Shown: positions 1-64,000 of the stretch, in pieces
Position numbering within the stretch: the stretch's first letter is position 1
How the letters are laid out: every line of letters starts with the position of its first letter
DNA from: a virus
Taxonomy: Duplodnaviria > Caudoviricetes
DNA: 64,000 nucleotides
IMG/VR virus record: IMGVR_UViG_3300010163_000014
Location: 1 to 64,000 of that record
Direction: 5' to 3' (one strand)
Made by a program: the position numbers and the translations under genes
Notes under the pieces: model-generated
What the model saw: only the letters and a program-made list of their open reading frames with translations
What the model was told of the DNA's origin: nothing
Databases searched by the model: none

Positions 1-206
1 TTAAGTTAGCTAAAACTGAAAAATCTATCAATATTCTATTATGGAAATTCTTAGAGGATCATCATGTCCTTGAATCAGAGTCAGATATTAAATGCACCTT
101 AACTTATGAAAATGGTATCTTTAAAATCAATTTTGAAGGTGATTCTGATTTTATCTATACAATGAGACAATATTTAGAAGATAATAGGAGGCGATATGAT
201 GGATAA
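1..206 (+). CDS. Hypothetical protein, 5'-truncated by the window edge
   Basis: Open frame from position 3 (KLAKTEKSINILLWKF...) to TAA at 204-206; contains the AGGAGG RBS of the next gene. Confidence 0.6.
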   Translation, partial: KLAKTEKSINILLWKFLEDHHVLESESDIKCTLTYENGIFKINFEGDSDFIYTMRQYLEDNRRRYDG

Positions 207-504
207 TTCTGATTTAGAGAAATTACAAGCTGATTTACAAAAAGCTTGCAAAGAGCATACCTTTTCATTCACTAATCCGGATGATTTTTCTACTTATAAA
301 GAAACACTTGAAAGTGAATATATGAAATGGATTACCAAACATGCCGTAGAAAATGATATAAACCCAGACGGTTTAAAAGTTACAGCTTCACTAAAGGTTA
401 TAGCTTCAGATTGTGAAGATGTACCGTATAAACTTGGCATACACATTGAAGGTCCCAAGGAATTAATGGAGTTACTCAATGGGCTAAACACGGAGGAAGG
501 CTAA
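196..504 (+). CDS. Hypothetical protein (102 aa)
   Basis: ORF with AGGAGG RBS; its stop overlaps the next start (TAATG). Confidence 0.75.
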   Translation: MMDNSDLEKLQADLQKACKEHTFSFTNPDDFSTYKETLESEYMKWITKHAVENDINPDGLKVTASLKVIASDCEDVPYKLGIHIEGPKELMELLNGLNTEEG

Positions 505-2541
505 TGATTAATTTCATTGATAAGTTTCCAAATGAATATGTCCAAGATTTCAATGATGACATTATTTTGGGAACTCAGGATACTCCTATTGTTAATTTCA
601 TCATACAAGCCATGAAAGAGACAGAGGCAATTGAAAATGTCCGTATTGAGGGAATTGAAATCGTTCCTGATCAAGACGAGGTCGATATCAATAATCATAC
701 GGTCAATATTAATTTCAAGAAGAAGAATCTGGATTCTATCGAAATCCCCAGATTCAAATATATGGCGGAATCCAGATATGGAGAGGTTGTCTTCCGTATT
801 CGAATCACAACCAATCTCAATGAGAAGATGATCGTCAAGAGAATCCTGTATCCCATTGAGCATGAAGGGTTCTACTATAATAACGGCAAGAGGATGAAGG
901 CAATTTGGCAGATTGTCGATGCCTCTACTTATTCTCAGCGTGGTAAGTTGACTCTGAAGAGTCGTATGCCTACTATTATCTATCAGAATAAACATCGGGT
1001 ATTTGCAGATGTGGAGGGAGTAGAGCATGCAATGACCTCTTACTCCTATGCACTGAATACCAAGTCAAAGAGACCTGGTTCTAAGACAAATACTCGGTTT
1101 ATCAATCCCCTGATGATTTACTTTGCAAAATGTGGATATCAGACTACCAGAGATTTCTTTGGTATGAAAGGTATCGTAGAGATAGCTCCCGAGTATAGTG
1201 AATCTGAATTGGAAGATAAAATCATCTTCCAGGTGGATAATCTCTTTGTGAAAGCAAATCGAAAACTCTTTGATGAATATGAACTGGTGAGATCCTTTGT
1301 CTGTATGATGTGTAATCTGAGATCTAAACTCTTTCCGGTTCAAATCGAAGATATGGAGGACAAGGAATTCTGGATCTGCCGGATTGGTACAGTTGGTGCA
1401 GCCAGAAATAAGAATATCATGTCTTTCAAGGAAAAGGGAGTTACCACTATCTATATGATAGAACGACTCCTCGATCAGATTACCATTGAGAATCTTCGTA
1501 TTCCGATGTATTATAAACAGAATATCTATTTCCTCATCTATTGGATGATCACCAATTTTAATGATTTGAGACGATATTCCAATATTGATATGAGAAATAA
1601 ACGTATTCGTAGAAATGAGTATATCGTATGCTCTACACTGGGAAAGAAAATCAATGAAAATATCAATCGTATTATTGAGAAACGCGGTAAATCTAAGATG
1701 AACACCATGGATACTCTTCTGGAGATCTTTAACTTTAACTCTGATATCATCGTATCTGGTATGAGAAATCTCAATGATGTAATTAAGTCCGATGATATTG
1801 TAAATGACATGAACTTCATTATTGATCTTTCCAATTCTTCCAAAGGCCCTGAGTGTAAATTGGGGCTCTATGTGGTAACACATAGATGCACACTCTGTGA
1901 ATTGCTGGGATATCCCTTTGGGACAATCAGCAGCCAAGCCTCATACTTTGAGGAAGGTTCATCGACTATCGAAAGGGTAGCCTAGAAATAGGTGAGTAAC
2001 TGAGTAGAGTACCGCCAAGTGGTAGGTTTCTAACTGAGATTAGGTTAGGGTAATACCTTTAAAGGGAAGTGCAGAGTATCCTAGAAATAGGATAAAGATA
2101 TAGTCAGTCCCTATGGTAACATAGGCAGTCGAAAGACGGGATAGAATAACGATCTATCTGGAATAAACGAATTCTTTGGGAGAAGGCAACTCCAAGATGA
2201 TCGCAGTCAAATATCGGTATCTACATCCATCCATGGTTGGTATCATGGATCTCAATGTCTCTTCTAACTCTGATGTTGGTATGAGTGGATCCTTTGTACC
2301 ATATGCAAAGCTATATGACAGATATTACTTCACTCCTGAGCATGAACCCTGTCAAGGGAGATATCTATTTGATAAATCTCTTCATGATGAACATGGCTTT
2401 GATATTGGGGTAGATACAGTTGATTTTGATACCTATATTTATCAGTTAGAAGAAGCAAATCAATATCGTGAACCTTTACAATACGAGAAGATCGAAATTG
2501 TAGAAAAAGAAACGGAAGATCCCAAAAAAGCTACGAAGTAG
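504..2541 (+). CDS. Phage multisubunit RNA polymerase beta subunit, N-terminal part; spliced join(504..1850,2170..2541), 572 aa
   Basis: Removing 1851-2169 restores an in-frame ...SSKGP|NSLGEGNSKMIAVKYRYLHPSMVGIMDL...SDVGMSGSF..., matching the beta-subunit GPGGL...VRDVHPSHYGRIC region. Its size suits the non-virion RNAP beta-N subunit of phiKZ/AR9-like phages (inference). Confidence 0.85.
1851..2169 (+). mobile_element. Group I intron (319 nt, no homing endonuclease ORF)
   Basis: Exon 1 ends in U (CCT at 1848-1850) and the intron ends in G (2169). P1: exon GGCCCU pairs with intron GGGGCU, with a U-G wobble at the splice site. Core elements P (AATTGCTGGGA), Q (AATCAGCAG), R (GTTCATCGACTA) and S (AAGATATAGTC) occur in order. 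Confidence 0.92.
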
Positions 2542-2550
2542 GTGTCTGAT

Positions 2551-3534
2551 ATGTCTAAGATTAAGGCGATTGTCAATATTGAAGGTATCGATGGGGTAGG
2601 AAAAGAGACAGTTGCTTTGAAGCTAAGAGAAGCATTATATCCCAATGCTTATTATAGTACATTCCCTAATTATAGTACGGAATCTGGTAAAACTGTTCGT
2701 GATATGTTAAATGGAGTTTATGGCGATCCAACTAAAATTGATCCTAAACTAATGGGTATGCCCCTTACCATTGATCGTAGAATTGAGTATAATGCCATGG
2801 CCGATTACTTTGATAATCTATGTCCGCATCCAGAGAATATCTATTATATCTGCAATAGAAGTTGGCTGAGTAATCTCTTTTATCAAGGGACTAAGGTTTA
2901 TTTTAAACCTGTCTTTGATAGCATTCGCAAGGATTCTATTAATCAAGTTCATATCGTTCGTACGATGAAAGAAGCGTATGATTTGATTGAACAGATGAGA
3001 GGTGTAGTGATTGCTAAAGTAGCAATTGTGATACTACCTGCTACTTTCAGAGATGTCCCAATTGTCCTTGAAGGATATGGTAATCTTTCTCAATCTTTCA
3101 AGATGAAGAAACTAGATACCAAATTCCATAACAGTTCAAAAGAGCTTGATGACTATATTAATTGGCTTTATCAACGAGAGATTGTAGGCACTCCTATTGA
3201 GGGGAATAAATTCTACAATATTTATCTCACCAGACATGGGACTTTTGATAGTATTATCAAGACAATTACACAGAAGATTCATGAGACAAGAGACCATGCT
3301 GATCTCGTTGAATCCAATAATTCCTATTTGGGATTGGTTAATGCATTCTCTTATATGCTCATGTATGATCTGATTCCTAACCTTAATTGGATGGATACAA
3401 TTCCCGCTTTAGAAGATGGCTTTCATGTCAATTATCAGCAAACTGGAAGTACTCCTGAGGAAATCGATAAGATTTCTGACCGAACCGTTCAAGATATTCT
3501 CGAACTAATTGGAGCAAAACCCATTGGAGGCTAA
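2551..3534 (+). CDS. tmk: Thymidylate/dNMP kinase-like protein with a central insertion
   Basis: N-terminal P-loop IEGIDGVGKET, FPNY motif and CNRSWLSNLFYQG (dTMP-kinase DR/Y-Q-G motif); longer than the usual ~210 aa. Confidence 0.72.
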   Translation: MSKIKAIVNIEGIDGVGKETVALKLREALYPNAYYSTFPNYSTESGKTVRDMLNGVYGDPTKIDPKLMGMPLTIDRRIEYNAMADYFDNLCPHPENIYYICNRSWLSNLFYQGTKVYFKPVFDSIRKDSINQVHIVRTMKEAYDLIEQMRGVVIAKVAIVILPATFRDVPIVLEGYGNLSQSFKMKKLDTKFHNSSKELDDYINWLYQREIVGTPIEGNKFYNIYLTRHGTFDSIIKTITQKIHETRDHADLVESNNSYLGLVNAFSYMLMYDLIPNLNWMDTIPALEDGFHVNYQQTGSTPEEIDKISDRTVQDILELIGAKPIGG

Positions 3535-3539
3535 TTACC

Positions 3540-5546
3540 TTGACTATTGATTATTTTGGCGAACCTAGACTATCCGAAGAGGAACTTCATAAGAAGTATT
3601 TCAATCGGAAATTATGTCTAGTCATGGATGATGTCTTATCGTCGTCCAAAGTCTATCATGTGATCTTTCAAGAGCTTTTAGATATTCTAAAGTATGGGTT
3701 TGAAATCAAAGAGATTCGAACTCATCCTATCAAGTTTAAGTTTCATGCAGATGATAAGAAGAACTATACATTGGAGATTCGTCATCTGATTTCCAATCTG
3801 ATTATGTGGAAGATGTTTATGGACATCGATAAGGTAGAACTCTTAGATGAGAGCTATCTATTTGATGTGATTCATTTCTCTCCTCAGACTCTGAAAAAAT
3901 ATATTGATGAGAAACTATTACCCATCCACGATGGTGATTTTGCATCAAAGAATGCTATGGTTGATGATATCTGTCATGCCATTGTATGTATTTCTCATGC
4001 GTTCTGTCTATTGATGGGCATGTCTTTCTCTATGTATGATATCATGCAGACAGAGAAGAGACATCCTGAAGTTACCGAATTGATGAGAGGAGATGTCGAC
4101 CAATCTCTATCTCCGGATGAAATCGAACATGAACTCGATGAGAGAACGAAGAAGCTCACTCAGATTCTCATTGATGATGAATATAATAATGATCTGAAAC
4201 CTCTGTTGATTGGTAAGAATATCAAGCCCGCTCAGTTTAGGGAGTTTATCGTTAAGATCGGATTTAAGTCCGATATCAATGGTAATACAATCCCTGTCTT
4301 GATTAATTCTAATTTCTTGCTTGATGGGTTACCCAAACCCTCTAGTATCTATATCAATGCTCTGGGTGGTCGAAAGTCTCTTATCTTGACCAAAACCAAG
4401 ATGGGAGAACCCGGTGCATTCTCGAAGAAGCTTAGTAGTAATGCAACTACTCCTGGTATTCTGGGTACAGAAGAATGTTGCGATTCTGTTGGATACGTTC
4501 AATATCTTATTCATGATGATCTATTCCTGAAATTACTTGATGGTCGTACCTATTATGATCCATATGGTAATATGAAGATTCTCGATTATCAGAAAGATAA
4601 ACATTTGATTGGCAAGCTTGTTCCATTTAGGAGTCCTGCCACTTGTGCTGGGCATGATGGAATTTGTCAAGCTTGCTATGGGCATCTATTTGATATCAAT
4701 AAAGATCTATTCTCAGTTGGTACATTGGCGGCATTGAAAATCTCGGAGCCTGTTGGTCAGACAGTATTGTCTTCGAAACATCAACAGTCTACGAGTAGTT
4801 CTGCCATTAGTTTCTCTGAAGGATTCGATCAAACCTTTGAACTTACTTCTACTGAAATCACATTGAGATCTGATTCTGATGCGGACGCAGATATGTCCAT
4901 TCGACTTGGAGAGGTTTATACAGAAGAGATGGACGACTCTGAAGTCTATTATGTCACAGAGTTTGATCTCATTGATAATACAAGTGAAACGATCTTCCAT
5001 ATCAAAGAAGATCATGATGCTAAGATCTATCTGACCGATCAATTGATTACCACTTATAAGAGAATGAAAGATAAGTCTGCTCTGATTAGCTTGGAGGGTG
5101 TTGATGATGAGGAGTCCCTCTTCATTGTCGAGATTAAGAATAAAGAGCTGACTGAGCCGATCAAGATCTTCCAGAAACTCTTGAATCAAAATGATCATAT
5201 GGGTGCTCATACTCTGTCTGAACTATGCCAGAAGTTTGCAGAGAAGCTTATTGCTATGGGTACTCACTATGATCTCGTTCATGCTGAATGTATTATTCGG
5301 TCCCTTGTTCGTAGAAAGACCGATATTACAAGGTTCCCGGATTTCACTCCTGCTGGTAACCCGAATGATATTGATATTATCAAGTTGGACGATGCTCTAC
5401 TTTATAACCCCTCTCCTCTGGTATCAATGTCCTTTGGTTACCTCAAGAAACAACTTCTCGGTTCTGACCTGTATGAAAGGAATGGGATGTCTCATCTCGA
5501 TCCTCTGTGGATTCCTAGACTTAGTCAATATCTTACAGATCAGTAA
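3540..5546 (+). CDS. Phage multisubunit RNA polymerase beta' subunit, C-terminal part
   Basis: Bridge-helix-like GGRKSLILTKTKMGEPGAFSKKL, Zn site SPATC...GICQACYG and trigger-loop-like VGTLAALKISEPVGQTVLSSKH. Confidence 0.88.
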   Translation: MTIDYFGEPRLSEEELHKKYFNRKLCLVMDDVLSSSKVYHVIFQELLDILKYGFEIKEIRTHPIKFKFHADDKKNYTLEIRHLISNLIMWKMFMDIDKVELLDESYLFDVIHFSPQTLKKYIDEKLLPIHDGDFASKNAMVDDICHAIVCISHAFCLLMGMSFSMYDIMQTEKRHPEVTELMRGDVDQSLSPDEIEHELDERTKKLTQILIDDEYNNDLKPLLIGKNIKPAQFREFIVKIGFKSDINGNTIPVLINSNFLLDGLPKPSSIYINALGGRKSLILTKTKMGEPGAFSKKLSSNATTPGILGTEECCDSVGYVQYLIHDDLFLKLLDGRTYYDPYGNMKILDYQKDKHLIGKLVPFRSPATCAGHDGICQACYGHLFDINKDLFSVGTLAALKISEPVGQTVLSSKHQQSTSSSAISFSEGFDQTFELTSTEITLRSDSDADADMSIRLGEVYTEEMDDSEVYYVTEFDLIDNTSETIFHIKEDHDAKIYLTDQLITTYKRMKDKSALISLEGVDDEESLFIVEIKNKELTEPIKIFQKLLNQNDHMGAHTLSELCQKFAEKLIAMGTHYDLVHAECIIRSLVRRKTDITRFPDFTPAGNPNDIDIIKLDDALLYNPSPLVSMSFGYLKKQLLGSDLYERNGMSHLDPLWIPRLSQYLTDQ

Positions 5547-5569
5547 TTTGTAAGAGGAGTTGATTGAAT

Positions 5570-5725
5570 ATGATCTTGGGTCCAACCTGTGATAGATGTA
5601 ATATGAAATCTAGATGTTTACATTATCGATCTGGTAGAGAAACCTGCTACTATGAGTATAATAAGAAATTTAAACGTGAAAGTGAGAATTATCTCAATTA
5701 TAAAAAAGACGAAAAGAATAATTAG
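5570..5725 (+). CDS. Small Cys-rich protein (51 aa), absent from the ORF track
   Basis: GAGGAG RBS; MILGPTCDRCNMKSRCLHYRSGRETCYYEY...; TAG at 5723-5725. Confidence 0.65.
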   Translation: MILGPTCDRCNMKSRCLHYRSGRETCYYEYNKKFKRESENYLNYKKDEKNN

Positions 5726-5754
5726 CTTATTTTATCAATAAAGGAGAATTTCCT

Positions 5755-6036
5755 ATGATTGAAAATAGTCTCGAGGGAACTGTCAGGTTGATGCTTAGTG
5801 AGGACGCTCTTGATCGTCTTCAGGCTGAATTCATGCAGGTTGATATTCGAATTGATATGCTCGAAGATTTTCTGCAGCGAGCTGAAAATGGAGAGCCGAT
5901 GATGTTTCCTGCTACTCCGTTTGATCTACTTCAGATGCAGCTTAAAGTAATGAAAGAATATAAAGCGATTTTATTGACTCGTCTAACCATGATGAATCTT
6001 ATTGATAAAGAGAAAAGAGTTGAGGGAGACAAATGA
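5755..6036 (+). CDS. Small helical hypothetical protein (crAss001 gp48-like pattern)
   Basis: AAGGAG RBS; L-x2-Q-x3-M-x2-Y-x2-IL-x2-R pattern (LLQMQLKVMKEYKAILLTR). Family recalled, not searched. Confidence 0.55.
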   Translation: MIENSLEGTVRLMLSEDALDRLQAEFMQVDIRIDMLEDFLQRAENGEPMMFPATPFDLLQMQLKVMKEYKAILLTRLTMMNLIDKEKRVEGDK

Positions 6037-6452
6037 AAACTGGTGATTTTAATCTCGTTCCAAATGAAACATTTTGGAAGATCGAGGCTCGTACTCCGTT
6101 AGATAAATCTCTCTATAAAATGAAAGATATTATCGGCATGCTTGGTGTTAGTATTGATAACCTGATCTATAATATTACCGGTAACGCACCACTTTATGAA
6201 GAACCTCGTAATGAGCCGACCAAAAAATATGTGGAGCATATAAGATATCAAATCGTTCAGTTGGTTATGCAGTTATCAGTTCTCTTTGAGAAGATCAATG
6301 TTGCTCATTTAGACTGTGATCCAGATCTGGTAGAGAATATGGATGTTGATTTGCAGCGATTGGTTGAGCAACAGATCAGCCAATCTAAGGAGCAGATTGA
6401 AGAGCTTCTCAAGAAAGATCCGATCTATCCAGAGCTTGAGACTTTAGAGTAA
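6033..6452 (+). CDS. Hypothetical protein (139 aa)
   Basis: ATGA overlap with the upstream gene; followed by a terminator hairpin. Confidence 0.75.
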   Translation: MKTGDFNLVPNETFWKIEARTPLDKSLYKMKDIIGMLGVSIDNLIYNITGNAPLYEEPRNEPTKKYVEHIRYQIVQLVMQLSVLFEKINVAHLDCDPDLVENMDVDLQRLVEQQISQSKEQIEELLKKDPIYPELETLE

Positions 6453-6534
6453 AAGAAAAGAGGTGGGAGATAATCTCCCACCTCTTTTTTATGTAAATTT
6501 TTAAACTTAAAGTTAGACTGGACACATCATTACT

Positions 6535-8046
6535 ATGACTATATCGAGAGAGCTGGTGAATTTTATGACACCTACTATATTTACAACGAAACGGGGACTT
6601 GTGGTATGGCCATATGAAAAAGGTTTATCAAAATCATTAGAGAACTTCACATCATCTTATGATCAGGTATATCATAAGAGGGTTGAGGAAACTGGGTTTA
6701 TAGTTCCAAATTTCATGGGTAAGACTGCATTTATTACCCACGAGCAATCAAAATCATTTTTGATGAATCAATTTCCAAAGCATATTATCACTCTAGTAAA
6801 ACCAAATCGAATTGAGACAATGAATGAGTTTGAGATGAATCCGGATGTGAAATTAAAACCAGTTCAAGAGGAGATATTCAGTCAGATTCTCAATACCAGA
6901 GGATTCAATGATTGGTTTATCAATCTTCAGACTGGTCAGGGAAAGACAATGCTTGGAATATTTCTATCTCAGCATTTTAGAATGAAGACTATGATTACCT
7001 GCTATCTATCTGATATCTTAGATCAATGGGAACTCAGCTATCGAATTAGAACGAATATGAAATGTGATCGGATTATCCATATTGATAAGGGATCGATCAT
7101 TGACTCTTTTATGAATCCGAGATCTACTAGATATCATGTAGAGGACTATGATGTCTTCATGTCAACCCCAGGGTTACTTGCTGGATATTGCAAAGCAAAT
7201 GGATATGAGAAGTTGAATGAGTTCTTCAATAAAGCTGGAATCGGATTACTGATCTTTGATGAAGCACATCGGAATATTGCGAATATTGTCAAGATCAATG
7301 CTGTGACTAATGTCCTTCATACCTTATATCTATCTGCAGATTATGCGCAAGCTCAATATAAGAGAGAAGAGAAGTATTATCGAATCTTTGGAAATCGAAC
7401 TCTCATTGTGAAGCCATCTCAAGAGATGAAACTGACCATGCAGTATACCGATATTATTGTGATAGAGTATAATACTCACCCATCTGAGGCTGAGAAGTTT
7501 GCAATCAATAATGCATATGGTTATAGTGCTCAGAATTATCTCAAGTATCAGATGAATAAGGGTATGATGATTGATGTAATAGATTATACACTTCAATTGA
7601 TCATGTCTAAAGATACTCTAAGTGATAATCGAGTATTAATTCTTCTCAATAACATTGATCCATGTGATAAAATTTATGAGGTTCTTCGTAAGAAGTATAA
7701 GCAGCTACCAGTTGGAAGATTTCATTCCAGAGTACCAGATGATGAGAAGGATATCACATTGGAGTATGGTAGAATCATTGTAGCTACCTATTCCTCATTT
7801 AGTACTGGTAGAGATTTGAGTAAGATTAAATATGTGATTGGCACCAATCAGTCCAATAAGATAGAGGATAATCAATCTGGAGGAAGAGCAAGACCGATGG
7901 AAGATGGTTCCCATGTGAAATATATCATGTTGGTTGATGGTGGATTCGATTATTGTGTGAGAAAACTTAATACAAGACTATCTTATCTAAGAGAGACAAA
8001 GATGAGTACACCTGTTCGTTTCAAATATGAGCCTCAGTCCCAGTAA
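6535..8046 (+). CDS. Superfamily 2 (DEAH) helicase
   Basis: Walker A QTGQGKT, motif II FDEAH, motif III LSA, motif VI QSGGRARP. Confidence 0.9.
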   Translation: MTISRELVNFMTPTIFTTKRGLVVWPYEKGLSKSLENFTSSYDQVYHKRVEETGFIVPNFMGKTAFITHEQSKSFLMNQFPKHIITLVKPNRIETMNEFEMNPDVKLKPVQEEIFSQILNTRGFNDWFINLQTGQGKTMLGIFLSQHFRMKTMITCYLSDILDQWELSYRIRTNMKCDRIIHIDKGSIIDSFMNPRSTRYHVEDYDVFMSTPGLLAGYCKANGYEKLNEFFNKAGIGLLIFDEAHRNIANIVKINAVTNVLHTLYLSADYAQAQYKREEKYYRIFGNRTLIVKPSQEMKLTMQYTDIIVIEYNTHPSEAEKFAINNAYGYSAQNYLKYQMNKGMMIDVIDYTLQLIMSKDTLSDNRVLILLNNIDPCDKIYEVLRKKYKQLPVGRFHSRVPDDEKDITLEYGRIIVATYSSFSTGRDLSKIKYVIGTNQSNKIEDNQSGGRARPMEDGSHVKYIMLVDGGFDYCVRKLNTRLSYLRETKMSTPVRFKYEPQSQ

Positions 8047-8114
8047 AATGAGGCTCATATTTTTATCATTTTAAATTTACATCAGAGTAAATTAAAATTT
8101 AGGGGACAAAAATC

Positions 8115-8609
8115 ATGATTCTTGAGGTTTATCAGAGAAAAATAACAGCACAGGCGTTATCGGCAGCATGTTTAATGGGAGCTTTCGTGAGAAAACGTAC
8201 TCGATATGTAAATGAAAATGACTGTACATATACACCTTCTATTGAGGTGATTCAAGATACCAAGTTGATTCATCGAGCTGAAAAGCTCTGTAGAGGAAAT
8301 AATTCCATTCCCCTAGATATTCCTCTACAATACGTTCAATATATGCCACCCTTAATAAAGCATCATATGCCAATTCAGTGGGTGGATGATCTTTTATCTT
8401 CTAATCCAAAGCTGGAGATTACAATGCTGGCAGAACTATATCGGAAGAAGTTGACAATCTCTCTTCCATATAGCGCCATCTATTCTTTTCTCTATGATTA
8501 TTTCACATACTTCAAAAATGAAAATGGAGTATGTGAATATTTTATTTATGATAGAAAGGGTGATTATCCAGGGGATAAAGTCTATAAAATAGACCCCTTT
8601 TATATGTAA
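8115..8609 (+). CDS. Hypothetical protein (164 aa)
   Basis: ORF in a co-oriented gene block. Confidence 0.7.
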   Translation: MILEVYQRKITAQALSAACLMGAFVRKRTRYVNENDCTYTPSIEVIQDTKLIHRAEKLCRGNNSIPLDIPLQYVQYMPPLIKHHMPIQWVDDLLSSNPKLEITMLAELYRKKLTISLPYSAIYSFLYDYFTYFKNENGVCEYFIYDRKGDYPGDKVYKIDPFYM

Positions 8610-8652
8610 ATCAAATGAAAGGATACACTTCATTTTATGAGGTGGTGATAAT

Positions 8653-9294
8653 ATGAGTGCATTACAACCATTTCCTCTAACGAGGACGATTCATAAAGAT
8701 CCCGATATCTCTTTGGTGTTATATATCCCGCCGCCGGAGACAGTAGTCTTTGGTTCTAAATATACAGTCAATTATACTTCAACGTTATATCTCCAGATGA
8801 ATAAATCAATTCCTGGAGAAGATATTGAACAGTGGAAACTTAGAAGATTTGCAATCAAACCGAGCAATCTATTTAATGTGGTATATTTCTTCAATGAAGT
8901 AGTAGGATGGTTTCAAGACCCTGAGAAATCTGATATGTTTCTCACCGGAGCAAATGGAAATCTCCTATTCAATTCGAAATATGATGAATTATCTGCCACT
9001 ACGAAAAAGGGATACTTTGATGACCATGTCATGAAAGCAGTTCCTGCATTGGTAGAGGTAGCTCAAGGAAAATTCTCAGAGGGAATCTATCTCTTCATTA
9101 ATCGAAAATCTAATATGGTAGTATTGACATTGGATCGAGTAGAGGCGATCTTCAATGTCCTCAGGATGTTTAGTTTTACAAATGAAGTTCTGTTGACGAT
9201 TGATTTACTGCGTCATAGTGTAAACTGTGGTAAGATGATTACACAAGAGCAATACAATGAACGTAGAGCAAATCCAGGAGGCTTAAAATGGTAG
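8653..9294 (+). CDS. Hypothetical protein (213 aa)
   Basis: GAGGTGG RBS; ORF. Confidence 0.75.
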   Translation: MSALQPFPLTRTIHKDPDISLVLYIPPPETVVFGSKYTVNYTSTLYLQMNKSIPGEDIEQWKLRRFAIKPSNLFNVVYFFNEVVGWFQDPEKSDMFLTGANGNLLFNSKYDELSATTKKGYFDDHVMKAVPALVEVAQGKFSEGIYLFINRKSNMVVLTLDRVEAIFNVLRMFSFTNEVLLTIDLLRHSVNCGKMITQEQYNERRANPGGLKW

Positions 9295-9304
9295 GAGGAT
9301 TAAA

Positions 9305-9475
9305 ATGTTAACTGAATCTCAATGGGAACGAATTCAAGCTGGACGCGAAATAGTTGCACAAGAGATCGCGTATCGTCGATGCTTTGAATACGCGACGGCC
9401 ATTAGAAAAGTTGATAATCGCGGGTTCTGTATTCAATGGCTCAATGATAAATGTAAGCATTGCCCGTATCGATAA
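9305..9475 (+). CDS. Small hypothetical protein (56 aa), absent from the ORF track
   Basis: GGAGG RBS; MLTESQWERIQAGREIV...CKHCPYR; TAA at 9473-9475. Confidence 0.65.
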   Translation: MLTESQWERIQAGREIVAQEIAYRRCFEYATAIRKVDNRGFCIQWLNDKCKHCPYR

Positions 9476-9488
9476 GGAGGATTAATCT

Positions 9489-10187
9489 ATGGATGACAAT
9501 AACAACATTCAAGCACGGAGACTTGTAAAGCCAGGAGAGATCATCAATACAGAATATGATGTTCTCATTGATGGTGTCTTTCTCAGAGGACTTAAATTTC
9601 TGGATATGGATATGACAGAAGTTGACTCCACCAAAGTTTACCTATATGGTGAGTACTATTATATCTATAGAGGTCCTTGGGATTTGGCAAATGCTAATAA
9701 TCTCCCGGGAATCTATATGGATAAAGTTACCGGAAAGATCGTTCGGCTTGATCCTATTACTGCCGAAGATAAGGCACATTATTCCTATCGAGGGAAGATT
9801 TATCGTACTGATCCCTTTACGATTCAGGAGATTGCAAAAGAGGGTAAGCTCAATATTGTCAATATTCCTGAGTCCAGTAGGGCATTTATCACACCGCTGA
9901 AAGCCTCTGATGATATTCTGAAGAGGTTGGTAAAACTCGCCATTGCGGATAAGAACATTGCCCTGGATGATTATCGTGATCGGTTTGTCGATAAGAATGC
10001 CCTCTTCAACTTCAAGCAGGTTCTCAAGGGAGATAGTCGACTCTCTATGCTTCTCTTTGATCGTGGTATGAATGCCCTCAATTTGAAGTATACCATTATC
10101 TTGGAAGAGAAGAATCCTGAGAATCCCCTCTCTAAAGCTCTCTCTATGCCTCTTAAGGCTTGCTCTGAAGATACCTATGATATTTAA
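9489..10187 (+). CDS. Hypothetical protein (232 aa)
   Basis: AAGGAGG RBS; ORF. Confidence 0.8.
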   Translation: MDDNNNIQARRLVKPGEIINTEYDVLIDGVFLRGLKFLDMDMTEVDSTKVYLYGEYYYIYRGPWDLANANNLPGIYMDKVTGKIVRLDPITAEDKAHYSYRGKIYRTDPFTIQEIAKEGKLNIVNIPESSRAFITPLKASDDILKRLVKLAIADKNIALDDYRDRFVDKNALFNFKQVLKGDSRLSMLLFDRGMNALNLKYTIILEEKNPENPLSKALSMPLKACSEDTYDI

Positions 10188-10192
10188 GGAAG

Positions 10193-10753
10193 GTGAATAT
10201 TATGGCTACTCGAAACTACGTTAATATTCAGCATATCCTTCCCAAGCATGCGGACTTTGATCTTAATCTAATTAGACTAACTGATTATCCTGCATATCAG
10301 AATAAATATGGGTTCCTGCCTGATAAGATTCGATGCGTGATGGATCGAGAAGAAGGTATGTTGACTAAGACCAACTTCTATGATCCAGATGTGCAATATG
10401 ATAACGTCCCATTTTATCCAATTTCGATGCTTACTTTCATCATTCATCGCCTGTATCAGATGGGTGCAGAGGATGATCCTGAAGGTGAGCTCTATAAGTT
10501 TAGAATAAAGACACCAAATGGTCAATATGTCAAAATCGAGATCACGAATTGCCCAATTGATGAATTTGGGTGCAATTTCTGTGTGATTATTCTCACTAAT
10601 ACAAAGCACCCATACATGATTAAACTAATGACAGATCTTAATCTATCAGGTCCTGAAACAGTAATGTCTCTTGAACACTCTGTCTATCAGTTTCTCTTCA
10701 CCCCTGAAGTAGGGGACTTCTTAAAATATATCTTAGATGGTAAACCAGTTTAA
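10193..10753 (+). CDS. Hypothetical protein (186 aa)
   Basis: ORF followed by a terminator hairpin. Confidence 0.75.
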   Translation: MNIMATRNYVNIQHILPKHADFDLNLIRLTDYPAYQNKYGFLPDKIRCVMDREEGMLTKTNFYDPDVQYDNVPFYPISMLTFIIHRLYQMGAEDDPEGELYKFRIKTPNGQYVKIEITNCPIDEFGCNFCVIILTNTKHPYMIKLMTDLNLSGPETVMSLEHSVYQFLFTPEVGDFLKYILDGKPV

Positions 10754-10797
10754 AAAGAAAGATGGTGCGGGTTCTTTTCCGCACCATCTTTTTTATT
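10753..10797. terminator. Bidirectional intrinsic terminator
   Basis: AAAGATGGTGCGG ... CCGCACCATCTTT flanked by A and T runs. Confidence 0.8.
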
Positions 10798-10800
10798 GAA

Positions 10801-10891
10801 GAAAAACTGGTGTGGGAAGCCACCATTCTTCCCACACCATTTATCAAGGAGGATCTAACCATGACAGTCCTAACCGAGTCATTGTTAGATT
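10801..10891 (-). ncRNA. Candidate ~90-nt small RNA with an exposed anti-Shine-Dalgarno CCUCCUU
   Basis: AACA-N6-TA on the minus strand (10891-10902), a 5' hairpin starting at the predicted +1, single-stranded CCUCCUU (10846-10852), then a 12-bp hairpin plus T run. Confidence 0.45.
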
Positions 10892-10956
10892 ACATTAGTG
10901 TTTGAATTATTAATTGGAGCAATCAATATATCATTTAAATAGAAGGAGGCTTTGAT

Positions 10957-13629
10957 ATGTGGAAGATTCTACGGCTCTATTTGAAGAATTTTGCTCAGAT
11001 CATGTCTGGATTAGATAAAAAAGAAATCACTCTAGACTTCTCAATCAATGATAAAGTGATCAATATCTTTATTGGTAAGATAGGTTCTGGTAAGACTGCA
11101 ATTCTTGGTCATCTCCAACCATTTGCAACCTATGGAACCCTAGATATCAGAAATCAAGATGATCCGATCATTCCCGGAGAAACTGGTAAAAAAGAGATTT
11201 CATTTCTCCATAATGATATCATATTTGATATTCAGCACGTCTACTCATGGAATAAACATACAGAATCCCATAATATCAAATCTTATATCCAGATGAATGG
11301 AGAAGAACTCAATCCAAATGGAAACACTGGATCCTTTAAAGAGCTGATCAAGATTCATTTTGGCCTTGATCAGAACTATCTGAGAGTTTTAAGACTTGGG
11401 CCCAATGTTGCAAATATCATTGAGATGAGAGCTGCAGAGAGAAAGAGTTTCATCGCATCTCTTAGACCAGATACTGATATCTATCTGATGCTTTATAAGC
11501 ATCTATCTGAAGATCTGAGGAAAGTGAATTCCGCTTTGGCAGTTCTATCCAAGAAATTGGTCAGTCTATCATCTGGACAAGAAGAGAAACTCAAGAGTGA
11601 GTTCGCAATGACAGTTGAAGATCACCGAGAAGTTAGTGCTGAGTATGAGACAGAGAAGACAGCATATTTCATGGATAAAGGCACTTTGTCTAGTATTCTT
11701 CAAAATAGATCTGTTGATGATCTCAAGACTGAGTATACTCACTCATTAGAAACTTTCCAATCATTAAGTAATCAATTAGAAGATCTTAAGAAATCGCAAG
11801 AGCGCATCAATACCTCTATGAGTCTTACTGATGTCATGAGAGAAATCGGTAAAGTTGAGATGACTCTTCAGCAGATCTCTGCACAGGCAACTCTTCTGGA
11901 AGAGGAGATGAAGAATACCAATTTGGAATTGGCAAAGTGGAAAGAGAGAAAAGCTATTTTAGGAGAGAAAGACCAAATGGCAGATCTCGCACAGACTATT
12001 GCCAATCTAGAGGCAAAGTATGAGGACTATAAGAGAAGAGTCTATGGTTTCCATAGTAATCAAAGTTATCGTAGTTTAGCGGCATTCATTGATTCTCTTC
12101 CCATTACAATCATGACGATAGATTCAGTTGCTGGATATCCAACTGATGTAATCTCTCTCTTATATCATTCTGATCATTCTATCCTTAATAAAGCAAGAAT
12201 AGATATTGATCGGCTCAATGGTAGAGTATATAATCTGCAGAGGCAGATGACAAACATTGCATATTCCGCTAAGTATAGAGCTCCATATCCTCTCGTTCGT
12301 CCTCCGTTCTGTCCAACGGTAGAGTGCCCATTCATTCAATCTCATCCTGCTATTATTAGAGAAAAGATGGATGAGATTTCTGATGATAATCCTCTGAGAA
12401 AACTTCAAGATGAAATCGACCGGGTCAACGGCACAATTGCCAGATTAGAAGAATATCCAGTTATCTATCAAAAGATTCAATCATTAAAGAAATCTTGGCC
12501 AGAGATCAGAGATATTATCTCGGGATTCGGAGCTCTTAAGACGGAGAGTCTATATAGCATTTTGACAAATAGTCAGTATCGAATGAATTGGTATGACCAT
12601 GAGAAATTGACAGATGCATTGGAAAAGTGTAAGATACAGGAAGAACTCTATAATCTAGAGCATCAAGTGAAAAGCGCAAAGCAAGAACTGGAAGCCCTAG
12701 AAACAGAATTTGGAGGTAATATTGATGACAAGATCGCAGAAGCAGAGGTACGGCATATTCGACAGAGGTCAGAGTTACAAAGGCTCTCGGAGGAGAAAGC
12801 GAGGCAAAGCGATTTACTGCAGAGCCTACAAGCCGATGCAAGAGCCCTTGAACATTCTACAGAGATTTGCCAAGTTCTTGGAGACACCTCTCGGCAAATC
12901 GAAGAATTACAAAAGGTAATTCGATCTCTTCAAGAGAATATCCAAAAGAGCAACGAGCTCTGTGAGAGTATCAAAAGACGGCAAGAAAAGCTAACTTCCT
13001 ATGAGGATAAACTCAAGAAGTTAGCTGATAAAGGAGAAGAGCTCAGAAGTCAATTAAACGACATCAAGTTTACAAAGATTGAGTTCCAAGCTGTAACAGA
13101 AGCAAAAGATGAATTAAGTATGATACTTGATGCAACCTCTACCAAAGAAGGGATCCCTCTGATACTAGTCGAGGTATTCCTGGAAGATTGTAGAGAGATC
13201 TTAAATGAATTGATCGAAGATGTGTTCTCTGATTCCTTAGAGATCTTACCATCTGATGCTAATGATTTGGAACTCAAGATTCCTTATTCAATCAATGGAT
13301 TCCGAATTGAGGATATCCGAATGGCATCTCAAGGTCAGAGAGCAATTATCTCGATTGCATTGTCATTTGCATTGATTCGACAGAGTGTGTTTGATTATAA
13401 TATCATGCTCTTGGACGAGGTGGATGGTGCACTTTATAAGAGAGATAGAGAAAAATTCATCAATATATTATTCAAACAGTTACAGGCTATTGGAGCGAAT
13501 CAAGTCTTTCTTATTACGCACAATAGTACCTTTGACAATTCCCCCGCGAATATTATTATGACAACAGAGGAGATGATAGATCCTTCACCGAATCATACAA
13601 TCATGCGGCTATACGAATCTGCAGCGTAA
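10957..13629 (+). CDS. sbcC: SbcC/Rad50-like SMC-family ATPase
   Basis: Walker A GKIGSGKT, long coiled coils with central CPTVEC (Zn-hook-like), signature ASQGQR, Walker B LLDEVDG, H-loop LITHN. Confidence 0.9.
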   Translation: MWKILRLYLKNFAQIMSGLDKKEITLDFSINDKVINIFIGKIGSGKTAILGHLQPFATYGTLDIRNQDDPIIPGETGKKEISFLHNDIIFDIQHVYSWNKHTESHNIKSYIQMNGEELNPNGNTGSFKELIKIHFGLDQNYLRVLRLGPNVANIIEMRAAERKSFIASLRPDTDIYLMLYKHLSEDLRKVNSALAVLSKKLVSLSSGQEEKLKSEFAMTVEDHREVSAEYETEKTAYFMDKGTLSSILQNRSVDDLKTEYTHSLETFQSLSNQLEDLKKSQERINTSMSLTDVMREIGKVEMTLQQISAQATLLEEEMKNTNLELAKWKERKAILGEKDQMADLAQTIANLEAKYEDYKRRVYGFHSNQSYRSLAAFIDSLPITIMTIDSVAGYPTDVISLLYHSDHSILNKARIDIDRLNGRVYNLQRQMTNIAYSAKYRAPYPLVRPPFCPTVECPFIQSHPAIIREKMDEISDDNPLRKLQDEIDRVNGTIARLEEYPVIYQKIQSLKKSWPEIRDIISGFGALKTESLYSILTNSQYRMNWYDHEKLTDALEKCKIQEELYNLEHQVKSAKQELEALETEFGGNIDDKIAEAEVRHIRQRSELQRLSEEKARQSDLLQSLQADARALEHSTEICQVLGDTSRQIEELQKVIRSLQENIQKSNELCESIKRRQEKLTSYEDKLKKLADKGEELRSQLNDIKFTKIEFQAVTEAKDELSMILDATSTKEGIPLILVEVFLEDCREILNELIEDVFSDSLEILPSDANDLELKIPYSINGFRIEDIRMASQGQRAIISIALSFALIRQSVFDYNIMLLDEVDGALYKRDREKFINILFKQLQAIGANQVFLITHNSTFDNSPANIIMTTEEMIDPSPNHTIMRLYESAA

Positions 13630-13630
13630 T

Positions 13631-15185
13631 GGTAGAGCATGGAATAGTTTTGTTTGGTACTGTAATAGTAAGGCAACGCATAGTACAGCAAAGGCATTGT
13701 AATGCAACGTACAGTATAGTTCTGCAAAGGTACTGTATGGTTCAGTAATGTACGGGTATGGTAAAGTATTGTGATGGCAAAGCAAAGTATAGTGCCGTAA
13801 AGTCTGGTAAAGGCAATGCATAGCTTGGTAGCGCAATGTAGTGCAGTAGTGAAGTAACGTATCGTGCAGTTTGGGTAAGGTATTGTAATGTGCAGTACGG
13901 TATAGGTAATGCACGGTAACGTACCGTACAGTAATGGCAAGGTAGTGTACAGCTTGGTAAAGGTAAGGTAGAGTGTGGTATTGTCCTGTAATGGTAGTGT
14001 ATGGCAAGGAAATGTATAGGTATAGTAGTGCAGTGTAATGTATTGGCGTGGTAATGTGAAGTCAAGCAATGCAGAGGTATTGTGAGGTGTTGTAAAGTAA
14101 CGCTAAGTTTTGGTGAAGTATGGTGCGGTATGGTGTCGTAGCGGTAGGGTAATGTGAAGCTATGTGAAGTAATAGCATTGTGTAGTGTAGTGATGGTATG
14201 GTAATGTACAGTTCTGTTTGGGTATGGTATTGTGCAGCAGAGTTTGGCGAAGCAATAGCGATGCAGTATATAGCACAGTATAGGCGATGTGTGGTTTTGT
14301 GATGTAACGTAGAGTATTGGTGATGTACAGTAATGTGAAGCAATGGTACAGTGATGTACGGTGACGTATCGTAATGGCGGGGCATTGTTAGGCAGAGCTT
14401 TGTAAAGGTATTGCATGGTATATTATGGTTTGGTATTGTAATGCATTTCTCTATAAAGCTATGGTAAGGCTGGGTGTTGTAAAGTAATGTATCGGTAAAG
14501 TGATGTACAGTGGAGTATTGTATCGGTATAGTGTAGTTCTGTGAAGTAATGGTTTGGCTAGGTATGGTTAGGTAATGCGTAGTAACGGTAAAGCAAAGTA
14601 GTGTTCTTCTGCGTATTGTTTAGCAATAGTGATGTGAAGTGAGGTTTAGTTCCGTATCGTAACGGTGTAGTTTTGTGTAGCGACGTATAGTGCTGGTGTA
14701 GTTTTGTGCAGTCTAGCATCGGTAATGTATTGTATCGAGTTGTGATGCAATGGTATTGCATAGTTCCGTGGCGTAGAGTAGTGCAACGTATAGGTACAGT
14801 AACGTCAAGTGTGGTATTGTAATGCAAAAGTGCAGCTATGTTGAGTAAAGTAATGGTGTGGTATAGCAATGCTATGTGTAGTAACGTAAAAGTAAAGTCT
14901 TGCGATGCAGTGTAACAGTGATGTGTGGTCCAGTCCAGTAATGTTTTGTGATGTAACGGTTATGCGAAGTTACGCGATGTTGAGTATAGGCTATGTGTTG
15001 TAAAGTAGTATAATGTGAGGTATTGGTAAAGTGAAGTTTTGTAACGCATCAGTAAAGTGAAGTGCCGTGCTGCAAGGGTATGGTAGAGTGTGGTGCTGTT
15101 TTGTATTATAGAAGATACAAAGATGTAAGCTTCGTCGAAGTTTTGCAATGGCAATGATAAGTACAGTACGGTAACAGCGAAGCTA
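13631..15185 (+). repeat. Array 1: non-coding 5-nt-periodic (GY+NNN)n array of roughly 48 punctuated units; candidate guide-RNA array
   Basis: Parses as ggt-ag agc-at gga-at agt-tt tgt-tt ggt-ac tgt-aa|t agt-aa ggc-aa...; GY recurs every 5 nt, with a +1 base mostly every 4-8 pentamers; variable positions mostly do not repeat. Confidence 0.9.
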
Positions 15186-15188
15186 GTG

Positions 15189-15245
15189 ATATATCGGTGA
15201 AAAATGAAAAGTTGAACTCATTTTTCACCGATATATTATTTTTTT
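15189..15245 (+). terminator. 19-bp perfect inverted repeat plus T tract closing array 1, overlapping an early-promoter motif
   Basis: ATATATCGGTGAAAAATGA (15189-15207) / TCATTTTTCACCGATATAT (15218-15236), then TATTTTTTT; GATATATTATT at 15230-15240. Confidence 0.75.
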
Positions 15246-15329
15246 GAGCAAAATGAAATATTTTGCTTTCCAGCGCGCCTCTGGATAAACAAAAGGCAAG
15301 ATAAAATTTATAAAAGGAGTGTATCACAA

Positions 15330-16238
15330 ATGGCAAGACCGAAGAAGAACACCGAGGTACAGGAAGATCAGGTCATGATGGAACAGACCCCCGAGGCCAC
15401 TCCGGCTCCCACCAAGCGCAAGTATACCCGTCGCAAGACTGCGGATACTACCGCCACGGCCAGCCCGGTTGAGAACGAGGTCGAGACCGAGGATGAAGAG
15501 GTTGCCGCCGCGCCGAAGCGCATTGGCATCGTCGATCCTGGCCGGATCTATGTCCGGTTGTTCTACTTTGAGCCGATCCTGGGCACCTGGCCCGCTGATC
15601 CGGAGATCGCCCGCCGCTTCATCATGAGCAAAGCGCCTGGGGCTGCCACACTGGAGGATGAGATCGCGTCCATGGGCCCCGATGCGGTCGTAGAGCGCGC
15701 ACTGACCATCTTTAATCGCATGGGCGACGGTACCCCGCATCACTGGGACTTTCAGCTTCGGGGCTTTCTGAAGGCTGCGTGGGCTGCCAACAAGAAACGT
15801 CCTGGCTCCATCGCGTCGACGATCAAGGGCGGCAAGAAATTGGTCGATACCGAGATCTTCGCTTATCCCCGTAAGATTGCCCTGCACTTCGACGGCGAGC
15901 TTACTTACTGTGAGAGGCCGTTGCGTGCCTCCACCCCGAAGGGCGAGCGCGTCAATCTGTCCAACTCCGAGCAGGCTCCGGATGGGACCTGGTCCGATGT
16001 CATGTTCGAGTGCCTGGTACCCTCCGATGTGAAGTTCGTTCGGGAGTGCCTGAACTATGGGCGCTACGCCGGCATGGGTCAGTGGAGGAATTCCGGCAAA
16101 GGTCGGTTCTACTGGGAGGAGCACGCCGGTGGCTTCGATGGGCCGGTGATCGGCGGCAACTTCAAGGAATTCTACCCGGGCGGGTACGAGGAGTTCAAGG
16201 CCATGCACCCGGCTTTCAACTGGTCTGATAAGGGTTAA
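15330..16238 (+). CDS. Stand-alone Cas7-like RAMP protein (Vipr-like candidate effector), 302 aa
   Basis: RAMP-like beta1 IYVRLFYFEPILGT, helix motif WDFQLRGFLKAAW, thumb-like ERPLRASTPKGERVNLSNSE, C-terminal Gly-rich loop YGRYAGMGQWRNSGKGRF; AAGGAG RBS; flanked by the two arrays. Confidence 0.8.
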   Translation: MARPKKNTEVQEDQVMMEQTPEATPAPTKRKYTRRKTADTTATASPVENEVETEDEEVAAAPKRIGIVDPGRIYVRLFYFEPILGTWPADPEIARRFIMSKAPGAATLEDEIASMGPDAVVERALTIFNRMGDGTPHHWDFQLRGFLKAAWAANKKRPGSIASTIKGGKKLVDTEIFAYPRKIALHFDGELTYCERPLRASTPKGERVNLSNSEQAPDGTWSDVMFECLVPSDVKFVRECLNYGRYAGMGQWRNSGKGRFYWEEHAGGFDGPVIGGNFKEFYPGGYEEFKAMHPAFNWSDKG

Positions 16239-16250
16239 GGCCAAATAAAG

Positions 16251-16308
16251 AAGGTGGAGAGTTTATGAAAATCTACTGGTTTCATAAACTCTCCACCTTT
16301 TCTTTTTG
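16251..16308. terminator. 20-bp hairpin terminator after the RAMP gene
   Basis: AAGGTGGAGAGTTTATGAAA (16251-16270) / TTTCATAAACTCTCCACCTT (16280-16299) followed by TTCTTTTT. Confidence 0.8.
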
Positions 16309-17378
16309 TATAGCAACAGTGAAGTTCTGCGTTGCTTGGTATCGCAACGGTATAGCGTGGTGGCGTGTTGTATTGCGAAAGCATAGTTGAGTTTAGTATC
16401 GTAATGTGACGTATTTGCGAGGTGCAGTTTTGCGTGGTAGCGCACTGTATAGGCAAGGTAAAGTTAGGCTCAGTAATGTATAGGTAAGGTATAGTGAAGC
16501 AATGTGAAGTTTTGGCGAAGTTTAGTTCCGTATTGCATAGAGATGGTAAAGCAGAGTGAGGTAGCGTAATGTTAAGTAATGGTGAAGTGACGTGTAGTGA
16601 CGTTGTGGTATGGCGAGGTATTGTGATGTGCAGTATCGTAGAGGTAGGGTTCAGTTCGGTAGAGCTATGCGGTGTAATGGTTAAGTGCAGTTCAGCAGGG
16701 TCCGGTAAAGGCATCGTATGGTTCCGTGATGTACGGGTATGGTAAAGTATTGTATTGGTAAAGTGTAGCGCTGTACTGTAAGGGCAAAGCATAGTTCGGT
16801 GCAGTGACGTGTTGCATTAGCAAAGTATCGTTTGGTTCAGCACGGTATTAGTAATGCACGGTAAAGTAGCGCTTAGTATGGGTAAGGTAACGCTGTACTG
16901 TGTAATGGTAGAGCGTAGTTCAGTGATGTAGAGCATAGCAAAGGTAAAGTGCAGTAGCGCGGGGTACAGCTACGGTGAAGTAATGCGTTGTGGTGTAACG
17001 CAAAAGTGCGGTGTGGCTCGGTCGCGTGATGTAAAGGCGTAGTAATGTACAGTGTTGCAGAGGTACGGTGTAGCTAAGTTCAGTGACGTAATAGTAGGGT
17101 AGAGTGTAGTTAAGTACGGTATCAGTAATGTAATATATCGTTTGAGTGTAGTAACGTGATGTAGCGGTAATAGCCTAGTTAAGTTCAGCAATGTAATGGT
17201 ACAGTGTGGTTAAGTGAGGTCTCGCTAAGTAAAGGTGATGCTTAGTGAAGTACCGTATAGTATTGGCATAGTGTTGCTTTGCAACGTGAAGGCGGGGTAG
17301 TGTTAAGTTGAGCGATGCGATGGTTATGCGAAGTATAGTTGAGCATTGGCAAGGTGCAGTAATGCCAAGTGTAGGCAA
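16307..17378 (+). repeat. Array 2: non-coding 5-nt-periodic (GY+NNN)n array of roughly 35 punctuated units; candidate guide-RNA array
   Basis: Same grammar and strand as array 1, e.g. agt-ga agt-tc tgc-gt tgc-tt ggt-at cgc-aa|c ggt-at agc-gt... Confidence 0.9.
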
Positions 17379-17381
17379 ATT

Positions 17382-17504
17382 GACGATTTCACCGTATCAA
17401 CTTAAATATCAGCAATATATTATTTCTATGAGCAGAGATAACCAATAAGTGTTTCCTGCGATATTTTAATGGGCAATATTAGCCCAGAAAGGAAGATCAT
17501 TATG
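17382..17504 (+). promoter_or_regulatory. Promoter plus structured 5' leader, copy A (paralog of 22407-22529)
   Basis: Ungapped 123-nt alignment to the reverse complement of 22407-22529 (102/123 identical by eye); contains AATATATTATT, two hairpins, an RBS and the ATG. Confidence 0.85.
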
Positions 17505-18155
17505 TTCGGTATGTTCGGTAAAAACAAGACTATTCCCCAGGTGCAGATCGACTTCCGTGCCATCGCCCAGATCAAGGGCTATAATCCTGACCCCGCCAAC
17601 GGCCGCGCCTATGTGTTCGTGGTTGAAAAGCTGCAAGCCGAGAAGGTCCTTGGTCTTAACAAGGACCTGGCCATCAGGGTGGCCATCGCCAGCGCTGAGC
17701 TGGATGACGCGCAGGCTATTAGAACTTTTGGCCGTACGGTTGTCCTGATCGACAAGGACACCGCCAAGTTGGCCAAGTGGCCGTGGAGCCGCACTGAAGT
17801 TCTGGCCATGATCGCCGCCGAGAATGCGGTAATCTTCGACCAGCATGAGTGGTCTTCCGTTCCCAACACGGAGGGCTTCGACATCGAGTGGATGCCGCAG
17901 CGTGCCGCGCAGCTTCTGGATGGTGGCGTGCCCTATGGTTGGGGCGCCGCGAGGAAAGGTGCCAACCGGCAGAACAAGGTTCTGGATAAGAGCCTGAAGC
18001 CCATTGTTAAAGGTCTGCACAAGAACTACAAGAAGGGCGTTCAGGCTGCCAGCAGAGGCGACATTCCCGAGCCCGTGGCTGATCCTTTCCAGAATGCCAG
18101 CGACACCGACATCATCGAGGAGGTCATCGAGGTTGAGCCCGACGCCGCCGGATGA
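17502..18155 (+). CDS. Hypothetical protein (217 aa), GC-rich, directly downstream of array 2
   Basis: GAAAGGAAG RBS, ATG at 17502; followed by a terminator at about 18161-18203. Confidence 0.8.
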   Translation: MFGMFGKNKTIPQVQIDFRAIAQIKGYNPDPANGRAYVFVVEKLQAEKVLGLNKDLAIRVAIASAELDDAQAIRTFGRTVVLIDKDTAKLAKWPWSRTEVLAMIAAENAVIFDQHEWSSVPNTEGFDIEWMPQRAAQLLDGGVPYGWGAARKGANRQNKVLDKSLKPIVKGLHKNYKKGVQAASRGDIPEPVADPFQNASDTDIIEEVIEVEPDAAG

Positions 18156-18210
18156 GACATAAAAAGAGATGGGTGGAATAAAAAACCACCCATCTCTTTT
18201 TTGTTTATTT

Positions 18211-19272
18211 TTAGACTACTCGGAGTTTATAGTTCCTATGATAGTCATCAGTTGCTACACCCATCTTCTTATTGATGTTGAATGTCAACTCAGAAAAGTT
18301 GGTGGGCATCGGATAATCGGGAATGATTTCCCCATCCGCGCTCTCAGCTAATAAACCCTGAATATTTTCATCTTCATCAATCAGTAAGACATATTCGACA
18401 CCAAGGCTTTCAAACTCCAGGAACTTATCTCCATCCTCATTACTATCTTCGATTCCATGATCTTCTGGGGCATCTTCTCCAGAATGAAAAACAGGATTCC
18501 CCTCGTCATCTTCTGTGGTAGCACCAGAGATTCCCTCATAACCACCCATAGCAGAGACCATATCACGTCGACCGAGAGAGAATAGACTCCGAATTGCTCC
18601 TCCATTAACTTCATTCGCACCAACGCCTTCTTCTTTAGCCCTGGCAGCTTCTTTGAACTTAATGTCGTATTCATCTTTTCTCAATCGGTTGATTTTATCT
18701 AAGATACTGAGTTGGATATTATGCTGTGTATTCTTAGCTTCTATCATGTCTGATAGTGCTTTGAAGTTACGGGATCTTGCTAGTCGCATCTGGTCGATAT
18801 CCCTTTGCAGAGATACCTTGTCATCATCAATCTCTTTATAGAGACTACGCAATTTCTTTTCAGCCGCTGCATAGCTCTTAGAGATCTCAGAAGTAGAACC
18901 AGTTGCAGATGAATCTCGATGATATTTTCGACCTAGACTAACGAGAGAATCACGGAGTTCAGCATCATCTTCATCCAAATCATCTAGATAAGTATCCAGT
19001 TCATCGGCTGCATTGGATGATGTAAACTCTTCTAGAGCATCATGTCTCTCTACAAGGTCTTCTAAGAAATTTTTTTTGTGACGCTTTTTTCCTTTACGCC
19101 CAGATCCATCATCAGGACCTAAGATATCTCGGAAACCGTCTTGAGATATATCGTGAGATGGCGTGGACTCCGCTTCACCATCTTGAGATAATGAAGGGTC
19201 TTCATACATAGGGTTGTCTAGACCATCGGAATTACTGGACGATAGGAAAGCCAATTTGTCTGCCAATCCCAT
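18211..19272 (-). CDS. Hypothetical acidic coiled-coil protein
   Basis: AAAGGAG RBS before ATG at 19272 (MGLADKL...). Confidence 0.8.
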   Translation of the reverse strand: MGLADKLAFLSSSNSDGLDNPMYEDPSLSQDGEAESTPSHDISQDGFRDILGPDDGSGRKGKKRHKKNFLEDLVERHDALEEFTSSNAADELDTYLDDLDEDDAELRDSLVSLGRKYHRDSSATGSTSEISKSYAAAEKKLRSLYKEIDDDKVSLQRDIDQMRLARSRNFKALSDMIEAKNTQHNIQLSILDKINRLRKDEYDIKFKEAARAKEEGVGANEVNGGAIRSLFSLGRRDMVSAMGGYEGISGATTEDDEGNPVFHSGEDAPEDHGIEDSNEDGDKFLEFESLGVEYVLLIDEDENIQGLLAESADGEIIPDYPMPTNFSELTFNINKKMGVATDDYHRNYKLRVV

Positions 19273-19420
19273 AGAAACACTCCTTTCGGGCATCATCGAT
19301 TAACTGGTCTGTTAATTTTAGTATTAAATTAGGGACCATAGAAACTTGAGGAATACATTATTTCTCTAGAGAAAACCTCAGATTAATCAGATCTGATATA
19401 ATTTAAGGAGTGAAGTACCT

Positions 19421-21277
19421 ATGAAAATATTACCAGAGGATAAATATTACAATGATATTATCCCAATTAATGTCATCTATAATAGAGGAAAGAATATTGC
19501 GGATGATGATATCTGCATTGTATATAAAGATTTGGTGACAGGTGAGAAAAAAGTCCATATTGAGAAGAGACCGATGATTGAGGTTTATATTGTAAAGCCT
19601 GAATATCGGAACTACACTCATGTACGAAACTTCATGGATATTGATCACTGTTATCCTCTCAAAGTGCATTATGCATCTCGATTTGCAGAGATTGCAAAAG
19701 AGATGCACCTACCAAGTGCTGAAGATGCAAAGGAGAATCCATATGTCTTTGGCGCAGATGTTACAATCGAGCAGTATTATCTAACTCAATTTGAATATGA
19801 GTATCATACCGATGCTCCGAAAGATCTATCATTGGGATACTTCGATATCGAGAATGATACGATCAACCTGGATCGATTCCCAATGTATGGTGAAACTCCT
19901 ATCAATGCTGTGACCTATATTGATGCTGAGAGTTCGAATGTATTTGTCTTTGTATTGACAAAGAATAATATGATACCACTTCCGATTGTCCATGTGAAGT
20001 ATCAATGGTTTAAAGAATTATCTGACCGATTTGATCGACAAATGGAATGGCTATTATCTCATCAAAAAGAATTCATTGAAATATGTCACAATACATTTGA
20101 TGAGAACTATCCTGGAATGGAATATAATCTTCTTACATTTGATGAGGAGATCGATCTTATTAAAGCATTCTGGGAAATTGTCAGAGCATGTGACAATGAT
20201 TATATTGGAGTATGGAACCTCCCATACGATATGCAAAATATGATGGATCGTCCGGCTAAGCTCGGATATGATGTTAATACGATCATTCCCGACCCCCGAT
20301 TTGGAGAGAATCGAGAGGTCTACTTCAAAGAGGATGACAATCCTGTTGTCCATAAGAAGAAGCATGTCTGTGTAACATATACGATGCCATGCTTTACAGA
20401 TGATATGATCAATTATGCAGGTATTCGAGCAGGTGGTCCAAAACTGGCAAGTAATAAGTTGAATTTCTGTGCTAGAAAAGAGCTAAAAGATGAAAAATTA
20501 GATTACTCAGAGGCTGCGAGTATTCGTACCTTCCCATATGAAGATCTAATAAAATTCATTCTATATAATATCAAAGACGTTCTCCTGCTGGTTGGAATCG
20601 GTCAGAAGACAAAAGATATGAATACAATCTATTCCAGATTGTATTCATCTATGGTGTTACCGAAGGATTCTTTCACAACCACTCTTGTGGTATGGGGAGC
20701 TCTTAAAAGCTTTATCCTGAAAGAAGGATATACCTTTGGTGCAAATAAGAATAAGTTCAAATCAACTCAAGGATTGGGCAATATCAAATATGGTGAGATT
20801 GTAACTCAGTTTGATGATGATGATCCTGGAGATATCAATCTAGAAGATTATTATGGAGATTCGGATTCAGAAGATGATGAGCAATACGACGGGGCATTTG
20901 TCATGAATACTCTTCATCAAATGCCAACTGGGTATCGTATTTTGGGAGAACCTGCAAAATATGTTCATCGGTGGGTTGGTGATGAAGATATCACATCAGA
21001 GTATCCATCTGCAATGGTTGTGTGGAATATCTCAAATGAGACAATGGTTGGTAAGGTATTCCTAGAGAACCCCGATGATTTTGATATCCCGGTCTATGGC
21101 AGTTTCAACTTCCGTGGGGATGATCTTGCTGACTATAAGGTTGATGTATCCAACTTCATGATGGAATGTTATTCAGAACGTGATATCTATACGTTCTCTA
21201 ATATATTCTTGAAGTTACCAACTCCGGATAAAGTTCTAGCAGCTCTATCCGATGATATTGATGATTTGGAGGAGTAA
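19421..21277 (+). CDS. Family B DNA polymerase, N-terminal subunit (3'-5' exonuclease plus motif A) of a split enzyme
   Basis: ExoI GYFDIEND, ExoII WNLPYD, ExoIII YNIKDV, YDGAFV and motif A DEDITSEYPS; the protein ends before motifs B/C. Confidence 0.85.
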   Translation: MKILPEDKYYNDIIPINVIYNRGKNIADDDICIVYKDLVTGEKKVHIEKRPMIEVYIVKPEYRNYTHVRNFMDIDHCYPLKVHYASRFAEIAKEMHLPSAEDAKENPYVFGADVTIEQYYLTQFEYEYHTDAPKDLSLGYFDIENDTINLDRFPMYGETPINAVTYIDAESSNVFVFVLTKNNMIPLPIVHVKYQWFKELSDRFDRQMEWLLSHQKEFIEICHNTFDENYPGMEYNLLTFDEEIDLIKAFWEIVRACDNDYIGVWNLPYDMQNMMDRPAKLGYDVNTIIPDPRFGENREVYFKEDDNPVVHKKKHVCVTYTMPCFTDDMINYAGIRAGGPKLASNKLNFCARKELKDEKLDYSEAASIRTFPYEDLIKFILYNIKDVLLLVGIGQKTKDMNTIYSRLYSSMVLPKDSFTTTLVVWGALKSFILKEGYTFGANKNKFKSTQGLGNIKYGEIVTQFDDDDPGDINLEDYYGDSDSEDDEQYDGAFVMNTLHQMPTGYRILGEPAKYVHRWVGDEDITSEYPSAMVVWNISNETMVGKVFLENPDDFDIPVYGSFNFRGDDLADYKVDVSNFMMECYSERDIYTFSNIFLKLPTPDKVLAALSDDIDDLEE

Positions 21278-21279
21278 TC

Positions 21280-21960
21280 ATGGCCAAAAAAGAATATCCC
21301 CCTGAGATAAAAGAACTTGAGACATTAAAGGGAATCAATACCAGATTATCCTCTCATTGCAGTCTCTATTGTATTGAAGATGGAATCATCTATATGAAAT
21401 CGAATAATTCCTTCATGGAAAAATTCGGAGTGATTGATGATGAAACTTATCGACTCCATTTCTATAATCGGTGTATGATTACAGTTCCACAGATGAGATC
21501 ATTCTTAGCGAAATATAAGAAGACTAAGGTATCAGTTATCCAAATGCCTGATACGATCCATCTGACTATGGGGGAAGATGATCTAGAGGGAACTGTTATC
21601 TTATTGCCTCACTCGTTAGAGCAGAGAATGAATGTGTATAAAGGCCTATATACAAAGTTCTTGAATGATGAAAAGTATTATACAGTCTTAAGTAGTCATG
21701 ATAATGAATCATTCTATGATGTATGTGAAGACAATATAACGGCAATCAAAAAAGGAAAGAGTGTCTTACTAACAGCCGGGGATGATGTCTTTATCTGGGT
21801 TGCAAAAGGTTTGTTTGGAGACATGAAACAGACAACTGCTATTCGATACAAAGAGATCAAAACTTTGTGTGAGCCCCTGTATAATAAGCACTATTTTCTG
21901 TTTGATCAGTTTGAGCCGTTTGGTCTTCATATCTACACGCTGGTTGCATGCATTTGCTAA
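21280..21960 (+). CDS. Hypothetical protein (226 aa)
   Basis: Closely coupled to the polymerase gene; terminator follows. Confidence 0.75.
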   Translation: MAKKEYPPEIKELETLKGINTRLSSHCSLYCIEDGIIYMKSNNSFMEKFGVIDDETYRLHFYNRCMITVPQMRSFLAKYKKTKVSVIQMPDTIHLTMGEDDLEGTVILLPHSLEQRMNVYKGLYTKFLNDEKYYTVLSSHDNESFYDVCEDNITAIKKGKSVLLTAGDDVFIWVAKGLFGDMKQTTAIRYKEIKTLCEPLYNKHYFLFDQFEPFGLHIYTLVACIC

Positions 21961-22019
21961 AAAAGAAATAAAAAAGAGAATGGAGGTAATAGGCCCGCCA
22001 TTCTCTTTTTTGCCGGTGG

Positions 22020-22409
22020 TCAGTCGAACTGAACGTCCCGCGACGCGGAGTCAGCATACTCCTCATAGGCGTCCTTGTCGGAATCCTCGGTGCCGGCAGC
22101 GATCTCATCCAGGTCTTGCTTGACCATGCTGATGGCCGCATCGCTGCACTTGGTGAAGAATTTATCATACACCAACCCGATGGCCTTTCCGATCCCGACA
22201 ACGATGCCGTAGAAGGTGAGCGCCACCATAGCGAGGTAGCCGCCCACAATGCAGAACACGGTGAAGAAGTAGAGAACCTTCTCCAGCTTGTTCATCTCGG
22301 AAAAGTCCTGGTCGGCCAGGTTGCTGAGCTCCTCATGCAGTTGCGCCTGACGGGCCCTGCGCTCCTCCTTGGACATGGTGATCTCGGTGTTGAAAATAGA
22401 CTTTTTCAT
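22020..22409 (-). CDS. Membrane protein (129 aa), GC-rich
   Basis: GAAAGGAAG RBS, ATG at 22409; hydrophobic segment VLYFFTVFCIVGGYLAMVALTFYGIVVGIG. Confidence 0.8.
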   Translation of the reverse strand: MKKSIFNTEITMSKEERRARQAQLHEELSNLADQDFSEMNKLEKVLYFFTVFCIVGGYLAMVALTFYGIVVGIGKAIGLVYDKFFTKCSDAAISMVKQDLDEIAAGTEDSDKDAYEEYADSASRDVQFD

Positions 22410-22529
22410 GGTGATCTTCCTTTCTGGGTTAAAATGACCCAATGTAATATCGCAGGTAAGACTGATTGCTTATCTCTGCTCATAGAAATGATATATCAGT
22501 CATATTTGAGTTGATACGGTAAAATCATC
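22407..22529 (-). promoter_or_regulatory. Promoter plus structured 5' leader, copy B (paralog of 17382-17504)
   Basis: See copy A; GATATATCATT at 22487-22497 on the minus strand. Confidence 0.85.
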
Positions 22530-23106
22530 TATTACCGCGGACAGGTACTGTATTATATACTTTCTTGATATTTTCTTCTTTGATACTCCAGCATACACCT
22601 TGGATAAATGGATGATTTGGAATATTTGTAAGATCTGAGTTTGAAATAAGACACCTATTCCACGATTGAATCTTAGCTTTATCTTTTGTGGGCCCAGGTT
22701 TCAATCGGTCAAACCATGTTTGTTCAAGTTCATCCCATTGCTTAAAGATAGCGCCTGGAATGTAAAAATTATTCAATACAAAATGCCACGTATCATAGTC
22801 GCTGAGTAGAACTTCAGAATCATCTAGTTCTAATTCAATACAGACACCATTGTCTAGGCGATTTATGTCTCTACAGAGATTTGGCTTCTTATGATATCCA
22901 TATTGGGCAAACCAAAACCAGATCATTCCATGAGTATTTCTAGGACGGCTTACTTTATCTTCTAATTTAGTTTCCATCCATTGATATGCTAAGATTGCAT
23001 TTTGATAATCTTCAAGGAATGGAGATTTTCTAGAATCTGCTTTATAAATACCTTTCTTCTCAATGATATCTAAGACATTTCTATCTTGGATCGTCCAATA
23101 TCTCAC
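22525..23106 (-). CDS. DUF3841-like protein
   Basis: WTIQ start, VLLSDYDTWHFVLN and IQGVCWSIKEENI motifs recalled for DUF3841. Confidence 0.65.
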   Translation of the reverse strand: MRYWTIQDRNVLDIIEKKGIYKADSRKSPFLEDYQNAILAYQWMETKLEDKVSRPRNTHGMIWFWFAQYGYHKKPNLCRDINRLDNGVCIELELDDSEVLLSDYDTWHFVLNNFYIPGAIFKQWDELEQTWFDRLKPGPTKDKAKIQSWNRCLISNSDLTNIPNHPFIQGVCWSIKEENIKKVYNTVPVRGNR

Positions 23107-23156
23107 ATTTTTACACCTACCTATAAAGGGTTAATCATAGTTACGGAGTTGATAAT

Positions 23157-23525
23157 ATGATTGAGCTTAATGAAAAGGTTATAAATGTTCTGGGTGCAAA
23201 TTATATAATTAAATTCGTTCACGATTCTGAGTCTAGTACTTTTTTGGAAGATCCTGATTGTGGAGGATTTTGTTCGCCTTTACATAAAGTGATTGCAATT
23301 CGAAGAGATAAGTTTGGCGATCCTGAGCAATACACGCCAATTGATATTGCGGCAATTAAGTCTATTATAAGACATGAAATTATTCATGCCTTTTTACATG
23401 AAAGTGGACTTGATGAGCATGGTCATAGTGAGAGAAATTGGGCCGGCAATGAAGAGGTTGTTCAATGGTTTGCTTTACAGGGTCCAAAAATCTTTGAAGT
23501 TTGGAAGCAATATAATCTTCTATAA
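23157..23525 (+). CDS. Small HEXXH (Zn-metallopeptidase-like) phage protein
   Basis: IIRHEIIHAFLHESGL, NEEVVQWFALQGPKI. Confidence 0.7.
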   Translation: MIELNEKVINVLGANYIIKFVHDSESSTFLEDPDCGGFCSPLHKVIAIRRDKFGDPEQYTPIDIAAIKSIIRHEIIHAFLHESGLDEHGHSERNWAGNEEVVQWFALQGPKIFEVWKQYNLL

Positions 23526-23566
23526 AAAATAGGGGTGGAGATATTACTCTCCACCCCTATTAATAG

Positions 23567-24088
23567 TTATACCTTCAAACCAATGGCCCATAGATAGAAG
23601 AAGTCATTACGGGTTTTGACAATCTTCTCGATTTCCTCTTTGGTCTTCTGATATTCATCCGAGAAATCAAAGGCCAGCGTAAAGCCCAACAATTTAGCTC
23701 TCTTTCCAGCAGGGGTCATGAGATTTGCACTGTCCGTGATCTCCCGATTTTCAGCTTTCGCAAGAGGAATCCACATGGCGGGGCATTTCCCACAGGAGAC
23801 CTTCTCGTCAATATAAAACCGAACACGAGCAGGAACTGCTCTATTGGTTCCGAGAATAAGACTCGGAGATGCTTCCAGGAACGTAGCTCCTTTATTCTTG
23901 AGAACTGAGATCGCGGCATGGAAGCTGTCCACCGGAATCTCCGTATTCTTCAGTTTCTCAGTATTGGTATACTGAGACTTGGGTCGATTAGGGTCTGCCT
24001 TCTTAACATGGTTATTGGAGCCATTCTTCCAGGTCCCAGTTCCATCTCGCCTTTTACCATTACGGCGTTTCTTTTTGTCATTCTTCAT
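23567..24088 (-). CDS. Hypothetical protein with a basic N-terminus (173 aa)
   Basis: GAGGAG RBS; ORF. Confidence 0.75.
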   Translation of the reverse strand: MKNDKKKRRNGKRRDGTGTWKNGSNNHVKKADPNRPKSQYTNTEKLKNTEIPVDSFHAAISVLKNKGATFLEASPSLILGTNRAVPARVRFYIDEKVSCGKCPAMWIPLAKAENREITDSANLMTPAGKRAKLLGFTLAFDFSDEYQKTKEEIEKIVKTRNDFFYLWAIGLKV

Positions 24089-24104
24089 ACTAACAGCTCC
24101 TCAC

Positions 24105-24914
24105 TCAAAGTTCATACTTTAAGATGTACTTTATAATATCGGGAGTGGTATTGTGAATGGGAATCAATAACATACACTCACCGTAGACTGCTTCTTTAAG
24201 TCCTACGTTCGCAGAGACATATTCACGATACGCTTTTTCACAGAAGAAAGGTTTTGTCGGGTAAAGAGATACGTCTCTCCAGCAGGGAATCGCAGAAAGT
24301 TCATCATCACCCTCGAGATATTGACGATATCGCTTGGTATATGTGCATTGGACTGCAGTCTGTGTAATAGGATGAGTTGTGAGATATGCACCGATAGGAT
24401 ACACTTCGAGTCTGTTCCAGATGTTGTGTTTATCTTGAGGATCTCGCATCTCAAAGGAAGTTCCAAAGTGATACCATTCGTATTCGATGGTTCCCACTTT
24501 TAGATTTTCCACGATACTTTCCAGATCGATATTCGGGTTCATCATATACTTCTCCAATCCACGCAGGATCAGGAGATAGTGCGGAACGATTCTCTGTTCA
24601 TTGACATATTCCCAATAATGGGAGATTCGATCATACCGGAATGTGATCTGCTCAGTATCAGATAGAGTTTGTCCTGTGAGATCTCCAAATCGAGGCATAT
24701 TGTAGTACACCTCAGTGCCATCTGGAATACGAACTCCCATCAGATCCATGATCTCGAGATGTTTTGCCATAGGCACATATGGCTGGATACAGTTGGGCTC
24801 ATTGATGGCCTCAAAGTAATGGATCAAACTATCACCTGAGAACACATCGAACAACTTTGGAGCATCCATCTTTGCTCCTTGTAGGACTTTTATTAGCTCT
24901 GCGTTTGTCTTCAT
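24105..24914 (-). CDS. Hypothetical protein (269 aa)
   Basis: GAAAGG RBS; AATACATTATT motif upstream on the minus strand (24994-25004). Confidence 0.75.
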   Translation of the reverse strand: MKTNAELIKVLQGAKMDAPKLFDVFSGDSLIHYFEAINEPNCIQPYVPMAKHLEIMDLMGVRIPDGTEVYYNMPRFGDLTGQTLSDTEQITFRYDRISHYWEYVNEQRIVPHYLLILRGLEKYMMNPNIDLESIVENLKVGTIEYEWYHFGTSFEMRDPQDKHNIWNRLEVYPIGAYLTTHPITQTAVQCTYTKRYRQYLEGDDELSAIPCWRDVSLYPTKPFFCEKAYREYVSANVGLKEAVYGECMLLIPIHNTTPDIIKYILKYEL

Positions 24915-25064
24915 AAAGGATCGAACCTTTCTTTATTGATGTAAATTTACTTATAAATAAACTCCTTTCTGTAGATTAGCATTGTGCCAATTAAATAATG
25001 TATTGATCATAATATAGGTTATCATTATGAAAATAGACACATTATTTTGGTAAGGAGGGATAAT

Positions 25065-25592
25065 ATGAAGTATTATCGCGCAAAAATTGGGGATGCAATT
25101 CTTGCGATTGATGCCAGTAAAAGGAATGTCACTGCATATATTGAGGTGATCCGAAAGCTAAAGTATGGTTATTATACATTAGAGCAATTGGACTCCCCCT
25201 CATTTGATATTGTCGCAGATGCAAATCCCAGAGCGTGTATGGTTGAGGTGATATCTGGAATCATTGTGCCAGCCAGAGATGCTGATTACATCACGACAAC
25301 TGTCCAGAAGTTCAGTGAATTCCTTGGAGATAATTATAAATTCCTAACTGATTTCTATACCCTATCCTTGGTGAATGACCCTCAGTATGCATCTATCTTT
25401 AAGAATACTCTCGAAACAATGAAAACCATTATCGATTCTCCCAAACATATGAAGAATTATCTAAGAGCCTTGGCACTAAACTCCAAGGTTTTGAGAATGC
25501 CAATTGAAGAATATCTCGAGTGGATGAAAATTGATAAAGAACTCTATAATATGAAGAAAAAGTGGGAATATCTTGTCCACAATGATGATTAA
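25065..25592 (+). CDS. Hypothetical protein (175 aa)
   Basis: TAAGGAGG RBS, ATG at 25065; terminator follows. Confidence 0.75.
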   Translation: MKYYRAKIGDAILAIDASKRNVTAYIEVIRKLKYGYYTLEQLDSPSFDIVADANPRACMVEVISGIIVPARDADYITTTVQKFSEFLGDNYKFLTDFYTLSLVNDPQYASIFKNTLETMKTIIDSPKHMKNYLRALALNSKVLRMPIEEYLEWMKIDKELYNMKKKWEYLVHNDD

Positions 25593-25630
25593 ATTAAAAG
25601 AAGGTACCGGGAATCCCGGTACCTTCTTTT

Positions 25631-26137
25631 TTATCTTGGTGGAGTATATCTGAGAGATAGTTCAGATAGATTATCTAAAAGTGTCTCAGCAAAATATGGA
25701 GATTTCCAGTATGATTCATCCTGCTCATTCAGAGATAATTGACACATCATCTGAATGAATTCATTGAATCTTCCTCTGGAAATCCGACACATGGTTTTCA
25801 TTTGGTCGTCAAAGAATTCAGCATGTTTTCCTTCTCTGACGACATATCGATATCCGGGAATACTATCCCATGAATAGACATAAGCACATTTCCAAGCCAT
25901 AATTCTCTCTTTTGTCGTACTTCTTCCACTGAATACTACGGTATAGTCAAATGGAAGTTTCGAATTAAAGTTTAGATATGCATACTCCAATGTCAAGTTA
26001 GGACAGTATACTCGGTAATTGTCTAGCATATTATAAAACAAGGTTTTCCTTGTCTGTGGATCAATCCATAGCAGTTCATCTCTTGGTATTTCAAATGGAT
26101 GAGTATGCTTAAACATCCAGATTTCCTCCTTTTTCAT
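25631..26137 (-). CDS. Hypothetical protein (168 aa)
   Basis: ORF converging on a bidirectional terminator. Confidence 0.65.
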   Translation of the reverse strand: MKKEEIWMFKHTHPFEIPRDELLWIDPQTRKTLFYNMLDNYRVYCPNLTLEYAYLNFNSKLPFDYTVVFSGRSTTKERIMAWKCAYVYSWDSIPGYRYVVREGKHAEFFDDQMKTMCRISRGRFNEFIQMMCQLSLNEQDESYWKSPYFAETLLDNLSELSLRYTPPR

Positions 26138-26162
26138 AGAATGATTATTTTATGCTAATGTA

Positions 26163-26339
26163 AAAAGGCGTGAATAAGTACTAGGACCCTTGCTAAAGAG
26201 GATCCTAGTACTTATCACCATGAGTGCGGTCGATACAAACAAAAAGGAGTTTCCAAGATGCTGTCATCTGGTTGGGAGTCGAACCCTTATACTATCTATG
26301 GATGACTTTGTGGTATGATCTGGACAGCGCATCCAGATT
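26163..26339 (-). ncRNA. Candidate small RNA with a T-loop-like arm and anti-SD CUCCUU
   Basis: AACA-N6-TA (26339-26350, minus), 5' hairpin, GUCAUC/GAUGAC stem enclosing GGGUUCGACUCCC, CUCCUUUUU, and a 13-bp terminator (26174-26215). Confidence 0.45.
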
Positions 26340-26392
26340 ACAAACATGTTACAATACAGATATATTATTTTATTAAGAAAGGAGAATGGTAG

Positions 26393-27583
26393 ATGAAGCC
26401 TAAGGGATTCATTTTATATAAAAATGGTAGCTGGGATTATGTATCTGAGTCAAAGATGAAGAAAAAGCTTCACAAATTAAATCGAATTAAATTACTACTC
26501 ATTCCATATTTAAGAGAAAATGACTCAATCAAAGTATTTATCCCAGTTAATCCAGTAAAAGAACTTCTTTTTCATAGGGCATCTGTTCAATTTATCACTT
26601 CTGTATATACGATGAACTATGAAGAAAAAGAATATCCAGTTACAAAAGAACCTGTAATTGGAGAGGAAGAGTATACCTATAGCTTATTTGAATTTATTAA
26701 TCTGCTCTTTTATCCCTCTAAAGTTTATGGATATCTAGAGATGACAGGATTATGTGATGCTTCACCAGGGTCCTATAAGGAAGCTCAATTTGCAAATACC
26801 CTCTGTATCGACGGAGTGTCCATTAAGCTATATAATCAGAATGATTCGATTTTCTGGAGTGCGAGTAAAGTCATTGAACGGGAAGATCAAATTGATGAGA
26901 TGTATTTCTGTTCTGGAGAGCGATATTGGCTCGACATGTTTGACTTTGAGAAGGAATTGTGTCATTTCATTCCAAAGTTCAGTATGATTGTAGAGAAGCC
27001 TAAGTTTAATTCTATCAGAGTCATTGAGTTGAGTGAAACTTGGAGAGGATTAGAATCGAGTGATCTTCGTAAACATGGTAAGACAGTATGTCCACCAAAT
27101 CAGATGTATTTGTATCACACGGATTCATTTAACAGTTATGCTCTAGTGGATGGAAAGACGATTAATAAAATTGATAATCTCCCAGTTTTAGAGTGTATGG
27201 TATGTTCAATTTGTAATGATCTATATACAAGAGAAGATTTGAAATACCATACTTGGGGTGATTCTGCATGTAAAGAACGTATTCAGTTGGCATTATCAGA
27301 GAGTATGACGAATATTTGTGCATATGAGATATTTCTAACCACATTTACTGAAATTGGTGAGATATTAAGCCTGGTTATCTATGCTGATATTTTACTGATG
27401 TATATTCAGTATGTACTTTTCAGTGGAATCATGAGCGGACTTCAGCCTCCAGATGGAGAATCTTATGAATCAATTATAGCTATTGCAAATAATACAGATT
27501 TTGATTCAAGCATTATCATCACTAGTGGGGACCAAGTAAATCCTGAAGATTTACTTGATAAAATTATAATCCATATGATTTAA
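26393..27583 (+). CDS. Hypothetical protein (396 aa)
   Basis: AAAGGAG RBS; GATATATTATT upstream. Confidence 0.75.
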   Translation: MKPKGFILYKNGSWDYVSESKMKKKLHKLNRIKLLLIPYLRENDSIKVFIPVNPVKELLFHRASVQFITSVYTMNYEEKEYPVTKEPVIGEEEYTYSLFEFINLLFYPSKVYGYLEMTGLCDASPGSYKEAQFANTLCIDGVSIKLYNQNDSIFWSASKVIEREDQIDEMYFCSGERYWLDMFDFEKELCHFIPKFSMIVEKPKFNSIRVIELSETWRGLESSDLRKHGKTVCPPNQMYLYHTDSFNSYALVDGKTINKIDNLPVLECMVCSICNDLYTREDLKYHTWGDSACKERIQLALSESMTNICAYEIFLTTFTEIGEILSLVIYADILLMYIQYVLFSGIMSGLQPPDGESYESIIAIANNTDFDSSIIITSGDQVNPEDLLDKIIIHMI

Positions 27584-27592
27584 GGAGCGATC

Positions 27593-28594
27593 ATGATGAA
27601 AACATTCGACAAATTGGGGAATCCGAGAACGATCTATTGTTTTGAGCAAGCGTCTTCTTCTGGAGTTCTTACCCTGAAACAAGCGGGAGGACATGTCATT
27701 GAATCGGACCGGAATAAGTGGTATTTCATACCCATCAAGAATCAGCTCAAAGGCCCGGTCTTTACCTGCCCTACCCCCAAGTGCATCAGAAATCATCTCC
27801 CTGCCAGGATTGAAGTAAATGCGGTGTATCATGATGTCGATACACCGGTTTATAAGTGCACTCAGGCTCTGTATGACTTTGAGTCTGATGTGACTCAGAA
27901 ATATGGAATTTGGCCGTTTATTGCTGGTTTTGAGCATCTCACTTCTTATCTCCAAAAGTTGGGATCCTCCAGAGAGACTATCATCATGGGGGCTACCAGC
28001 TCTTCGATCTATAATGATCGGTATCTACCACACAAATCCTCCATTCTCAAGGATGGGGATATTTTCTCTTTCCTTGACGCAAATGGTTTCCGGAGCAGAA
28101 CTGACAAGTTCCTTGCCCATTTGAACGATAGCACCTTCCGTGTTGATGGTGGTCAATTTCATAAAAATAATAGTTTCACCTATGTCATCTATCATGATGA
28201 TAGGGAATTAGACACTGCGGTCTTCATCACCTTTATCTCCGGCACCGATACCTGCTATATCTATGATTATCCGACATATAGTAATCTGGCCAGTATCAAA
28301 GAGATTGAACTTCGGGTTTGCAGGGATCCTCTTCTAGATGGAGAGGAACTCATGTATCACATCACGGCATCTAATATCGATGATATTCTGGAAATGTGCT
28401 ATTGTATGCCGGATATCCTATTCCTGGACCATTACTTTTATGGGGATGAGCTCAGTTTTCAGATGGAGATCATATCCGAAAACGATATATCATTACCCTG
28501 GGACGTCTGGACGGTTGATCGTTCTTATGTCGGAGAAAGACTGGATGAGCTCAATCTGTTTGACCTCATCATGTCTGCATTTGATGGTCATTAG
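27593..28594 (+). CDS. Hypothetical protein (333 aa)
   Basis: AAGGAG RBS; ORF. Confidence 0.75.
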   Translation: MMKTFDKLGNPRTIYCFEQASSSGVLTLKQAGGHVIESDRNKWYFIPIKNQLKGPVFTCPTPKCIRNHLPARIEVNAVYHDVDTPVYKCTQALYDFESDVTQKYGIWPFIAGFEHLTSYLQKLGSSRETIIMGATSSSIYNDRYLPHKSSILKDGDIFSFLDANGFRSRTDKFLAHLNDSTFRVDGGQFHKNNSFTYVIYHDDRELDTAVFITFISGTDTCYIYDYPTYSNLASIKEIELRVCRDPLLDGEELMYHITASNIDDILEMCYCMPDILFLDHYFYGDELSFQMEIISENDISLPWDVWTVDRSYVGERLDELNLFDLIMSAFDGH

Positions 28595-28609
28595 AAAGGA
28601 GAATAATTT

Positions 28610-28786
28610 GTGAAACCTGAAACTGATTACTCCGACATTAAGAGTATCATCGAGAAGTCCATTGATGCTCAAGTCGAAGGGTTGTTGGAAAAATGGGAGA
28701 AAGGAGATCGTGTAAAGAATCCGATATTTGGTCAAACTGAAGTAGTCGAAATCAAGAAAGGAATGGAAGAAAATGACTCTGAATGA
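28610..28786 (+). CDS. Small hypothetical protein (58 aa), absent from the ORF track
   Basis: AAAGGAG RBS, GTG start, MKPETDYSDIKSII...; TGA at 28784-28786. Confidence 0.65.
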   Translation: MKPETDYSDIKSIIEKSIDAQVEGLLEKWEKGDRVKNPIFGQTEVVEIKKGMEENDSE

Positions 28787-29285
28787 AAACATGCCAAACT
28801 TTAATCATCGCAATCCGTTCGTCACTATCTGCTCTCAGACGAGGAGCCGGATCGATGACAAGACGTTTCATCTTTCCAAGATGTGGATTCAATACTGCGC
28901 TATTATGGTTTTGACCGCAATCATTGGAGCAATTGTTTCGATCTGCAATTTCCGGGCCACTGATCCCAATATTCTTTTGAGTGGGCTGATCCTGATTGGC
29001 CTGGGCGGCATTATGATCTGCTGTATTCTATACATTGGGGTCTCGTATGGATTTGCGAGATTGGTCAATAACCCTATCAAGGGAGAAGCTGATGAATTCA
29101 TGAAAGCACAGATCTCCGACGTTGCTCTGATGAACAACGAACAAGTCAATGATGTTATCATGCGTCTGAATGAACTTCTTGGGCGCATTGGTACATATTT
29201 CGAAATCATCCGAGTATCTACCTATATCACCGTTGCATTAACGATCTACTTTATCTTATTAGCCTTCATATTTCTGATGTTTTAA
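28773..29285 (+). CDS. Multi-pass membrane protein (170 aa)
   Basis: Three hydrophobic segments. Confidence 0.7.
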   Translation: MTLNENMPNFNHRNPFVTICSQTRSRIDDKTFHLSKMWIQYCAIMVLTAIIGAIVSICNFRATDPNILLSGLILIGLGGIMICCILYIGVSYGFARLVNNPIKGEADEFMKAQISDVALMNNEQVNDVIMRLNELLGRIGTYFEIIRVSTYITVALTIYFILLAFIFLMF

Positions 29286-29299
29286 AAGGAGGATAAAAC

Positions 29300-29785
29300 A
29301 TGAATCGAGCACTAACTGATGGTGGGTTTCCCACTGCTGATATTCGTCGAGTGAGGGATATGATCGATGAGAATGAGGCTTCGTTTCCTCATCTCTATAT
29401 CCCGGAGTTTGCCTCTACACTCAGCATCTACCAGAGGGCAAAAGATGTCACCGTTGGAATGCATCAGGACATTGTCTTTCTGGTTGCTACTCCCAGTGGT
29501 GTGGTCATCAACGACAAGTATTCTGATGTCTGTCAGATTCCCAAGGAAAATGGGTGGCTTGGCAGATATTTGATTGGGGCCCCTACCAAAGACAAGAATA
29601 ATCGTCCGGTTGGACGATATCTCTGCTCTTACTGGGTCAACATGAGCAATATCGAGATCAGCACTGTGAATATCGATGGTAAGATCACCTATCAGTTCAT
29701 CAGTGTCCAGCGAAATGATCTCCCTGCTAAATTAACAGAGACTTTGGATTCTTCTGACTTCTTTGAGAAGTATTTGGAGGGATAA
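29300..29785 (+). CDS. Hypothetical protein (161 aa)
   Basis: AAGGAGG RBS. Confidence 0.75.
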   Translation: MNRALTDGGFPTADIRRVRDMIDENEASFPHLYIPEFASTLSIYQRAKDVTVGMHQDIVFLVATPSGVVINDKYSDVCQIPKENGWLGRYLIGAPTKDKNNRPVGRYLCSYWVNMSNIEISTVNIDGKITYQFISVQRNDLPAKLTETLDSSDFFEKYLEG

Positions 29786-29788
29786 AAA

Positions 29789-29974
29789 ATGGGAGCTCAG
29801 TCTTTTGTGCCAGCCTTGCAGAATATGATACTTTGGACATTCTCAATTGGAATGGGAGTCACAGTATTAAGTATCATCAAAAGAGAATTTACAGTCTGCA
29901 AGATTGGTCTTGGTATGGCGGGTGCATCCATGGTTGTTGCACTTTTTGGATATCTCATAGAGATAGCACCATAA
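29789..29974 (+). CDS. Small two-helix membrane protein (61 aa)
   Basis: GGAGG RBS; hydrophobic. Confidence 0.6.
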   Translation: MGAQSFVPALQNMILWTFSIGMGVTVLSIIKREFTVCKIGLGMAGASMVVALFGYLIEIAP

Positions 29975-30017
29975 ATTATATTCTTTTCGAAATCTTGTAA
30001 TGGGAGTATAGAGAAAC

Positions 30018-30347
30018 ATGAATGAGAATACAATAAGAGTCCTGTTCGTTGCAGCGATTGCTCTTTTGGCCATTTCCCTCATATTGGTTATCATTTCGGT
30101 GGTTTCCTTTATGAAGGCAAAGAAGCTCTATGCCGATAGTACGAAGCCTGTCATAAAGACTGAGAGCGAGATCTCCAACTTTGAACTGCTCAAGCTTTAT
30201 TATGATTACGTACATGCGTCAAAATATCTTGAATCACAACAGTGCCTTTCTGCTATGAGGAGAAGATGTCCCTATGCTGAGTCTTGTACTCACGAAGTCA
30301 AGATGTGCCCTGTCTGTCAGCGGTTCAATAAGTATGCTCCGAAATAA
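30018..30347 (+). CDS. Membrane-anchored protein with a C-terminal Cys cluster
   Basis: N-terminal TM helix; CPYAESC...CPVC. Confidence 0.7.
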   Translation: MNENTIRVLFVAAIALLAISLILVIISVVSFMKAKKLYADSTKPVIKTESEISNFELLKLYYDYVHASKYLESQQCLSAMRRRCPYAESCTHEVKMCPVCQRFNKYAPK

Positions 30348-30384
30348 AAAGAAAGAGGGCGGTGGAAGTAACCACCGCCCTTTT

Positions 30385-30768
30385 TTATAATGGATTCTTT
30401 ACATAACTCGCCAGATATTTTTTAACTGTTCTGGCAATATATGAAATGACTGCTTCATAAGTCATGTAATGAGTGAGAGAATTCATCAAATCATCTGAGA
30501 TCTTACTGATGATTCGTTTTGATAGATCATTATAAAAATTTTCAAAATTTGCATTTGTGATAGCTTTTTTATGCTCAAAGACATCTGTCTCATATAGCTC
30601 AATTTCAGATTTCACAATCATAGATAAAACTTCCCATGATTCTTCAAAAGACATTCTGAATGTCTTTTTCTTATAGGAAGCATAGACCAAGTTCAGATAC
30701 ACATAAAGTGCAAAAATAAGTACGATCACCACAAAGAGAATTATAATCAGAATCCAATAAGGTTTCAT
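30385..30768 (-). CDS. Membrane-anchored hypothetical protein
   Basis: GAGGAG RBS before ATG at 30768 (MKPYWILII...); N-terminal TM helix. Confidence 0.7.
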   Translation of the reverse strand: MKPYWILIIILFVVIVLIFALYVYLNLVYASYKKKTFRMSFEESWEVLSMIVKSEIELYETDVFEHKKAITNANFENFYNDLSKRIISKISDDLMNSLTHYMTYEAVISYIARTVKKYLASYVKNPL

Positions 30769-30926
30769 TCTTTGATCTCCTCTAAGAAACAAACAGAGGC
30801 GGGAGGATTACCATTATAACGTTCCCATGCCTTTTTTGTCCCCTCTACCTCATTGGGAGCTTCAATTGGTGCAGTATCTGTTTTTATGATCTGGGTATGA
30901 TCATACCAATGAACCCAATACTTCAT
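30765..30926 (-). CDS. Small hypothetical protein (53 aa), absent from the ORF track
   Basis: AAGGAGG RBS; MKYWVHWYDHTQ...; ATGA overlap with the next gene. Confidence 0.6.
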   Translation of the reverse strand: MKYWVHWYDHTQIIKTDTAPIEAPNEVEGTKKAWERYNGNPPASVCFLEEIKE

Positions 30927-31062
30927 AAAAAGTTCCTCCTTAAGATATTACCTCGGTGTAATGATATAATATTTTTATATAAGACCAGGGTTATAATATC
31001 ATAATATCAGATATTGTAACTCTGGTATATGAAAAATTCTATCATGTTAAAGGAGAATCACA

Positions 31063-31737
31063 ATGGAAGTCATCAATCGTAAAAGCTTCAACATCGAAGA
31101 CGTAGGCGATCCCGCTCAGGCTCTGAAGGGATACGTCTCCAGTGCACAGACCTACGAGTTCGTTCTCGGTAACGAGATTGTTATCGGGACCATCAAGGAT
31201 GTTAATCCTATCTATGAAAAGAGCAACCCCGATGTCGACGAGTATGACAAGCTGACCGACTACAAAATCACTCTGTATCCTATCTGGACTGAACTGGGAC
31301 CTGTCGACACAGAGCGGGAGCTGTATCTGAACGACGTCGGTACTGCTACCCAGGTCTATGTTCGCATGAACAGTAAGGTTCCCCGCAAGTCCCGTGGGCA
31401 GGGCCAGCATAGCTGGGTCTTCCGTTTCCCCGGCCGTGATATCACGGTGAGCAAGGAGGATTTCGTGAAGGTCTGCTATTACAAGAAAGGTACCAAGCAG
31501 CCCGATGATCGCGTGGTCGTCTATGGCTACATCCAGGATGTCACTAATGAACATGCTGTGATCAAGGCTGCTCATGCATACAACGGCATTTTCAGCTTTG
31601 GTACTACCAAGGTTGATCTGGTCAACGTATATGCCGCGTTCATTGCTGGAGTTGACTTCAGCGTCTTCAATTCCAACTTCAAGGCCGAGAAGAACGCCAA
31701 GGATAAGGCTGAGAAGGAAAAGAAAGAGGACAAATAA
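31063..31737 (+). CDS. Hypothetical protein (224 aa), GC3-rich
   Basis: AAAGGAG RBS; leader hairpin upstream; terminator downstream. Confidence 0.8.
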   Translation: MEVINRKSFNIEDVGDPAQALKGYVSSAQTYEFVLGNEIVIGTIKDVNPIYEKSNPDVDEYDKLTDYKITLYPIWTELGPVDTERELYLNDVGTATQVYVRMNSKVPRKSRGQGQHSWVFRFPGRDITVSKEDFVKVCYYKKGTKQPDDRVVVYGYIQDVTNEHAVIKAAHAYNGIFSFGTTKVDLVNVYAAFIAGVDFSVFNSNFKAEKNAKDKAEKEKKEDK

Positions 31738-31872
31738 GAACTTACTTATAACCGAACATCCCCTCAAGGGGAAATAGGTTTTAGTCTTACAAAAGCCTTC
31801 TGCGACCTAACAAGCCCAGAAGCAATTAAAGAGAGTACTGTGGAGTGATGAACCACAGTACTCTCTTTTTTA

Positions 31873-32358
31873 TCATTTCGGAGTATGATACTTATTTTCG
31901 GTATCTGACTTAACCAGATTATCAGGTACTTTGACGTACTTATTGATCTGGGACTTCGGATGAATCGTCACAGGGAGATTCTCTTTCTGAATGACTTTAA
32001 TAATATTTTTTGCAAGCTCAGCCTTCCATTCAGGATTACAATAATGGAAGAACTGGATTGCCCTACTTACTAGTTCATGAGTAACCTCTTTATTACCCTT
32101 TACAACCAGAGGGTACTTCCTGCTCTTGGGAATACCAAAGGCACTGTCAGGAAGGGAATCCCGAGTTTGCTTATCGATGATATGACCTTTCGGCTTTGTC
32201 CCACCCTTAGTATTGGTAGCCTCAGTGGCAATTGTAAAAACGTTACTCAGAACTGCATCAAGGGCAGCCTCCAGAACGGTGTCATATTGCTCTTCCATTG
32301 CATATGCTTCAGTGTCTCTGTTCAGAGATTGAAGCAATCCGATATTTTTATCCAACAC
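31873..32358 (-). CDS. Hypothetical protein with an LPDSAFG-x5-KYPL motif (DUF6582-like)
   Basis: LPDSAFGIPKSRKYPL...SRAIQFF motif recalled from jumbo-phage proteins; not searched. Confidence 0.6.
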   Translation of the reverse strand: MLDKNIGLLQSLNRDTEAYAMEEQYDTVLEAALDAVLSNVFTIATEATNTKGGTKPKGHIIDKQTRDSLPDSAFGIPKSRKYPLVVKGNKEVTHELVSRAIQFFHYCNPEWKAELAKNIIKVIQKENLPVTIHPKSQINKYVKVPDNLVKSDTENKYHTPK

Positions 32359-32424
32359 GAATTACCTCGCTTTCAGTATTTATTGGCACAGGTAGATAGT
32401 AAATTATAGGTTTTGTTAAAAACA

Positions 32425-32694
32425 CAAAAAGAGAGTGCTAATGGTTATTAGTGACTTCTGCCTGTATAAATGTAAGCCCATATCCTATAAGTATACAGCA
32501 ATAACCATTAGCACTCTTTGACAGTACGCGGAATATAATGTCATATGAGACTGTACGAGATCATTTCATGAAAAGTTTGGAAAAGAAACGAGACGGCTTG
32601 AACAGTAGGAGGTTCGACCTTAGGCGGTTGTCTTTTTATAAGGAGAAAACTCTTCATGAAATGATGTCATTGTACCTTTCATCCAGTACTGTTT
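32425..32694 (-). ncRNA. Candidate rod-shaped small RNA with two anti-SD motifs in its loop
   Basis: AACA-N6-TA (32694-32705, minus); ACAGUAC/GUACUGU closing stem; 19-bp stem with a G-U pair only on the minus strand; loop carries CUCCUU and ACCUCCUA; 18-bp terminator stem (about 32433-32517). Confidence 0.5.
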
Positions 32695-32703
32695 ACCGCA
32701 GTG

Positions 32704-33354
32704 TTAGATCTTGATATAACGTTTAATCCAGTCAATATCCAAGTATCCACGATCAAAACTTTTACCGAAGTTTGAATTCTCACATAGATTCAGATAATTC
32801 CATATCTTGTACTTCTGCTCATCCTGTAGATAGGGAGCATATAGTTTGATGAATGCATCCACATTACCAATACCTTGATTGATATGAGTAAATAGGTCTC
32901 GATTTGAGATTGCCTCATGATTGGTTACAGTCAACATGATGATCTGTACTCTGAGAGCAAAATGCTCATCGAGAACTTTATTAGCTACTCGGAAGGTATT
33001 AATGGGAGTGCCAGTTTTGATAAAAAAGTTTAAGATTACCTCTACAACATCATACAGAGTGAAGAGAGGCCCATGATGCATTTCAATCGTCGCCATATCA
33101 TCTGTGATCTTAGAGGACACTTGGCAAAAGTTAATTCCAAGAGTCCTCTTGATATAACGAACGAACTCATTGTAATCATCGGAATGTCGAACCAATTTCT
33201 CTACTTCTTTGATAAACTTGCTATAATTTGTAGAATCAAAAAAGTATTCGGCATCTTTGATATATGAAACAGAATCAAACTGGTCATCATTTGCAGTGAC
33301 CAGCTTTGTAATGTCACCGTTATATTTGATATTAGGCAAATTCATCCTAAACAC
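32704..33354 (-). CDS. Hypothetical protein with an HNH-like IEMHHGP motif (paralog of 39196-39891)
   Basis: C-x11-IEMHHGPLFTLYDVV; AACA-N6-TA upstream (33377-33388). Confidence 0.7.
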   Translation of the reverse strand: MFRMNLPNIKYNGDITKLVTANDDQFDSVSYIKDAEYFFDSTNYSKFIKEVEKLVRHSDDYNEFVRYIKRTLGINFCQVSSKITDDMATIEMHHGPLFTLYDVVEVILNFFIKTGTPINTFRVANKVLDEHFALRVQIIMLTVTNHEAISNRDLFTHINQGIGNVDAFIKLYAPYLQDEQKYKIWNYLNLCENSNFGKSFDRGYLDIDWIKRYIKI

Positions 33355-33508
33355 CCACTTTCATTGGTCCGTATATTAAAACTGTGTTTTGCGTAAGGAT
33401 TCCTTACACCTAATATTTATTTAAATCTATATCGGATAATACAATATTATAGTGAAGCAAGTTGAGAAATCGATGAGCTTTATCATACTTTAAGGAGGAT
33501 TCATAGCT

Positions 33509-33694
33509 ATGAAGAAGTTCCTAACTGCAAAGAATGGTCTGTATGCTGCATCTGCTCTGTCTATCGCTGCTGGTGTGGCGGGCATCGTACTCAATGCCAA
33601 GTTCTGTGACGATGCTGATGATGTGGTCCCCGTTGATGACGATGAGATCATGCCCAATGATCCCTTCGCCGATGCCGAGGCCGATCAGACTTAA
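33509..33694 (+). CDS. Small membrane-anchored acidic protein (61 aa)
   Basis: AAGGAGG RBS; TM helix plus acidic tail; terminator follows. Confidence 0.7.
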   Translation: MKKFLTAKNGLYAASALSIAAGVAGIVLNAKFCDDADDVVPVDDDEIMPNDPFADAEADQT

Positions 33695-33775
33695 TCAATG
33701 CAAACATAAAAAAGAGGGTGCTGGAGAAATTCGGCACCCTCTTTTTTATGTTTCATCCTAATACAACATTTCGAT

Positions 33776-34100
33776 AAGTGCAGTAGGCGCGCACTTTTGC
33801 GAGATGCAGTACAGAGGATAGTAGAGCGGTCACTCTGCTATCCTCGCTCTCTAACATCTCGTTCTCAATGCTCGGAATGATTATCTTTTAATATAATGTC
33901 GGTAGTTCCGCAGGATGGTGTCGGCAGCGGTCCTCGCTGTCTGATTTCGTGTTCAATCACGTATGGTCGTTCCAGACATAAGTTTGTTGTGACTCTGTTG
34001 AGTCGTGTGAATGTGTTTTTATTACCCTCACCAAAATGACCTTACTGCGGAATTTCCATAAAAAAGAGAGTGTAGGATTAACTTCCTACACTCTCTTTTA
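33776..34100 (+). ncRNA. Candidate ~300-nt structured ncRNA
   Basis: AACA-N6-TA at 33765-33776; several stems with G-U pairs on the plus strand; no ORF in the track; ends at terminator 34059-34100. Confidence 0.5.
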
Positions 34101-34844
34101 AAACAAATATTGGATCAGGGGAATGATGATGTTTTCGTAATTGTATTTGATATTAACATTTTTGAGTGTCTCATCATCGATATGGTTTAGAGACATCACA
34201 CTTCCATCTGACATGATGACTGGATATGCAGAGCTACCATTGAATTCTCGATATGATTCTAGATTTAGTTCTCGGTTCTTATATGCCGAGACATAATCTT
34301 TGCAATATCGATGTAGTCCTTCCATGTCGTAGTCAAACTCTTCAAGGAAGTCTTTGATAAAACCGAGAATTCCATTCTGATGTAAAGGAAGTAATGAGTT
34401 ATCAATTCCTTTCACATCAAATGTACCATCCTCTTTTAGATAGAACTCCATGCCATTCAGGAGTAGAAATGCCACATATGCGCTCTTTGGTCTAAAGACA
34501 CAATAATGACCAATCGTTGTAACTTTCGGATTCTTAGCCCTGACAAAGACAGCATCTCTCTTAATTGAGATCACGTCATCTTCTTCAAGACCATTCTCGG
34601 AGATAAACCGTTCTATGATCAGATTAAAGGAATCTTCCATCTGTTTGGCAAGATCTTTTTGTTTTCTTTGCATATTTCCAACTCGACGTTCCCGAGTATC
34701 TTTATCCAGAGTTTCTAATTTATCAATGACCTTATCAGGTGCAAGACCAAATTCCCTCATGATTGAGGTGTTTGCAGATTTCATATCCCACTCTATAATA
34801 GAGGTATGAGTAATCAGAGGGTTATTCTTATTGGTCCTGAACAT
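34098..34844 (-). CDS. Small DNA-polymerase palm-like protein
   Basis: Motif-A-like IIEWDMKSAN and motif-C-like ISIKRDAVFV. Confidence 0.5.
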   Translation of the reverse strand: MFRTNKNNPLITHTSIIEWDMKSANTSIMREFGLAPDKVIDKLETLDKDTRERRVGNMQRKQKDLAKQMEDSFNLIIERFISENGLEEDDVISIKRDAVFVRAKNPKVTTIGHYCVFRPKSAYVAFLLLNGMEFYLKEDGTFDVKGIDNSLLPLHQNGILGFIKDFLEEFDYDMEGLHRYCKDYVSAYKNRELNLESYREFNGSSAYPVIMSDGSVMSLNHIDDETLKNVNIKYNYENIIIPLIQYLF

Positions 34845-35214
34845 CTGCCAAATGAGGGAATTGTCTAATCAAATTATTGATAATTTGATTGACTCGATCA
34901 AAGTCATCTCCAAGAGCTTTACTAACAGGGAAGTTGAATCCTTCTTCCCCCTCTTTGAAGTAATCCTTCAAAAGATTATCAAGGACATAGATATCCATAT
35001 CCATGGATGATTTTAACTGATTCCAAGCATACTCTGGATTAAAAGATGCAATAAAGGCAACGATAGGTGCAACTTTACCCATGACATTGCACTGAGGCCA
35101 AGGCATTGAGTTGAAGGGATGTTGTTTGGAATATTCATCCCTAATCCAGATACAGTGCTTCCGAGTCATCTCTTTGATTCTGGGATTATCCTGAGCAATA
35201 TAGGTCTCTTCCAT
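34828..35214 (-). CDS. Hypothetical protein
   Basis: AAAGGAG RBS before ATG at 35214. Confidence 0.7.
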   Translation of the reverse strand: MEETYIAQDNPRIKEMTRKHCIWIRDEYSKQHPFNSMPWPQCNVMGKVAPIVAFIASFNPEYAWNQLKSSMDMDIYVLDNLLKDYFKEGEEGFNFPVSKALGDDFDRVNQIINNLIRQFPHLADVQDQ

Positions 35215-35295
35215 AAAGATAAGGACTCCTTTCAAAAAGATTAACATTGATGTTTAAAGGGGAGGGTGGATTTTGACTCCACCCTCCCCTTCTTT

Positions 35296-35895
35296 TTAAT
35301 TCTTATCGAGCTTATACTTCTTGGCGATCTTCGGGATCCTCATTCGGAGAGTATCCATCTTCTTATCCTTCAGGTCTTTTGTCAGGAGCTTCTTATTCTC
35401 CCTCAGTTCAGACTCAGACCTGATGAACGGGAACTCCACATCCATGAGCTTATAGAAATGCTCCAGGATAGCATCTCCCATGACCCGATATACCTTCTTC
35501 GGGACCACAATGAAGATATTCCTTTGCTTGTCATAGCTCCCGGAGGCATTGGGAGAGATCTCCATGGTGAACCCCTTTACCGCAGATAGCATCGCAGCGA
35601 TCACTTCAGGACTGTTGAAGTAATCCTCCAACATATCCTGAGTTTTCCAGCTATACCGGGGCTTCTCACCCTTTTCCATATTCTCCTGCTCTTTGGCCAT
35701 GGCACTGAGCAGACGATTATGGGGTGTGAATGCCCCATTTACAACACAGTTGTTATACTTCCCGGCGATATTTCCCTTCGCCGCATCATCATCAATGGAT
35801 CCAGCATCACATCCATCGATGATGACATAGTCACGGACCTTCAGCCATTGCTTGGCATACTTATCGAATCCCTTTGTAGAGACCAGGAACATCAT
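35296..35895 (-). CDS. Hypothetical protein (199 aa)
   Basis: ORF in a minus-strand operon. Confidence 0.75.
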   Translation of the reverse strand: MMFLVSTKGFDKYAKQWLKVRDYVIIDGCDAGSIDDDAAKGNIAGKYNNCVVNGAFTPHNRLLSAMAKEQENMEKGEKPRYSWKTQDMLEDYFNSPEVIAAMLSAVKGFTMEISPNASGSYDKQRNIFIVVPKKVYRVMGDAILEHFYKLMDVEFPFIRSESELRENKKLLTKDLKDKKMDTLRMRIPKIAKKYKLDKN

Positions 35896-35911
35896 GACTT
35901 ACTTACCCCTT

Positions 35912-36781
35912 TCAATCTACATATAGCTTGGCAATTGCCTGCTCCAGCTTTCTAAAGTCAATTCCATCCAACCCATTGATCCTCTGAAGAATTTCATCTT
36001 CTTTTTCCATGATTGTCATATCCATTCGTCTAAAGATCTCCACCGGAGTATACTCCAGACGACATTGAGCATTCTCACACCTGAATTTGGTGAAAGACGG
36101 ATTCCATTCAATCTTTGCACCACATGTCGGACATCTAAATAGATCTCTCGACTGACCTAATAGAGGATACATATATCCATAATCCAGAATGATTAAATCT
36201 CTCGGAACTCCATCACCAAACTGATTCGTTCTCTTTACTGCTATATCTTCACCCTCTGGGATTCGATAGCCCCAGTTACAAAAGTTTTTCGCGATAAATC
36301 CAATATCATTAAACAGATAAGATTCAGCTAGACCAGCCAGAATTGTCTTGATATTTGCTTCTTGATTTAGAAAGTCTGGTTTAGTCATGATATCAACACA
36401 TTCGGAGATGTTTATCATCAGATTTGTTTCATACGTTTTAGCCAATAAATGAGGAAGTTCTTGACTTCTTTTGAATTCGACGTAGTTGTCCTGGTAGCCT
36501 CTGCGATCCAATGCAATCTTAATGGCAAATCCATTATGCATCAGAGTGATTCGATTTGTACCAGTTCCTAACTCTATGAAGTCAGGCGGAGGGAGTATTT
36601 TAGTAATGATACTCGCCTTTTGATTGTTGTCCGGAAGATCAGGTCTCAGACTGTGCAGAAATAATGTTTTCAGAGTTTTCTGATCAAAGAAATGATTGGT
36701 TAGACTATCGGGTCTCTGATCACTTAATTTAGCTGATACCTCAGCATTTGCATTAGCAAAGAACGGGACAAACGATGCCAT
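35912..36781 (-). CDS. Protein-kinase-like protein with a C-terminal Zn ribbon
   Basis: LGTGTNR Gly loop, AIKIA lysine, DNYVE helix C, FNDIG...NWG catalytic-loop-like segment, ILDYG (DFG-like); CPTCG...C-x4-C. Confidence 0.7.
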   Translation of the reverse strand: MASFVPFFANANAEVSAKLSDQRPDSLTNHFFDQKTLKTLFLHSLRPDLPDNNQKASIITKILPPPDFIELGTGTNRITLMHNGFAIKIALDRRGYQDNYVEFKRSQELPHLLAKTYETNLMINISECVDIMTKPDFLNQEANIKTILAGLAESYLFNDIGFIAKNFCNWGYRIPEGEDIAVKRTNQFGDGVPRDLIILDYGYMYPLLGQSRDLFRCPTCGAKIEWNPSFTKFRCENAQCRLEYTPVEIFRRMDMTIMEKEDEILQRINGLDGIDFRKLEQAIAKLYVD

Positions 36782-36790
36782 TTTGACCTC

Positions 36791-38017
36791 CTACTCCCAG
36801 TTTCTCAGTCGGTCTGAAAGGCTGATGAGTTCTCCATCGGGATCTCTAAAGAGAGTAGAACCATTATTCAGTGCTTGAGACATGATTCGAGCAGCATCAT
36901 ATTCAGCTTGCTGTCTCTTCTTCTCCATCTTCACTGCCTTCTTCTGCTCTTTCTTCAGCCTCTTCAATTCATCTTTACTCATAGGCCCGGCAGTTCTGGA
37001 ACCAAGCTTACGCTCCAGCATTCTAACCGCAGTCTTGGGTAAACCAGTTCTCTTTGCAAATCCTTTATTGATTTCAACATAATAGCCTTGATCCATCAGA
37101 TAGCTGTACAGTTCTGTCAACTCTGCTGTATGCAGATCAGTAAATCTACCGTTGATATAAGTGACAGGTTTAGAACCGGCCTCTCTATCTTCGATGACTT
37201 CTTCTTGCCAGAACATGTACTTATCCTGGTCAGCCATAAGTTCAACCAAGGATTTATCTTCTTGATATTCACCCTTGGAATCATACTTGTATACAGTGGT
37301 AGAGGACATGAAGTTTGCGATCGCGTCCAATCCAAACATCGTCCCACCATTACGCTTATAGATTCCCTGCTTACGAAACGAGATGATTTGATGTTCAAAG
37401 ATAGAGATGATCTGTTTGCGCTGTTTCTTCGGCATCTTATTGATATCTGCCTCGAATTCTTCATCATCCATCTCACTAATATCTTCTTCAATGGGAGTAT
37501 AAGCATCATAGATTTCCCTAAATTGCTCAGGAGTAAATTTAGGTGGATCTGGTTTAATTGGAGGAGCCCCAATCTGAAGCAACTTCCGATTCTTCTTACT
37601 ATTTTTCAGCACAGGTTTTCTGGGTAAGACCGCTGGGATAATCTTCTCCCGTAATCCTACCTTTACCCATGCTTTGCTTCCATAGATTTCGACCAACCTT
37701 TGAAGCTCATCGTTATAGATATCCATTGCTTCGGCCCAGTCATAATACGAAGGATATTTATGACGTAAAGTCCGAATCTCTGGAGATGAACTCTCTAAGA
37801 TGATAGCACGGGAGATATAATCGTCATCTTCAAATGAATTCTGCATCGGAGTCCATAGATAATCCGGGAACATATCTGTCCCAAGATCCTCTACGGCATC
37901 GAATGTTAGATCCGCCATATACTGATACCACTGGTCATTGGTCATGTGGTCTCTAGGACTATCTTTGACTGTCCTAAATTCCAGATAGGCAGATTCATCA
38001 CCCATAAGAGGATTCAA
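36791..38017 (-). CDS. Hypothetical protein (408 aa)
   Basis: AAAGGAGG RBS; GATATATTATT upstream on the minus strand (38069-38079). Confidence 0.75.
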   Translation of the reverse strand: MNPLMGDESAYLEFRTVKDSPRDHMTNDQWYQYMADLTFDAVEDLGTDMFPDYLWTPMQNSFEDDDYISRAIILESSSPEIRTLRHKYPSYYDWAEAMDIYNDELQRLVEIYGSKAWVKVGLREKIIPAVLPRKPVLKNSKKNRKLLQIGAPPIKPDPPKFTPEQFREIYDAYTPIEEDISEMDDEEFEADINKMPKKQRKQIISIFEHQIISFRKQGIYKRNGGTMFGLDAIANFMSSTTVYKYDSKGEYQEDKSLVELMADQDKYMFWQEEVIEDREAGSKPVTYINGRFTDLHTAELTELYSYLMDQGYYVEINKGFAKRTGLPKTAVRMLERKLGSRTAGPMSKDELKRLKKEQKKAVKMEKKRQQAEYDAARIMSQALNNGSTLFRDPDGELISLSDRLRNWE

Positions 38018-38237
38018 TTAACATCCCTCCTTTCCAAGGACATAATAACTCAGCTCAACTTCCACTGAAATAATATATCTATCAAACATACATTTAGGAA
38101 CTCCAGTGAGGAAAAGTGGAGCGCGCATACTTGGCGGGGTGCGTAGAGAGGGAGCCTCACTTGAGAGAATATAAATATCTTGGTATAACTGGCCAAGAGA
38201 AAAAGAGAGATTGGTGAAAAACACCAATCTCTCTTTT

Positions 38238-38723
38238 TTATTCCATAAATGTCTCAATCTCGTAATCGTCAACATGCTCTTCATCAGCGTAGGGGTCATA
38301 GATAAATTTGCGATAAAAGTCTCCCAAATTATCTATGTCATCCTTAAAGATAGCTACCAACGAGTCAGTTACCTTTTGGATGGCATCACTGATTTTCCGA
38401 TCTGATCGAATCTTAGCCTCATTGACATAGATTACGATATATCTCCTAGATACTAGATGGAGGTCAAGATCTCCCCCACCAATCAAAAGAAAAATACCCT
38501 GCATAGGGTCTAGAGTTTCAGTTTTACACAGAACACCAACGGCCATTGTACCGCTGGCAATGGCATTCCGTTTTCTGGTGTTCGGTGGATATGTAGAATC
38601 AATATTACGGAGAATGTCGGATAGAGATAGATCCGTAATATCGAGGTTAATCTGGGTAAAAATAATTTCTTTTACAGACTCAGGTAGGAATGTCTTCAAG
38701 AATTCCTCCTTGGAACCAATCAT
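38238..38723 (-). CDS. Hypothetical protein (161 aa)
   Basis: AAAGGAG RBS. Confidence 0.75.
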   Translation of the reverse strand: MIGSKEEFLKTFLPESVKEIIFTQINLDITDLSLSDILRNIDSTYPPNTRKRNAIASGTMAVGVLCKTETLDPMQGIFLLIGGGDLDLHLVSRRYIVIYVNEAKIRSDRKISDAIQKVTDSLVAIFKDDIDNLGDFYRKFIYDPYADEEHVDDYEIETFME

Positions 38724-38836
38724 ACCGTTTCATCTCCTTTATCTAGATATTGAAATTCAGTTTATTTAATTTATATGTAGTATAAAGAAAAATAACTACG
38801 GATACTAGTTTTGTCTAGTATCCGTAGTTTTAATAC

Positions 38837-39163
38837 TTATTCCTGTGAGGTAAATTCCTCTTTGATATCAGCAAGATCATTTTTAGCAACTAGTGCAGGG
38901 TTAGATGAGTCCATGATATGATAAGTTCCATTTTTTAGTTCAAAGATGGTTTCATCTGCGCAGAACTTAGCATCCGGTGCATTGACAAGGCAACTCATCG
39001 TAGAGAATAACCCATGAGGATCTACGTATTCTGCATTGTACTTGTGGGTGGTTCTGTACTCTAGCATTAGATCCATTGCATCTTCCACCGTACCATTAAA
39101 ATCATCTGGAAGAATAAAGGTTAGTTCATGAATACGTAGAAACTTCTTGGGAACAGTATTCAT
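38837..39163 (-). CDS. Hypothetical protein (108 aa)
   Basis: GGAGG RBS. Confidence 0.7.
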   Translation of the reverse strand: MNTVPKKFLRIHELTFILPDDFNGTVEDAMDLMLEYRTTHKYNAEYVDPHGLFSTMSCLVNAPDAKFCADETIFELKNGTYHIMDSSNPALVAKNDLADIKEEFTSQE

Positions 39164-39195
39164 GGCAATCGCCTCCGTAGATAATCCGCGGTTGG

Positions 39196-39891
39196 TTAAT
39201 CTTCATCAAGAGGAGAAGACTCAGCAGTGGTTTTAAAGACGGTTGCCCATTCGGCAGGAACCTCAGGGAATTTAAAACCATCAATGTTTACATATACAAA
39301 TTCAGTGTCCAAGCAATCAGATAGAATATCACTCGACTTTAGACTGAGCTCAGCTTTAGTCTCTACCTTCTCTTGGACAACGGGATTGATCCAGGGTTCA
39401 TATTCCTTACAGAATGCGGCATAATCCTGATAGACATACTGTAGAGGAATAAAGATATAGTCAGATCCGACTAGCTCATGCATGGTAACTGTCAGAGGAA
39501 TCAGACCAACTTTTCCATCATAGTGTAGTTGCATTACTTCATCAGCAACACCAAATACACTCATTGGACTACCTTCATCAAGTCGTTTATTGATAACGGC
39601 TTCGACAATTGCATCGAGCGTATAGGGTTCATGATGAATCTCGATGCTATATTTCTTACCTTGACTAGTGTCAAGATGTTTTAGTACAGTACAACGATTC
39701 ATATCCATATGGTACTTCAGGAATCGAATAAGATCTTTATATTCCATGGAAGATCGAATCGTTCTCTTACATTTCTCGATAAACTTCCGTTTATCTTTAT
39801 TAGATTTGAAGACATAAACCCTTCTAGAGGGCATCTCTTCAATGGTTAGATTGATTGTCTTAACAGGACGATCTCTCATCCCGTTTTTCAT
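39196..39891 (-). CDS. Hypothetical protein with an HNH-like IEIHHEP motif (paralog of 32704-33354)
   Basis: IRSSMEYKDLIRFLK...C...IEIHHEPYTLDAIV. Confidence 0.7.
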   Translation of the reverse strand: MKNGMRDRPVKTINLTIEEMPSRRVYVFKSNKDKRKFIEKCKRTIRSSMEYKDLIRFLKYHMDMNRCTVLKHLDTSQGKKYSIEIHHEPYTLDAIVEAVINKRLDEGSPMSVFGVADEVMQLHYDGKVGLIPLTVTMHELVGSDYIFIPLQYVYQDYAAFCKEYEPWINPVVQEKVETKAELSLKSSDILSDCLDTEFVYVNIDGFKFPEVPAEWATVFKTTAESSPLDED

Positions 39892-39901
39892 TTTGTTTTT
39901 A

Positions 39902-40645
39902 TCATACAAAATCACGATAGACCACCATCCCATGTTCGATATTATTATGTCTACAGTATTCTACTTCTTCCTTAGTCCGATAGTTATTGACTAAAATCTT
40001 TAAGTGGTCTAATTTATTCCATCCAACTTCATCCATCAAAGGAATGAAGTCAGACCCACCATAGAGATTATCTGTAAATGCCAGATGAAGTTCCGTAAAC
40101 CAATAGCTATTCTGCTCTAGCCACTTGAACTTATCTGGAGTAGTATACATGCTGAAATAAATCCTCTTATCAGGGATTGAGAGTAGAATATCATCTACAT
40201 CTCTAGCTGGAGAGGATGCAGCGTGTGTAAAATCAATGGTAGCAACTAGTCTCTCTTTGGTGTCTTGAATACCCTGTAGAGTTACTCCCACATGGTTCCC
40301 ATGTGTCACATGAGTTAAGAATCGATCAGATGTGGGAATTGTCACCTTATGAGGGCAGACCAGTTGAAATTGCTTCTGTAGATTTATAACTACCTCTGAG
40401 TATAGATTGTAAATCCCAGAGATCCAAATACAATCAGTAGATGGAACGACCAATATCAATTTCTGATATTGTGGGTGTTTCACAATATTATACAAGTCAT
40501 TGAAGAAGTGAGGAGTTAGAGGAATTGCCAGAAGGGTTCGCTTCGAACTGGTTGTCACACAGTACATGGAGGTGCCAACTCTATCTAATGATTCAAACGG
40601 AGGTGAAAATAACCCCGTGTATCCAGAATACAATTCATACGCCAT
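39902..40645 (-). CDS. Hypothetical protein
   Basis: GAAAGG RBS before ATG at 40645. Confidence 0.7.
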   Translation of the reverse strand: MAYELYSGYTGLFSPPFESLDRVGTSMYCVTTSSKRTLLAIPLTPHFFNDLYNIVKHPQYQKLILVVPSTDCIWISGIYNLYSEVVINLQKQFQLVCPHKVTIPTSDRFLTHVTHGNHVGVTLQGIQDTKERLVATIDFTHAASSPARDVDDILLSIPDKRIYFSMYTTPDKFKWLEQNSYWFTELHLAFTDNLYGGSDFIPLMDEVGWNKLDHLKILVNNYRTKEEVEYCRHNNIEHGMVVYRDFV

Positions 40646-40780
40646 TTTAATCCCGCCTTTCATATGGGATGTACAGTTATAAATTTTGTTCATTGCGCTA
40701 GGAGTCCTATTTTTCTTGCTCATAAAACACCCGAATAAAGATTGAGATGCTCACACTCTAACGATAAGAGAGGTGATTCT

Positions 40781-43700
40781 GTGGCTTATATAGACCCTAA
40801 TTACAGTTTGAAACCCTCTTCTGATATTTTTAAAGCACAAGTCATGCAGATTGCTTCTACCATTGTTTGGAAGAATGGTGCAGAGGCAAAACGTGGTGAC
40901 CGAACTGTTGATATGTATCATGTGGAGACCTTTATGGCTGCAAAGAAAGGTCTTCTAAACTTTATGGTGATTGATGCATTCGATGAAGAAGTAATCCAGA
41001 AGATGGGCTTTACTGGAGAACGAATGGTCGATATGTTGATCAATAAGAATAATATTCCTCTGGAATATCGAGATCAAGCAGTAAAGTTGTATAGTGAGAA
41101 GTTAACGAAAAAAGATCCGTTGACTGGTCACTATGTCAACTATAAAGAGACCAATGACTATTATCGAATGCTGACTGGTCTTCCCCCTATAGAAGATATG
41201 AATAAACGAGATTTTGTATATGTCACAAAGTATAATACTCCTTGGCCCATGGATGTCCCAGTACATGAGATGTCTATGACACAAAGGCTTGAGATTGAAA
41301 AATCTGGGTATTTGGATGAACTGATTAAACTTCATCCGACAAAGAAATATCTGAAATTTATTGGTAAGAAGGGCATTGATATCTTTGCTGCTCGAGGTGC
41401 TGAACGGTTCGATATGCTCTATTATGAATCTGATGGTGGAACCTTCGAGCACGATTTCAAAGAGCAATATTATATGAATCGCTATGCAGTCAATGCTGTG
41501 TATTACTCTGCGGCATTTAAAGAGGCAAATGAGCTATATGAGAACTTCTTAGCAATGGCTCTTCTATTCATGACTGTAGAGCAAATGTTCCATAAGTATC
41601 TGCATGCAGATATCACCAGAGACTTCTACGATGTAGAGTCTATCCGGTATATCTATGCTTCATATAGTGTGCCTTTTTATGATGAGATTCCTCTAGAGGT
41701 ACACACTAGGATCACTAAGAGCATGAATATCCTATTGAGCTATCATGGATCACCCACGGTCTTTTTTGACCTGTTTGATCTATTTGGTGCCAGTGCTACG
41801 GATATCAATGCTTATTATATAACGAAAGTACATCGATTTGCAAATAATAAACCAGTCTTTCCTAAAAAGGCTGATGGTACAATTGATAATAGTGCAGCTT
41901 ATGATATTGCATTCTCTAAAGTTAAACTATATGAAGACCCTGCTCTAGAGACAATTGACCCGGCTAATAGAATCAACTATTGGAATATGACCAATAATGA
42001 CCCCTACTGGGTTAATGATCACGAACTTCTAGAGAAATTAGATCGAGAGATCTTTAACTATACAGAATCCAAATACATCGGTATTCAAACCGTTCTAGAT
42101 ATTCTAGGAGCTACCTATCAGAATTCGTATTTCTTCAAGATGATCCAAGACAATCGAGAAGATATGAAGAAGATTCAAGTTAGATGGGCAGCTACTAATA
42201 TCTACGTCTCTCTATTTGACTTCTTTATCTATCTTGCAGCTCTATACTGCAAGAAATATAATTTTGATGGTTCTCTTAGTGATGACCTGGCATTCACAGC
42301 TACTGTGTTAGGTTATGACTTCAAGAACCATGTCCAACATCTACAGAATCTAATTCTGCAAGATGAAACTCTTCAAAATGATCAAGAATTGATCAATTTG
42401 ATTCGAAAGATGGATACTGAGTCTCTTGCATCGGTCAATGAGACTTTCAAAGCTATTAAGGATCTTCGGAAACTTCTCGTTGAGAGATTTAGTAAGACTC
42501 ATAATCGAGAAGAGTATCAAACATATCGTGCTATCTACGATACCTTACTGACAAGTGAGAATATTAGAGATAGCTTTACAAAGAGTACTGGAGAAATGGC
42601 AAGTACCTATGATGATATGCTTGCTGACTCTGCTCCTACTTTATATCAGAGATTATTAGAGATGACAGAAGAGACGATTGATGATGAAATCAGATTGATC
42701 ATCAATCAATTAGAGGAAGCAATTCCTTCTCTTACTACATTGCATACTATCTTTAATCTAGACATTAACTCTTTAATTGAGTCTCTTTTAAAGATGCTTA
42801 AGTTTTTCAAATCCGCTAAGGCAGAGTTGGTTGGATATAAGATCATCTATGTCATGTCCCTTAGAGGAGTCAACTTCTTTAAGCTACTTGATAAGATGAT
42901 TCAGATCAGAGAGTCTTCTACCAAAGGACCTACTATTATGGATTTAACTGATCTCATGGAATGTATGAAGGAATATTGGGATCATATCAACGACATGTTT
43001 CATCTGTTGGAAGATGAACGTGGAGATGAACATTTTTTCTCTATGATTCAAGATGAGATCAAGTTTATGCGAGATCTATTCCATCTCATCGTTGTGGTTG
43101 GTGCAGAACCAATCAAAGCAAATGTGCAATATACTGATATTATGCTCAGTTGTATCACTGAGTCTATGCTATGCTCTTTAATGCCTCTTGCAGACGAGAA
43201 CTTTTTACTGAAAGAGGAATTTTTAGAGCCAAAATATCATGGAATGATTAAGGATCATTTCAAGTTCTTGACAGATGAATTGATTCTCCTATCTCAGGAT
43301 TCTGAGAATAAGAGAGTTTTGAAATCCTCTTATTATCTACAAGATCTCATGCAGAAGATCTTGAATCGAATGGAACGAGGAGCTATGAATACAGTTCCTC
43401 TATTTGTAAGAGATGAACTATTGGTTGTCTCTTGGATCTTAATTGGAGCTGATGATTATCTTAGCTTTATCATGAAACAGATGTTAGAAGTTCGAGTACA
43501 AGCTACTCCTTTTAGTGAACGATTGACCTGGAGAGATGCATACATCCTAAAGATGGTTATGTCTCTCCTTCCAATCAGTAGAATGAATATGAATGACTTC
43601 TTATCTGTATTAGAAGTCACTGGTGAATATGTCTCTAGAGTTCGACTGAGGGATGTACCTGAACTCTGGGGATTTGAAGTAATGGGCGGAGCATTAAAAG

Positions 43701-44230
43701 ATGCCATCTGGTGGAGAGATAAGATCAATGAAGTTCTAGAGAGTGTTGAGAACTCCAGTAAAGATAGTATTTTCCCTCTAGATGAGATTATTGCAACTGC
43801 TACTTATAAGGGGCTTATCAAAGAGAATGGATGCTTCATCGATGACCTAGAATTACTACATCTAATTGAAGATCATGATAAGCCTATTAAAGATGATTTT
43901 ACTTGGCCAGATGCACTTGCAGCTAGTCAAGATAGAACTGCTGATGTTTATATTGTACCATACCAGAAAATGGAGTTCCATATGGATGACTTCATTGCTG
44001 ATGGTAATGAGCATAGAATAGTGGCAAAAAATGATGTTCGATTCTATGATAAACTCCAGGCTTTTTCTGTTACAAAAGAACGGGAAAGATCCACTCAAAA
44101 GATGGAGTTTACAATGAGAGATTTCATTCCTTATTCGATCGATAGTATCTGGTCTGATAAGGTAGAAATACATTTCACAGATAAGTTGAAGCTTCTGAGA
44201 GAACGAAAAGAAGAGTCTGAAACTCCGTAG
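40781..44230 (+). CDS. Large putative virion structural protein (about 1149 aa)
   Basis: GTG start after GAGGTGA; AACA-N6-TA upstream (40726-40737); heads the tail/baseplate-like block. Function inferred from position. Confidence 0.6.
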   Translation: MAYIDPNYSLKPSSDIFKAQVMQIASTIVWKNGAEAKRGDRTVDMYHVETFMAAKKGLLNFMVIDAFDEEVIQKMGFTGERMVDMLINKNNIPLEYRDQAVKLYSEKLTKKDPLTGHYVNYKETNDYYRMLTGLPPIEDMNKRDFVYVTKYNTPWPMDVPVHEMSMTQRLEIEKSGYLDELIKLHPTKKYLKFIGKKGIDIFAARGAERFDMLYYESDGGTFEHDFKEQYYMNRYAVNAVYYSAAFKEANELYENFLAMALLFMTVEQMFHKYLHADITRDFYDVESIRYIYASYSVPFYDEIPLEVHTRITKSMNILLSYHGSPTVFFDLFDLFGASATDINAYYITKVHRFANNKPVFPKKADGTIDNSAAYDIAFSKVKLYEDPALETIDPANRINYWNMTNNDPYWVNDHELLEKLDREIFNYTESKYIGIQTVLDILGATYQNSYFFKMIQDNREDMKKIQVRWAATNIYVSLFDFFIYLAALYCKKYNFDGSLSDDLAFTATVLGYDFKNHVQHLQNLILQDETLQNDQELINLIRKMDTESLASVNETFKAIKDLRKLLVERFSKTHNREEYQTYRAIYDTLLTSENIRDSFTKSTGEMASTYDDMLADSAPTLYQRLLEMTEETIDDEIRLIINQLEEAIPSLTTLHTIFNLDINSLIESLLKMLKFFKSAKAELVGYKIIYVMSLRGVNFFKLLDKMIQIRESSTKGPTIMDLTDLMECMKEYWDHINDMFHLLEDERGDEHFFSMIQDEIKFMRDLFHLIVVVGAEPIKANVQYTDIMLSCITESMLCSLMPLADENFLLKEEFLEPKYHGMIKDHFKFLTDELILLSQDSENKRVLKSSYYLQDLMQKILNRMERGAMNTVPLFVRDELLVVSWILIGADDYLSFIMKQMLEVRVQATPFSERLTWRDAYILKMVMSLLPISRMNMNDFLSVLEVTGEYVSRVRLRDVPELWGFEVMGGALKDAIWWRDKINEVLESVENSSKDSIFPLDEIIATATYKGLIKENGCFIDDLELLHLIEDHDKPIKDDFTWPDALAASQDRTADVYIVPYQKMEFHMDDFIADGNEHRIVAKNDVRFYDKLQAFSVTKERERSTQKMEFTMRDFIPYSIDSIWSDKVEIHFTDKLKLLRERKEESETP

Positions 44231-44298
44231 CAATTAACAAAAAGGATAATCAAACCTTAAAACGTTGAATACCTTTTGAATAAAGGAGGAGCTCGAAT

Positions 44299-45141
44299 AT
44301 GGGCAGAGAAATTATTCGTGATCATTTTGTACTATGCGGTGACCAGCTCACAGATGTTAAGTCTCGTCTGGCCAGTGCTAAGAAGCAGGGTAAGATGTTC
44401 CATGGTGAGCTGTATGAGAAGACTCATGACAGCTATGGCCATCCCATTCTGCAGTATGTTAATTCCAATACCGTGGTGATCGGCGGCGCCATTTTGGCTT
44501 TGCAGAAGATTTCCGGTATCACCAGTGGTTTTATGCCTCCTGCTCTGAATGAGAAGTATGGTATCAATATCAATGGTGTTCCCACCGGTAATAACCAGAT
44601 CCTGTTGTTCGGCTGTGGTATTGGTGGTGCTGGTCTTGACTTCGGCAATGTTAAGGCTCCTGATATCAAGCAGAATGATGTTGCTGGTGGTCTGATTCCC
44701 ATGCGTTTTGGTGCTGACCTGGTGGGTGATGATGCCCCCAAGTATTTCTTCAAGCATAATAATAACGACGGTACCTTCAGTTGGTATTTGAAGGAGTTTG
44801 ATGAGGGCTCCCAGATCCGTACCCAGTGGAAGAATGCCATTGACTCTGAGGAGGATGGTGCTGAGATCACCGCGGATGTCTCTGAGTCTGATTCCACCGA
44901 CGGTATTGAGAGCTTCCTGGAGGTCAATATCTCCCTGAACTCCAACGATGTCCGTGAGTACTTCGAGGCTCAGGGTAATCTGTCTCAGGCTCGTTATAAT
45001 GCCTTTGGCTTCTACTCTGGCGAGAAGGTCAATGACGAGTATGCGAATGTTCGTCTGTTCTCCACGGTTAACTTCAATAACCGCGATGTCACTGTGAAGA
45101 CAACTTCCAGCTTCGCGTATCGTGTCTATTCTCTAATCTAA
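44299..45141 (+). CDS. Putative baseplate/virion structural protein (280 aa)
   Basis: AAAGGAGG RBS; NTVVIGG...GCGIGG...RLFSTVNF pattern; lies in the structural block. Confidence 0.55.
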   Translation: MGREIIRDHFVLCGDQLTDVKSRLASAKKQGKMFHGELYEKTHDSYGHPILQYVNSNTVVIGGAILALQKISGITSGFMPPALNEKYGININGVPTGNNQILLFGCGIGGAGLDFGNVKAPDIKQNDVAGGLIPMRFGADLVGDDAPKYFFKHNNNDGTFSWYLKEFDEGSQIRTQWKNAIDSEEDGAEITADVSESDSTDGIESFLEVNISLNSNDVREYFEAQGNLSQARYNAFGFYSGEKVNDEYANVRLFSTVNFNNRDVTVKTTSSFAYRVYSLI

Positions 45142-45224
45142 TTAAACATAAAGAGGATGTAGGTTTTTGCCTACATCCTCTTTTTCCATCAGTAAACTTA
45201 AGATTTTATCGATATATCATTAAA

Positions 45225-45440
45225 GTGTATCTGATAGGTGATACATTGGATGATCAAGGGACTTGAACACCCCTTGGGCAATGTTAAATTACTTATGCAG
45301 GTATAGGCTCTATCTTATCCAGCACTGATGGAGAACTCGGAGAGTTATGGAACCGTAAACGATCTGGCCAGCCAGGTCAGCTTGTGAGTCCAACGGGAAA
45401 GTGATAATCCGGGTTTGAAATTGGTGCTGGGTAAGGTATC
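45225..45440 (+). ncRNA. Candidate structured ncRNA in the structural block
   Basis: GATATATCATT at 45211-45221; stems CAAGGG/CCCUUG, CUUAUCCAGCAC/GUGCUGGGUAAG (45314-45325/45424-45435) and GAUCUGG/CCAGGUC; no ORF of note. Confidence 0.4.
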
Positions 45441-45502
45441 CTTAAAAACAAAGCCGTAACATTTACTACTCGTTTCTTTTTTTATAAAAGGAGGTTAGTT
45501 CT

Positions 45503-46939
45503 ATGGGATATAGAACGAAATTTACTGGCCCAAAGATTGATGAACTACTACTGAAAGCCTTTGATATCATCAATGCTGCAAATGGCTGGTATAAGTTACT
45601 ATCTACTGTAGATACGCCGATTGATCTGAATACTCTGGTGAATACTGGTAACTTCACCACGAGCCATTGGGTCAATGGACCTGAGATTGATATCTTTGGT
45701 CCAATCAATATCTCCATCTTCGAGCTAGAGGGCATGAAGCGATTCCAGATGGTGGAATACTTCAATGATCTCTATGTAAGAGAATACAAACCTGAGACGG
45801 TTGAACGTTGGGGTCCTTGGAAGTATCGCCAGGCCAATACCAGAATTGCAATTAGTGAAACTTCTCCTCTGGAGCCTGAAGATTTCACTATGTGGCTAGA
45901 TATTTCTAATCCCAATGTCCCTGCTTTATATTGCTGGTATAATGGTCAGTGGAGAGCTGTTAAACCGGTTGGTGTTATGGAGACCGATGTTTATGATCCT
46001 CGTGGAATTGGTGTCGATATCTATGATTATATTGATAATGCAATCAAAGATGCCAATCTAGAGCAAATCACCCTAGACTTTGATGAGCATATTAATGATT
46101 CCAGTATTCATGTGACAAAAGAGGATAAGGACAATTGGAACGCTAAGCCAACTGTTGACATTGTCAATGAGAAGTGGGATCAATTGGAAGCTCGAGTGGA
46201 TGACGACGTAATCACTCAAGCACGAAATATTGTTGCTCTTGTCACTCGCCTACAGAATGCCGTTGAACTATATAAGGATCTTCTGGAAAAACATGTAAGT
46301 GATACTGTAATTCATCCTAGTCTGGATAAACAGGCTTACTGGGATTCTAAGGCAGATTTTAATCATACCCATTATCTCGATAATCGAGTGACCATTGATG
46401 CCTCTCAGATTGTATCTGGCATTATTAGTGCCGACCGAATCGATCCTGCTTCTAAGGAAGTGGTTCATAAGGTTGACACCTTTGATGATGTTGCTAAGAT
46501 CACAAGAGATGAAGCTCAGAATGGCGATATGATTTGGGTTAAAGAGAATAATATCATCTACTATGTCATTGATGATACAAAACTGAATACTCCCCAGTAT
46601 CAGCAAGGCCTTAAGGTATACTCTGCTGGTGTTGCTATTCTAGATTGGGAGAATATTACCAATACCCCCGATACTCTGGATGGATATGGCATCATCGATT
46701 GCTATACCAAACTAGAGATTGATGCTATGCTGGTTCCTCTACAAGCGGTTATTGACGAGTACTCTGAGGTGATCGATGCTCTGATCGACTTTGCTGGTAA
46801 AGACAGCACTACTCTATTCAATAAGGTTGTACAGACCAGCCTAAAACAAGATGTCATCTTGGATACTCATTCCAAGCTGGAAGAAAATATGGAAGTCATC
46901 TTGAGAAAGGCACTTGAGCTACAAGCTCTGCTTTGTTAA
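45503..46939 (+). CDS. Putative tail fibre/baseplate protein (478 aa)
   Basis: H-x2-D-x2-IH...W-x2-K repeats typical of tail fibres; late motif upstream (45447-45458). Confidence 0.6.
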   Translation: MGYRTKFTGPKIDELLLKAFDIINAANGWYKLLSTVDTPIDLNTLVNTGNFTTSHWVNGPEIDIFGPINISIFELEGMKRFQMVEYFNDLYVREYKPETVERWGPWKYRQANTRIAISETSPLEPEDFTMWLDISNPNVPALYCWYNGQWRAVKPVGVMETDVYDPRGIGVDIYDYIDNAIKDANLEQITLDFDEHINDSSIHVTKEDKDNWNAKPTVDIVNEKWDQLEARVDDDVITQARNIVALVTRLQNAVELYKDLLEKHVSDTVIHPSLDKQAYWDSKADFNHTHYLDNRVTIDASQIVSGIISADRIDPASKEVVHKVDTFDDVAKITRDEAQNGDMIWVKENNIIYYVIDDTKLNTPQYQQGLKVYSAGVAILDWENITNTPDTLDGYGIIDCYTKLEIDAMLVPLQAVIDEYSEVIDALIDFAGKDSTTLFNKVVQTSLKQDVILDTHSKLEENMEVILRKALELQALLC

Positions 46940-47049
46940 TTTTTTGATGGTACTTCGTGAAATGTGAAACTAGGGCCCGGAAAACAAGCGGGTAAAATTT
47001 AGCTTTACAGACACGAAGTGCCATTTTTTTATAAAGGAGTGAAGATGAT

Positions 47050-50000
47050 ATGGCCAATGAAACCTATGTCTATTGGGATTCGAAGGATATTGCGAATGGC
47101 CCACTATTTGATGAGCTACTAGAGCGTATCCTTAAGACAAATCCTGAGACATTTGGCTATGTTAAGTTGCACGAAGATACACAGAGGGATCTGATTGAAT
47201 ACTTCCGAGTCGATCTAGATGAAAATGGAACTCCCAGTGATCCTGAGAAGATTGGTAACTTTGTCCTATATAACTACACCAATGGTCCAGAGGAAATTCC
47301 TGATAATTCAGTTCTCCCCGTTCTATTGAGAACTTCTATCATGTATCTCTGGGGGCCTTACGATCCAGAGCAAGCCGAAATCAAGGGTCCTAATTATCAT
47401 AGAGATATTCTTGGTTATTATCAGAAGTGGACTCTTGATGTGGGTGACAAACTATATGTCTACTCTACTCAGGAACCTCAATGGACAAAGTTGACTGGTG
47501 AGATGCAGGCTCAGGAGCAGTCTAAAATTATTCGTAGTGTATTTCCTCCTGATCCCCCTACTGATCCTAGAATTCTGTGGTTGGATTGTGATAAGAACTT
47601 TGCAACCCTTAAAAAATATGATCCTGATCTAGGAACCTGGATTGAAGCTACAATTCCTGGGGCTCTTCATAAAATCTGGTATGATACCAATCATAAAGAA
47701 AAAGATATTTATGAATATGCCAATGATGCAATTGCATCAGTCTCCAAAGACTATGGTATGTTCTTGAAGCATAAAATGAATGAATTGATCCTCATTCATA
47801 TCAGTCCTGATGAAAAGATTCAATGGGATGCTATCCTATCTATGGAAGAATTTCTTCAGATCATCAAAGATCGTGAAGAAGAGTGCCATGAGATTATCAT
47901 GACACTATATGATGAAATTCTGGGTATCAATGCTCTAGAGAAAACTGCTCGAGATACCCTGAAGAATTATGATGACCATGTTAATGAGGATGAATCTGCT
48001 ACTCCTCCTCATATCAGTCATAAAAAAGCAAATATGTGGGATTCAAAGTCCGATGCAAATCATCGACATGACATTGATCCCCTTGTCACTATCTTCGGTG
48101 AGAATGTTTTAACTGGTACGATTGATCCCAGAAGATTACCCGATGAAATTAAAGAGAGGGTAATTCCAATTCCTGATGGAATTGATTCTCTTGCCAATCC
48201 TATTAGTGATGAGGATCGTAAGGGTAAATACCATCTAGGTAATATTCTGCTATACGATCCTGATGGAAATATCGAAAATTATAAATGGTACAAGATTATT
48301 GACCCTGAGATGTTGGGTACACCGGCATATGTGAGCGGTGTACTTGAATTTACTCATAACTGGGAAGATATCACGACTGCTGAATGGAAGTATGTACAAA
48401 ATACTCCTACTACAATTGCAGGGTATGATCTCAGTGCAACTGTCTATACCAAAGATGAGTTTGAAGTAATTGCCCGAAACCTCATCTCTAAACTCAATGA
48501 TCTAGATAAAGCTCTGATTTATCTAATGAAACCCCAAGGAGTTCCTCTTCCCTTTAACTGTAAGGGTGAGCCTCGTAATAGCCTTATTATTCAACTAGGT
48601 GGATATGTCAATGGACAGGAAGTTGATTTTGCTCTTCATGCTGATGGTGAGTCTGATGCTATCGTGGAGGGTGCTAATGATGATATTGCCGGGTTAGGAT
48701 TCCATACCGGAGAAGATACATCCTATGACAATGATGATATTACCTCTATTTATGATATGGGTAAAGGAATGGGTTCTGCATGGGGTCTAATCTATCATAC
48801 TGATAAAGAGGAGAATTGTCATAAAGGTGTAAACCAGAAATATTTCATAAATTTCAGACAATCATTCCATACTTTTGCTGCATTTAAAGGTATGGGTGAT
48901 AATACAGCTATTATTACCTTTGCAAGTGTAAAATCTGCACTGAATCCCACTAAGATGGATATCGGTGTTTATACTACTTCTTCTAGTGCGACCGATATCA
49001 ATTTCAATCTTGAACAGAAGATGTCTGTTGTTACAATTCTCAAGAATAAGGGTCTAGGTACTTCTGATGAGAATTGGATCCCTGTATGCTGGTCTGAATG
49101 TGATCCTACTGATACCCAGCCCTTTAAGACAATTGGCCTTGTAGTCTATGGAGACAAGACTGGTTATAGAGCAATCTATTTTAAAGTTACTGATGCCAAG
49201 ATCAATACTGAGATTGTCAATATTGGTTCTTTCCAAATCAGTGAAGTGTATCACATCGTTCCTGATTATTATCAGGATGCATCTGGTAAACCTTGTCATT
49301 GTTTTACCATCGATGCTCTAGACGCTGATAATAAGATTTCCTTTATTAATACTCGAATCTTTGACTTGGATAGTGCATCTGCAACTACTATTCGTAGGCA
49401 GTATGTGAGTCCGAATAATGTTAAAGTCAATTGCATCAATAATGGATTTGAAGTTGACAATGTGAATGTGACTGCTATGATCGTCAAGCCTTGTGACTTT
49501 GATCTTGACTCTAGAGTCAATATTGGTGCTTTCAACTTTATTGACAATGAGACTGGACATAGCGGCACTCTATTCTACGATTTTATTCGTGGTAAGAACG
49601 ATGCTACTCACAGTGGACTATTTGTCCGCAATGTCTCTGAGCATACTTCAGAGATTTCTCTAGGTGAGCTTGTTCCTTATGACGACTTTAGATCCTTCTA
49701 TGGATTTAATCATAATGAGCCAGTTATTCTAACTGCTGCTAATAACACAATTGCTGGTAAATGTGCCATTCTTGAATGGACATTCAATATCGTTGGTCAT
49801 GATGACACCAGTCATCAGACTGTAGCAACTTGGAGTGAAATTTGGTCTCCCTCAAATCATTTTTATGATAAGGGGAAGTGCATGATTACTGATATTGAAC
49901 CAGTTACCAGTCCTTATGCTGGAACCAAAGAATCTGGTAAAACAAGAGATCTTCTCAAGGTTACTATGAATATTGATCCAGAGGATGGAGTTCCTTATGA

Positions 50001-50514
50001 TATTCATCTTCTCATTTATGAATCCCTTACTGTGCCTGGCAAATGGGAGACTTTAGGTGGAGATGGATATTCCGATGCCACTGCATATTGTGGCATTTTT
50101 GATAGCAATTCTTCCTATCGAAACTATTTAGTCTCTGATCAATTTACTGATGTTGATTTGACAAATGAATCATTTGTCATTGAAAGATATTTTGATCATG
50201 AAGAAGATATTGGAGATCTCACTCTCACCTATAAATATAACATATTAGTTGGGGACTCTTTCTATGCAAAACTTGCTATGGGATTTCAAAAAGATCTCTA
50301 TGGCGAAATCATGATTGGCCAAGAACTTGTATGGAATGAAGATCATAGCGCATATAAAGCTAATTCTGCTATCTATGCGCCCCGTTTACATCAACTCCAG
50401 GCATGCTTATCTGGAGTGATAGAGTGGGATTTTGATAATCTGGATAATAAACTTACTCTGGCAGAAAACTGGTTGGCAATGCTGACCTTCCCTGGTACTA
50501 CAATTACACCGTAA
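47050..50514 (+). CDS. Putative tail fibre/receptor-binding protein (1154 aa)
   Basis: N-terminal half shares motifs with 45503-46939; late motif upstream (46983-46994). Confidence 0.6.
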   Translation: MANETYVYWDSKDIANGPLFDELLERILKTNPETFGYVKLHEDTQRDLIEYFRVDLDENGTPSDPEKIGNFVLYNYTNGPEEIPDNSVLPVLLRTSIMYLWGPYDPEQAEIKGPNYHRDILGYYQKWTLDVGDKLYVYSTQEPQWTKLTGEMQAQEQSKIIRSVFPPDPPTDPRILWLDCDKNFATLKKYDPDLGTWIEATIPGALHKIWYDTNHKEKDIYEYANDAIASVSKDYGMFLKHKMNELILIHISPDEKIQWDAILSMEEFLQIIKDREEECHEIIMTLYDEILGINALEKTARDTLKNYDDHVNEDESATPPHISHKKANMWDSKSDANHRHDIDPLVTIFGENVLTGTIDPRRLPDEIKERVIPIPDGIDSLANPISDEDRKGKYHLGNILLYDPDGNIENYKWYKIIDPEMLGTPAYVSGVLEFTHNWEDITTAEWKYVQNTPTTIAGYDLSATVYTKDEFEVIARNLISKLNDLDKALIYLMKPQGVPLPFNCKGEPRNSLIIQLGGYVNGQEVDFALHADGESDAIVEGANDDIAGLGFHTGEDTSYDNDDITSIYDMGKGMGSAWGLIYHTDKEENCHKGVNQKYFINFRQSFHTFAAFKGMGDNTAIITFASVKSALNPTKMDIGVYTTSSSATDINFNLEQKMSVVTILKNKGLGTSDENWIPVCWSECDPTDTQPFKTIGLVVYGDKTGYRAIYFKVTDAKINTEIVNIGSFQISEVYHIVPDYYQDASGKPCHCFTIDALDADNKISFINTRIFDLDSASATTIRRQYVSPNNVKVNCINNGFEVDNVNVTAMIVKPCDFDLDSRVNIGAFNFIDNETGHSGTLFYDFIRGKNDATHSGLFVRNVSEHTSEISLGELVPYDDFRSFYGFNHNEPVILTAANNTIAGKCAILEWTFNIVGHDDTSHQTVATWSEIWSPSNHFYDKGKCMITDIEPVTSPYAGTKESGKTRDLLKVTMNIDPEDGVPYDIHLLIYESLTVPGKWETLGGDGYSDATAYCGIFDSNSSYRNYLVSDQFTDVDLTNESFVIERYFDHEEDIGDLTLTYKYNILVGDSFYAKLAMGFQKDLYGEIMIGQELVWNEDHSAYKANSAIYAPRLHQLQACLSGVIEWDFDNLDNKLTLAENWLAMLTFPGTTITP

Positions 50515-50557
50515 AAATCGAACACAAGTAGTAATAAATCTCAAGGAGGCGATAACT

Positions 50558-50857
50558 ATGGATATGAGCGCAATTAATCAGTATATCAATCCCAATCTTC
50601 TTGTGCTGATTCCTGTTTTGTACATTATCGGTATGGTCATTAAGAGCTCTACCTCGATTGACAATAAGCACATTCCTCTTCTTCTCGGCATTCTCAGTAT
50701 CGTTCTCAGCCTGTTTGCTCTGTTTGCGACTACAGAGGTGAAGACTGTGGCAGATGGCTTTAATCTGGTCTTTGCTGGGATCACGCAGGGTGTGCTGGTA
50801 GCCGGCACTTCTGTCTATGCTAACCAGCTCTTCAAGCAGAATACTACTAAGGGCTAA
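50558..50857 (+). CDS. Phage holin (Hol44-like)
   Basis: LLVLIPVLYIIGMVIK...NKHIPLLLG...QGVLVAGTSVYANQLFKQ; three TM segments. Confidence 0.85.
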   Translation: MDMSAINQYINPNLLVLIPVLYIIGMVIKSSTSIDNKHIPLLLGILSIVLSLFALFATTEVKTVADGFNLVFAGITQGVLVAGTSVYANQLFKQNTTKG

Positions 50858-50956
50858 CTATGAGGGTAGTAGGGTATATCAGTCCCTACTACCCTCATTT
50901 TTAACAAAAAGATAAATCTGAGTGCATACTTACTTTATCATTCGGATAGAAAGGAG

Positions 50957-51451
50957 GTGCACAGAAAAGTGGATTTTCTCACAGTCTTCACGACTCTGGT
51001 TACTTGTCTGACTCCAATTGCAGTTGCATGGGGTGGATGGAAAGTAAGTCTGAGTCAAAAACAATCAAAAGAGTATCATGAATTGTTAGAGAAATATAAT
51101 AAAGAGCGAGCAATTGCGGAAGAAGAGAAAGAAAAAGCTATGCTTGTTCGAGAGGAGAGGCTAGAAAAGAAGATCAATGACCTAGAGAAGAAGGTCAATG
51201 ATCTTCTTAATAGTAGTGAATCCTCAGATCTTGATGAGCGGGTGGACAAATTGTATGATTTAACTGAAATCAATCACGATTATATCCAGACGGTGTCTAG
51301 TGTTGTCACATCAATTGGAGAGGGCTTGATTTCGAGTGATGTACTGAGTGGGGAGATGAAACAGTCGGTACATGATACGATTACCAAACATCGTGAAACT
51401 GAGAAAGATCTCGAACAACGGGTGTATAAAGCCTTCAAAGTCCGCTATTGA
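50957..51451 (+). CDS. Membrane-anchored coiled-coil protein next to the holin
   Basis: N-terminal TM helix plus coiled coil; late motif at 50903-50914. Confidence 0.65.
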   Translation: MHRKVDFLTVFTTLVTCLTPIAVAWGGWKVSLSQKQSKEYHELLEKYNKERAIAEEEKEKAMLVREERLEKKINDLEKKVNDLLNSSESSDLDERVDKLYDLTEINHDYIQTVSSVVTSIGEGLISSDVLSGEMKQSVHDTITKHRETEKDLEQRVYKAFKVRY

Positions 51452-51567
51452 TGTCAAATAGTGTAACCAGATGTCTTGAATTACATCTGGTTACACTATT
51501 TCTTATGCTGGAAGACAGTCATATAATTACTCAACAAACTAAAAACTTATATCGAGGTGAAATTTAA

Positions 51568-53124
51568 ATGACCATTGCAGATACCTTCGAGAAATTTAAG
51601 GCTGGCTGGCAAGCTGGTAATGATATCAATATCAATGCTGATGTCGTTGTATCTGAAGATCTTTCCACTGTAAAAGGTGTGACAATTACCGGTGTCCCGA
51701 ATGACTCTGGCACTCTACCGGCGATCACATTTAGCAATACCTTCGTGATGAATGGTAGTGGTATCTCCTTTAATAATGTGAAGATCATTTTTGATGGAGA
51801 TATCGGTATTAAATGCGATTCCCTTGGAATTGAGTTTAATGGCTGCGAGATTGAAGCCGGAGGATCTACGTTTGTCGATATTGCCCGGGTACCTAGTACT
51901 CAGGTAGCTCCTTCGAACTTTACTTTTACTAACTGTAATATCACCTGTGCAAATGCTTTTGCTATGGTTGGTAAGAGCGAATATGCTGTTGGCGGGTATT
52001 CCCATTACAGTGGTGCTTCTAGGCTATCCATTGAAGGGGGATCCCTTGTCACCGGTAGCTCGGATCCCTTTACTGTCTCTCAGCTATGTAAGGGATTTAG
52101 ACTATCTATTTCTCCTGTGCAGTATGATTGTGGGAGTGCTCAGCAGATTGTCCTACTGAATGCCGATGGTGCTGAGATCTTCATGTCTCAATTTGCAATT
52201 CCTGAGGACTTTATTGATCCCGCTAGTGACAAATTCCTAGTTCGAATTGCGATTGATAAGAAGTATCCTGCTCTGAATACTGGTCGAATTCAGATCAGTA
52301 ATATTGATGAGAATTATACTGATTGCATTGTGGTCAGTAATGCCGCAGCCCCGAATGGTAATCCTGGTGGCTATGCGGTTTTCTGTAATAGCAAGGGAAT
52401 TACCTTCACTGCAACCCTATTCAATTTTGATTGGGTTACCAATGTAGAGGATCTCAAGATTGCTCTACAGATGATCGAGTACTTGAGCACCAGTAGTAAG
52501 AATGCAGTTCTGAATCTCAGTACTCCGATCACTACTGATAAGCTTACAATTGCCTCCAGCTTTGTCAATCTAGTCGGTAATTTGACTGTTGATGAACTAG
52601 TTCTTGATCATACAGTCATGACAGTTACCACTGGTGGTACTCTGACTGTCAATAAGAAGCTGTTGATGGACAATCGATCCCTTGTGGATGATGATCTGAA
52701 GACTGGTGCTCTATCCATTCCCAACTATAAGGGCGAGTATCCGATTCGTGGTCCGTTCAATAGTTCTGCTCTGGCAGTAAATCCCATTCTGGATGGTACT
52801 GTTTCCGGATCTAATTCATTTACCAATGCAACTCTTCAGTTGCTGATCAATAAGTTTGGCAATCGTATCTTTATGATTGTCTTTGATAATAACTATAAAG
52901 TCTCTATTGGTTATAGCTCTTCTCAGCTCAAGAATGTAAATGACATTATTCTCGATTCTGTCGGTGGTGTTGATATGATTGGTATTCGACATTATGTCCC
53001 TCATCCGAATCGAGTCAATGAGTCTGTGAGCTATGTCACTTGGAAGCTAACTTCTTATATTCAGCAGGTTTCCATCCTCGATGAGGATATGCAGTGGAGG
53101 CCTGATATTATTCAAGTAATGTAA
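51568..53124 (+). CDS. Hypothetical beta-rich protein (518 aa), possibly virion-associated
   Basis: GAGGTGA RBS; repetitive V/I-x-F/I-x-N/G strands. Confidence 0.65.
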   Translation: MTIADTFEKFKAGWQAGNDININADVVVSEDLSTVKGVTITGVPNDSGTLPAITFSNTFVMNGSGISFNNVKIIFDGDIGIKCDSLGIEFNGCEIEAGGSTFVDIARVPSTQVAPSNFTFTNCNITCANAFAMVGKSEYAVGGYSHYSGASRLSIEGGSLVTGSSDPFTVSQLCKGFRLSISPVQYDCGSAQQIVLLNADGAEIFMSQFAIPEDFIDPASDKFLVRIAIDKKYPALNTGRIQISNIDENYTDCIVVSNAAAPNGNPGGYAVFCNSKGITFTATLFNFDWVTNVEDLKIALQMIEYLSTSSKNAVLNLSTPITTDKLTIASSFVNLVGNLTVDELVLDHTVMTVTTGGTLTVNKKLLMDNRSLVDDDLKTGALSIPNYKGEYPIRGPFNSSALAVNPILDGTVSGSNSFTNATLQLLINKFGNRIFMIVFDNNYKVSIGYSSSQLKNVNDIILDSVGGVDMIGIRHYVPHPNRVNESVSYVTWKLTSYIQQVSILDEDMQWRPDIIQVM

Positions 53125-53299
53125 TCAATTCGTTTGATAAATACATTATTTCCTTGATGGTAAAGTGTGGTTTAGTGATATCTTAATGAGTGAGGTAAAA
53201 TTATAGTTTTGGATTTACACCAACTATAATCCCTCTCTTGTGAGATTGACCTAAACCACACTTTATTTATCCGCTATATCAACGAAAGGAGTTTAGCAC

Positions 53300-53770
53300 A
53301 TGGATGAAATCAAAGCAAATGCCGTGAGCAATTCTGGTAAAGGCGTAGAGAAGATGTACGCCTATATCCAGGAGACCAAGCAGCAGACACTCAAGGGGGA
53401 ACGCAAGTTACATTGCGTTTGTCTCCACCAGAAAAACAAACAACCGTCTCTGAAACGTACTAATCGTTCTGATAAGGACGGCAATCCGATTTGGGTATGC
53501 CGTCGCTGTGGTGGTGAAATCAATCTCCAACAGATGAAGATCGAGGATCTTGAGAATGCAATCGCGATTGTCAGCCGAGCAATCGACATCATCAAGATCC
53601 TGTCCAATCCTGCTAATGATAAGGATGCCGAGTTCCTGAAGAAGATGAGTAAGGAACAGTATCGTCTGGAGGATGTCAAGAAAGCGTTTGTCACCGTTAC
53701 CACCGGTGGTAAGAAGAAGCGCAACAACAGCCAGCAGAGCGGACCTCGCGGGTCTACTTGGAAGGGTTAA
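53300..53770 (+). CDS. Hypothetical protein with a Zn-ribbon motif
   Basis: CVCLH...WVCRRCG; AAAGGAG RBS. Confidence 0.7.
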   Translation: MDEIKANAVSNSGKGVEKMYAYIQETKQQTLKGERKLHCVCLHQKNKQPSLKRTNRSDKDGNPIWVCRRCGGEINLQQMKIEDLENAIAIVSRAIDIIKILSNPANDKDAEFLKKMSKEQYRLEDVKKAFVTVTTGGKKKRNNSQQSGPRGSTWKG

Positions 53771-53838
53771 ATTAGATTCGTCCGGGTAAAGTAAAATTAC
53801 CCGGACGAATCATTTTTGTGGTAAAAGGAGATATTACG

Positions 53839-54813
53839 ATGGATTTTAACGAAGATGATCTGATTCTTGATCCTAACTCATTCCAAGATGAACCCAATGA
53901 ACAAGATGAGCTTATCCAGCACTCTGAAATGGAAGGTCCTCTTGATGAGAAAGATAAATCTAAAGATGAAAGTGTTGCCATCAAGATGATCGGTGTGGAT
54001 TTCATCGATGTTATGCTTGAGCGTGCCAACATTGAGAATGCTTATTATAACACACTGATTGTCGAAAGACTCAATCAGTGTAAGGATGAACATCAAAAGC
54101 TTTCTCTTGAAAGAGAGCGTACAATCATTCAGGATGCAATGGATATGCTCACTGATACTCTACTTGCTATCAGAGATTTTGTCGTTGAAAGTGATGATCA
54201 GTCGATCCCGGCTGATTCTTTGTCGATCTTGCCTTCTCTGATCAATAATATCATGGCCTGGAAGCCCATTGCGGCTTTGACCGGAGCTGAAGAAGAATGG
54301 AAGGATATGAGTAATGCTCCCGGATATAAGGATATGATCGGGAAGACCTGGTGGATCACTACTCAACATATTGAGGGTACCGGGATTCCGATCCAGAGTG
54401 TCCAGTATAATATCCGAGCGAGGACTATCCTTCGTTTCAATAATGATAACCGATTGGCACATCGTACAGATGCACAGCGGTTTGTTGATTCTGAATCTAT
54501 GCAGGAGATTCCTCCTCATATGATTCAGGCATCTCCTGTGAGATTTATCAAGTTTCCGTATGTCTTCACTCCCACTAACACGATTCTGATTAATACCAAG
54601 AATGGCGATGTTGTGGGGGTCACCAATCCTGGTAATATCGGGATCAACAGCAGTGCATATCCTGATTTCATCATGGATGCCATTCAGGAGGATAAGAAGA
54701 AGCATCCGGAGGATTATGATGATGCTCCGGATAATATCAATGAAATTTCTCAGAGTCTGTCTGATCAAGTGATGGCCTTCCTGAATGAGGATAACGGCGA
54801 GGACGACGAATAA
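53839..54813 (+). CDS. Hypothetical acidic protein
   Basis: AAAGGAG RBS before ATG at 53839. Confidence 0.75.
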   Translation: MDFNEDDLILDPNSFQDEPNEQDELIQHSEMEGPLDEKDKSKDESVAIKMIGVDFIDVMLERANIENAYYNTLIVERLNQCKDEHQKLSLERERTIIQDAMDMLTDTLLAIRDFVVESDDQSIPADSLSILPSLINNIMAWKPIAALTGAEEEWKDMSNAPGYKDMIGKTWWITTQHIEGTGIPIQSVQYNIRARTILRFNNDNRLAHRTDAQRFVDSESMQEIPPHMIQASPVRFIKFPYVFTPTNTILINTKNGDVVGVTNPGNIGINSSAYPDFIMDAIQEDKKKHPEDYDDAPDNINEISQSLSDQVMAFLNEDNGEDDE

Positions 54814-54865
54814 GATAAAATAAGAAGGGTGGGATAAAATCCCACCCTTCTTTGGAGGTATTATT

Positions 54866-55696
54866 ATGAAGGTCAAGATTAATTATTCTCAGTCACTACC
54901 CGGATCTAAGCATTATAACCTGTATGGATCATGGGTTTCAGAAAATGTCGCAACTCGGAAAGAAATCGACATCGTCCGCAACATGTATTGCGGATACTAC
55001 GGGATGTATATTACTCCCATTCCTGTCGATGAAAATTTCCGAATTCTTCTTAATAGCAATTGTGCTTTTCCTCATGAAAAGCAGCAGGTTGATCAATTTC
55101 CGGAAAATCTCCACATCTACTCTGCGGATTATGGTGAGAATCAAGAAATCTCCTGGATCACTAATATCCATTCGAAGTATATCGTTATGACCAATCGTTG
55201 GCATGGCAAACGTAAAGACAGATCGTATTATGTTCCATTTATCGTTGATGATCAAACTGTAAAACTTCTTCCGATTGAATTTAAACAGACACCGACAGGC
55301 ACAAGATTGTGCTATGTTTGTGCAAGTCGATTGATAAATCGATTCTCTCCTGATTTTACGTCGGTTGAATTATCCGACATCTTCTGGGAAGTGTCAAAGA
55401 TTGACACAAGCTATGTTGGGCCTTCACGGACATTGGAAAATACCTGCAAGATTGTCAAATATTGTCAACTTTTGTCGAGAGGAAGATGGCTTTCGACGGA
55501 TGGAGTTCGAATTCTTGAACTCAATGATCCACATCTTCCTGCTCATGAGGTAGATCCCGACTTCATGAATTTGATTCAAAAGATGGATGATTCTATCCCG
55601 GCTCTATTTCAAAAGAAAGCTGATATGATCTATCAATCAAATAAGGCTTATAAGGAATCAGTTAAGTCATTTGTGGAAGGTTGTGGAGCTCAATGA
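54866..55696 (+). CDS. Hypothetical protein (276 aa)
   Basis: GGAGG RBS. Confidence 0.75.
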   Translation: MKVKINYSQSLPGSKHYNLYGSWVSENVATRKEIDIVRNMYCGYYGMYITPIPVDENFRILLNSNCAFPHEKQQVDQFPENLHIYSADYGENQEISWITNIHSKYIVMTNRWHGKRKDRSYYVPFIVDDQTVKLLPIEFKQTPTGTRLCYVCASRLINRFSPDFTSVELSDIFWEVSKIDTSYVGPSRTLENTCKIVKYCQLLSRGRWLSTDGVRILELNDPHLPAHEVDPDFMNLIQKMDDSIPALFQKKADMIYQSNKAYKESVKSFVEGCGAQ

Positions 55697-56763
55697 AATT
55701 TATAAAACCAAAAAACTCTGCAGGTAATGATCACGCTCCGATACTCACAGCGTGGGATATCAGAACTTGCACTCCAATCATTGGTGGAAAAGAGTTTGAG
55801 TTTGTCAAAGATCAGTTTGCCAGGCCTTTGGTCCAATTGGCCCGAAATAACATGTTCGGGTTTGTCAGCCCGATTCCTATCTTCTTCAGTGTCAAGGATG
55901 GAACTGCAGCGTTTGGAGATCTACTACCCTATGTATCCGGCAGATACACCTATAACCTTCCGATCACCGAGGAACTCGCAAAGTGTACGGAAGATGAGAA
56001 TAAGGCCGATGCAATGTCTGAAATCCTAAATGACTATCTAAATGAAGATTTCCTTACTACCTGTAGTTGTATCAAAACCACTGAAGATGGGAAGCCGTAT
56101 GTAAACTTCTGGGTTACTGGTATTCTGCCCAAATTCATTGTCAAGATCCAATTCAATAGGAATGATGATGAAGAGTCTGGGTATTATATTCCAATGTATA
56201 GTGGAAATGGGCGCTACGATCTGTTTAGGTTCAGGAGATCTGATATCGGGCATTGTCCATTCTTCATTATGGACCAATATCCGACAGTTTCCAAAAGTAC
56301 TCGCACTTACAATTGTCATGATATCAGAAATGTTGGCGGAAGTATTCTGGCAGAACTTTTCAATGTGGATAAGATGAAAATTGGCCTTCCCACTTCACTT
56401 GAGAATGCCAAGAATATGATGATCTTTATGAGTACAGGTAGTATCTTCCCAATGGGGAGGATTAAATCTATCATTCTTTATGAGATTAAATATCAGGATG
56501 ATGACTTGTTTGATCCTGGAAAAGTTGATCCGCATTATATTGCTCTCTATGATCATCTGGAAGATATCGCAATCAAACACCTCTATACGACTAAACTCTC
56601 TAATACGAGAGTTGGTTCAGATGAGGAATATGATGGATCTTTAGAATACAATCGTGAGATCATTTGGGAGAAAGATCCAATCGGAATGCCCAAGACTCAT
56701 CTGGTCAAAGATTCTATAATTCCGACATACTCAATCGTAGTCGACGACAAGCCCGGGGAATAA
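55693..56763 (+). CDS. Hypothetical protein
   Basis: ATGA overlap with the upstream gene; terminator follows. Confidence 0.75.
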   Translation: MKFIKPKNSAGNDHAPILTAWDIRTCTPIIGGKEFEFVKDQFARPLVQLARNNMFGFVSPIPIFFSVKDGTAAFGDLLPYVSGRYTYNLPITEELAKCTEDENKADAMSEILNDYLNEDFLTTCSCIKTTEDGKPYVNFWVTGILPKFIVKIQFNRNDDEESGYYIPMYSGNGRYDLFRFRRSDIGHCPFFIMDQYPTVSKSTRTYNCHDIRNVGGSILAELFNVDKMKIGLPTSLENAKNMMIFMSTGSIFPMGRIKSIILYEIKYQDDDLFDPGKVDPHYIALYDHLEDIAIKHLYTTKLSNTRVGSDEEYDGSLEYNREIIWEKDPIGMPKTHLVKDSIIPTYSIVVDDKPGE

Positions 56764-56910
56764 CGCAAGGAAGAGATGGATGGGTGAAAAATCCCATCCA
56801 TCTCTTTTTTATAATTTCTAACTATGATTGATACATTATTAATAGGTAAGGATAGTCACCCACATATAACATATGAATAGCACATTCCATTTGCAAAATC
56901 CATTAGAAAG

Positions 56911-59400
56911 GTGTGTTTCATTTTGCCTGCAGAAATCTATCACGGTAGTAGTTTTCCTGCAAAGATGCCTAAACATGAAAAGAAACAAGATACCACACAG
57001 TATCTTGTAACTCAGGATAGGCAAGACAAGTTCTCTGATGATGTATACATGACAATGGCGAATCAAATTGAAGAGATTCGATCTTCTATTTCCATGTATG
57101 TATCTCCTTTGGGAACTCAGGGTGGTCTTCATCTCTGCAAAGAGATTATCAATAATGCCATTGATGAGGCTATGAATGCAGAGAGTAAGATCAACACCCG
57201 AAAGATCTATGTGACCTTTAATGAGGGAACCAGGCAGTTCACTATTACAGATGAAGGCCGAGGGATTCCTCTAGACTTTTTGAAAGATACCGTATGCAAG
57301 AAGCATATGGGAACCAAAACGATTGGTAAAGCCAATCGAAATAAAGACCTAGCCGGCATGAATGGCGTGGGTTTGACTGTTATTGCCGCTCTGTCTGACT
57401 ATATGTCTATCACTTCCTATCGTGGATTTAAGGCTAAAACGCTTGAATTCCATGATGGTGTTTTGAGTGAGGGCAAGGTTCAGACTTTAAAGAAAGAGAG
57501 ATATGGATTATCTGTATCCTCTATTCCATCTGAGAAATATCTCGGTCCGATGGATCTGACCAGAGATATCGTCGAGGATTATTTCAGACATATGTCTTAT
57601 ATCCTCCGAGGAGACATCTCTATCTATTATGAGGGATCTCTCGGAGATGATAAACATAAAATCCTTTATAAGAGAAGTGGTCTGAAGACCAATGTTGAAT
57701 ATTTATCCTCTTCTTTGGAGTTTGCTCCGGTTGAGGTAGAATGTGAGAATGAAGACTTCGGTCTAGAAGTTGCATTCAGTTATGATCGTTCTTTAGATGA
57801 GATGATTTGTGATTCCTATGCAAACTATATCATCACCACAGAAGGCGGAACTCATGAGCAAGTTGCTCAGAGAGCCATTTGTGAGTTCTTGAGTCGGGAA
57901 GCAAAGAAGCTAGATCCGACCAATAAGATTGAGATCAGCTATGACGATTGCCGGAAGGGGCTTGTCATGGCGGTCAATTGTCGTCATGTGAAACCGATTC
58001 TGGAAGGTCAGCACAAATCTAAACTGTCCAGTCAAGATGTCTTGAAAAGTGGACGGTATATGATTCAAAAAGTGCTGACTGCGTACTTCCATGAAAATCC
58101 TGGTCTATTGAGAAAGATCATTGGTTACCTCCGAAATGTAGCAAAAGCCCGTTTGGAGAGTAATAAGATCAAAGGTGTAAGCACCAGTCATAAGCCAATG
58201 TCACTCTTACAGGATGCAGAGATCAAAGGTTTCTTTAATATCTCCGACCGTTATTGGAAGGGATATAAAGAACTATATATATGTGAGGGCGATTCCGCTG
58301 CAGGTGCTCTGGAGAATTGTCGAAATAAGAAGTATCAGGCTCTATATGGAGTCATGGGTGTCACAGATAATATCTATGATATGTCTCTATCCCAACTGAT
58401 GAATGCCCCAACCTTTAGAAATCTTGTGACGATTCTTGGTTGTGGTATTGGAAAGGACTTCGATCTCAATAAGCTGAGATATAATAAGATTATCATCTGT
58501 GCTGACTCAGATTCTGATGGACGATATATCACCAGTTTGATTATGTGCTTCTTCCTGATCTTTATGCCAGAGGTTATTGAGGCTGGTAGACTGTTTAAAG
58601 CTATGCCCCCTCTGTATTTGCTGAAGAAAGATGGGAAGTTTAAGTATTATAAAGGCAGAGAGTTCTTGTATGATAAGCGTGAGCTGTATCAGATCGAGAA
58701 TACTGCCATTGCCAACAATGTCGAGTTTGCTCTTGATGGAGATAATAAGAATATCAAGAGAGGTTTGACAAAGAAGGAAGCTATTGACTGGTTGAATATG
58801 AATGCCGAGTATATGCTCGAGTTGAATAATCTGGCCGCTCGTTCTAGCTGTGGTCCTACCGTGGTCGAATACGCTGCATATTTCAAGCTGGTATGTGGTA
58901 AGGATGAGCAGAGGTTTAAGATGATGATTGAACGGCAATTCCCCGAGATGACCTATGATATTCAGACACAGTCTTTGTCTGGATCTTGGGATTTGAAGGA
59001 ATTCAGTCTGATTTGTGATAAACTCTTTATGAGATCTGCTGAACGGTATATGGCTCTCTTGGTTAAGAACCCGAGCCTATTCGTATATGTCAAGAATAAG
59101 AATGATGACTCTGATTACTATGATAAGATGACTATTGGTCAATTCCTTGGGTCCATGGGTGCCCAATATAGTCTTGGAATTGAGCAGAGGTTTAAAGGAT
59201 TAGGTGAGGCAGATGCATATCTGCTCTTTATGACCACCATGAATCCGAAAACTCGCAAACTTCTCCGTATCACAATGCCGGATAAGAAGAAAGCGGAAGA
59301 GGTCTTCCAGCTTCTACACCAGAAATCTGAAAAGATGATTGAGGCAAGACGAGATCTGTTAGATAATACCACGATCTCTTATGCAGATATCGATAACTAA
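56911..59400 (+). CDS. gyrB: Type IIA topoisomerase B subunit (GyrB/ParE-like); start codon uncertain
   Basis: GHKL motifs EIINNAIDE, DEGRGIP, AGMNGVG; TOPRIM ICEGDSA, ADSDSDG; QRFKGLGE. Confidence 0.92.
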   Translation: MCFILPAEIYHGSSFPAKMPKHEKKQDTTQYLVTQDRQDKFSDDVYMTMANQIEEIRSSISMYVSPLGTQGGLHLCKEIINNAIDEAMNAESKINTRKIYVTFNEGTRQFTITDEGRGIPLDFLKDTVCKKHMGTKTIGKANRNKDLAGMNGVGLTVIAALSDYMSITSYRGFKAKTLEFHDGVLSEGKVQTLKKERYGLSVSSIPSEKYLGPMDLTRDIVEDYFRHMSYILRGDISIYYEGSLGDDKHKILYKRSGLKTNVEYLSSSLEFAPVEVECENEDFGLEVAFSYDRSLDEMICDSYANYIITTEGGTHEQVAQRAICEFLSREAKKLDPTNKIEISYDDCRKGLVMAVNCRHVKPILEGQHKSKLSSQDVLKSGRYMIQKVLTAYFHENPGLLRKIIGYLRNVAKARLESNKIKGVSTSHKPMSLLQDAEIKGFFNISDRYWKGYKELYICEGDSAAGALENCRNKKYQALYGVMGVTDNIYDMSLSQLMNAPTFRNLVTILGCGIGKDFDLNKLRYNKIIICADSDSDGRYITSLIMCFFLIFMPEVIEAGRLFKAMPPLYLLKKDGKFKYYKGREFLYDKRELYQIENTAIANNVEFALDGDNKNIKRGLTKKEAIDWLNMNAEYMLELNNLAARSSCGPTVVEYAAYFKLVCGKDEQRFKMMIERQFPEMTYDIQTQSLSGSWDLKEFSLICDKLFMRSAERYMALLVKNPSLFVYVKNKNDDSDYYDKMTIGQFLGSMGAQYSLGIEQRFKGLGEADAYLLFMTTMNPKTRKLLRITMPDKKKAEEVFQLLHQKSEKMIEARRDLLDNTTISYADIDN

Positions 59401-59414
59401 AAGGAGAATCTATC

Positions 59415-60404
59415 ATGGGAAAAATTTACACGGTTGACATTGACTACAGCGACACTGGTCTGTACTTTGAAGATCTTCAGAAACTATATGAAGCTCATTT
59501 AGCCCCTCTGATTGAGAGGGGCTGCCTCTTTGGTGAGTCGTGGTATCCAACTCAAACCCTTGAGCCGTTCCAATTGGGATACTATTGTGCAGTAAATCCT
59601 CGTACGGCTCTCTTTAAAATCAATGAGATCAGGCTTCAGATGGATGATGAGATTATTATTCATCAAATGGATATCGAATTTCTGAATTCTGATTATGAGA
59701 AAATATATGAGTCCAATCCAGATGATTGGAGATTTGTACCTCGGCTACTCAATGCCGAGCAAATAAAGGTTATTCCTGGACTTGTCGATGATTCGTTCTC
59801 CAATTTCTGGATCACTGTTGATATCACTCTGGTAAAAGATATTCTTCAAAAATGGGGGCCATTCCTTAAGAATTTCCAGGTACCTCCTGTGCAATCGAAT
59901 ATAGTTAAGATTGGTTTTAAGCCTGACAGTAGTGGAAATACTTCAATTTTGAGTATGGATGAGATACAAGAAATGATTAAGAAAACCTCATGTGAGAATC
60001 TAACGACTGATGATGCTAATGAATATACAGTTATCATCAACCCAGTGGGTATATCAAAGGATGATATCCTCAATGCATGTAAGTCTGAGCCCATTTGTGA
60101 ATTCATAGCAAATGATCGGCTTTTTGGCGCCATTGATCCAAATCTAGATTATATATCGATGATGGATTTCACAACTGTTAAACCTACTGATGCAAAGTTT
60201 TCTATTAGAAAAGTATATGAATATTTGGGTGATTTGTATGCTGAAATCCGTTTCATTGATAATGATGTCAAAATGTTATGTTCTAACCATCTAGATCAAT
60301 TCAGTCTTAGGCCTAGAATGATTATAAACACATCGAGAACTGGAAAACGCTCTCTGTATAGACTTATCACATTTGATCTATACAGTGTTGATGAAAAGAG
60401 GTAA
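59415..60404 (+). CDS. Hypothetical protein (329 aa)
   Basis: AAAGGAG RBS; C-terminal domain similar to 60410-60811. Confidence 0.75.
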   Translation: MGKIYTVDIDYSDTGLYFEDLQKLYEAHLAPLIERGCLFGESWYPTQTLEPFQLGYYCAVNPRTALFKINEIRLQMDDEIIIHQMDIEFLNSDYEKIYESNPDDWRFVPRLLNAEQIKVIPGLVDDSFSNFWITVDITLVKDILQKWGPFLKNFQVPPVQSNIVKIGFKPDSSGNTSILSMDEIQEMIKKTSCENLTTDDANEYTVIINPVGISKDDILNACKSEPICEFIANDRLFGAIDPNLDYISMMDFTTVKPTDAKFSIRKVYEYLGDLYAEIRFIDNDVKMLCSNHLDQFSLRPRMIINTSRTGKRSLYRLITFDLYSVDEKR

Positions 60405-60409
60405 CTGTA

Positions 60410-60811
60410 GTGTACAGTATGAAGGTTCAAACTGAAAATTATGATTTACCAGTGTCATTCTATTTAGAGCAATGCGGTAAACCTCCAATTGATGATCTTC
60501 TATCGACAAATACCTTTTATGGAGAGTATAATCCCAGATTTGATCGGATGGATGTCTCTGTATCTAGGCTCACTTCGATATATAAGGATGCAAAGAAAAT
60601 CATCATTAAAAAGGTCTATGGCTGTAAGGGTGGATTGTATGTCGACTTCAAATTTGATTCGATAACCCCTGAAAGTCGATATATTAGGCATTCAGATAGG
60701 CACGTTTTAGTTCCTAGAATTTTGTGGAATGAACCTCCACAGTTAATCACATTCGATCTCTTGTATCTGGACAGTAAGGAGCGGATGCCCGTTGAAACCC
60801 AAGGTGAGTAA
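60410..60811 (+). CDS. Hypothetical protein (133 aa)
   Basis: GAGG RBS, GTG start; paralogous to the C-terminus of the previous ORF. Confidence 0.65.
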   Translation: MYSMKVQTENYDLPVSFYLEQCGKPPIDDLLSTNTFYGEYNPRFDRMDVSVSRLTSIYKDAKKIIIKKVYGCKGGLYVDFKFDSITPESRYIRHSDRHVLVPRILWNEPPQLITFDLLYLDSKERMPVETQGE

Positions 60812-63320
60812 TATCAAGCCCTCAGAAAGCAAGTTGATGTGGGCTGGTATTGAAGAGGAAAATTTTCTCTATGAGCAAACCACTGGAAACATAGAGGATG
60901 TTGATATTGCGGAGTATGACAAGGAAAACATGGTCTATTTCTTTGCCAATACCAACTACTTCCGTCAGATGATTCGACTCTCTGATGGATTAAAGCCAGT
61001 TGTCAGACGTACTCTTATGACTCTTTATAAGGGTCATGCCTATAATGGAACCAGAATGAAATCTGGTTCCGTTGTTGGTGATACTCTGAAGACTCATGCA
61101 CATAATGATACTGCGATTTACGATGCCATGGTATCATTGGCTCAGAGATGGAGAACTCCTGTTCCTATGATTAAGGGAAAGGGTAACTTCGGCAATGAAG
61201 CTGATGCTCCATATGCAGCTTCTCGTTATACGGAAGCCTCCATGAGCAAATATGGATATGAGTGTTTCTTCAGTGATTTTGATCCAGAGTGTATCGAGAT
61301 GATGCACAATACAGCGGCAGATATCTATGAACCGATGACACTTCCTACCAAGTTTCCAAATATCTTGGTGAATGGCGGTGTTGGGTTTGCACCCTGTAAT
61401 GCGTTCCGGGTACCTCCGTTCAATATCGATGATATCATCAAGAATACTAAGAAGGTTTTGGCAAATCCCAATTGCGGGGAGATCTATATGGTTCCTGATC
61501 TCCCAACTGGATGCCCGATTGTAGATACCGATGGAGTACTAGACCAGATCTGTGAGACTGGTAAAGGCACTCTAAGGATGAGAGCAGATATCGAAATCAA
61601 AGAGATTATGATGAACCACAAGAAATACTGGGCACTCTGTGTCAAGAATATCCCGTGGAGAGTATCTCTAAGATTGATTGATAAGAAAATCCTTGAACTG
61701 AAGAGGAGTGGAAAACTACCGATTGAAGATCGGCAAGATAACTCCTATCAGATCAGAGGGAAAGATGGTCAGTTTACCATGGTGATTGACTATTGGATCA
61801 TTGTAGATCATGCGCATGACCCTTATGCTATTCGGAATAAGATCTGGAAACTGACCGATTTGGACAAAGGTGTCTCGGTTGATCTGAAGGCTGTAGTTGA
61901 AGAACTGAAAGTTAGGAGATTCTCTCTCAAGATGCTTATCCAGGCATGGATTGATGAGAGGAGATCCTATAAACGCCGGCTCTATAATAAGAGAGTAGTC
62001 AAGCTCAATGAGCGAATTGAACTGCTCAAGGTTTTGATTACAGCTCTGGATGATCAGCATATCGAGAAGACGATCAGTATCATGAGGAAATGTAAAGACG
62101 ATGAGCTCTATAATAAGCTTTCCAAGCATTGTGGAATGACCACATATCAGGCAATGCGTCTTGCAACCTCTCAATTCAATACTCTGACCAAAGAGGCCAG
62201 AGATCGATTTATCAAAGAACTCCCTGAGCGAGTCGCTGAACGTGATGAACTCATGGAGATCATGAGGTCTGAGAAGAGGATTGACCAGGTTATTGCTGAT
62301 GAACTGGAAGATCTGAGAAAGTATGCTTCTCCTCGGAAGAGCCGTATCATTGCTGATAGTGAAGCTGGTGAAGTGATCACGGATAGTATGCACAATCTGA
62401 TGATCACCAACCAGGGATATATCAAGAAGCTTCCGTTTTATAAGGATGAACCCAAGCGAAATAATAACTTGGGTGTCTTCAATCAGATGGATTATCCGAT
62501 CTCTTTGATGTTGGTCAATAACCGGGATTCGGTGATGTTCTTTGATAGCTATGGTCGGTATTCCATTATCCCGGTTCACTCGATTGACAATTGTGAACCG
62601 AGTAATGTTGGACACCGTATCTATGATTTTACAAAGCTAAATGGCAAGATCATTCAAGTCATGCCATGCTTTAAGAATTCACAATTGGATGAACTCACCA
62701 AGAGATTTGGTGAGGCGTATTTGGTCACGTTGACGACAGATGGTTATATCAAGAAGACTCCTCTGAGCGATTATCTACAGGTAAAAAGCACTCGTAATAT
62801 CCGAGCTGCGAAAGTAAGGGAGGGTGATAACCTCGCATATGTGTCTTATCTGTTTGGAAATCCAAATGTAGTCATCTACACCAAGAAGGGCAAGTATCTC
62901 TATACCAATATGGCATCTTTTGATGCCACTGGAAAAGACACGGCTGGTTTGTTGAGTATGAAACTTGAACCCGATGATCAGTGTGTTGGAATCTCGATTG
63001 TACCGAAGACGACTGAGTTTATCACGGTACTCACTGAGAAAGGTCTTGTCAAGAAGTGTGAGATTGAATACTTCGGAGATATCAATAAGAGAAGGGCAGC
63101 ACCCTCTTATCTGGCAACTCTGGATAAGAGTGATAATGTTTTCAAGGTTATTGCAATGACCCACAGAGAAGATCTTGTGGTAGTCACTATGCATAATTCG
63201 TTTACACTCAAGAATAAAGAGATTCCGGTGTTGACCAGAAAGGCCAAGGGCAGTAAGATGATTCCGGTACCTCTTGGAAGTAAAATCGTCGCGGTAGATA
63301 CCGTTGTGCTTGTTAAGTAA
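60792..63320 (+). CDS. gyrA: Type IIA topoisomerase A subunit (GyrA/ParC-like) with a C-terminal beta-pinwheel
   Basis: DGLKPVVRR, HAHND, GNFG, AASRYTE (catalytic Tyr); C-terminal T-x-x-G-x-x-K repeats. Confidence 0.92.
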   Translation: MKPKVSNIKPSESKLMWAGIEEENFLYEQTTGNIEDVDIAEYDKENMVYFFANTNYFRQMIRLSDGLKPVVRRTLMTLYKGHAYNGTRMKSGSVVGDTLKTHAHNDTAIYDAMVSLAQRWRTPVPMIKGKGNFGNEADAPYAASRYTEASMSKYGYECFFSDFDPECIEMMHNTAADIYEPMTLPTKFPNILVNGGVGFAPCNAFRVPPFNIDDIIKNTKKVLANPNCGEIYMVPDLPTGCPIVDTDGVLDQICETGKGTLRMRADIEIKEIMMNHKKYWALCVKNIPWRVSLRLIDKKILELKRSGKLPIEDRQDNSYQIRGKDGQFTMVIDYWIIVDHAHDPYAIRNKIWKLTDLDKGVSVDLKAVVEELKVRRFSLKMLIQAWIDERRSYKRRLYNKRVVKLNERIELLKVLITALDDQHIEKTISIMRKCKDDELYNKLSKHCGMTTYQAMRLATSQFNTLTKEARDRFIKELPERVAERDELMEIMRSEKRIDQVIADELEDLRKYASPRKSRIIADSEAGEVITDSMHNLMITNQGYIKKLPFYKDEPKRNNNLGVFNQMDYPISLMLVNNRDSVMFFDSYGRYSIIPVHSIDNCEPSNVGHRIYDFTKLNGKIIQVMPCFKNSQLDELTKRFGEAYLVTLTTDGYIKKTPLSDYLQVKSTRNIRAAKVREGDNLAYVSYLFGNPNVVIYTKKGKYLYTNMASFDATGKDTAGLLSMKLEPDDQCVGISIVPKTTEFITVLTEKGLVKKCEIEYFGDINKRRAAPSYLATLDKSDNVFKVIAMTHREDLVVVTMHNSFTLKNKEIPVLTRKAKGSKMIPVPLGSKIVAVDTVVLVK

Positions 63321-63375
63321 AAAAGAGATAGGGCTGGGATATCCCAGCCCTATCTTATTCTAGGAGGATTGTCTC

Positions 63376-64000
63376 ATGGCATTTAAAGATGTCTATATTC
63401 CATTTGATGAATTCATTGAGCAAGTTCAATATATAGAAGTCGGAGCGATTCAAGCTCTTATGGTTGCGATTGAAAAAATGTCTATATTGAACGAATATAG
63501 AGATCGATATTTTCTTCCATATCCATTTCAATCTAGTTATCTTGCTCAGTGTATTGAAGGTTCTGAGCATGATAACTATAAGGCAAAGGTTAGTATTGGA
63601 GAATGCGAGACGATTGACCAGTTAGCAATTCGGGTTCTTGTTAATAATGATCATTCTACTCAACTTCCGATTTATTGTATTGGGGGTGATATCCCACATT
63701 ATAATTATGAAGAGTTCTGTGATGGGCGATTTAATCGTTTTCTTCAATCTTCCATTTCAAAGGATGAATTTGAAAAGAAGAAGGACTCCATTATCATTTT
63801 GAATGCAGATCGAAATAATGCATTTTCATTTGATTCTAATACTGATTATTTCGTTTCAATTCCAAACTTCCAGGGTTATTATGTAACTCGAAAAATGGAT
63901 GGAGCATCTGATGCTGAGATCTTCAAAGAGTATTCGGAACTCTCGCTCAAAGGCGATATCAATGAAGTCACAGCCCAAAATGTTTGTCTAATTACTCCAG
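63376..64000 (+). CDS. Hypothetical protein, 3'-truncated by the window edge
   Basis: AGGAGG RBS, ATG at 63376 (MAFKDVYIPFDEF...); frame stays open to the end. Confidence 0.7.
   Translation, partial: MAFKDVYIPFDEFIEQVQYIEVGAIQALMVAIEKMSILNEYRDRYFLPYPFQSSYLAQCIEGSEHDNYKAKVSIGECETIDQLAIRVLVNNDHSTQLPIYCIGGDIPHYNYEEFCDGRFNRFLQSSISKDEFEKKKDSIIILNADRNNAFSFDSNTDYFVSIPNFQGYYVTRKMDGASDAEIFKEYSELSLKGDINEVTAQNVCLITP

Follow-up and report, generated by a model that had tools for sequence, protein, structure and literature searches.

What is the function of a lone Cas7-like gene that lies, in a phage genome, between two long non-coding arrays with a period of five nucleotides? The question is raised by positions 13,631 to 17,378 of the window analysed here, a 64,000-nt stretch of a 90-kb uncultured virus record (IMGVR_UViG_3300010163_000014). 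An initial annotation, made from the letters alone, had proposed VIPR (Viral Interference Programmable Repeat), a CRISPR-related system of RNA-guided DNA silencing first described in 2026 preprints (bioRxiv 10.64898/2026.04.26.720920). This assignment proved correct when set against the accessible part of the discovery preprint, where YNNNG repeats and staggered arrays are described, the latter as abutting vrRNAs offset by 1 nt. With a probability of about 0.85, we read the locus as a VIPR system of an uncultured jumbo phage, the mechanism proposed below for its staggered guides being included in this estimate. Its membership in VIPR is predicted from the fold, the motif and the locus grammar. 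A Cas7-like gene placed between two arrays is a known kind of system; its repertoire, about 80 short guides, is unusually large. The features of the locus are collected in Table 1.

Table 1. Features of the vipr locus (nucleotide positions in the window unless residues are given).
Feature	Position	Strand	Remarks
Candidate sigma-70-like promoter	13532..13559	+	TTGACA-16-TATTAT; 11/12 consensus; consensus match only
Left staggered vrRNA array	13632..15102	+	about 47 units (GYDNN)n + 1 nt; 1.47 kb
Irregular insert of left array	14448-14457		10 nt
Degenerate tail of left array	to about 15185		
Intrinsic terminator after left array	15186..15245	+	22-bp hairpin then U run; -27.2 kcal/mol, z -8.5
Promoter-like site upstream of vipr	15212..15241	+	TTGAAC-16-TATTAT; motif ATATATTATTT
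Small 5'-UTR hairpin upstream of vipr	15270..15286	+	CCAG-CGYGCCT-CTGG
vipr	15330..16238	+	302-aa Cas7-like RAMP; 60% GC
Vipr N-terminal extension	residues about 1-65		disordered, charged
Vipr RAMP core	residues about 67-268		G-loop GMGQWRNSGKGRF at 248-260
Strong hairpin terminator immediately 3' of vipr	16249..16311	+	-35.2 kcal/mol, z -8.5
Right staggered vrRNA array	16319..17374	+	about 36 units (GYDNN)n + 1 nt; 1.06 kb
Second ATATATTATTT copy, upstream of accessory-gene candidate	17415..17425	+	
Candidate vipr-accessory gene	17469..18155	+	228-aa ORF; synteny, GC3-rich composition like vipr

The five-nucleotide period is real in both arrays. The lag-5 autocorrelation reaches 0.49 in the left array and 0.44 in the right one, against about 0.2 at adjacent lags, and is 0.25-0.26 in the vipr gene and in a control stretch. 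When 473 in-register pentamers are considered, the first position is G in 98% and the second is a pyrimidine in 99% (T 76%, C 23%); the third is depleted in C (A 54%, G 26%, T 17%, C 3%), and the fourth and fifth carry about 0.1-0.2 bit. Superimposed on the pentamer is a second layer, overlooked by the initial annotation: one extra base (G in 63 cases, A in 16, T in 1) occurs every 4-8 pentamers. The arrays are in this way composed of 80 clean units, all different and each exactly 5n+1 nt long, whose last pentamer is semi-constant (GYAWN); the exceptions are the irregular insert and some short pieces at either extremity of the arrays. The annotation had announced, besides the period, arrays of 1.55 and 1.07 kb on the strand of the gene and on both of its sides, close to the lengths that we measured, and about 80 guides, as were counted. 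Sample units are unstructured as RNA (folding z of +0.4 and +1.0), and an Rfam search, hammerhead ribozymes included, found no family, apart from spurious matches to the terminator hairpins. A 74-nt segment of the right array (16690-16763) and positions 13709-13782 of the left one share 80% identity; growth of the repertoire by duplication and later divergence is visible at this locus.

Such arrays could in principle be something other than guide libraries, that is decaying, decoy or sponge repeats, or coding sequence of the minus strand, along which frames of 224 and 185 aa are indeed open; moreover, satellite-encoded solo vrRNAs acting as decoys have been published. However, a 5-nt period broken by +1 slips keeps no reading frame, and the open frames are most simply explained by the skewed composition. 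The near-invariance of G and Y next to near-random neighbours, in units of which no two are alike, is instead what selection on a scaffold bound by protein and bearing variable cargo would leave, and the gene of the cognate protein lies between the arrays, a pairing that recurs at five other loci. We therefore consider a non-guide origin very improbable. The variable triplets were also considered as codons, and this was rejected: the frequency of stop triplets is about that expected from the position-wise composition, and five units contain stops in both orientations (hand count).

The protein encoded between the arrays has a Cas7-type RAMP fold, and the closest solved folds are those of Csm3 and of type VII Cas7. 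The 302-aa ORF and the three RAMP motifs on which the annotation had relied (EPILGT, QLRGFLKAA and a Gly-rich loop) are present, the latter being conserved across the family. Sequence searches with this protein in Pfam, PHROGs and the PDB gave no match. The published Vipr family was, according to the accessible text of the discovery preprint, collected by PSI-BLAST from X1U2U4, and comprises 667 representatives in types I-VII (bioRxiv 10.64898/2026.04.26.720920). Its type II member of Escherichia phage SUSP1 (Vipr at KT454805 28474-29061, minus strand, with vap1 and four vrRNAs) has been solved by cryo-EM (bioRxiv 10.64898/2026.04.26.720927). In a profile-profile comparison with the SUSP1 Vipr family, the G-loop GMGQWRNSGKGRF is paired with GVGDWRPRFGRF (hhalign E 0.0015, probability 17%, for the G-loop only); the full-length alignment of the two proteins is co-linear but statistically weak, and tblastn found no connection between the two Vipr families.

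In the SUSP1 structure, a W and an R hold G2 and Y3, while D177 and H17 hold G1 (bioRxiv 10.64898/2026.04.26.720927). The W and the R are invariant in the Vipr family studied here; D177 and H17 are replaced by Q251 and T86, the pairing of H17 with T being taken from the weak full-length alignment. Such a replacement would be in keeping with a repeat that has lost one of its constant Gs.

Several other traits are shared with SUSP1: a RAMP that is small and whose G-loop follows the pattern G-x-G-[DQ]-W-R...G-[RK]-F, vrRNA genes on both sides of vipr, a small gene behind it (here a candidate accessory gene), and, if binding here resembles that in SUSP1, one protomer per 5-nt repeat. The SUSP1 vrRNAs are four in number and have 9-16 GGY-NN repeats and a pseudoknotted tail of roughly 40 nt, whereas 80 tail-less units of 4-8 GYD-NN repeats are found here; the protein begins with a disordered extension of 65 aa, its similarity is confined to the G-loop, and the accessory-gene candidate is of unrelated sequence. 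The staggered-array systems of the discovery preprint are likewise among the closest known. In its accessible text they share with our locus a minimal RAMP gene that stands alone in a phage, adjoined by pentamer arrays on the same strand (bioRxiv 10.64898/2026.04.26.720920), a constant part reduced to G-Y (YNNNG being, circularly, GYNNN), and abutting units offset by 1 nt with neither tail nor ribozyme. Compared with that text, the features to be listed for this locus are its two arrays (1.47 and 1.06 kb), its 80 units, the GYD-NN pentamer and the semi-constant GYAWN last pentamer. The suggestion of the initial annotation that the locus might be a distinct subtype is therefore only partly right, since the relaxed GY motif that it cited, equivalent to YNNNG, and the tail-less staggered arrays already appear in the accessible part of the discovery preprint; a variant code, discussed below, is what may be new. 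With the Cas7 backbones of class 1 CRISPR systems (Csm3 of type III-A, Cas7 of type VII), only the Cas7-like fold is held in common: other cas genes, a repeat-spacer array and a Cas6-type processing signal are all lacking here, the period is 5 nt instead of 6, and constant bases are interspersed in the guide, which in those systems is contiguous.

The genomic context is that of a phage free of CRISPR. The record is a phage fragment encoding the beta subunit of a multisubunit RNA polymerase, a topoisomerase II, an SbcC-like protein and PolB. Neither Cas1, Cas2 nor a Pfam RAMP was matched anywhere in its 90 kb, and neither CRISPR-like tandem arrays nor period-5 arrays other than the two flanking vipr were found, which bears out the earlier remark that cas genes and CRISPR arrays are missing, for these genes and for tandem repeats; as the record is about 36% complete, this absence of cas genes and arrays applies to its available part. 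A megablast search of the locus against GenBank phages gave no match. Homologous loci were sampled in two syntenic jumbo-phage relatives (L001 and L003) and in three human-gut phage contigs (L005-L007). At all five, the gene is adjoined by arrays of identical 5n+1 grammar and unrelated sequence, so that the search for this grammar beside homologs, proposed at the outset, gave a positive answer throughout the sample. Both vipr and the accessory-gene candidate are GC3-rich islands within an AT-rich phage, as they are in L001 and L003.

Transcription signals are arranged around the locus in a way compatible with plus-strand transcription of the arrays, terminator hairpins with U runs being placed accordingly. 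The best promoter candidate of the region falls within the 3'-terminal part of the SbcC-like gene and precedes the left array by about 70 nt. The terminator that follows this array, for which equally stable folds were obtained in 0 of 200 shuffles, overlaps the vipr promoter motif. That motif, ATATATTATTT, is phage-specific: it has 4 copies in the window, against 0.2 expected, each shortly 5' of an ORF start, and the copy upstream of vipr is conserved in L001 and L003. The small 5'-UTR hairpin is nearly invariant across the three phages, with one compensatory change (C:G to T:A) in L001; its folding energy by itself is not significant (z -0.7). The right array begins directly behind the terminator of vipr, the order gene-hairpin-array being repeated in L001, and a promoter consensus scan of the region recognised no promoter belonging to this array, a point that counts against the reading adopted here.

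The mechanism that we propose for these staggered guides is as follows. Both arrays would be transcribed from the plus strand as long precursors. One Vipr protomer would sit on each pentamer, gripping its invariable G-Y and probably also the third base, at which C is rare, while displaying the variable bases. As G-Y is needed at a strict 5-nt spacing, the extra base would put the next unit out of register and end the filament. The +1 base would in this way act as a boundary from which about 80 separate short ribonucleoproteins could arise, without the 40-nt tails or the ribozymes of other VIPR types. In the accessible text of the discovery preprint, confirmation by small RNAs concerns the ribozyme-interspersed and single-vrRNA architectures and not the staggered one, and for YNNNG repeats that text states no targeting rule (bioRxiv 10.64898/2026.04.26.720920); transcription of the vrRNAs, their processing and the role of the +1 base are what we infer for this locus. 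Each filament may then bind DNA, every 5 guide bases spanning 3 bases of the target, and block transcription, presumably in rival phages, satellites or prophages sharing the host. That the target would be DNA and not RNA, and the outcome silencing, is proposed by analogy with the published type II systems.

To which sequences are the guides directed? If two bases are read per pentamer, a unit specifies just 8-16 bp, and chance matches occur even in 90 kb; the published two-base rule may for this reason not apply unchanged. Eleven decoding rules (reading positions 3-4, 4-5 or 3-5, with 0-3 skipped bases) were applied to the 90-kb record, in which the best matches were no better than those of shuffled guides. 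Self-targeting above chance is thus not seen here, as is reported for VIPR in the accessible part of the discovery preprint (bioRxiv 10.64898/2026.04.26.720920). Matching the L001 and L003 guides to this record, and the guides of this locus to L001, L003 and L005-L007, likewise gave results at chance level.

Sequence collections were scanned for exact patterns of decoded guides, three contiguous bases (positions 3-5) being taken from each pentamer. Among the four decoded guides of at least 21 nt, two from this locus and two from L001, one has an exact match in a viral contig. This is unit 14753-14793, whose eight pentamers give a 21-mer with a single exact occurrence in the viral collection; the match reaches 23 of 24 bases when the last triplet is included. 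It falls within a 297-aa ORF of another viral contig, antisense and in codon register, the C-depleted third base lying opposite the wobble position. The sole match of this 21-mer in metagenomes is a contig with the same sequence, and the 21-mer has no exact occurrence in genome contigs. As for the others, the 21-mer decoded from unit 14918 is absent, as an exact pattern, from viral, metagenome and genome contigs, and so are the 27-mer and the 21-mer of L001 from viral contigs. On the candidate target contigs (L009/L013) the remaining guides match at background level, with only the one guide matching. Shorter patterns were rejected: the 18-mers of three 7-pentamer units gave 0, 2 (with identical flanking sequence) and 1 matches, none of which extends into the next triplet, as expected by chance. 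The one exact match of a long guide, that of unit 14753-14793, is suggestive but not significant.

It is this match of unit 14753-14793 that hints at a variant code, in which all three non-GY bases would follow the target triplet by triplet, five guide bases spanning three target bases with no skipped base. Units would then have 12-21 read bases and be delimited by the +1 'frameshift' base, and, with roughly 80 of them, the VIPR repertoire would be of the largest kind. We put this code forward tentatively and at somewhat less than even odds.

The same searches bear on whether the machinery might be turned against the chromosome of the bacterial host, for takeover or for shutting off defence genes, instead of against rival elements. 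Eighty guides far exceed the four of SUSP1, and a jumbo phage with its own RNA polymerase could afford to silence host genes; but two decoded 21-mers do not occur exactly in bacterial and archaeal genomes totalling 596 billion bases, the sole match being a viral contig, and satellites and prophages are named in the accessible text of the discovery preprint as natural targets of phage-borne VIPRs (bioRxiv 10.64898/2026.04.26.720920). We consider host targeting unlikely. Still less probable, in our view, is that the complex targets RNA, namely the mRNA of rivals, in the manner of type III or type VII Cas7 filaments, and not double-stranded DNA. The one antisense match, whose guide would pair with mRNA, is a 50:50 event, and although the closest solved folds, Csm3 and type VII Cas7, bind target RNA and published Vipr filaments also pair with ssRNA, the characterised systems silence through either DNA strand and their complete filaments require a third strand of DNA (bioRxiv 10.64898/2026.04.26.720927); moreover, neither a nuclease motif nor a partner was identified. 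Silencing of DNA, presumably that of rival elements, is the reading that we propose.

The concept of VIPR is months old, and its mechanism has been worked out entirely in type II systems, whose guides are long and tailed. The present locus offers a natural case of the tail-less staggered architecture that is both clean and very large, with 80 different guides built on a pentamer of two constant bases. It bears on how guide boundaries are set without tail or ribozyme, on the number of bases read per pentamer after the loss of one constant G, and on how guide repertoires grow. Its arrays would also be a record, readable once the code is known, of the competitors of a gut or rumen-type jumbo phage.

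Finally, the accessory-gene candidate has no Pfam or PHROG match, and neither the ESM Atlas nor Foldseek yielded one that could be used; its AF2 model is of low confidence (pLDDT 52) and has no recognisable DNA-binding or nuclease fold. Translation likely begins at one of two ATG codons, 17502 or 17511, so that the protein has a conserved MFGKNK N-terminus. The gene is syntenic after vipr in L001 and L003, with 42-59% identity. Among 5.8 billion proteins, four are found at E <= 0.001, the protein itself and three others, all of about 215-228 aa, and one of these matches maps to a 281-kb contig.

The results support the assignment to VIPR (Viral Interference Programmable Repeat) of the interval between an SbcC-like ATPase gene and a family-B DNA polymerase gene, in which every part lies on the plus strand, and uphold the reading of the initial annotation. 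Such systems are described in three preprints of 2026, including a discovery paper (bioRxiv 10.64898/2026.04.26.720920) and a cryo-EM paper (bioRxiv 10.64898/2026.04.26.720927). As described there, a VIPR system consists of a single ancestral RAMP (Vipr), frequently accompanied by one accessory gene but by no CRISPR array, and is carried mostly by phages; its guide RNA (vrRNA) genes, made of GGY/NN pentamers, flank vipr. Vipr protomers, one to each pentamer, assemble into a filament in which GGY is hidden and NN presented; on double-stranded DNA, two bases are paired, one is skipped and transcription is silenced. According to the discovery paper, alternative repeats (NNNGG, YNNNG, NNNNG) exist; in staggered arrays, each vrRNA begins at the end of the previous one with a 1-nt offset; and small-RNA sequencing confirmed only the ribozyme-interspersed and single-vrRNA architectures.

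The IMG/VR record, whose first 64 kb form the window, measures 90,236 bp with a CheckV completeness of 36%, which indicates a phage genome of roughly 250 kb. Genes in the window code for a helicase, topoisomerase II and the beta subunit of a multisubunit RNA polymerase; the beta-like subunit and the two-subunit topoisomerase II (3540-5546, 56911-63320) fit a jumbo phage. As initially reported from the window, cas genes and CRISPR arrays are not found: Cas1, Cas2 and Pfam RAMP profiles have no match, and no CRISPR-like repeat is seen, in the 90-kb record (about 36% complete).

Features of the VIPR locus, its relatives and the candidate target (window coordinates unless a contig is named)
Feature	Position	Strand	Remarks
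SbcC-like ATPase	10957-13629		
Sigma-70-like site (good, predicted)	13532-13559		directly before left array
Left array	13632-15102	+	
22-bp hairpin with U run	15186-15245		left-array end; -27 kcal/mol, z -8.5
ATATATTATTT (11 nt)	15231-15241, 17415-17425, 26360-26370 (+); 38068-38078 (-)		
vipr 5'-UTR hairpin, CCAG-CGYGCCT-CTGG	15270-15286; L001 about 5936-5955; L003 about 5945-5962		
vipr (302 aa)	15330-16238	+	GC3 0.76; neighbouring genes 0.34-0.36
Strong hairpin	16249-16311		vipr end; -35 kcal/mol, z -8.5
Right array	16319-17374	+	
Accessory candidate (228 aa)	17469-18155	+	GC3 0.73
Family-B DNA polymerase	19421-21277		
L003 vipr	6001-6846		GC3 0.75; neighbours 0.36
L003 homologue of 228-aa gene	7000-7605		GC3 0.72
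L001 vipr	6001-6762		GC3 0.51; neighbours 0.20-0.26
L001 homologue of 228-aa gene	7275-7922		GC3 0.58
L009 candidate-target ORF (297 aa)	1570-2463	+	no Pfam or PHROG match
L009 next protein (233 aa)	2611-3312	+	phrog_11717, unknown-function PHROG

The RAMP fold proposed for the 302-aa protein is borne out. Pfam, PHROGs and PDB sequence searches give no match, and an AlphaFold2 model based on 44 members of the family is confident in its core (pLDDT above 90 for 146 residues), with about 65 disordered residues at the N-terminus and two flexible loops. The best 50 Foldseek matches listed all belong to CRISPR RAMP effectors, as subunits or complexes, among them type VII Cas7, Csm3, Cas7-11 and type IV-A (E down to 3e-6). 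The family comprises 5,533 clusters at 90% identity (1,427 at 50%), and its typical member measures about 197 aa, most members being devoid of the N-terminal extension. This extension (residues 1-65, 15330-15524), present in the jumbo-phage proteins, is charged and disordered, with basic patches RPKK and KRKYTRRK.

The flanking arrays indeed have a period of five: the fraction of identical bases at lag 5 is 0.49 and 0.44 in the two arrays, versus about 0.2 at neighbouring lags, and the peak is absent from the vipr gene and from a control stretch. A register-tracking parse and a greedy tokeniser resolve two layers, the pentamer and the unit. Of the 473 in-register pentamers, 98% begin with G, followed by T (76%) or C (23%); the third base is A (54%), G (26%), T (17%) or C (3%), and the information at positions 4 and 5 is about 0.1-0.2 bit. 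Exactly one extra base ends each run of 4-8 pentamers, giving units of 5n+1 nt, the only exceptions being an irregular insert of 10 nt and some short terminal fragments of the arrays. The clean units number 80, in line with the estimate of about 80 guides (n=4 in 5, n=5 in 24, n=6 in 28, n=7 in 20 and n=8 in 3), and all 80 differ; their extra base is G in 63, A in 16, T in 1 and never C, and their last pentamer is semi-constant (GYAWN, with A at position 3 in 81%). Folding of sample units is no more stable than that of shuffled sequence (z +0.4 and +1.0), an Rfam search finds no ribozyme or other family, and no other period-5 array occurs in the 90 kb. Minus-strand open frames of up to 224 aa cross the arrays (13742-14416, 13593-14069, 16235-16792); these are probably artefacts of the skewed array composition, which gene callers may annotate as proteins.

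Read circularly, the GYNNN repeat is the published YNNNG repeat, and units of 5n+1 nt agree with the description of staggered arrays. The distinct subtype initially suggested is thus retained only in part: this kind of system is already published, with the repeat variant and the array architecture in outline. What the locus contributes is the size of its repertoire (80 guides) and an exactly defined array grammar (GYD-NN, a semi-constant last pentamer, +1 punctuation), together with a putative loss of the residues that bind G1 and a hint of a code in which three bases per pentamer may follow the target.

The former of these two points comes from comparison with the type II VIPR of Escherichia phage SUSP1, whose vipr we place at 28474-29061 (minus strand) of KT454805; this numbering reproduces all residues named in the cryo-EM paper except 175 (V in the record, T in the paper). 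Profile-profile comparison of the two Vipr families is significant at the G-loop only (E 0.0015, probability 17%), and the full-length alignment is co-linear but weaker. In the alignment, SUSP1 W178 and R179, which contact G2 and Y3, correspond to invariant W252 and R253 of the window family, and the G1 contacts D177 and H17 correspond to invariant Q251 and, by the weak full-length alignment, to T86 of the window protein. Such a change would be consistent with a repeat that has lost one constant G.

Decoding the guides yields a more tentative picture. Against the phage's own 90 kb, the guides do no better than shuffled ones under eleven decoding rules; with two bases read per pentamer, single units would be non-specific even there. 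A rule of three contiguous bases per pentamer was tried by exact-pattern scans of sequence collections. A 21-mer decoded from pentamers 1-7 of unit 14753-14793 has one match in the viral collection, at 2221-2241 (minus strand) of contig L009 (IMGVR_UViG_3300025070_000233); the sole other match is a metagenome contig with the same sequence, and the prokaryotic genomes scanned (596 billion bases) contain none. Identity reaches 23/24 bases with the last triplet included. The match is antisense and in exact codon register within the 297-aa ORF (..VTSAGYN..), the only candidate target found, and guide position 3 faces the wobble base; in the SUSP1 structure (bioRxiv 10.64898/2026.04.26.720927), the skipped target base occupies the equivalent place. 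The decoded guide of unit 14918 has no match in the viral, metagenome and genome collections, nor do a 27-mer and a 21-mer from the relative L001 in the viral collection. Three 18-mers give 0, 1 distinct and 1 matches, none extending, which is chance level and implies roughly 0.01-0.03 chance matches per 21-mer. One match among four long guides thus corresponds to roughly p 0.05-0.1, the reading-frame coincidence being uncounted, and is suggestive, not proof, of three bases per pentamer following the target. No cross-targeting is seen between the window phage and the compared pieces of its relatives.

In all five homologous loci sampled, the gene adjoins arrays of the same grammar. In two jumbo-phage relatives, L001 (a 286.7-kb contig; Vipr 66% identical) and L003 (54%), the locus is syntenic and the arrays keep the grammar with unrelated sequence and different length; they flank the gene on both sides in L001, and a single small array lies upstream only in L003. 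In three human-faecal phage contigs (L005-L007; Vipr about 50% identical), 5n+1 arrays adjoin the gene, with pentamer position 2 less constrained. The only clear paralogous stretch between the window arrays (13709-13782 versus 16690-16763, 74 nt, 80% identity) and a 21-nt unit in three tandem near-copies in L001 (5651-5713) point to growth by duplication and point divergence, by which the arrays seem to enlarge, and not by Cas1-type acquisition. In L005, vipr and its array lie between small ORFs (3172-3552, minus; 4881-5252, plus) that look helix-turn-helix-like by eye; if both were such regulators, the setting would resemble a lysis-lysogeny switch region.

The 228-aa gene is syntenic and conserved in the relatives (42-59% identity); a search of 5.8 billion proteins gives just three homologues besides the window protein itself, and family, fold and Atlas searches give no match. 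This gene and vipr are GC3-rich islands in three AT-rich jumbo phages whose Vipr proteins are only 54-66% identical; the L005 vipr (GC3 0.72) lies within a 52% GC stretch. The simplest reading of these compositions is that both genes were transferred from a higher-GC phage lineage into a jumbo-phage ancestor and then slowly ameliorated; selection favouring G or C at wobble positions, as a defence against rival guides for instance, is a possible alternative source of the islands. At 41-45% GC the arrays are AT-rich, which suggests that they were generated locally.

The right array begins directly behind the hairpin at the vipr end, an order identical in L001. The motif ATATATTATTT, found 4 times in the window versus 0.2 expected, each copy closely preceding the start of an ORF (vipr, the 228-aa gene and two other genes), is conserved in L001 and L003; it probably marks a class of phage promoters, perhaps one served by the phage's own RNA polymerase. 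Finally, the vipr 5'-UTR hairpin is kept in the three phages, where one base pair shows a compensatory change, and may act in autoregulation or processing.

Follow-up and report, generated by a model that had tools for sequence, protein, structure and literature searches.

Organisation of the cassette

The 64-kb stretch of viral DNA analysed here (the window) belongs to a 90-kb virus record and carries a cassette in which two arrays of 5-nt repeats flank the gene of a stand-alone Cas7-like protein. On the plus strand, the elements follow each other in the order array 1, terminator, vipr, hairpin, array 2, accessory ORF and terminator (Table 1), and the cassette has SbcC-like and DNA polymerase genes as neighbours. 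The candidate promoter of array 1 falls within the 3′ end of the SbcC-like gene and, judged by its match to the consensus, would serve array 1; no promoter was found for array 2, and the strong terminator-like hairpin immediately ahead of it speaks against its being read from upstream. Both arrays are presumably transcribed, as the promoter-like site and the terminators suggest. RNA folding within array 1 was no stronger than that of shuffled sequence, the arrays showed no excess structure, and the Rfam search identified no family inside them, returning only sub-threshold hairpin matches at the terminators. A nucleotide search of the phage collection yielded no match. A syntenic relative (L001) was located on a 286,709-bp ENA contig, and, given the size of this 287-kb contig, the 90-kb record may be part of a jumbo phage genome. 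In L001, a terminator-like hairpin with a T run (6785-6820) also lies between vipr and the downstream array, at the same place as the 16249-16303 hairpin of the window and with a different sequence.

Table 1. Features of the cassette and its borders (positions in the window)
Feature	Position	Strand	Characteristics
SbcC-like gene	10957-13629		upstream neighbour; the cassette begins past its stop
Candidate sigma-70-type promoter, array 1	13532..13559	+	TTGACA, 16 nt, TATTAT; 11/12; consensus scan
vrRNA array 1 (probable)	13621..15103	+	288 G-Y anchors, 47 junction hexamers, ~48 units of 5n+1 nt
Degenerate 3′ end of array 1	15104..15185	+	pentamer phase partly lost
Intrinsic terminator closing array 1	15182..15245	+	long hairpin, then U run; -29.8 kcal/mol, z = -9.1
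vipr, stand-alone Cas7-like RAMP	15330..16238	+	302 aa, GC-rich
Hairpin and U run between vipr and array 2	16249..16303	+	-35.2 kcal/mol, z = -8.9
vrRNA array 2 (probable)	16308..17373	+	206 anchors, 36 junction hexamers, ~37 units
GC-rich accessory ORF, candidate vap	17502..18155	+	217 aa from an ATG after a ribosome-binding site
Terminator hairpin closing the cassette	18160..18205	+	-28.8 kcal/mol, z = -7.1
Next gene past the cassette	18211-19296	minus	bounds the cassette downstream

The 302-aa ORF had 5533 homologues, mostly of about 197 aa, and no Pfam or PHROG match. The AF2 model, computed from an alignment of 30 homologues, reached a pLDDT above 90 in the core (approximately residues 71-265), with residues 1-70 disordered, and a Foldseek search with this model retrieved type VII Cas7, Csm3 and Cas7-11 (E = 2e-7 to 1e-4). 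The profile of the protein also matched RAMP glycine-rich loops among PDB sequences, the corresponding loop being invariant in the family (G-x-G-Q-W-R-N-S-G-K-G-R-F). Structure prediction thereby showed a RAMP/Cas7 fold for the modelled product of the ORF at 15330-16238. The N-terminal residues 1-70 (15330-15540) are rich in K, R, E and T and are missing from most of the ~197-aa homologues; in the Vipr of the closest relative (253 aa) this extension is shorter. When compared by hhalign with the Vipr of Escherichia phage SUSP1, the window protein gave a full-length, collinear but weak alignment (E = 0.015, probability 3%), and tblastn detected no similarity between the two. In this alignment, G-Q-W-R of the window G-loop corresponds to G-D-W-R of SUSP1, with Q251-W252-R253 placed on D177-W178-R179 and T86 on H17. 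Both residues reported to read G1 would consequently be replaced in the window protein, which would fit the relaxed base observed before G-Y.

The accessory ORF is confined to this phage lineage, with homologues limited to four proteins in a large database and to L001 and L002 among the fetched loci. It had no Pfam or PHROG match, and its AF2 model was unusable (pLDDT 43). The GC content of vipr and the accessory ORF is 48-52%, versus 36-40% for the phage, and that of the variable bases of the arrays (13621-15103 and 16308-17369) is about 28%. The two proteins look imported or deliberately recoded, and the guides agree with the AT-rich composition around them.

Pentamers, junction hexamers and units

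The two arrays (1.5 and 1.1 kb, with 288 and 206 pentamers) were parsed as chains of G-Y anchors within 13621-15103 and 16308-17369, with +1 and -1 slips penalised equally. Spacings of 5, 6 and 4 nt were obtained 240, 47 and 0 times in array 1 and 169, 36 and 0 times in array 2; the phase slips of both arrays taken together were +1 in 83 of 83 cases (binomial ~1e-25). A second, independent parse with a cyclic pentamer HMM, in which insertions and deletions had equal prior probability, gave 88 insertions versus 3 deletions, the latter being confined to the array ends or to the degenerate stretch 15105-15140. At the degenerate end of array 1, the HMM placed a deletion and clustered insertions at 15111-15175. 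Across the 494 pentamers, the composition was G (98%) and Y (99%; T 76, C 23), followed by three variable bases.

Every +1 slip sits within a G-Y-A-W-N-R hexamer that precedes G-Y. When the 83 junctions were tabulated, the hexamer read G, Y, A (83%), A or T (54 and 34%), N and a purine (99%; G 77, A 22), followed by G-Y. In the N-G-G-Y of the junction, the first G serves both registers: it is in phase with the old unit and occupies position G1 of the following one. The junction hexamers of array 1 extend from 13626-13631 (first) to 15072-15077 (last). The junctions of the two arrays divide them into approximately 85 units of 5n+1 nt, ranging from 21 to 41 nt and mostly of 26, 31 or 36 nt. Expressed in pentamers, the unit length was 4 (5 units), 5 (25), 6 (28), 7 (19), 8 (4) or 11 (a single unit, spanning the degenerate stretch 14420-14460); three further units were short.

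The composition of the variable bases depended on the position within the unit. In the first pentamer, n1 was a purine in 93% of the units and, in the last, n1 was A in 82%, with more variation in the mid-unit pentamers. Short handles at both unit ends are suggested by the A-A/W kept in the last pentamer and by the abundance of purines in the first. Over the window arrays as a whole, the first base after G-Y was C in 3%, A in 50-56% and G in 25-28%, a bias more pronounced than that at any codon position in the phage's genes. A coding function of the arrays was rejected: stop trinucleotides were not depleted in the variable triplets (18 seen, 21.5 expected), and a codon-like residual signal was absent.

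The autocorrelation of G peaked at 5, 10, 21, 26, 31 nt and so on in both arrays. Nowhere else in the 64-kb window was a comparable 5-nt periodicity found, a lone 60-nt segment at 44341 being barely above the 97th-percentile cut-off. A tandem duplication with a 26-nt period was present at 14195-14247, and adjacent units of the window were at most slightly more similar to each other than distant ones (0.401 versus 0.386, P ~0.1).

These results bear out what a sequence-only reading of positions 13631-15185 had described, namely pentamer arrays punctuated by an extra base, slips of +1 only, the junction consensus GY-A-(A/T)-N-(G/A)-GY and units of about 21-41 nt; the same punctuation was seen in the second array, which lies at 16308-17369, beyond those positions. 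Its count of roughly 48 units in array 1 agrees with the 48 given by the 47 junctions, its count of 35 units in array 2 was close to the ~37 obtained from 36 junctions, and it had placed the degenerate stretches (14420-14460 and 15105-15140) correctly.

Related loci, unit turnover and target searches

A total of 82 related loci were fetched. They comprised L001 and L002, which are syntenic with the window, encode Vipr proteins 64-66% identical to that of the window and carry arrays in the same two places, as well as 80 IMG/VR loci with Vipr identities of 42-53%. The G-Y detector identified an array in 34 of the 82 loci; in these, the array lies beside vipr on the same strand, nearly always just downstream. 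With relaxed anchors, the spacings were 5 nt (2515), 6 nt (439), 4 nt (23) and other (8). The 183 non-redundant junctions of the relatives read G, C (87%), A (70%), A (78%), N, G (97%), followed by G-Y, and their modal unit length was 6 pentamers. The short arrays of the relatives measure about 130 nt and hold 3-4 junctions. In four loci (L008 4768-4896, L060 4608-4706, L079 4666-4852 and L081 3726-3836), G-Y periodicity with +1 junctions was observed on both strands.

Near-identical unit pairs (n = 220) were used to compare rates of change. The junction G differed at 0.018 and the last G-Y at 0-0.009, versus 0.055-0.09 for the variable bases of ordinary pentamers. These substitution rates show purifying selection acting on G-Y and the junction; in evolutionary terms, the punctuation is functional.

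Differences between related arrays involved whole units. A 52-nt indel, corresponding to two 26-nt units, is all that distinguishes L001 from L002; tandems of 21 and 26 nt occur in L001/L002, including a 21-nt unit in three tandem copies in L001. When the units of 13 related IMG/VR arrays were numbered in the manner of CRISPR spacers, units 5, 6, 7 and 8 were common, units 28 and 41 were inserted between them in some phages, and the positions of units 22 and 14 differed among phages, so that whole units had been gained, lost or moved around shared ones. Because insertion, loss and movement affected whole units, the junctions delimit modules. The right ends of homology blocks fell in the first post-junction pentamer in 32 of 89 cases, versus 19 of 190 for ends due to point mutation, these counts being non-independent since the loci are related. 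Recombination at the common junction motif could alone produce the unit-wise shuffling. Essentially no units were common to the window arrays and those of L001/L002, which indicates that the content turns over fast while the grammar is kept.

Under 11-12 pairing rules, and with the arrays masked, targets were sought locally on both strands of the phage's own 90 kb and of the 82 related loci (1.5 Mb in all). No excess of matches was found; only period 5 was enriched, reflecting array-to-array homology. The 16-base code of the unit at 14918 had one match in IMG/VR, a chance-level result, which was in frame, did not extend into the neighbouring units and fell in a gene of no known family. The same code had more than 120 unrelated matches in metagenomes, again at chance level. 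A correlation (r = 0.81) was seen between the n1n2 frequencies and codon positions 1-2 in the genes of the phage, which is compatible with, though no proof of, the published pairing rule. As no target was found for any unit, the guide role is assigned from family membership. Units of 4-8 pentamers specify no more than 8-16 guide bases and fall short of the 9-16 repeats found in characterised vrRNAs, a point against reading them as guides.

Nature of the arrays and comparison with known systems

VIPR systems are CRISPR-related and were first described in 2026; the characterised ones use long guides capped by a structured tail. Such a system combines an ancestral RAMP that stands alone (Vipr) with an accessory gene and with vrRNAs; the latter are built of GGY/NN pentamers, in which NN pairs with DNA so that every third target base is skipped, and in the characterised members the repeats correspond to RNAs that co-purify with Vipr (10.64898/2026.04.26.720920). 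Alternative repeats (NNNGG, YNNNG and NNNNG) have been listed (10.64898/2026.04.26.720920), and WGT/NN motifs have been reported (10.64898/2026.10.21.760802). Structurally, Vipr assembles into a helical filament, each protomer taking one repeat; G1 and G2 are gripped by the same protomer, Y sits in a purine-excluding pocket of the following one, and a turn of the binary filament comprises six subunits (10.64898/2026.04.26.720927). The cryo-EM preprint mentions vrRNAs of up to 30 repeats. The legend of fig. S18 in the first of these preprints refers to "staggered vrRNA arrays", a layout stated there to be unconfirmed by small-RNA sequencing (10.64898/2026.04.26.720920).

Since the arrays of the window flank a stand-alone Cas7-like gene in a virus record, the locus was assigned to the VIPR systems. 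Several elements expected of such a system were present: a RAMP with an RRM core (AF2/Foldseek) and a glycine-rich loop (loop profile), 494 tandem 5-nt repeats beside vipr on the same strand, and a non-CRISPR viral context, in which TRF revealed no CRISPR-like repeats. The published alternative repeats and the WGT/NN motifs place the window system among those with a relaxed G1. Successive guides one base off register, as the legend of fig. S18 implies for staggered arrays, correspond to the 83 of 83 slips of +1 at N-G-G-Y. In our judgement, the two arrays probably encode the guide RNAs (vrRNAs) of a VIPR system carried by the phage, of this tail-less, staggered type, with the junction serving as a stop/start mark. 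The punctuated layout is, in that case, already known to the field, and the locus is an unusually large example of it, with ~85 units.

Under this interpretation, each pentamer would be read as n3-G-Y plus the guide bases n1 and n2 and bound by one Vipr protomer, and a guide unit would comprise about six in-phase pentamers (range 4-8). The junction G would fall where the old register expects its G (hexamer position 5); the G that follows would present a purine to a pyrimidine-only pocket, so that the old register would stop, and the same G-G-Y, one base downstream, would offer the canonical motif from which the next unit would start. The junction would hence act as a stop/start mark between independent guide modules. 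Such a mark would account for the +1 sign of the slips, the G/A junction base and the recurrence of G-Y-A-A/W-N-G-G-Y every ~31 nt, and it fits the legend on staggered arrays as far as that legend goes. Protomer binding and the role of the mark are transferred here from the published filament, and the argument concerning the pocket draws on the weak alignment to SUSP1 Vipr (E = 0.015, probability 3%). The mean of ~6 pentamers corresponds to one full turn of the binary filament, an equality that may be fortuitous.

This equality also speaks for a different explanation, in which the junction is a hinge within one long guide instead of a boundary, and a continuous Vipr filament, covering the entire array or long parts of it, accommodates a bulge about once per helical turn. 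The mean interval between junctions (5.7-6.1 pentamers) matches the six-subunit turn, the G anchors fit a 5.17-nt lattice within ~1-2.5 nt, long vrRNAs are on record in the cryo-EM work (up to 30 repeats), and the ~130-nt arrays of the relatives, with their 3-4 junctions, match a single vrRNA in size. However, individual intervals spread over 3-9 as if each were drawn independently, and shuffling their order gave an equal cumulative drift (P = 0.75 and 0.76), so that there is no long-range phase lock and a helical lattice fitted at 5.17 nt was dropped. Moreover, nothing in a helical polymer sets one subunit per turn apart from the others, the extra base comes with a strict junction sequence instead of being arbitrary, and units move independently among related arrays. 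We therefore consider a hinge improbable.

Still less probable is an element acting at the DNA level, with a protein occupying double-stranded DNA at each half helical turn (2 x 5.17 = 10.3 bp) and no RNA involved. The non-integer mean period of 5.16-5.18 nt and the long-range autocorrelation speak for such an element, but the long-range periodic signal arises because unit lengths are regular, and this regularity explains it fully. In addition, the motif lies on the vipr strand only in nearly all loci, a promoter-like site and terminators bracket the arrays, and the repeats of the characterised family members are RNAs that co-purify with Vipr (10.64898/2026.04.26.720920). Finally, the short tandem repeats in a non-coding stretch and the unit-length tandem duplications (14195-14247; L001/L002) recall a decaying pentanucleotide satellite whose 6-nt spacings would be functionless scars of replication slippage, a possibility that is next to nil: the slip statistics exclude it (all 83 slips are +1 and none -1, at one consensus), and so does conservation, in that the same motif and spacing recur in phages with Vipr only 42-55% identical, G-Y and the junction are under purifying selection while the variable bases are wholly replaced from one close relative to another, and the arrays obligately adjoin the RAMP gene.

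The sequence-only reading had likewise argued against slippage decay and for a hexamer that marks guide boundaries, as a processing site or as a register break capping the protein filament. It found partial support: the hexamer is a selected mark delimiting units and no product of slippage decay, and it may in addition be a site of RNA processing or filament capping. The hexamer is conserved in sequence and spacing across distantly related phage loci, related arrays differ by whole junction-bounded units, the junction G changes about four times less than the variable bases, and the composition tracks the position within the unit. Its likening of the hexamer to a CRISPR repeat holds for the evolutionary behaviour; the layout itself is most likely the published "staggered vrRNA array".

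Beyond the stop/start mark, a more specific possibility, which we advance tentatively and regard as rather doubtful, is that N-G-G-Y constitutes a protein-read code with which one Cas7-like protein cuts, or segments in uncut form, a 1.5-kb tail-less transcript into one-turn RNPs of about six protomers, dispensing with Cas6, a ribozyme or a structured handle. If this were true, the phage would deploy ~85 minimal guides, perhaps strung along a single RNA like beads, by a self-measuring mode of processing that has not yet been demonstrated in any VIPR or CRISPR system.

With the stop/start mark as the probable reading, the locus would represent a second way of delimiting guides, by a one-base register shift at a mark of ~8 nt, the outcome of which is a very dense array of very short guides (~85 in 2.6 kb). 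The rules measured here (all shifts +1; G-Y-A-A/W-N-G ahead of G-Y; units of 5n+1 nt, most often 6 pentamers; shuffling of whole units among relatives) provide constructs for testing the start, stop and sizing of Vipr filaments, as well as a design basis for compact multiplexed guide arrays.

Among the known systems, the staggered VIPR arrays are the most similar to the window. As far as the legend of fig. S18 describes them (10.64898/2026.04.26.720920), they share a stand-alone phage Vipr RAMP, 5-nt repeats on the same strand with a fixed G-Y and a relaxed G1, guides that are not separated by tails or ribozymes, and neighbouring guides offset by one base, the end of each marking where the following one starts. 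The window arrays are larger, at 288 + 206 pentamers and ~85 units, whereas the vrRNAs in the papers have 9-16 repeats, with up to 30 on record. The present analysis also puts numbers on the junction consensus, the 5n+1 rule (mode 6), the dependence of composition on position and the shuffling by units.

The type II VIPR systems (SUSP1 and a Pseudomonas fulva prophage) have in common with the window the Vipr fold, the W-R pair of the G-loop, the phage context, one pentamer per protomer and an accessory gene downstream. SUSP1 differs in its strict GGY/NN pentamers and in a conserved pseudoknot tail of ~50 nt on each vrRNA, whereas the window has no tail, a relaxed G1 and units half as long. The 9-16 GGY/NN repeats with a structured 3′ tail that define type II are not found in the window, where units abut directly. 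When SUSP1 was subjected to the same parse as a control (NC_028808, L084 27624-29235, minus strand), four vrRNAs of 12-15 pentamers were recovered, and all 50 of 50 spacings equalled 5 with no +1 slip; the punctuation is therefore not a general feature of VIPR. All four SUSP1 tracts end in an in-phase G-G-G or G-G-A, followed by the conserved tail. The end of a SUSP1 tract thus carries a purine where Y is expected, the same signal as at the window junction.

Class 1 CRISPR systems resemble the window in that a Cas7-type RAMP gauges RNA by a constant step and a short recurring mark lies between variable modules, which are gained, lost and reordered as wholes. Unlike CRISPR, the window has a step of 5 nt rather than 6 and a degenerate mark of only ~8 nt, with no direct repeat of at least 20 nt. 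Neither the ~23-50-nt direct repeats nor the adaptation genes of a CRISPR array were present, and no cas1, cas2, cas6 or other cas genes were found near the window arrays. The arrays appear to have grown by unit duplication and recombination rather than by the polarised acquisition of spacers.
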